Virus record (IMG/VR): IMGVR_UViG_3300044731_001157
DNA from: an uncultured virus (IMG/VR IMGVR_UViG_3300044731_001157)
Taxonomy: Duplodnaviria; Heunggongvirae; Uroviricota; Caudoviricetes
Reading direction: 5' to 3' (one strand)
Length of the DNA: 20,000 bases
Shown: in pieces, positions 1 to 20,000 of the stretch
Layout: the number at the start of each line of letters is the position of its first letter
Numbering within the stretch: the first letter of the stretch is position 1
The notes under the pieces: generated by a model
The model's database searches: none
Seen by the model: the letters and a program-made list of their open reading frames with translations, nothing else
What the model was told of the DNA's origin: nothing
Position numbers and translations under genes: made by a program

Positions 1-1
1 T

Positions 2-247
2 GGGGAACTTTCTGTTTTAGACAAAAGACTTACTGAATTAAACGACTTTTTTGCGAAAAAAAATTGCGAAATGGTATTGGGTAATAAAAAAATAGAAGAA
101 GTTTTAGAAATATCTAAAAAGTATGGCGAAATAGACAAAGTAAGAATTGAAACTCAAAGTATTGCAGAAAGAAATAAACGCATATTCATAGGAGTTGGAA
201 TTGTTTTGGCTGGAGCTGGTATAATATTAATTACAAATAAAAAATAA
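2..247 (+). CDS. 5'-truncated protein with C-terminal transmembrane helix (putative virion membrane protein)
   Basis: Frame open from position 2 to TAA at 245-247; ends RIFIGVGIVLAGAGIILITNKK. Not in the ORF track. Confidence 0.8.
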   Translation, partial: GELSVLDKRLTELNDFFAKKNCEMVLGNKKIEEVLEISKKYGEIDKVRIETQSIAERNKRIFIGVGIVLAGAGIILITNKK

Positions 248-248
248 A

Positions 249-734
249 ATGAATAAAAAAGTATTAATCATAGGGGGTGGTGTTGTAGTATTAGGTGCTA
301 TTGGCTATTTGTATTTTACAAATAAGAAAAAGCAAGATGCTTTATTGTCAGGTGGAACTTCTGGAGCAGGTTCAACAAGTGTAACGCCAACAACAGGAAC
401 ACCTACAACAGGAGTTGGAGCAAGTCCAATTAATAGCGAAATACCGCCATTATCTACTGGTGGAATAGTAACATCAGCAACAAAAGCACCAACTATTCAA
501 GGTCAAGAAGATTTAGACAAAGCAAATGACATTGTTGTTAAGCTAAAAGATTATTATCAAAAAAGCTCTTTTCAACAAGCGAGAATTAATTCTTATAAAC
601 CTTTATCAATGAGTTTTTCTTTTATGAAGCCATCAAATCCTTATCCAATAATGATTAAAAAATTAAAAGATGACTTGCTTAAATTAGGTTACGAATATAA
701 AGGCGAAAAAGATGGAGTTTTAGTTAAACTTTAA
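249..734 (+). CDS. N-terminally membrane-anchored protein with Gly/Thr/Ser-rich linker
   Basis: MNKKVLIIGGGVVVLGAIGYLYF anchor followed by KKK; 1 nt after the previous stop. Confidence 0.8.
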   Translation: MNKKVLIIGGGVVVLGAIGYLYFTNKKKQDALLSGGTSGAGSTSVTPTTGTPTTGVGASPINSEIPPLSTGGIVTSATKAPTIQGQEDLDKANDIVVKLKDYYQKSSFQQARINSYKPLSMSFSFMKPSNPYPIMIKKLKDDLLKLGYEYKGEKDGVLVKL

Positions 735-745
735 AATTATAAAAA

Positions 746-1018
746 ATGAAAAATAAAGCATATATTTGGGTTGCATTAGCAATATTGGGAGTTGGTGGTT
801 ATTTAGCTTACAAAGAGTTTAAAAAAGTAAAGGTATTAACCAAAGAAGATAGTATTAACATAATCATTGAAAACGCAAAACACAAAGATAGAAATACTAT
901 TTCTACATTTGATGTTGGGTTTTTAGGAGTATGGGCAAATGCTATTTTAGAAAACAAAGAAACTTTTGTTTATAATGGCAAAAGTTATAGAACTCAAGGT
1001 GGAACAGCTTTAAAATAA
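746..1018 (+). CDS. small N-terminally membrane-anchored protein
   Basis: YIWVALAILGVGGYLAY helix, A-rich leader, operon packing. Confidence 0.8.
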   Translation: MKNKAYIWVALAILGVGGYLAYKEFKKVKVLTKEDSINIIIENAKHKDRNTISTFDVGFLGVWANAILENKETFVYNGKSYRTQGGTALK

Positions 1019-1023
1019 TAGAT

Positions 1024-1554
1024 ATGAGTAAATTTAATATAAATCAAGCCACTTCTAAAACAGGAGAGTTTATTGCAACTAATAAAAAGCCATTACTTTA
1101 CATAGGTGGTGCTATTGCAGTTACAATTCTCGCAGTAACTGTGGTTAGAAGATTGAAAGGTAAAATAGAAGGTAAAGATATTAGCAAAGGTAAATTTGTT
1201 GAGCAAGATATTGATTTGACCAAAACCACTATTAGCGTACAAACAGCCAAAAATTATGCTGAAATTTTATTTGAAGCTTTTAACTATGATTGGGGAACTG
1301 ATAAATCTCAAGTTGAATCGGTTTTTAGTCGAATTAAACCAGAAGATTTTAAGTTGATATATAATGCCTATGGTAAAAGAGATTACGGAACTTTAACAGG
1401 TTTAAGTCCTACTTGGGCGGAAAGAGCAGGTGGTCTTTATAGAAGTTTAGATTTAGTTCAATGGATTAATGAAGAATTAGAAATAGGCGATAGTGCATTA
1501 AGAGAAAAAATAAGAAAAGTAGCAGAGCCAGCAGGATTTGTTATAGAAAGATAA
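1024..1554 (+). CDS. membrane-anchored protein with annexin-like repeat
   Basis: TM helix (LLYIGGAIAVTILAVTVV), then AFNYDWGTDKSQVESVFSRIKPEDFKLIYNAYG resembling the annexin GxGTDE...I...Y...YG repeat. Confidence 0.6.
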   Translation: MSKFNINQATSKTGEFIATNKKPLLYIGGAIAVTILAVTVVRRLKGKIEGKDISKGKFVEQDIDLTKTTISVQTAKNYAEILFEAFNYDWGTDKSQVESVFSRIKPEDFKLIYNAYGKRDYGTLTGLSPTWAERAGGLYRSLDLVQWINEELEIGDSALREKIRKVAEPAGFVIER

Positions 1555-1571
1555 TATAAAAAAATAAAGAT

Positions 1572-2180
1572 ATGCCAAACGTATTAAGTTTATATCAAGA
1601 AGATGTGCCTACGGATTCAATATCTACAATAAGTGGAGGTAATTATTCAAGTGGTGGGTCAGGTGTTTCAACAAATACAAATTCAACAAGTAATACTACA
1701 ACAAGTGGTGGTAATACTACTACTACTACTAATACTACTGGAACGAGTGCGATTTCAGAGCCGTATGTAGATACAAAACCTCCAAAATCAACAGGTAACA
1801 TTCAAGGCGGTTTATATCCAGAATGTTTAAAAAAATGGGAGCAAGTATTGGCTGTTACTAAATTTGAAAGTACTCAAGCAATGGAAGAAGCAAAAAAACG
1901 CTTTATGACTGATTGTATGACTTCTTCAACAACAGGAACAAGTGCTATTGTAGAGCCAGAAATAGTTACTCCAATAAGCGGAACTTCAACAGGAACTACA
2001 ACAACTAACGTAATTCTGCCTAATTTGGGTGGTTTTTTAAGTAGTTTGACTGGCGGTGGAGCAGGTGGCGGTGGCGGTGCTACTGAAGAAGACGTTTTAA
2101 CTCCAAATAAAAAACCATTTCCTTATTGGATAATTGCAGTAGCAGTTGTAGGTGGTTATTTAATTTTAAGAAAAAAATAA
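1572..2180 (+). CDS. low-complexity Thr/Ser/Gly-rich protein with C-terminal membrane anchor
   Basis: Poly-Thr and poly-Gly tracts, a central two-Cys helical segment, ends YWIIAVAVVGGYLILRKK. Confidence 0.8.
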   Translation: MPNVLSLYQEDVPTDSISTISGGNYSSGGSGVSTNTNSTSNTTTSGGNTTTTTNTTGTSAISEPYVDTKPPKSTGNIQGGLYPECLKKWEQVLAVTKFESTQAMEEAKKRFMTDCMTSSTTGTSAIVEPEIVTPISGTSTGTTTTNVILPNLGGFLSSLTGGGAGGGGGATEEDVLTPNKKPFPYWIIAVAVVGGYLILRKK

Positions 2181-2181
2181 T

Positions 2182-2376
2182 ATGCAACAAGGTTTAATAT
2201 ACGACCCTACCGCATATAAAAGAATAGATGACTTTTTAAGCGGTCAAGAAACAGAACTTGTCAAATTAGAAAAAAGCGATGAAAGTCGAAAACAAAAACT
2301 AATTAGATTAGGCGTTATTTTAGGGGTTAGTGCTGTATTAATATTAGGTTTAAAGGTTTTAATTAAAAGAAAGTAA
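2182..2376 (+). CDS. small C-terminally anchored membrane protein
   Basis: LGVILGVSAVLILGL helix followed by a basic tail; 1 nt after the previous stop. Confidence 0.75.
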   Translation: MQQGLIYDPTAYKRIDDFLSGQETELVKLEKSDESRKQKLIRLGVILGVSAVLILGLKVLIKRK

Positions 2377-2379
2377 ACA

Positions 2380-2940
2380 ATGTCAACATCTGTTTTATTT
2401 GCCTTACAAGAAGGTCTTATAGGCTCTACTGATTTACGTACCGTTTTCCTAAAAGAATATTTAGAGAAACGGTATAATGCTTTTGAAAAAGATTGTATAG
2501 TAATTGACAGAAACATTAAAGAAGCGAAAGATAATTTGGCATACCTAAAAGCAGAAAGGCTAAAAGGGTATGAAATGAGTTATGAAACGCAACCAGAATC
2601 GATAAAAGAACTATTAGATTTGTTTATCGATTATATTAATAAAAAAGCTCCTCAAAAATACAGAAATGAAACTCCAAACAAAAAAAGTTATTTTGGAGAA
2701 ATAATGAGCGAAAAATTATTGCCTTATTATATTTTAAGATTAGAGCAATTATTTACAAGAATAGATTGTAGAAATAATATCGAATACAAACGATTAGTTG
2801 AAAGTGCAGAAATACTAACACAGCAGTCGGCAAAATCAGAACAAAACTTTTTAAAAGGAAGTAATACAGAACAATATATTTACATAGGTGCAGGAGCGTT
2901 GGTTTTGTTGGTTGGGGTTTATGTAATTCTTAAAAAATAA
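2380..2940 (+). CDS. helical protein with C-terminal membrane anchor
   Basis: Ends YIYIGAGALVLLVGVYVILKK; operon packing. Confidence 0.8.
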   Translation: MSTSVLFALQEGLIGSTDLRTVFLKEYLEKRYNAFEKDCIVIDRNIKEAKDNLAYLKAERLKGYEMSYETQPESIKELLDLFIDYINKKAPQKYRNETPNKKSYFGEIMSEKLLPYYILRLEQLFTRIDCRNNIEYKRLVESAEILTQQSAKSEQNFLKGSNTEQYIYIGAGALVLLVGVYVILKK

Positions 2941-2944
2941 GAAT

Positions 2945-3508
2945 ATGATTAAAAAAGCATTAATAATAGGCGGTGTTGGATTAGCTGGATTTGGATTATA
3001 TAGATATTTCAAATATCAAGTTGATTTAGCAATGAAGTATGATTATAAAATCAAAAACTTCAAATATTTAGGTATTAGCGGTAACGATGTAAAAGTAAGT
3101 GCTACTATCGAAATTACAAATAAATCTAATTTTAGATTAGAAATTAATTCATTTGATTTAAGGCTGTTTTACAATGGCAAAAAGTTTGCTGATGTAGTTT
3201 CTACTAAAAAAATAATTATTGAGCCAAATAGGTCTTTTGACATAACTGGCGTTGGTATTATAAACGTAAATGACATTAAAGAAGGATTACCAAGTTTCTT
3301 ATCGGATGTTCTAAAAAAGAAACCAATTAATATTGAGGTTGAAGGATACTTGAAAATTAAATTTATGAATATTAATTCAACTATTGACTTTAATAAAGAA
3401 AAATTTACCTATTCAAGTGATTTGATTACAGAGTATGGTTTTGGGGATAAATACGATAACTTAAAGCAGAAATACCCTAAAATTTTCTCTATTTTCGGAA
3501 TAAAATAG
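2945..3508 (+). CDS. LEA_2/WHy-domain membrane-anchored protein
   Basis: N-terminal TM helix, then the beta-rich IEITNKSNFRLEINSFDLRLFYNGKKFADV...IEPN pattern typical of LEA_2 (NPN-like motif, YNG). Confidence 0.7.
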   Translation: MIKKALIIGGVGLAGFGLYRYFKYQVDLAMKYDYKIKNFKYLGISGNDVKVSATIEITNKSNFRLEINSFDLRLFYNGKKFADVVSTKKIIIEPNRSFDITGVGIINVNDIKEGLPSFLSDVLKKKPINIEVEGYLKIKFMNINSTIDFNKEKFTYSSDLITEYGFGDKYDNLKQKYPKIFSIFGIK

Positions 3509-3534
3509 TACTTTTGAAGTTAGAAACTTTAAAA
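3509..3534 (+). promoter_or_regulatory. Bacteroidota-type -7 promoter element upstream of the 3543 gene
   Basis: TACTTTTG (TAnnTTTG) at 3509-3516 in one of the few intergenic gaps, followed by AACTTTAAAA as in the repeated minus-strand promoters. Confidence 0.5.
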
Positions 3535-3542
3535 TAAAAAAA

Positions 3543-3968
3543 ATGGTTGAGGGTATTGTTAAAAAAATTATGTTTACAGGCATTGAAAAATATGCTAAAA
3601 ATTATGGGTTAACGGATTTACAAGTTCAAATTAAAGTATTGAACGATGAAAATGGAAGTGTTACCTACAAAATGTGTAAAAACTATAACGAAGAAGAAGA
3701 AGTGAGGTTTTTGCAGATTATGGATAAAAAATTGGATATGTTTGGCTACGAAGCATTAGCAAGTCCGTTTTTAAAAAGAAGTTTAATAGAAAGTGCTGAA
3801 GAAAATGAAATTAATGTAAGTCAAGTTTGTTGTTTTATCTTCAAATATGAAGATGGAAATAAAAAGCAAGGTGTAGGATTGGGTTTTTACCAAATTGCAG
3901 ATGACAAACCTTTGAAAAAACTTAAAGTAGTTCCATTATCAAAGCATTTAGAAAAATTAGGGTTATAA
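3543..3968 (+). CDS. hypothetical soluble protein
   Basis: 141-aa ORF with A-rich leader; no recognised motif. Confidence 0.75.
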   Translation: MVEGIVKKIMFTGIEKYAKNYGLTDLQVQIKVLNDENGSVTYKMCKNYNEEEEVRFLQIMDKKLDMFGYEALASPFLKRSLIESAEENEINVSQVCCFIFKYEDGNKKQGVGLGFYQIADDKPLKKLKVVPLSKHLEKLGL

Positions 3969-3969
3969 A

Positions 3970-4281
3970 ATGGGATTACAAAGAGGTAGAAAACCACAAG
4001 AAAATCTAATAAGTGTTCCAGAAAGCGATATGACTTTCATAAAGGATATGTTGACAAAAATGAATGGTAAGTTAAACGAAATGGAAATTTCGTTAATAAA
4101 ACTTAACCAAACAGTAATTGGCAATAAAGAATATGGTCAAAAAGGACTTGTAGAACAAGTTAATGAGCATAGGAAATATATCGAAGAAGATAAGAATTAT
4201 AAAGCTAAAGTTATTGGTGGAGTTACGGTAATTGGAGTTATTTATGGCGTACTTCTCAAATATTGGGAAAAAATATTTTAA
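3970..4281 (+). CDS. coiled-coil protein with C-terminal TM helix (holin/XhlA-like architecture)
   Basis: Heptad region, GNKEYGQKGLVEQV, terminal hydrophobic helix. Function inferred from architecture only. Confidence 0.5.
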   Translation: MGLQRGRKPQENLISVPESDMTFIKDMLTKMNGKLNEMEISLIKLNQTVIGNKEYGQKGLVEQVNEHRKYIEEDKNYKAKVIGGVTVIGVIYGVLLKYWEKIF

Positions 4282-4290
4282 AAAAAAATT

Positions 4291-4899
4291 ATGGGAAATG
4301 TAACAACTTCAAAAGCTAATAATATAAATTCTCCAGATGGGAACAGTTTAGCTGTTTTTGTTGATGGAAATGATGATATAATGAAGGTTAAAGATGTAAG
4401 AGGAAATGTTCAAGAATTAAGCGACTATATTGTTATACCAACACCGCCAACAACAGAGTATATATATATGTATGCTCAAAGCACACAAAATCAGGTTTTT
4501 GATGCAATAAATAATATAGTATTGTCATTTGATAACGTACCAATAAAAAGTGGTATATCAATTAGTGATGCTGATAGAAAAATAACTGTTTCGGAAGCAG
4601 GGATTTATAACTTTAATTTGTCTTTACAATTAAATAATAAAGATGTTTCTATAAGACAAGTTAATATTTGGATGCAAAATGGAGTTAATAATTTAGATGA
4701 TTCAAACAAAATATATAAATTAAATGCAGATGATTTTATCTTATTTAACTACAACATTACTTTAGAATTAGATGCAACAGAACAATTATATTTTTATGGA
4801 TTTACAAATAGCAGTAATGTTCAATTATCAGTTACAGCTGGCACTTTTGGAAAACCAGATAGTCCTTCGGCTACATTAACAATTAATAAAATAGGTTAA
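4291..4899 (+). CDS. putative spike/receptor-binding protein with C1q/TNF(BclA)-like C-terminal domain
   Basis: LSFD...SGIS...ITVSEAGIYNFNLSLQL...PSATLTINKIG pattern; N-terminal 46 aa shared with the next gene; proline linker. Confidence 0.6.
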   Translation: MGNVTTSKANNINSPDGNSLAVFVDGNDDIMKVKDVRGNVQELSDYIVIPTPPTTEYIYMYAQSTQNQVFDAINNIVLSFDNVPIKSGISISDADRKITVSEAGIYNFNLSLQLNNKDVSIRQVNIWMQNGVNNLDDSNKIYKLNADDFILFNYNITLELDATEQLYFYGFTNSSNVQLSVTAGTFGKPDSPSATLTINKIG

Positions 4900-5039
4900 T
4901 TATGGGAAATGTAACAACTTCAAAAGCTAATAATATAACTTCTCCAAACGGAAATAGTTTGGCTGTTTTTGTTGATGGTAATGATGACATAATAAAAGTA
5001 AAAGATGTTAGGGGTAATGTTCAGAATTTAAGCGATTAT
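4291..5039 (+). repeat. duplicated 138-bp 5' module (4291-4428 and 4902-5039)
   Basis: 42 of 46 encoded residues identical; DNA differences largely synonymous. Confidence 0.95.
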
Positions 5040-5447
5040 GTAAATCCACCTACACAACCATTTGACTCTTTGTTTACAGATGCTTCTGGAACATTAGCCG
5101 GTGTAACTGTAAGAAGTTATTATACTATGATTGCACCAAATATTTGTTATTTTAGAGTATATGTAGATTTTGTTGGCTGTACTAATTTTGGTACTGGTCA
5201 ATATCAAATAACATTACCTTTTGCAAGTGCTGAAACAATGCGACAAGCTAATGGTACTTTGCATCAAACAACTGGTAATTCTTTATATCATATTGCAGGA
5301 ATTACAGACATTTCAGTTAGTTCAACAATACACAAATTATACTATTCTGGAAGTACAACTGATTTGAATTGGAAATTTAATACACCAGTAGGTGCAACAA
5401 CTGTAACAAGTCATTTTGATATTAGTGGGGTATATGAAATTTTATAA
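4902..5447 (+). CDS. second putative spike/fibre protein with a different beta-rich C-terminal domain
   Basis: Same N-terminal module; C-terminus GTGQYQITLPF...DISGVYEI resembles phage fibre tip domains. Confidence 0.55.
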   Translation: MGNVTTSKANNITSPNGNSLAVFVDGNDDIIKVKDVRGNVQNLSDYVNPPTQPFDSLFTDASGTLAGVTVRSYYTMIAPNICYFRVYVDFVGCTNFGTGQYQITLPFASAETMRQANGTLHQTTGNSLYHIAGITDISVSSTIHKLYYSGSTTDLNWKFNTPVGATTVTSHFDISGVYEIL

Positions 5448-5459
5448 AAAATAAAAAGT

Positions 5460-6017
5460 ATGACAAATCAAGAAATAGCAACTAAAAAGGTTGCGGATTT
5501 TATATATAAAAAGCCAGAAGTAGTCGTATCTATTCTTAAAGAGAGTGGTTACGACATTTCAGTTGATACAGCTACGTTAAGACAAATAAACGAACTTACC
5601 TTTACGGCTTTATCTAATCAAGAAGAACCTTTTACTAAAAAGTTTACAGAAGCCTATGCTTCAGATGGTTACTTGAATTTTGAGCCAGTATCTATGAGTA
5701 TTATGGCTGGTGCAAGTATTATCAGTTCAATTATTGGTGGTGCAAGAGCGAAAAAAGAAGCGAAAAAACAAAGAGAATTACAAAAAGCAATGTTTTTAGC
5801 GAACTTGACATCTCAAGAAAAATTGAAATATGAAGAATTGAAATTGCAAGGAGAAACAGCAAGAACTCAAATATTGGCAAATTCTTTAAAAGATTATAAA
5901 ATTGCATTACAACAAGAAGGAACTCAAAGGCTAAAAGATACTTGGTTGTATTTAGTAGGTGCTGGTTTGGCTATTTCAATGTTTTACGGAATATTTTTAT
6001 TCACAAAAGAAGATTAA
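5460..6017 (+). CDS. membrane protein with internal hydrophobic segment, coiled coil and C-terminal TM helix
   Basis: SIMAGASIISSIIGGA, charged helix, WLYLVGAGLAISMFYGIFLF. Confidence 0.8.
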   Translation: MTNQEIATKKVADFIYKKPEVVVSILKESGYDISVDTATLRQINELTFTALSNQEEPFTKKFTEAYASDGYLNFEPVSMSIMAGASIISSIIGGARAKKEAKKQRELQKAMFLANLTSQEKLKYEELKLQGETARTQILANSLKDYKIALQQEGTQRLKDTWLYLVGAGLAISMFYGIFLFTKED

Positions 6018-6018
6018 A

Positions 6019-6432
6019 ATGGGTTTATTAGATGGAATTTTAGGGGGTGTTGGCAAAACTACTGGTGGAGTAGGTGCAAGTGCAACTTCTGGTGCTAAAG
6101 GTGGCGGTAGTGGTTTAGGAGAACAAGCAATTGCTATGGTAGCGAGTATGATAGTTGATTATGCTTTTGCTTCTTCAATTAAAAAAGACCAAAAAAGATT
6201 TGAGCAAGAAATTTCCAAATTAGACGAAAAAAAACAACGTGAATTGTTGGCTAAAGTTCAGCAAGTTCAAACTGAATTAGAAAGACAAAACATAGTTTTT
6301 CAATATATTGATAAAGGTAGAATTGAGGAATTAAAAAAAGAAGATAACAACAGTAAAAAATATCTTTATATTGGTTTAGGGGTTGGTGTTATCATATATG
6401 CTTTAATGATTTTAAAATTAAAAAAACGATGA
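6019..6432 (+). CDS. Gly-rich N-terminus, coiled coil, C-terminal TM protein (DNA-delivery/pilot-like architecture)
   Basis: Start reassigned to ATG 6019 (MGLLDGILGG), 1 nt after the previous stop. The track start at 5959 overlaps the upstream gene. Confidence 0.75.
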   Translation: MGLLDGILGGVGKTTGGVGASATSGAKGGGSGLGEQAIAMVASMIVDYAFASSIKKDQKRFEQEISKLDEKKQRELLAKVQQVQTELERQNIVFQYIDKGRIEELKKEDNNSKKYLYIGLGVGVIIYALMILKLKKR

Positions 6433-6788
6433 ATAAAGAGGTAAAAACGCTATTAATAACATTGGGAGTTGCTTTAGGTTTAGTATGGATTTTTAAACCT
6501 AAAAAAAGCGATTCAAGTTCAACTTCAACAAGTAGCGGTGGTAAATATTTAGAGCCAAAAGAAGCTACTGAAGATGTGAAAAAAGAAAAAGAAAATGCCG
6601 TTATTGGACTTCAAGCTATGCGTGAAGCAATTAACTCTGGAGAAAAGAAAGCGGAATTAGATAAATTAAGTGCTATGATTCTAAAAGAAAACGGAATTAA
6701 AGTGGTTATTTCAAAAAAAACAAGCTTGTTGAGAGCTATGAATAAAAAAGGTAATGTAATTGCTGAAGAAGAAATAGACAATAAATAA
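6429..6788 (+). CDS. N-terminally membrane-anchored protein
   Basis: ATGA overlap with the previous stop; LLITLGVALGLVWIF helix. Confidence 0.8.
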   Translation: MNKEVKTLLITLGVALGLVWIFKPKKSDSSSTSTSSGGKYLEPKEATEDVKKEKENAVIGLQAMREAINSGEKKAELDKLSAMILKENGIKVVISKKTSLLRAMNKKGNVIAEEEIDNK

Positions 6789-6790
6789 TC

Positions 6791-7231
6791 ATGGGAACGG
6801 TAATAGCTACAACAAAAACTTTCAATAATGGAGCAATATCAGTTGTTAGTACAGATGGAACTTCATACGAATCCATATTAAATTCTATGGGGAGTTTTGT
6901 TTATGGCGTTGAAAAAGTATATGTAAAGGCTAATTCAAACTCTCAAATTTTAAATGGTTTTAAGGTAGAGCAGTATGATGTTAGTGGTTATATAAGGTCA
7001 TTTGAACAAAAACCAACTATCGACCCTTATCAATATCAAAAGTCTGTTTTTTTTAAAATGACAAAAGAAAATGTTGTCTTGAACGGACAAACAACATTTG
7101 ATTTGAATGTTTTGCCTAATGAAGTTGTTTATATGAATATTTATGTAAATCAACTTGCATTAAGAGATTATGTTTCTAAAACTTCTTTTTTTGATAACGA
7201 TTTTTTTAATAATTTTAAAGATGTCTTGTAA
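6791..7231 (+). CDS. beta-rich soluble protein, possible single jelly-roll capsid-associated protein
   Basis: Alternating hydrophobic strands, IDPYQYQ motif, no TM helix. The fold is an inference. Confidence 0.4.
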   Translation: MGTVIATTKTFNNGAISVVSTDGTSYESILNSMGSFVYGVEKVYVKANSNSQILNGFKVEQYDVSGYIRSFEQKPTIDPYQYQKSVFFKMTKENVVLNGQTTFDLNVLPNEVVYMNIYVNQLALRDYVSKTSFFDNDFFNNFKDVL

Positions 7232-7685
7232 CATAAACGATTTAAACCAAATTAAAATTCAAAATAGAGAGCATACCATATCTAAACTACAAACTGGAGA
7301 TTTAATAAAATCAAAAGTAGAAGTTTTGCCGATATTGTATCATTATGGAATTATTGAAAGGCAAGGAGATAAGCTATTCATTTACCACAACCAAACTGAT
7401 AAAATCAATTCAAATGGCGGTAATTTAATTTGTGAGCCTTTGGAAAACCATATAAAAGGAAAGGACATAATTTCGGTTACTAAAACAAATTTAAGTAGTG
7501 CTGATTTGAATCAAATGTACGATGCTTTGAAAGGCTATAAATATGACTTTATTAATTTCAATTGTGAGCATTATGTAAATTTTGCAACTGATAAAAAATT
7601 TATAAGTAATCAGGTTTTTAAATGGGGTTCTATTGTGGCAATTGGAATATTAGTTACTTACTTAATTAGAAAAAATAAAATATGA
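7221..7685 (+). CDS. LRAT-like permuted NlpC/P60 protein (acyltransferase/phospholipase family) with C-terminal TM helix
   Basis: LQTGDLI...YHYGI...IYH...YDFINFNCEHYV (H-box and NC-box); start reassigned to ATG 7221 (MSCNIND). Confidence 0.8.
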   Translation: MSCNINDLNQIKIQNREHTISKLQTGDLIKSKVEVLPILYHYGIIERQGDKLFIYHNQTDKINSNGGNLICEPLENHIKGKDIISVTKTNLSSADLNQMYDALKGYKYDFINFNCEHYVNFATDKKFISNQVFKWGSIVAIGILVTYLIRKNKI

Positions 7686-8023
7686 ATTTAAGTATAAATT
7701 TAAAGATAACAAATAATATTGGTGCAGAATTACCAATATCTATTTTGGGCGTTATTCAAAATCAAGATTCTTTTAATAATATTAATACTGTATATGAGTT
7801 TGATTTAAGTGGAGAAACTCTTAATTCTGTTTTATTTGTTTTTGCTTATTCTACGATAGCTCAACCATCAGTTAATATACAATATTTTTTTAACAATCCT
7901 ACGCCAACCATTCAAGGTTATGTAGATGATTTAAACACTTTAAATGTTGGTTATTTTACATACTATGGAACTACAATTTATATGTTAAGCAATAATTATA
8001 TTGGTAAGTCTATAAAAATATAA
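7682..8023 (+). CDS. beta-rich hypothetical structural protein
   Basis: Start overlaps the 3' end of the previous gene by 4 nt; last gene before the terminator. Confidence 0.65.
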   Translation: MNLSINLKITNNIGAELPISILGVIQNQDSFNNINTVYEFDLSGETLNSVLFVFAYSTIAQPSVNIQYFFNNPTPTIQGYVDDLNTLNVGYFTYYGTTIYMLSNNYIGKSIKI

Positions 8024-8026
8024 CAT

Positions 8027-8057
8027 AAAAAAAAGACCGATTTTACTCGGTCTTTTT
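8027..8057. terminator. bidirectional intrinsic terminator between convergent modules
   Basis: AAAAAGACCGA-TTTTAC-TCGGTCTTTTT perfect hairpin with T runs on both strands. Confidence 0.85.
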
Positions 8058-8154
8058 AATTTTCTAATTTAAAATAAGCATGAAAAAATATCTGCAAAGT
8101 GTTACATTTTTCAGAAAATGAAAACTTTTGTGATTACAAATATAATTAAAAAAA

Positions 8155-9006
8155 CTATTCCTCTATAAGTTCGGCTTCGTTTTTTACGTTTAATGAATTG
8201 TAAAGGCTGTTTTTTCTTTTGCCAATAATGTTACCTTGAATTAATTTCACATTATCATTATCATCTACGATTAAATAGCTACCGCCTTCAATATTATCAT
8301 CAGTAGAAATTGCTTTTTTCAATCGGTCATCTTGCTTTGGAAGTGTTTTTGCCAATTGCTTTAAAACTACTTTTTTAATCATCCAATTCTCTGGGTCTTT
8401 TTTATCATTGAAGTACAGTTCATTTGATACTTTTAGAGTGTTGATAACACCTTTTACTTCTTTAGTTGACATAACTTTGAAAGTAACTTCGTTATCTTCT
8501 AATTTAGCACAAGCGTAAACAAACTTGATTTTGCTATTGCTTCTATCGGCATCGTGGTTCGGTATATGAACTAATTTTGGCTCTAAACCCATTTCGTAAA
8601 TAAAGTCATCATCTTCATAAACCACTTCAGTCCAAATTTTCTTAATTTTATCCGACCTCAATAGAAGCGTTATAAGACCTTTATATCCTAAAACTGGTGT
8701 TATGGTATCTTTGAAAGGAATAAAGAAAAACTCGCCTACCATTTGGCTTGGAGATAAGTCTAATTCAGCACAATGTAAGATACTTGCAAACAAACTTGCT
8801 GGATTCTTTAAAAAGGCTTCTTGGAGTTTAACGCTTTTCTTAATTTCAGTAATTACAACTTGTTTGAACTTTGCAGGAGTAAAACTTGAGTTCTCAAGTA
8901 ATTCTACAAGGTTCTTTTGCTCATAAATACCCATAGTGTGAGTAAACTTATCAATTAATGATAATTCACGTTTAGGAGCAGGGGAATTAATCGGTTTGTT
9001 TTCCAT
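8155..9006 (-). CDS. recT: RecT-family single-strand annealing protein
   Basis: PASLFASILHCAELDLSP..GEFFFIPFK...LGYKGLITLLLRS...EVVYEDDDF...WMIKKVVLKQLAKTLP. Confidence 0.9.
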   Translation of the reverse strand: MENKPINSPAPKRELSLIDKFTHTMGIYEQKNLVELLENSSFTPAKFKQVVITEIKKSVKLQEAFLKNPASLFASILHCAELDLSPSQMVGEFFFIPFKDTITPVLGYKGLITLLLRSDKIKKIWTEVVYEDDDFIYEMGLEPKLVHIPNHDADRSNSKIKFVYACAKLEDNEVTFKVMSTKEVKGVINTLKVSNELYFNDKKDPENWMIKKVVLKQLAKTLPKQDDRLKKAISTDDNIEGGSYLIVDDNDNVKLIQGNIIGKRKNSLYNSLNVKNEAELIEE

Positions 9007-9235
9007 AATACATTTTATCTAAAAGTTTTAAAAATTCTTGTTCTTGGTTTTTAAGTTCTATTATATACAAAGTGATGTTTTCAATTTCTATAAAAATCTT
9101 ATTCATATTGACTTTTGAGATTTGTACCCTATTATCAATAGAATATTTTTTCAACTGATTTTTATATTTCAAAAAATATTGAATATCATTTTGAACAACG
9201 CCAACCGCATAATATATTTCTCTTTCATTTATCAT
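8987..9235 (-). CDS. hypothetical protein
   Basis: 82-aa ORF overlapping both neighbours in the operon. Confidence 0.6.
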   Translation of the reverse strand: MINEREIYYAVGVVQNDIQYFLKYKNQLKKYSIDNRVQISKVNMNKIFIEIENITLYIIELKNQEQEFLKLLDKMYYGKQTD

Positions 9236-10017
9236 TATATCGTATAATATACTTGTTCAATGCTTGGTATGGTTAATTTGTGTTTGCAATCAGTTAACGG
9301 ACAGATTTTGCAAAGTTTTAAACTTGGGTAAGGCTTGAAATTATGCTTATTTAGCACAACTTCTTCATAAACCTTATCAACCGCTTCTAAATGACTTTGA
9401 AAAGCATCAGGGTCAATGTTTATCTTTATGATTTTAGCATCCTCTGGGTCTTTTGAATTGAATATAAAAAAGTAAAAATCAATATCTTCATAATCGACCT
9501 CGCATACTTCCGACAACAAAATGGTATAGTGTACCGCTTGTATCATTAAATTGTCCTTGTAAGGCAAAGATTCGGTTTCCCAACCCATTTCATTCCATTT
9601 GTCATCTAATAGTCCGCTATACTTTAAATCGATAACGCATAGCCTATTATTGAATTTTGCCACAATGTCTAATATACCAGTACGATTTTCCCTTGTAATA
9701 ATTTTGCCAGTTTCAATTATTTCGATTTTATAATGGTCAATTACTTTTTTGAAGAACTCGGCACTTGCATTGGCTCTTTCGTAATCAGTAGATAATTTCT
9801 CTTTTGCAGTTCCTTTGTAAATAATTTCTGGAGCAGGTATTTCGCCAGTTCTCGGTAAGCACCCAGTCGCCATAAACTCAAAGTAATTTCCTGCGTTCAT
9901 TACGCCTGATGATGGAAAAACAACCCCATCTACATACTTTGCTTTTACTTGTAAGCCACAAGCTCTTTTTTGTTTGTACTTGCTATATTCTTTTACGAAT
10001 GATTGAGAGATTTTCAT
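9235..10017 (-). CDS. PD-(D/E)XK RecB/Cas4-like exonuclease (likely RecT partner)
   Basis: GILDIV...VIDLKYS...QAVHY motifs; N-terminal Cys plus C-terminal CKICPLTDC (Fe-S-type arrangement). Confidence 0.85.
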   Translation of the reverse strand: MKISQSFVKEYSKYKQKRACGLQVKAKYVDGVVFPSSGVMNAGNYFEFMATGCLPRTGEIPAPEIIYKGTAKEKLSTDYERANASAEFFKKVIDHYKIEIIETGKIITRENRTGILDIVAKFNNRLCVIDLKYSGLLDDKWNEMGWETESLPYKDNLMIQAVHYTILLSEVCEVDYEDIDFYFFIFNSKDPEDAKIIKINIDPDAFQSHLEAVDKVYEEVVLNKHNFKPYPSLKLCKICPLTDCKHKLTIPSIEQVYYTI

Positions 10018-10018
10018 A

Positions 10019-10723
10019 TTAAAATAATGATGTTTGTGATTTTTTATTTTTTAATCTTTTTGTTGAACTATTATAAAATTCTTTATCAATTTCGCAACCT
10101 AAAAAATTTCTTTTTTCTTTCATACAAGCTAATGCAGTAGAACCACTTCCACTAAAACAATCTAAAACTAAATGATTTTCGTTAGAATGAATTAAAAGCA
10201 ATCTTCTTAATAAATCTAAAGGTTTTTCAGTAGGGTGTATTCTTTCAGATGAACTTGGAGAAGAATATTCGTAAACTTTTAATTGGTCTTTAACTCCTAT
10301 TGAATTAAAAGTAGCACTTTTACCTCTTACATAAACCATAAATTCTACATCACTTATGTAGTTTCCATTTCCTAAAGGTATTGGATTTGGTTTTCTCCAT
10401 ATTAGAAGTGTTACTGAATATCCTTTATTTTCCCAATAAGACATTATTTTACTTATTTGTCTATTACTACAAAAAATAATCATATTTGGTACTTTACATA
10501 TTCTATCAAACTCACTAAAAACTTTATCATAATCAAAGCCATTAGAAATAAAATTAATGTGTCGTTCTCGAGTTAATTTTCTCTCAAAATAACCATCTTT
10601 AACTAAACCTCCATGAATTTCGTGTTCGTATGGTGGGTCTGTTAATATTAAGTCTATTGATTTATCTTCTATTTTTGATAAAAAATCAAGGCAATCTTCG
10701 TTATATATTTGGTTTAATTCCAT
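10019..10723 (-). CDS. N6-adenine/N4-cytosine DNA methyltransferase, beta class (orphan)
   Basis: DLILTDPPY precedes HPTEKP and VLDCFSGSGST. Confidence 0.93.
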   Translation of the reverse strand: MELNQIYNEDCLDFLSKIEDKSIDLILTDPPYEHEIHGGLVKDGYFERKLTRERHINFISNGFDYDKVFSEFDRICKVPNMIIFCSNRQISKIMSYWENKGYSVTLLIWRKPNPIPLGNGNYISDVEFMVYVRGKSATFNSIGVKDQLKVYEYSSPSSSERIHPTEKPLDLLRRLLLIHSNENHLVLDCFSGSGSTALACMKEKRNFLGCEIDKEFYNSSTKRLKNKKSQTSLF

Positions 10724-11013
10724 TATTTATTGTTCAAGTTATTAATTTTGTCGTATTCTTCTTTTAGTAGCCACCCATCACTGGTATATTCTTTACCAAC
10801 CCACACGAACTCATTTCCTTTGCGTTTGCGAGTAGATATTCCAACAATAGGCGTTTCTACTCTTACATCGATAAGTCTTTTGAAATCTATTTGAATTTGG
10901 GATTTATATTGCAAGTCAACAAGCATTTGGTCTGCATCGTTTTTATTTTCCGCTTCCATGATTATTGGTTTGTCCATTCCTAAAAAAAAGTATTTGTAGA
11001 ATCGTGTTTTCAA
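10723..11013 (-). CDS. hypothetical protein
   Basis: 96-aa ORF (TTG start); stop overlaps the MTase ATG. Confidence 0.65.
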   Translation of the reverse strand: MKTRFYKYFFLGMDKPIIMEAENKNDADQMLVDLQYKSQIQIDFKRLIDVRVETPIVGISTRKRKGNEFVWVGKEYTSDGWLLKEEYDKINNLNNK

Positions 11014-11142
11014 AGTAAACTATTTATTTCGGTGTTTGTTTTGAATAAAAATCATTGCAAAAACCTATTTGAATTGAAAGCATTGTATATTTGTTGGAAT
11101 TACACTTTTATCCATTGGTGTTTTATGGTTTCTTGGAAAGTG

Positions 11143-11171
11143 AAAAGGGAGGATTTATCTTCCCTTTTTTT
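11143..11171 (-). terminator. intrinsic terminator-like hairpin after the 11170 gene
   Basis: AAAAGGGAGGAT-TT-ATCTTCCCTTTT on the + strand. Confidence 0.6.
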
Positions 11172-11472
11172 ATTCTTTGTAATCTAAACCATCAAACTCA
11201 TCTACATCATCTACAATTATCACATTACCAGCAATAAAATCACTTGGGTAAATTAGATTATCTTCTTTTGCTCTACGAGTAGCTTCTTCGTTATATTCCA
11301 ATCCTTTCAGTTTACCTTCCTCATCTAACAGCATTAATCTACCATCTGACATTGTTAGTATTTCAATTGGACTTTCATAATGGTCTTTAGAAACGAAATG
11401 TTTGGCATCTTTGAAAGTTTTTACGTTAACTTTTTTAATATCGCCTTCGGTTGTAATTAAAGTAACTTGCAT
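11170..11472 (-). CDS. DUF3846-like phage protein
   Basis: IEIL...MLLDEEGKLKGLEYNEEAT...DFIAGNVII signature. Confidence 0.75.
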   Translation of the reverse strand: MQVTLITTEGDIKKVNVKTFKDAKHFVSKDHYESPIEILTMSDGRLMLLDEEGKLKGLEYNEEATRRAKEDNLIYPSDFIAGNVIIVDDVDEFDGLDYKE

Positions 11473-11488
11473 TTTGTTTATTATTAAA

Positions 11489-11529
11489 TTTTAAAGTTCG
11501 TAACAAATATAAAAAGTTTTTTGGTTCTA
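11489..11529 (-). promoter_or_regulatory. repeated early promoter, copy A
   Basis: Minus strand TAGAACCAAAA..TATATTTG..GAACTTTAAAA upstream of ATG 11472. Confidence 0.8.
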
Positions 11530-11537
11530 AAAAATAA

Positions 11538-11849
11538 TTAATCAATATTTTTTATCTTAAAAGCAGTTTTTATTTGTTCAATAGGTTTTTTTAGTTCTGG
11601 ATTACGTTGCAACACTAATCTACTCATTCTTGAAATGGTGTTAATCTTGGCTGTTTTATCCTTGAATTTACTATTGAAGTATGTAAACACATCATACCCA
11701 CTCATCTCATTGATTTTATCTTTACCTAATTCGTAAAAATAAAAAGTAAATATAAGTCGGTCTGTATCATTACATAGTTCGGGTACTTTTTCTAATAGAA
11801 ATTTTACCTTTGCGTAAGTGCTTTCTAATTTTTTAAATTCTACTTCCAT
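11538..11849 (-). CDS. hypothetical helical protein (possibly DNA-binding)
   Basis: 103-aa ORF overlapping the upstream gene. Confidence 0.65.
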   Translation of the reverse strand: MEVEFKKLESTYAKVKFLLEKVPELCNDTDRLIFTFYFYELGKDKINEMSGYDVFTYFNSKFKDKTAKINTISRMSRLVLQRNPELKKPIEQIKTAFKIKNID

Positions 11850-12138
11850 AAATGTTTCCTTTATATGCGAAAATTACCTGATTTTTATCAGATATGTTTT
11901 CTGTTATTTCAAAATAAATATCTCTCATCATTTGTCTTGATTCAGCAATAGACCTACCATTAAAAAACCAATAGTAGTTGCCATCTTTATAAGTTCCAAA
12001 CATATATCTATGTCCAGAGTTAATTTCAGAATCCAAAGGCGATAACATTACTATATTTATTCCGCTTTCGGTAAATTCCGTAAACTCACATTTTTTTCGT
12101 AAAGCCTTTAAATCAAAGGGTATTGTTGTTAAATCCAT
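11833..12138 (-). CDS. hypothetical protein
   Basis: 101-aa ORF preceded by a TATATTTG -7 element (12157-12164, minus strand). Confidence 0.65.
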   Translation of the reverse strand: MDLTTIPFDLKALRKKCEFTEFTESGINIVMLSPLDSEINSGHRYMFGTYKDGNYYWFFNGRSIAESRQMMRDIYFEITENISDKNQVIFAYKGNIYGSRI

Positions 12139-12169
12139 CTTGGTATGTTTTAATTACAAATATAATAAA

Positions 12170-12227
12170 TCTTATCTAATAAAATAAAACATATTTAATA
12201 TAATATAAAATATCTTATTAGATAAGA
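12170..12227. repeat. 17-bp inverted repeat (16/17) with 24-bp AT-rich spacer
   Basis: TCTTATCTAATAAAATA (12170-12186) versus TATCTTATTAGATAAGA (12211-12227). Confidence 0.8.
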
Positions 12228-12229
12228 GT

Positions 12230-12994
12230 TTAATCTTGTTGTTCTTGGTTTGTATTAGGTTCAATAGTGCTTTCTAATTCTTTAAAAGAATCAATTGTAT
12301 TATAAGTTAATTGCTTATATAACATATTGTGCATGTCGAAAAAATCGTGAACTAATTTTCTGTTTTCAAAGCTATCACGATAATAGATGCAATCGGTATT
12401 CCAACTCTCGAAGTTTTCGCCTAAAAGAATTGATAATTCGTACATCATAAAAAAGCAACTCAAACGAATATCTTTGTAAATCAATTTCATTGCTTTATTT
12501 TCTTTTTTTAAGGTAACTGTTTCAACATATTCTCCATTTTCATAACGCTCATATTTTTTTTCTGAACCCAATACTCCTAAAGTAGCCAAACGAATATTTT
12601 TTGATTTTTCATCTTTAATACCATGTTGGTACGTTTTTTTAGAAATATAACCCTTAACATAAGCAATTCTCCAATAGGCGTGGTCTAAATCAGTTCCAGT
12701 AAGAGTTCCTACTTCATCGTCATAATCGTAGTTGTAATCTTTTATTTTTTTTTGAGGTGGCAAATCAATAAATGGATTATTATCAATAAATTTTTTCACA
12801 TCATCATTAACCATTTTAAATAAATACAATTTGTTTTTTGGAAAATTTTTATTTTCGGTGGCGAAAAGATAGTGGTTATCATCAAAAATAATTTGGTTTA
12901 TTTCACTACCTTTTCTTATAAAAAAATTATGTTTTCCTCCAACTAATTTTTTGTAAATTCTATCACAAGAAAAATTCTTAAAATATTTTTTCAT
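12230..12994 (-). CDS. minimal family-B DNA polymerase-like protein (palm/fingers only)
   Basis: Motif A-like GTDLDHAYW, motif B-like KNIRLATLGVLG and motif C-like SWNTDCIYY in the correct order. Confidence 0.7.
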   Translation of the reverse strand: MKKYFKNFSCDRIYKKLVGGKHNFFIRKGSEINQIIFDDNHYLFATENKNFPKNKLYLFKMVNDDVKKFIDNNPFIDLPPQKKIKDYNYDYDDEVGTLTGTDLDHAYWRIAYVKGYISKKTYQHGIKDEKSKNIRLATLGVLGSEKKYERYENGEYVETVTLKKENKAMKLIYKDIRLSCFFMMYELSILLGENFESWNTDCIYYRDSFENRKLVHDFFDMHNMLYKQLTYNTIDSFKELESTIEPNTNQEQQD

Positions 12995-12996
12995 AA

Positions 12997-14022
12997 TTAA
13001 TAAATCTTACCTCCTTTTTCAAACTTATCTATAATTTGTTGTTGTCTTTGTTGAAATTGTCTTTTAGTAATTAAGCCTTTTTCAAAATCTTTTCTTAAAT
13101 CATTCATAGAACGCTCAAAACTTTGTTGTCTATCTCTTTGTAGTTTTAAAATTTCTAAATCAATATTTTTGTCAGTAGGTACTTTAGGTGTATCTTCAAT
13201 TTTTGCTTTTGATTGAGTAACACTTTTTGGCTCTACCTCTTTAGGCTTTAATCTTGCTTCTGCTTTTCTTCTTTTTTCTTTTTCCTTTTTTTGTTTCTTT
13301 TTTTCTTCCTCTCTTAAAATCCTTTCCTGTTTTTTATCTTCTGGTAAATCTTCTAATTTAGTTTTAGTAAAAATTTCATCTTTGTCTGTTTCTATGTCTA
13401 AAGAAGAATTATTGAAAGTTACTAAAACATAATAACTACAAGGCTTACCATCGTCTTTTTTATTTGGTTGAACTAAAATTTTAAATATAATAGTTGGTAA
13501 TTCTTCGCTCTTATTTGCTTCATTTACATAAACATTTCTAATTTTATCCCTTATTTCTGTCATATTAGGCATTAAAGACTTTTTTATAATACCAGTATCA
13601 ATTATTCCATCAAAAACAAAACGCATAGGTAAATTAGGCTCAAAAACATCCCAAATATCACTATCCCCAATAAGAAACCACTCTCTATCAATTAAATCAA
13701 TAGCAGGAACATCAAGAGCAGAAAAACAATCCTCAATCGGTTTTGGTGTAGGTGTAGGTGCTGGTTGTTTTCCTTGTTGAATTTTATCATTAAATTCTAA
13801 TTCAATATCAGATAACTTAACCCTATTATGTGTTTTCCCTTTAAAGTTAGGATAAACATTTTTTGATGCAAAACGCATACTTTCACTCCAAGTCCACCCT
13901 AACTTTTTCTTTTTGTTAAGTTCGTGTACTTTTTTAGCTACTTTTAGCCAAGTCTTTCTACCATTTGGCTTTTTAGCCTTTGGTTTATTGACTTTTTTAT
14001 TAGTTGGTTTATTTTTGCTCAT
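12997..14022 (-). CDS. basic N-terminal, coiled-coil C-terminal protein of unknown function, cotranscribed with the PolB-like gene
   Basis: Lys-rich N-terminus, PAPTPTPKP linker, globular core, EK-rich coil; stop 2 nt before the PolB-like ATG. Confidence 0.75.
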   Translation of the reverse strand: MSKNKPTNKKVNKPKAKKPNGRKTWLKVAKKVHELNKKKKLGWTWSESMRFASKNVYPNFKGKTHNRVKLSDIELEFNDKIQQGKQPAPTPTPKPIEDCFSALDVPAIDLIDREWFLIGDSDIWDVFEPNLPMRFVFDGIIDTGIIKKSLMPNMTEIRDKIRNVYVNEANKSEELPTIIFKILVQPNKKDDGKPCSYYVLVTFNNSSLDIETDKDEIFTKTKLEDLPEDKKQERILREEEKKKQKKEKEKRRKAEARLKPKEVEPKSVTQSKAKIEDTPKVPTDKNIDLEILKLQRDRQQSFERSMNDLRKDFEKGLITKRQFQQRQQQIIDKFEKGGKIY

Positions 14023-14305
14023 CTTTTAATTCAAAATTTTTATATTTTAAAATAGTGCTTTTTGATAAATTAAAATAGATTTGTGCTTCTTTGATTTTTT
14101 TATGCTTACAAAAATCAGAAATAGCAACTTTCGTTTTATCAGAAACGGCATATCTTTTTTTGCCAGTATCAGTCAAATTATGTTTGGTGCAATGAAAGTT
14201 TATTACACTACGATTACAATTCAAAATACTTTCTATTTCTCTATAACTCTTACCTTGTTTTCTTAACTCAAGGATTTCTAATTTTAATTTTCTATATCCA
14301 GACAT
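14009..14305 (-). CDS. helix-turn-helix DNA-binding protein
   Basis: ILELRKQGKSYREIESILNCNRSVINFH HTH, plus a second HTH-like EAQIYFNLSKSTILKY. Confidence 0.8.
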   Translation of the reverse strand: MSGYRKLKLEILELRKQGKSYREIESILNCNRSVINFHCTKHNLTDTGKKRYAVSDKTKVAISDFCKHKKIKEAQIYFNLSKSTILKYKNFELKDEQK

Positions 14306-14392
14306 AATGAAGTTTTTGGTTTAAATTTTTAAATTTGTGTCAAAAAAAGTGGCAACAAGTACCACTATTATTTTTTAGATATTTTAAAATAT

Positions 14393-14638
14393 CTATTTAA
14401 GTTTGTTCCAAAGGTCTTTTAATGGCGTTTGCTCAAATTTAATTCCTTCAGCAAATTCTATTTTAGGACTTTGAAAACCAGTTGAAGTAGATTCCGTTTC
14501 ATCTTCCCCTAATGAAACAGAAGTATTACCAACAACAATTTCGTCTTTTTTAAAGAACGAATAAACGAAAAAAGCAACTGCTCCTACAAGTATAGCTCCT
14601 CCTCCGTAATACAACATTTTTTTAGTATTTGAATCCAT
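14393..14638 (-). CDS. small N-terminally membrane-anchored protein
   Basis: LYYGGGAILVGAVAFFVYSFFKK helix; own -7 element TACATTTG at 14655-14662 (minus strand). Confidence 0.75.
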   Translation of the reverse strand: MDSNTKKMLYYGGGAILVGAVAFFVYSFFKKDEIVVGNTSVSLGEDETESTSTGFQSPKIEFAEGIKFEQTPLKDLWNKLK

Positions 14639-14691
14639 AATAATTTATTTTTGTCAAATGTACTAAAAAAAATAAACCAATGAACATTAAT

Positions 14692-14883
14692 TTAAAAAGG
14701 ACATTTAATTACTTCCTTTGGTTTAACTATTTCTATTTTTTCTCTTTGTAGTTTTTCAGAAATTGAATCACGAATAAAGTCGCAAACTCTAACATTATAG
14801 TTTTCTAACTTTTTTAAAGTTTGATATTGAACTTCTGTAAGTTTTACTACTTTAGATTTTGTATATTTTATAGGCTTTGACAT
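14692..14883 (-). CDS. ribbon-helix-helix (CopG/Arc-like) DNA-binding protein
   Basis: KVVKLTEVQYQTLKKL...VCDFIRDSISEKL strand-helix-helix pattern. Confidence 0.65.
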   Translation of the reverse strand: MSKPIKYTKSKVVKLTEVQYQTLKKLENYNVRVCDFIRDSISEKLQREKIEIVKPKEVIKCPF

Positions 14884-14930
14884 AAATAAGTAATACTTTT
14901 ATTGTGGTTAGCGATAAGTTATGTGCCATA

Positions 14931-15239
14931 TTAAGACACAACTTCGACAAAATCATTTTCGGTAATATTGAATGAATGATAACCACTTTCAGTATAACCA
15001 ACTTGACATTTAAGTATAGCGTAAACAAAAGGATGATTATAGCCATTTACTGGATTACTTCTTTTAAATTGAATAATGCTACCTTTTTTATATTTCTGAC
15101 ACCAAATAACATCTTTTGTTAATCTACCAATTTTCATAGTTGATTTTTTAAAGTTTTCAATTTCGTGTCTATCAAAATACTCATTTAATTCCTCAAATGA
15201 ATTTGGATATTTTCTTTGTAACCATTTTAAACTGTTCAT
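14931..15239 (-). CDS. cassette 1 cargo, hypothetical protein
   Basis: ORF fills the cassette; start is either ATG 15239 or ATG 15266 (which overlaps the att box). Confidence 0.7.
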   Translation of the reverse strand: MNSLKWLQRKYPNSFEELNEYFDRHEIENFKKSTMKIGRLTKDVIWCQKYKKGSIIQFKRSNPVNGYNHPFVYAILKCQVGYTESGYHSFNITENDFVEVVS

Positions 15240-15254
15240 AATTCGATAAAATAC

Positions 15255-15391
15255 GGCACATAACATCGGTTTTGCAATAGTGGGGCTTTAGTGCTAAAAC
15301 AAACATTTGTACCTTGATTAAACATTAGTAATAAATTCAACTTTTCGGCTTCGATTTCCCCACCATCGCAAAGCCCCGTACCGTTAGCAAA
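15255..15391 (+). repeat. attC-like site 1
   Basis: GGCACATAAC-ATC-GGTTTTGCAATAGTGGGG ... CCCCACCATCGCAAAGCC-CCGTACC-GTTAGCAAA. Confidence 0.85.
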
Positions 15392-15737
15392 CATTTTGCG
15401 TAACGTTGTGAAAAGAACAAACAAAATCTAATTGTTCTTTAAAATTCGGGTATTGAAAATGCGGGTAATTGAAAACTTCCGAATAATGTATTTCCATAAT
15501 TCTAATATATTCCTCTCTTATAGTTTCATTAAAAATATCTTCAAAAACAGAACCTTCGTCAAACATTTTTAATTTTTGTGCTATTTTTTCGCAATGAATG
15601 TGATTTTTCCAAACATAAACATCATCTTCTTTACAAAATGCTCTTGTATAGGTTTCGCCTACTTTTATTTTTTCATTACACCAATCGCAAGTATGTTCTT
15701 TTCTAGCCTTTGGAGTTGTAAAACTTATTGTTTCCAT
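15384..15737 (-). CDS. cassette 2 cargo, zinc-finger-type phage protein
   Basis: KARKEHTCDWC...HIHC; the stop codon is formed by the GTTA box. Confidence 0.8.
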   Translation of the reverse strand: METISFTTPKARKEHTCDWCNEKIKVGETYTRAFCKEDDVYVWKNHIHCEKIAQKLKMFDEGSVFEDIFNETIREEYIRIMEIHYSEVFNYPHFQYPNFKEQLDFVCSFHNVTQNVC

Positions 15738-15748
15738 AATAAAAACGA

Positions 15749-15886
15749 TTTGCTAACATCGGTTTTGCTCTATTGCGGTTTTAGGCTTAACTGGATGTTC
15801 GGTTTGTATTTATTAATTTTGTTTTTAAATCTAAAGTTTTGGTTTACTTTTCCGCAACAAAGCAAAGCCGAGAAACGTTAGCACCA
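15749..15886 (+). repeat. attC-like site 2
   Basis: TTTGCTAAC-AT-CGGTTTTGCTCTATTGCGG ... CCGCAACAAAGCAAAGCCG-AGAAAC-GTTAGCACCA. Confidence 0.88.
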
Positions 15887-15890
15887 ATGA

Positions 15891-16142
15891 TTAAACAAGG
15901 CGAAGTTCAGCGACATTCACCCAAAAATCATCGTACTTAGGGTCATCTTCATTTTCAGTAGTTCGTATTAGCACATCTTCGCCTTGTATCTCAGTAACCC
16001 AATAATCCCAACTTTCGGGATAATTTCGTTTTACCTTTTGATTGATAGACAAATCACTGGTGCTAACAACAGATTGCTTCAATTGCGAGTGATACGCATC
16101 TACAATCTTTTGTGCTTCTAAATATTCTCTGTGTGTTATCAT
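15891..16142 (-). CDS. cassette 3 cargo, small protein (possible SH3-like C-terminal barrel); starts inside the attC-like loop
   Basis: ATG at 16142 lies in the loop of site 3 with an A-rich leader; LSINQKVKR...WVNVAELRLV. Confidence 0.7.
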   Translation of the reverse strand: MITHREYLEAQKIVDAYHSQLKQSVVSTSDLSINQKVKRNYPESWDYWVTEIQGEDVLIRTTENEDDPKYDDFWVNVAELRLV

Positions 16143-16195
16143 GATTTTTCGTTTTTAAATTCGCAACTAAAGCAATCTGCAATCCGTTATGCGAT
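16058..16195 (+). repeat. attC-like site 3
   Basis: TGGTGCTAAC-AA-CAGATTGCTTCAATTGCGA ... TCGCAACTAAAGCAATCTG-CAATCC-GTTATGCGAT. Confidence 0.88.
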
Positions 16196-16396
16196 ATTAT
16201 TTGATTTAAATAAATATAATTTAGCTATTATTCTATCTATTTCACTAATTCTGCCTAATGTTATACTTGTTTGCCTTCTTTTTTTAAGCATAAACAAGCG
16301 TTCTTCAAAACCTAAAATTAAATATTTCAACGTAACATCGCATAACACAGGTTTTGTGCTATTGCTTGGCTCAGTGTTTAAATTTTGTTCAGTCAT
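16187..16396 (-). CDS. cassette 4 cargo, small helical protein; starts inside the attC-like loop
   Basis: ATG 16396 in the loop of site 4; stop TAA is the GTTA box at 16186-16189. Confidence 0.7.
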   Translation of the reverse strand: MTEQNLNTEPSNSTKPVLCDVTLKYLILGFEERLFMLKKRRQTSITLGRISEIDRIIAKLYLFKSNNIA

Positions 16397-16476
16397 AATT
16401 TGTTATTTTTAGTGTTTAATTAATGTTTTGGTTTATTTTTACGCAACATGCACAAAGCCTGATAACGTTATTCGTT
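16337..16476 (+). repeat. attC-like site 4
   Basis: ATCGCATAAC-AC-AGGTTTTGTGCTATTGC ... GCAACATGCACAAAGCCT-GATAAC-GTTATT. Confidence 0.85.
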
Positions 16477-16713
16477 TTTTTGAATTAAAACATAATCAAC
16501 AAAATTACAAGTATTTCCGTTTCTGTCAAGTGTAGTTTTAGGAACTGATTGTATATCCATACCTCTATTTCTTAAATTGTAAATAATAGCAGAAAGTCTT
16601 GTAGCTCCGTATAGTTCAATAGCTGTCCAAGAATTAATAAATCCTTTTTGATACAAGTGTTTTTTTACTTGACTTGTTTTTGTAACCATGTGGTTTTCTT
16701 GTGAATTTTCCAT
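16468..16713 (-). CDS. winged helix-turn-helix phage protein (HTH_39-like)
   Basis: HLYQKGFINSWTAIELYGATRLSAIIYNLRNRGMDI signature. Confidence 0.8.
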   Translation of the reverse strand: MENSQENHMVTKTSQVKKHLYQKGFINSWTAIELYGATRLSAIIYNLRNRGMDIQSVPKTTLDRNGNTCNFVDYVLIQKNE

Positions 16714-16734
16714 TTTTTTTAGTTTTAAAAGTTA

Positions 16735-16926
16735 TTAATTCAATCTTAATAGTGCATCCGACATTTCTTGGTCGTTAGTGTAATTAACTGACTTGATATG
16801 GTACGCCATCCAATGAAGAAAAGCCATAGATTTATCTTCTTGATTTTTTTTCCAATTTTCTGGAATATAAACACTTTGTACGTTAAGAGTTTCCTCTGAT
16901 AGCTGTAATTGATTTTCAGTTGACAT
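16735..16926 (-). CDS. hypothetical protein
   Basis: 63-aa ORF directly downstream of promoter copy B. Confidence 0.65.
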   Translation of the reverse strand: MSTENQLQLSEETLNVQSVYIPENWKKNQEDKSMAFLHWMAYHIKSVNYTNDQEMSDALLRLN

Positions 16927-16937
16927 GATTGATTATG

Positions 16938-16984
16938 TTTTAAAGTTCATACCAAAATTACAAAAGTATTTTGGTTCTACAAAA
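16938..16984 (-). promoter_or_regulatory. repeated early promoter, copy B
   Basis: Minus strand TTTG-19 nt (TAGAACCAAAA...)-TAATTTTG, then GAACTTTAAAA; full Bacteroidota -33/-7 consensus. Confidence 0.85.
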
Positions 16985-17003
16985 TAGATTAGTTAATTTT
17001 TTG

Positions 17004-17366
17004 TTAATCTTTTGATATTAACCTCTTTAATGGTATTGAAACGTAACTGTTTCCATCATATTTTCCCTTATAAATATTACTATTTCCAGCTATTTCCCAA
17101 CCTTCTTCTTGCTTTTCTTGTAGCCTTGCGTTTATGTACCCACTATTGTAATCAATTACCATAAACTCATACTCTTTTTTGTTGGTTTCTTTTGGAATTT
17201 GTAAGTTGTTGTTAATCGTTAGGTTAATTGTAAAAACCTTTGTCAATAAAAATATTACTAATGCACAATGCAAACCAAACATTAAATTTAAAAAATCCCC
17301 ATACCAATTAAAAGCAGAAGCTATGTTTAATACTAATGCTCCATATAACCATAAATTATATTTCAT
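17004..17366 (-). CDS. protein with two N-terminal TM segments and a small C-terminal domain (DUF4177/DUF1737-like)
   Basis: Hydrophobic N-terminus; KEYEFMVI...LQEKQEEGWEIAG...IPLKR. Confidence 0.55.
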   Translation of the reverse strand: MKYNLWLYGALVLNIASAFNWYGDFLNLMFGLHCALVIFLLTKVFTINLTINNNLQIPKETNKKEYEFMVIDYNSGYINARLQEKQEEGWEIAGNSNIYKGKYDGNSYVSIPLKRLISKD

Positions 17367-17367
17367 T

Positions 17368-17799
17368 TTATTTGTCTTTTAAAAGTTCTGGATTCTCGTA
17401 AATATTTCCTTCTACAAATGTTTTTTTTATCCAATATCCTAAATCGTGTCTAAAGATATTGTTATTAAATTCATCTTGAAATTCTAAATAAAATCCAATG
17501 TGATTAGCGTGTCTATCATCTGTTGAATTAGAATAAGAGCCAAAATTGACAACTCCTTTAATGTCCTCGTTAAAATGATAAGGCATTACATCCCCTTCGT
17601 AAATTTCATTACCATTTTTATCAGTCAATCCAGTAAACTGCATAGCCACAAAAGACTTGTCGGCAAATAAGTCGTTAATTGGTGCATGGTCAGAAAAACA
17701 AAACCTATCTCCGTAAAGCATTTCGTTTTCACATTCGTCTTTTTCCTCGTTAAGTTCTCCAAACTTACCCCAGAATCTAAATTTAATTTGTCTATCCAT
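17368..17799 (-). CDS. YopX-family phage protein
   Basis: RQIKFRFW...MQFTGLTDKNGNEIYEGDV...VEGNIYENPELL. Confidence 0.93.
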   Translation of the reverse strand: MDRQIKFRFWGKFGELNEEKDECENEMLYGDRFCFSDHAPINDLFADKSFVAMQFTGLTDKNGNEIYEGDVMPYHFNEDIKGVVNFGSYSNSTDDRHANHIGFYLEFQDEFNNNIFRHDLGYWIKKTFVEGNIYENPELLKDK

Positions 17800-18197
17800 T
17801 ATTTATTTTTATTAAGGTTATCAATTGCAGACTTAATTTCGTGATAGTTAGCGTTAAGTCTATTTGCGTTAATCATTACTAAAATAGCTCTTGGTATGGC
17901 TATTAGGTTGTCTAAATTGTCATTATACCTATCTTTATCTAAATGATATAATATCCATCCTTTAGGTATTTCTCCATAGGCATCTTCATAAACCTTTCTT
18001 GGTCGCCTTACCCTCTTATTTGTGTCGGAAAACAAATAAACACAATCGCTTTTAAATATTTGCTCTCCGCCTTTCCAACTTGGGTGGTTGCTACCAGTAA
18101 ATTGACCTTTTTTAAATTCTGTTTTTGGACTTAAATGAATACCTTTTAATCCTTTGTTCCAAACAGTATGTCCTTTCTCGAATTTATTTCTTGGCAT
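17799..18197 (-). CDS. HNH endonuclease with NUMOD-like N-terminal repeats
   Basis: KFEKGHTVWNKG / TEFKKG, NHPSWKGG, GEIPKGWILYHLDKDRYNDNLDNLIAI. Confidence 0.8.
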   Translation of the reverse strand: MPRNKFEKGHTVWNKGLKGIHLSPKTEFKKGQFTGSNHPSWKGGEQIFKSDCVYLFSDTNKRVRRPRKVYEDAYGEIPKGWILYHLDKDRYNDNLDNLIAIPRAILVMINANRLNANYHEIKSAIDNLNKNK

Positions 18198-18312
18198 TGT
18201 TAATAGCTTTAATTAGAAAAGAAATTATAGGAATAATAATTTCAGATAAAATTGGAACTACAATAAAGCATAGAATCAGAGCTATACCAAAACCATAAGA
18301 ATTTGTTTCCAT
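18184..18312 (-). CDS. 42-aa hydrophobic membrane peptide
   Basis: METNSYGFGIALILCFIVVPILSEIIIPIISFLIKAINNAKK; below the track cutoff; exactly fills the gap between its neighbours. Confidence 0.65.
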   Translation of the reverse strand: METNSYGFGIALILCFIVVPILSEIIIPIISFLIKAINNAKK

Positions 18313-18313
18313 T

Positions 18314-18559
18314 TTAATTAGTTTTAAAATAATCGCTAAATTCAACTAATCTTAATCCACTCTCTTTTTGATAAGCAGAGCTACCAATACTTCCAGTAGA
18401 AAAATGAGAATCTTCATCAGCAAATACTACTATTGCTGTTTCGTGTTCCGCCATTTGAGAAACCCATTCCATATAACAATATTCTATACCTATGAAATCA
18501 CGAGCTTTGTTATATTCGTTTTCGTTTCTAATAATAATTGATAATCCAATAAATTCCAT
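18314..18559 (-). CDS. hypothetical acidic protein, first gene of the early operon
   Basis: 81-aa ORF immediately downstream of promoter copy C. Confidence 0.7.
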   Translation of the reverse strand: MEFIGLSIIIRNENEYNKARDFIGIEYCYMEWVSQMAEHETAIVVFADEDSHFSTGSIGSSAYQKESGLRLVEFSDYFKTN

Positions 18560-18568
18560 TTTATTTAG

Positions 18569-18615
18569 TTTTAAAGTTCGGAGTAAAAGTAAGAATGTTT
18601 TTTGGTTCTACAAAA
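18569..18615 (-). promoter_or_regulatory. repeated early promoter, copy C
   Basis: Minus strand TTTG-19 nt (TAGAACCAAAA...)-TACTTTTA, then GAACTTTAAAA. Confidence 0.8.
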
Positions 18616-18638
18616 TGTTTTGTTGATTATTTTTAAAA

Positions 18639-19250
18639 CCCCCCAACCCTTCCCATCAAATCCCCTTTTCTCCCCCACCTCTCCCTTAAAAGTTCTTTGA
18701 AAGTCCCCCAACACTTCCCAAACAAGTTCCACATTTGTTTCCATTTCCGAAGATAAATCCTTGATTATCAGAATAAGAAAGTTCCAAACAATTCCCAAAC
18801 AAGTTCCAACTTTGTTCCAAACCGACCCAGCTCCGACCTACTACCGACCTACTTCCCACCTTCCATACGGTAATATTTTCAGTCTATACCCTTAAAAATA
18901 TGTTTTAATTTCAGTCTATACCCTTAAAATCAGCCTTTTCTACCTTACACCTACTCAAATCTACCTTAACCGAGAGAAACCCTTTAAAACAGCCTTATTT
19001 AAACCCATTTCTTTACCTTGCTTACCACATAACCCCACCGCCCAGATAGGAAACTTTTCATAACAAATACTATAACAAACCCACTTCAGACCGCCCAGAT
19101 AGGAAGATTTTCCTAACTATTCCCAACCGACCGCCCTACCACATAACCTTACTGACCTACCTCACTAACTACTGCACCAGCACCGCCCAGAGCAATCAAG
19201 GCATTTATTTCTTCATTACCCTTGCATAATTAAAATCAAGGCATTACATT
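18639..19250. repeat. C-rich non-coding region with several families of direct repeats (iteron-like)
   Basis: TTCCCAAACAAGTTCCA x2 (18715, 18792); CCGACCTACT x2 (18833, 18844); TTTCAGTCTATACCCTTAAAA x2 (18877, 18909); ACCGCCCAGATAGGAA x2 (19037, 19090); TACCACATAACC x2 (19023, 19137); AATCAAGGCATT x2 (19194, 19234). Confidence 0.85.
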
Positions 19251-19483
19251 TGCCATGCTGTTTATTTCAAAAGCAAGTGAGAGCCTATGATTTAATCAAG
19301 CTTTATTTTATATTGCCATATAGAATTTAAAGATTAATACAAAGCCACCCAGCATCAACAAATCTTCGGATTCCAAGTGTTTATAATGTTTTAAAGTTCA
19401 AGTTCAACAATTACTACACAAAGTCTGGGTGGCTTTTTTAAATTGGAGTTTCATTCTGGTTTTTTATTATTAATATCGAAAAT

Positions 19484-19507
19484 AGCCGTTTTATACGGCT
19501 TTTTTTG
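19484..19507 (+). terminator. intrinsic terminator-like hairpin
   Basis: AGCCGT-TTTAT-ACGGCT followed by a T run. Confidence 0.65.
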
Positions 19508-20000
19508 TACCCAACAATATCAGAATACCACAAAGACCACAAAAACACCGCAAATCAAAGAAAAATAGCCTTTTCAACCCATATACCATCATATCGAAAT
19601 ACAAATATCAATCTCAAAACACCTTTGACTTAAAATAAGGCGATTTAAGAGTGTTTTTTTGTATTGGGTATATACTTGTACCAAAATGATATAAAAAGTT
19701 AATCAGATTAAAAAAAAAGGGCGTTCTTGGGTATATATGTAATTATATTTAAAACTGCAAATGTGATATAGTTAGTAATAACATATAAAAACCAATACGA
19801 AACTGAAATGGTAAAAAAGGGTCGGAAGTGCATTGTGTTTTTTTTGTGTTGTTATAATCTTGAAATGAGGTTAAAAATTGAGTATAAAATTCTGCGTGTT
19901 TTTGTGTATGTTTTTGTGTGTGTTTTTTTTTGTTTTCGAGAGTATGTTTTTTGACAAAGAAATTCCACTCCGAAAAATATATGTTGTTATTTGGGGGGGG

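What the first reader, a model, noticed from the sequence alone, without database searches (positions are those of the whole stretch)
14918..16476. Phage-borne integron-like cassette array with exact cassette-end complementarity
Seen: four imperfect hairpins of nearly constant size (118-120 nt between the left AAC and the right GTT) separate four small genes. Their sequences differ but their geometry is shared: AAC + 2-3 nt, an 18-19-bp stem, then 6-7 nt + GTT. Each left box pairs with the GTT box at the far end of its gene rather than with its own right box: GTTATGTGCC(14918)/GGCACATAAC(15255), GTTAGCAAA(15383)/TTTGCTAAC(15749), GTTAGCACCA(15877)/TGGTGCTAAC(16058), GTTATGCGAT(16186)/ATCGCATAAC(16337). 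Three of these pairings extend to 14-16 bp with one mismatch. Established: this is the footprint of integron cassettes that circularise and recombine at G|TT of the attC R' box. Inference: a cassette capture/shuffling system operates on a Bacteroidota phage, using a recombinase supplied in trans or encoded elsewhere. The extended outer pairing and the 4-nt spacer asymmetry differ from canonical attC, so standard models may miss these sites.
Basis: partly seen in the sequence, partly recalled or inferred. Interest (0 to 1): 0.92.

Follow-up and report, generated by a model that had tools for sequence, protein, structure and literature searches.

The report
Integron-like gene cassettes in a phage
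Four small genes of this lake-water phage are packaged as swappable cassettes bounded by folding DNA sites that work like integron sites but belong to a separate system of flavobacteria and their phages, one that pairs with a simpler Xer-like recombinase.

Summary
The four ~126-nt hairpins (15261-15386, 15754-15880, 16064-16189, 16343-16470) belong to a covarying family, TAACA...CGTTA. I found 235 copies in 41 loci.

Each gene is enclosed by a 10-15-nt complementary pair that opens with GTTA:
- 63 of 78 viral intervals and 41 of 45 chromosomal intervals show it (perfect run of 9 or more).
- The all-vs-all control gives 1.5%.

Sister Flavobacterium phages reassort the unit "gene + hairpin to its right", with breakpoints exactly at CG|TTA. 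One lake-metagenome contig lacks exactly cassette 3 (309 nt).

The same sites fill arrays in Flavobacteriaceae chromosomes. These start about 30 nt after a Xer-like tyrosine recombinase that lacks the IntI insertion. The window has no recombinase, and neither does its complete 70-kb relative. One other phage encodes a short one beside its array start.

Phage cassettes carry their genes antisense to the site. Chromosomal cassettes carry them sense.

Closest published work: phage CALINs (Qi 2023) and rAID-1 clusters of Bacteroidales (Ross 2019). Neither describes this hairpin, its crossover point or these phage arrays.

Earlier notes of this scan report the same system on at least eight other windows. 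Recombinase activity is inferred, not shown.

The parts
14692..14883 (-). Small RHH-like gene (63 aa, phrog_25647) that flanks the array start
   Evidence: PHROG hit at 1.9e-20; no Pfam hit. A similar 56-72-aa gene starts 34-53 nt from the array-start box at 9 of 10 phage array starts examined.
14884..14921 (+). attI-like array-start site: AAGTAATACTTTTAT (14888-14902) ... CGATAA|GTTA, with the lone GTTA box at 14918 and no hairpin to its left
   Evidence: The lone box pairs 10/14 with the left box of hairpin 1. A similar flank (GTAATACTTTT ... TTGTA|GTTA) occurs at array starts of other phages. Three sister phages share the flank but have different first cassettes.
14919..15383 (+). Cassette 1 (465 nt): gene 14931-15239/15266 on the minus strand, plus hairpin 1
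   Evidence: End boxes GTTATGTGCC / GGCACATAAC. Cassette unit defined.
15261..15386 (+). Hairpin 1 (attC-like site, TAACA...CGTTA)
   Evidence: R2 model 84 bits, E 7.6e-13.
15384..15877 (+). Cassette 2 (494 nt): gene 15384-15737 on the minus strand (117 aa, phrog_7314), plus hairpin 2. The gene's TAA stop is the TTA of the GTTA box.
15754..15880 (+). Hairpin 2
   Evidence: R2 122.7 bits. Metagenome contigs diverge right after its GTTA, at 15880 and 15882.
15878..16186 (+). Cassette 3 (309 nt): gene 15891-16142 on the minus strand (83 aa), whose start codon lies in the loop of hairpin 3
   Evidence: A contig of run X3 joins 15875 to 16185, skipping 309 nt with 5 ambiguous letters, while another contig of the same run covers the cassette.
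16064..16189 (+). Hairpin 3
   Evidence: R2 68.9 bits.
16187..16467 (+). Cassette 4 (281 nt): gene 16187-16396 on the minus strand (69 aa). Its start lies in the loop of hairpin 4 and its stop is the TTA of hairpin 3's GTTA.
16343..16470 (+). Hairpin 4, last site of the array
   Evidence: R2 115.4 bits. 80-87% identical copies in 46 Flavobacterium phage records and one Zobellviridae phage, with homology ending at the boxes.
16468..16713 (-). Backbone winged-helix gene (81 aa, HTH_39) that abuts the array. Its TAA stop is the TTA of hairpin 4's GTTA.
   Evidence: Pfam 3.4e-11. Replaced by a different 143-aa gene in the relative.

Best explanation
The four hairpins are attC-like, structure-specific recombination sites. 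The interval 14919-16467 is an array of four mobile gene cassettes, inserted at an attI-like site beside a small RHH-like gene in a lake-water phage of Flavobacteriia type.

A cassette runs from the TTA of one GTTA box, through one gene, its complementary box and TAAC, and through the hairpin to the G of the next CGTTA. Once excised and circularised, the two boxes pair (15 bp, with a fixed G.T at position 11 on the bottom strand) and extend the hairpin into a complete site.

Strand exchange occurs within CG|TTA. It is probably carried out by a Xer-like tyrosine recombinase that reads the folded single strand. This phage encodes no such enzyme, so it would come from the host chromosome's own recombinase-plus-array platform or from a co-infecting phage.

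In phages the genes lie antisense to the site. The hairpin therefore sits upstream of its gene, its loop can carry the start codon, and the invariant TTA gives a TAA stop at the cassette's end.

Shown: site family, covariation, box complementarity, cassette unit, exact breakpoints, a natural cassette-less variant, and linkage of arrays to the recombinase. Inferred: single-strand folding as the substrate, which enzyme acts, supply in trans, and present-day activity on this phage.
For: Structure: 15 of 17 pairs covary. Loop length varies from 63 to 189 nt around conserved arms.

Cassette ends: 63 of 78 viral and 41 of 45 chromosomal intervals have a perfect run of 9 or more, against 1.5% in the control. 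Position 11 is A in the right box and G in the complement of the left box in 98 of 100 pairs with a run of 10.

Cassette unit: of 53 pairs of homologous gene bodies, 30 keep both neighbouring hairpins, 22 keep only the right one and 1 keeps only the left one. Seven cassette families occur in 2-4 contexts. Identity ends exactly at CG|TTA on both sides.

Same locus, different content: the window has 4 cassettes. L067/L068 (81% identical flanks) have 1. L004 (similar RHH gene and flank) has 4 others.

Natural variant: an X3 contig lacks exactly cassette 3. X2 contigs diverge at 15880 and 15882.

Folding: circular junctions gain 3.6-12.2 kcal/mol on the bottom strand.

Recombinase: in L062 a 402-aa tyrosine recombinase gene is followed after 30 nt by a lone box, then six hairpins with runs of 10 in 4 of 5 intervals. 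A profile of this protein hits 106 of 151 sampled Flavobacteriaceae genomes. By my reading of the two tables, a same-strand hairpin lies 25 kb or less downstream at 12 loci in 11 genomes. Phage record G159 has a 277-aa homologue (41% identity, E 3e-52) whose start codon lies 52 nt from its array-start box.

DNA rather than RNA function: the site's asymmetries follow the array, not transcription. Genes are antisense in 73 of 78 viral intervals and sense in 40 of 45 chromosomal intervals.
Against: - No recombination has been shown for any enzyme on these sites, and no circles were seen. Only assembled contigs were available, and those cannot show circles.
- The cassette-3 deletion rests on one 327-nt contig with 30 letters on its short side.
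- The window (38 ORFs scanned) and its complete 70-kb relative have no tyrosine recombinase, and 4 of 5 complete array-bearing viral records have none.
- The recombinase-array link is co-location. The recombinase family is found in 106 of 151 genomes but hairpins in only 59 of 151 (a search limited in sensitivity). Several arrays have no recombinase nearby: G001 C49, G097 at 3.92 Mb, G010.
- Opposite gene polarity in phage and chromosome argues against free exchange between the two pools.
- Hairpin-4-like sites sit on unrelated gene bodies in other phages, and there is 1 exception. So exchange at the left end, or inside hairpins, also happens.
Confidence: 0.8

Rival explanations
1. An ordinary integron remnant: canonical attC sites forming a CALIN, recombined by a classical integron integrase (IntI) of the host, as already reported for some phages.
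For: The logic is the same: AAC/GTT cores, cassette-end complementarity and a crossover at G|TT. HattCI flagged one family member, P12002L_attC1, as an attC in a published phage survey. Integrons are said to occur in Bacteroidota (passage).
Against: TIGR02249 (integron integrase) passes its cut-off in 0 of 5 array-bearing genomes. The recombinases beside arrays score 192-212 bits against a cut-off of 265. They have 92 residues between the first catalytic Arg and HxxR, leaving no room for the IntI insertion. IntI1 recombined five of six phage sites, and the failure was the member of this family. The IntegronFinder 2 preprint names a single complete integron within Bacteroidetes proper (Salinibacter ruber), besides those in Chlorobi and Ignavibacteriae, although 59 of 151 Flavobacteriaceae genomes hold these hairpins. 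The spacer is asymmetric (1 vs 5-6 nt) and the R pairing is 15 bp.
Confidence: 0.08
2. Regulatory intergenic modules (promoter, translation start or terminator hairpins in the mRNA) that are reassorted by homologous recombination between repeats, like the mobile regulatory cassettes recalled from T4-type phages.
For: The elements are intergenic. Loops are AT-rich and carry the start codons of genes 3 and 4. The strand that folds better is the gene-sense strand. The phage encodes RecT and a PD-(D/E)XK exonuclease.
Against: Neighbouring hairpins are only 58-70% alike, yet junctions are exact, with only CGTTA shared. Gene-specific complementary boxes are not explained. The same asymmetric site is read in the opposite sense relative to transcription in chromosomes (40 of 45 sense) and phages (73 of 78 antisense). 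This argues against a conserved RNA role. Arrays start next to a tyrosine recombinase.
Confidence: 0.07
3. Passive palindromic repeats (REP/MITE-like) that spread on their own. The genes between them are not mobile units, and the box pairing is a by-product of the repeats' insertion targets.
For: The copy number is high and they are widespread in host-family genomes, often at contig ends.
Against: The hairpin travels with the gene on one fixed side (22 vs 1). Whole gene + hairpin units appear in 2-4 contexts. A precise 309-nt unit is missing in a natural variant. No HUH or transposase partner was seen, and the linked enzyme is a tyrosine recombinase.
Confidence: 0.03

Closest known systems
Integrons (IntI, attI, attC cassettes), especially sedentary chromosomal integrons
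   Same: Imperfect hairpin sites with AAC...GTT cores and a variable loop. Each cassette's two ends are complementary. The crossover lies at G|TT. There is one array-start site next to a tyrosine recombinase gene. Cassettes are small and mostly of unknown function.
   Different: The linked recombinase lacks the IntI-specific insertion and has an extra ~105-aa N-terminal region, or is a bare 277-aa enzyme in a phage. The outer pairing is 15 bp with a fixed G.T, and the spacer is asymmetric. In chromosomes the recombinase gene is co-oriented with and upstream of the array. In phages the cassette genes lie antisense to the site.
CALINs (attC clusters without integrase) in phage genomes: Qi et al. 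2023, Front Microbiol, PMC9892861 (passages and one supplement read)
   Same: Integrase-less clusters of attC-type sites in virulent phages. Their Polaribacter phage P12002L_attC1 lies at L069 30008-30056, where my model gives only a weak, non-significant match (18.7 bits, E 0.45). I take it as a probable short-loop member of this family because its oligo has the same core, spacer and stem layout.
   Different: They report 17 CALINs in 10,705 phage genomes and two sites in P12002L. Flavobacterium phages are not mentioned in the main text or the held supplement, although morran9-1 alone has 13 sites. They assume IntI. P12002L_attC1 was the one site of six that IntI1 did not recombine. They report no cassette reassortment, no breakpoint mapping and no alternative recombinase.
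rAID-1 (recombinase-associated acquired interbacterial defence) clusters of Bacteroidales: Ross et al. 2019, bioRxiv 10.1101/471110 (passages read)
   Same: A XerD-like tyrosine recombinase gene at the 5' end of a co-oriented array of short, low-GC genes, with repetitive intergenic sequences 'reminiscent of integrons'. This is the layout of L062.
   Different: rAID-1 is described in gut Bacteroidales chromosomes and defined by immunity genes. The passages I read give no hairpin structure, crossover point or phage-borne arrays. A 2025 preprint still calls its biogenesis mechanism unknown. I could not compare the two recombinases by sequence. The window itself has no recombinase.
Mobile regulatory cassettes (promoter-stem-loop modules) of T4-type phages (recalled, no paper read)
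   Same: Repeated structured intergenic modules between small early genes in the plastic region of lytic phages, linked to gene shuffling.
   Different: Those modules are thought to act through homologous recombination between near-identical repeats. Here the repeats differ, the junctions are exact at a 5-nt core, and each gene has its own complementary end boxes.

Membership tests
Integron (IntI/attI/attC) | Integrase with the IntI-specific additional domain | tested here: not met
   TIGR02249 passes its cut-off in 0 of 5 array-bearing genomes. The array-linked recombinases score 192-212 bits against a cut-off of 265, matching in two stretches that skip the middle of the model. Arg to HxxR is 92 residues. 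The window and its 70-kb relative have no tyrosine recombinase.
Integron (IntI/attI/attC) | attC: imperfect hairpin with inverse-core ...AAC and core GTT... ends and a variable central part | tested here: met
   TAACA...CGTTA is invariant in the window's four sites. 15 of 17 stem pairs covary. Site lengths range from 63 to 189 nt.
Integron (IntI/attI/attC) | The left core of a cassette's site pairs with the core at the cassette's far end (the footprint of circular cassettes) | tested here: met
   Window pairs give 10/14, 9/12, 10/15 and 10/13. Overall 104 of 123 viral plus chromosomal intervals have a run of 9 or more, against 1.5% in the control.
Integron (IntI/attI/attC) | Crossover between G and TT of the right-hand core; the cassette is the ORF plus its own attC | tested here: met
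   Breakpoints fall within CG|TTA in seven cassette families. The gene travels with the right-hand hairpin (22 vs 1). The 309-nt joint agrees. Resolution is limited to the 5 shared letters.
Integron (IntI/attI/attC) | Canonical folded geometry (about 7-bp R box, roughly symmetric unpaired spacer, single extrahelical bases) | tested here: not met
   The outer pairing is 15 bp with a fixed A.C / G.T at position 11. The spacer is 1 nt on one arm and 5-6 nt on the other. The canonical geometry is recalled, not measured here.
Integron (IntI/attI/attC) | Cassette ORFs in the sense of the attC top strand | tested here: not met
   ORFs are antisense in 73 of 78 viral intervals, including the window. 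They are sense in 40 of 45 chromosomal intervals.
Integron (IntI/attI/attC) | Sites detected by IntegronFinder or HattCI models | not testable with these tools
   Neither program is on hand. Rfam gave no match in the window, but that says little: I know of no attC model in Rfam (recalled, not checked).
Phage CALIN (Qi et al. 2023) | Two or more attC-type sites within a few kb in a phage, with no integrase nearby | tested here: met
   Four sites lie within 1.2 kb and the window has no tyrosine recombinase. Whether their pipeline would call them was not tested.
rAID-1 (Ross et al. 2019) | XerD-like recombinase 5' of two or more co-oriented low-GC genes with repetitive intergenic sequences | tested here: not met
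   Not met in the window, which has no recombinase. The layout is met in the chromosomal relative L062.
rAID-1 (Ross et al. 2019) | Recombinase at least 44% identical to the B. fragilis NCTC 9343 reference | not testable with these tools
   The reference protein is in no collection that I could address by name.

The most novel reading that the evidence does not exclude
A second, IntI-independent kind of integron exists. Xer-like recombinases read long asymmetric hairpins. The system is common in Flavobacteriaceae chromosomes and possibly continuous with rAID-1 of Bacteroidales.

Lytic phages of these bacteria have taken it over in mirror image. In phage cassettes the recombination hairpin sits upstream of the gene and supplies its start signals, so each cassette is a self-contained expression unit. 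Co-infecting phages trade early accessory genes using the host's or another phage's enzyme.
Probability: 0.6. Interest if true: 0.88.

Novelty: new variant of a known kind. Interest (0 to 1): 0.8.

Why it matters
Integrons are the textbook device for capturing and shuffling genes, and they are defined by one enzyme family (IntI). The evidence here points to a parallel device with a different, simpler recombinase and a different site geometry.

- It is abundant in a major aquatic bacterial family and in their lytic phages.
- By the accounts I read, the standard integron tools report almost nothing in this group.
- It would explain how the many small early genes of these phages turn over. Such genes are often suspected of host take-over or anti-defence roles.
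- It would give a concrete mechanism to test for the unexplained biogenesis of rAID-type arrays.
- It offers isolated phage-host pairs (Flavobacterium LMO6/LMO9 and their phages) in which cassette exchange could be watched directly.

Tried and rejected
- The window's own genome is not held.
- Rfam gave nothing, there are no tRNAs, and megablast of the whole window against phages found no match.
- My first covariance model had no base pairs, because RNAalifold found no consensus. It served only as a sequence model.
- The best IntI-like hits of five genomes have no hairpins near them.
- The 20-kb flanks of the large array L023 hold an ABC-F ATPase, an efflux protein and a glyoxalase, but no recombinase.
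- tblastn of the array-linked recombinase against 50,697 phage records found one record that covers 80% or more of it. None of the 15 records listed was a Flavobacterium phage.
- Of the 21 genome-contig pattern matches, 10 (for example Weissella and Mariniphaga) had no model hit at E 0.01 or better and were dropped as chance.
- No joints other than the two listed were seen in four runs. Uncovered bins in X5 and X6 say nothing.
- Pfam found no domain in the four cassette proteins or the RHH-like protein.
- Literature searches found no paper describing these hairpin arrays in Flavobacterium phages or Flavobacteriaceae. Nilsson 2020 (PMC7077304) does not mention hairpins, intergenic repeats or integrases (term search).
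- I considered HUH/IS200-type or homing-endonuclease mobility and dropped it for lack of any linked enzyme. The HNH gene at 17799-18197 is 1.3 kb away and is not array-linked elsewhere.
Full report
**What the window is.** It is a 29% GC phage fragment. It carries RecT, a PD-(D/E)XK exonuclease, an N6/N4 DNA methylase and an HNH endonuclease. It has no tRNA, no Rfam match and no close relative among 50,697 phage records. The stretch is held by 24 listed water metagenome runs, mostly lake water, from 20 studies. All genes around the finding lie on the minus strand.

**The observation.**
- The four elements span 124-126 nt from AAC to GTT.
- Each left box pairs with the GTTA box on the far side of its gene: 10/14, 9/12, 10/15 and 10/13 (perfect run / matches in 16).
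- A hairpin's own two boxes give 4/8, 7/9, 4/8 and 5/11.
- Both strands fold, and the minus strand folds better by 0.5-3.3 kcal/mol.
- Joining each cassette's ends in silico lowers the bottom-strand energy by 3.6 to 12.2 kcal/mol and creates 14-16 outer pairs.

**A family, not four oddities.**
- A blastn of 14000-18000 hit 49 phage records, 46 of them Flavobacterium phages. Every listed hit covers only the fourth hairpin (window 16341-16481 at most) at 80-87% identity. The flanks do not match.
- A structured covariance model (R2, 17 pairs) finds 132 copies in 17 viral loci, 59 in 11 genome-contig loci and 38 in 12 chromosomal stretches.
- With six more in L062, the tally used is 235 copies in 41 loci, 63-189 nt long, median 126 nt.
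- Within a locus, all copies that passed the search threshold lie on one strand.
- 15 of 17 pairs change on both sides. The covariation score is 0.419, against 0.134 for shuffles (0 of 500 reach it) and 0.04-0.11 for slid partners.
- Invariant in the window's sites are TAACA on the left and CGTTA on the right.
- One stem position is T.G in 50 of 69 full-length rows. Another is A.C in 62 of 69. The site is therefore asymmetric and has a definable top strand.

**Cassette ends.**
- 63 of 78 viral and 41 of 45 chromosomal unique adjacent intervals (40-1500 nt) have a perfect run of 9 or more between the right box of one hairpin and the left box of the next.
- Only 1.5% of 33,660 all-vs-all box pairs do. 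A first pass with a weaker model gave 27 of 49 against 2.6%.
- The pairing is stereotyped: GTTA + 6 variable nt, then A opposite C (G.T on the bottom strand) in 98 of 100 pairs with a run of 10, then 4 more pairs.

**What the mobile unit is.**
- Box pairing alone cannot say which hairpin belongs to which gene. Comparison can.
- Among 159 gene bodies between hairpins, 53 pairs are homologous (85% or more). Of these, 30 keep both flanking hairpins, 22 keep only the right-hand one (in TAACA-to-CGTTA orientation) and 1 keeps only the left-hand one. These pairs come from related phages and are not independent events.
- The same right-hand hairpin is followed by up to three different next cassettes.
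- Aligned junctions show identity ending exactly at CG|TTA on both sides of the unit.
- So a cassette runs from TTA, through the gene, its box and TAAC, and through the hairpin to CG. That is the integron rule.

**The window's locus varies in the same way.**
- Two viral contigs (L067 and L068) are collinear with the window at about 81% identity over 5731-14680 and 16710-17008. In between they carry 1182 nt instead of 2030 nt.
- That stretch holds one cassette: a lone box, a 189-aa gene and one hairpin.
- L004 has a similar RHH-like gene and array-start flank, followed by four other cassettes.
- In contigs of independent lake metagenomes, one contig of run X3 joins 15875 to 16185. It skips 309 nt with 5 ambiguous letters. 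That is cassette 3 (15878-16186) to the base. Another contig of the same run covers that cassette.
- X2 contigs leave the window's sequence at 15880 and 15882, directly after hairpin 2's GTTA.
- The deletion rests on a single 327-nt contig. The two hairpin ends share only CGTTA, so a repeat-driven assembly chimera is unlikely.

**Array start.**
- The lone box at 14918 has no hairpin to its left. It lies 34 nt from the start codon of a 63-aa RHH-like gene (phrog_25647).
- At 9 of 10 phage array starts examined, a 56-72-aa protein of the same pattern starts 34-53 nt from the box.
- The flanks share a motif (GTAATACTTTT ... TTGTA|GTTA).
- Three sister phages have the same flank but three different first cassettes, as expected for insertion at an attI-like site.

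**The enzyme.**
- The window (38 ORFs scanned against Pfam) and its complete 70-kb relative have no tyrosine recombinase. Four of five complete array-bearing viral records have none.
- The hairpins are also chromosomal. They occur in 59 of 151 sampled Flavobacteriaceae genomes at E 1e-4 or better, with only 22 candidates scored per genome. One MAG contig (L023) carries 20 in 15 kb.
- The IntI model passes its cut-off in 0 of 5 array-bearing genomes.
- In L062 a 402-aa tyrosine recombinase gene is followed after 30 nt by a lone box, and then by six hairpins on the same strand. 4 of the 5 intervals between them have runs of 10.
- Four such proteins are 34-42% identical. They have an extra ~105-aa N-terminal region and only 92 residues between the first catalytic Arg and HxxR.
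- They score 205-232 bits on NF040815 (XerA / integron integrase; cut-off 220) and 192-212 on TIGR02249 (cut-off 265).
- Their profile hits 106 of 151 genomes at E 1e-60 or better.
- Reading side by side, a same-strand hairpin lies 25 kb or less downstream at 12 loci in 11 genomes.
- 21 copies sit on the minus strand within 2.5 kb of a contig's first base, so the contig breaks just downstream of the gene, as a repeat array would cause. This is suggestive and was not systematically tested.
- Other arrays (G001 C49, G097 at 3.92 Mb, G010) have no recombinase nearby.
- One phage record (G159) encodes a 277-aa homologue (41% identity over 212 aa, E 3e-52). Its start codon lies 52 nt from its array-start box.

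**Polarity.**
- Relative to the site's top strand, the longest ORF is antisense in 73 of 78 viral intervals and sense in 40 of 45 chromosomal ones. Short MAG contigs of unclear nature give 24 of 28 antisense.
- The box asymmetry follows the site, not the genes. This argues for a function in DNA rather than in the transcript.
- It also means that phage and chromosomal cassettes are largely separate pools.
- In the phage polarity the hairpin lies upstream of its gene. Genes 3 and 4 start inside the loops. The invariant TTA serves as the TAA stop of genes 2 and 4 and of the backbone gene 16468-16713.

**Comparison with what is in print.**
- Qi et al. 2023 (PMC9892861; passages and one supplement read) screened 10,705 phage genomes with IntegronFinder and HattCI. 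They reported 3 complete integrons and 17 CALINs, including two sites in Polaribacter phage P12002L.
- Their attC1 lies at L069 30008-30056, where my model gives only a weak match (E 0.45). It was the one site of six that IntI1 did not recombine.
- Flavobacterium phages are not mentioned in their main text or in the supplement held. Other supplements were not visible to me.
- Ross et al. 2019 (bioRxiv 10.1101/471110; passages read) describe rAID-1 in Bacteroidales. It has a XerD-like recombinase 5' of co-oriented short genes, with repetitive intergenic sequences 'reminiscent of integrons'.
- A 2025 preprint still calls the mechanism of rAID biogenesis unknown.
- The IntegronFinder 2 preprint names one complete integron within Bacteroidetes proper, in Salinibacter ruber, besides those in Chlorobi and Ignavibacteriae.
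- Six literature searches found no description of this hairpin, its crossover point or these phage arrays.

**Earlier notes of this scan.** These report the same system on at least eight other windows. I used them as leads. The rAID-1 paper came from one of them. I re-tested here their claims about the Xer-like recombinase, the missing IntI insertion and the phage-borne recombinase.

**Verdict.** It is a new variant of a known kind: integron logic with a different recombinase, a different site geometry and a mirrored phage form. What remains inferred is the chemistry: a single-stranded substrate, which enzyme acts, and supply in trans.

Noticed in passing
window 10019-10723: The N6/N4 DNA methylase gene (234 aa) is missing from the otherwise collinear relative. 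Homology runs 5731-10021 and 10723-14680 with the relative's coordinates abutting, so this is a gene-sized indel with no hairpin at its ends.
   Followed up: partly
window 11471-11542, 16929-17008, 18550-18636: Three copies of a ~60-nt AT-rich intergenic repeat (core GTTTTAAAGTTCG ... GTTTTTTGGTTCTACAAAATA). It is also repeated in the relative L067 and is unrelated to the hairpins. It may be a set of early promoters or operators.
   Followed up: partly
window 14692-14883, and array starts in L003, L004, L005, L007, L008, L012, L015, L022: A small RHH-like protein gene sits 34-53 nt from the array-start box at 9 of 10 phage array starts. In phage G159 a recombinase gene occupies the same position. 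The protein is a candidate accessory factor or regulator of the array.
   Followed up: partly
L071 (G159:C1) 2695-4433: A complete 74-kb phage record encodes a 277-aa Xer-like recombinase without the N-terminal region. It lies divergent from the hairpins' top strand and 52 nt from the first cassette box, which is the classical integron layout apart from the antisense cassette genes.
   Followed up: yes
window 16343-16470 and its homologues (L003 6744-6873, L002 1353-1481, L005 5992-6120): The loop of the fourth hairpin carries an ATG and an open 18-codon 'head' that stays open in homologues, with some synonymous changes. It is joined to unrelated gene bodies in other phages. So hairpin and body are sometimes re-paired, which the right-end crossover alone does not explain.
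   Followed up: partly
L023 (Flavobacterium MAG contig) and L063 (G097:C1 1395000-1414999): Genes in or beside the chromosomal arrays include an EcoO109I-type restriction enzyme with a C5 methylase, a polyvalent-protein kinase, glyoxalase/bleomycin-resistance-like proteins and a TIR-Mrr fusion. A beta-lactamase-family protein follows the last detected hairpin of L063. The content looks like defence and accessory genes.
   Followed up: no
L062 oriented 5893-8119; L023; L022: Some chromosomal sites use CAAC...GTTG instead of TAAC...GTTA. The variant letter is matched in the partner box of the same cassette.
   Followed up: no
L003 5249-5312, 7321-7395, 7748-7810; L069 30008-30056: Short-loop versions of the site (49-93 nt) keep the arms and boxes. 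The sequence-only model missed them, and they explain most apparent gaps in arrays.
   Followed up: yes
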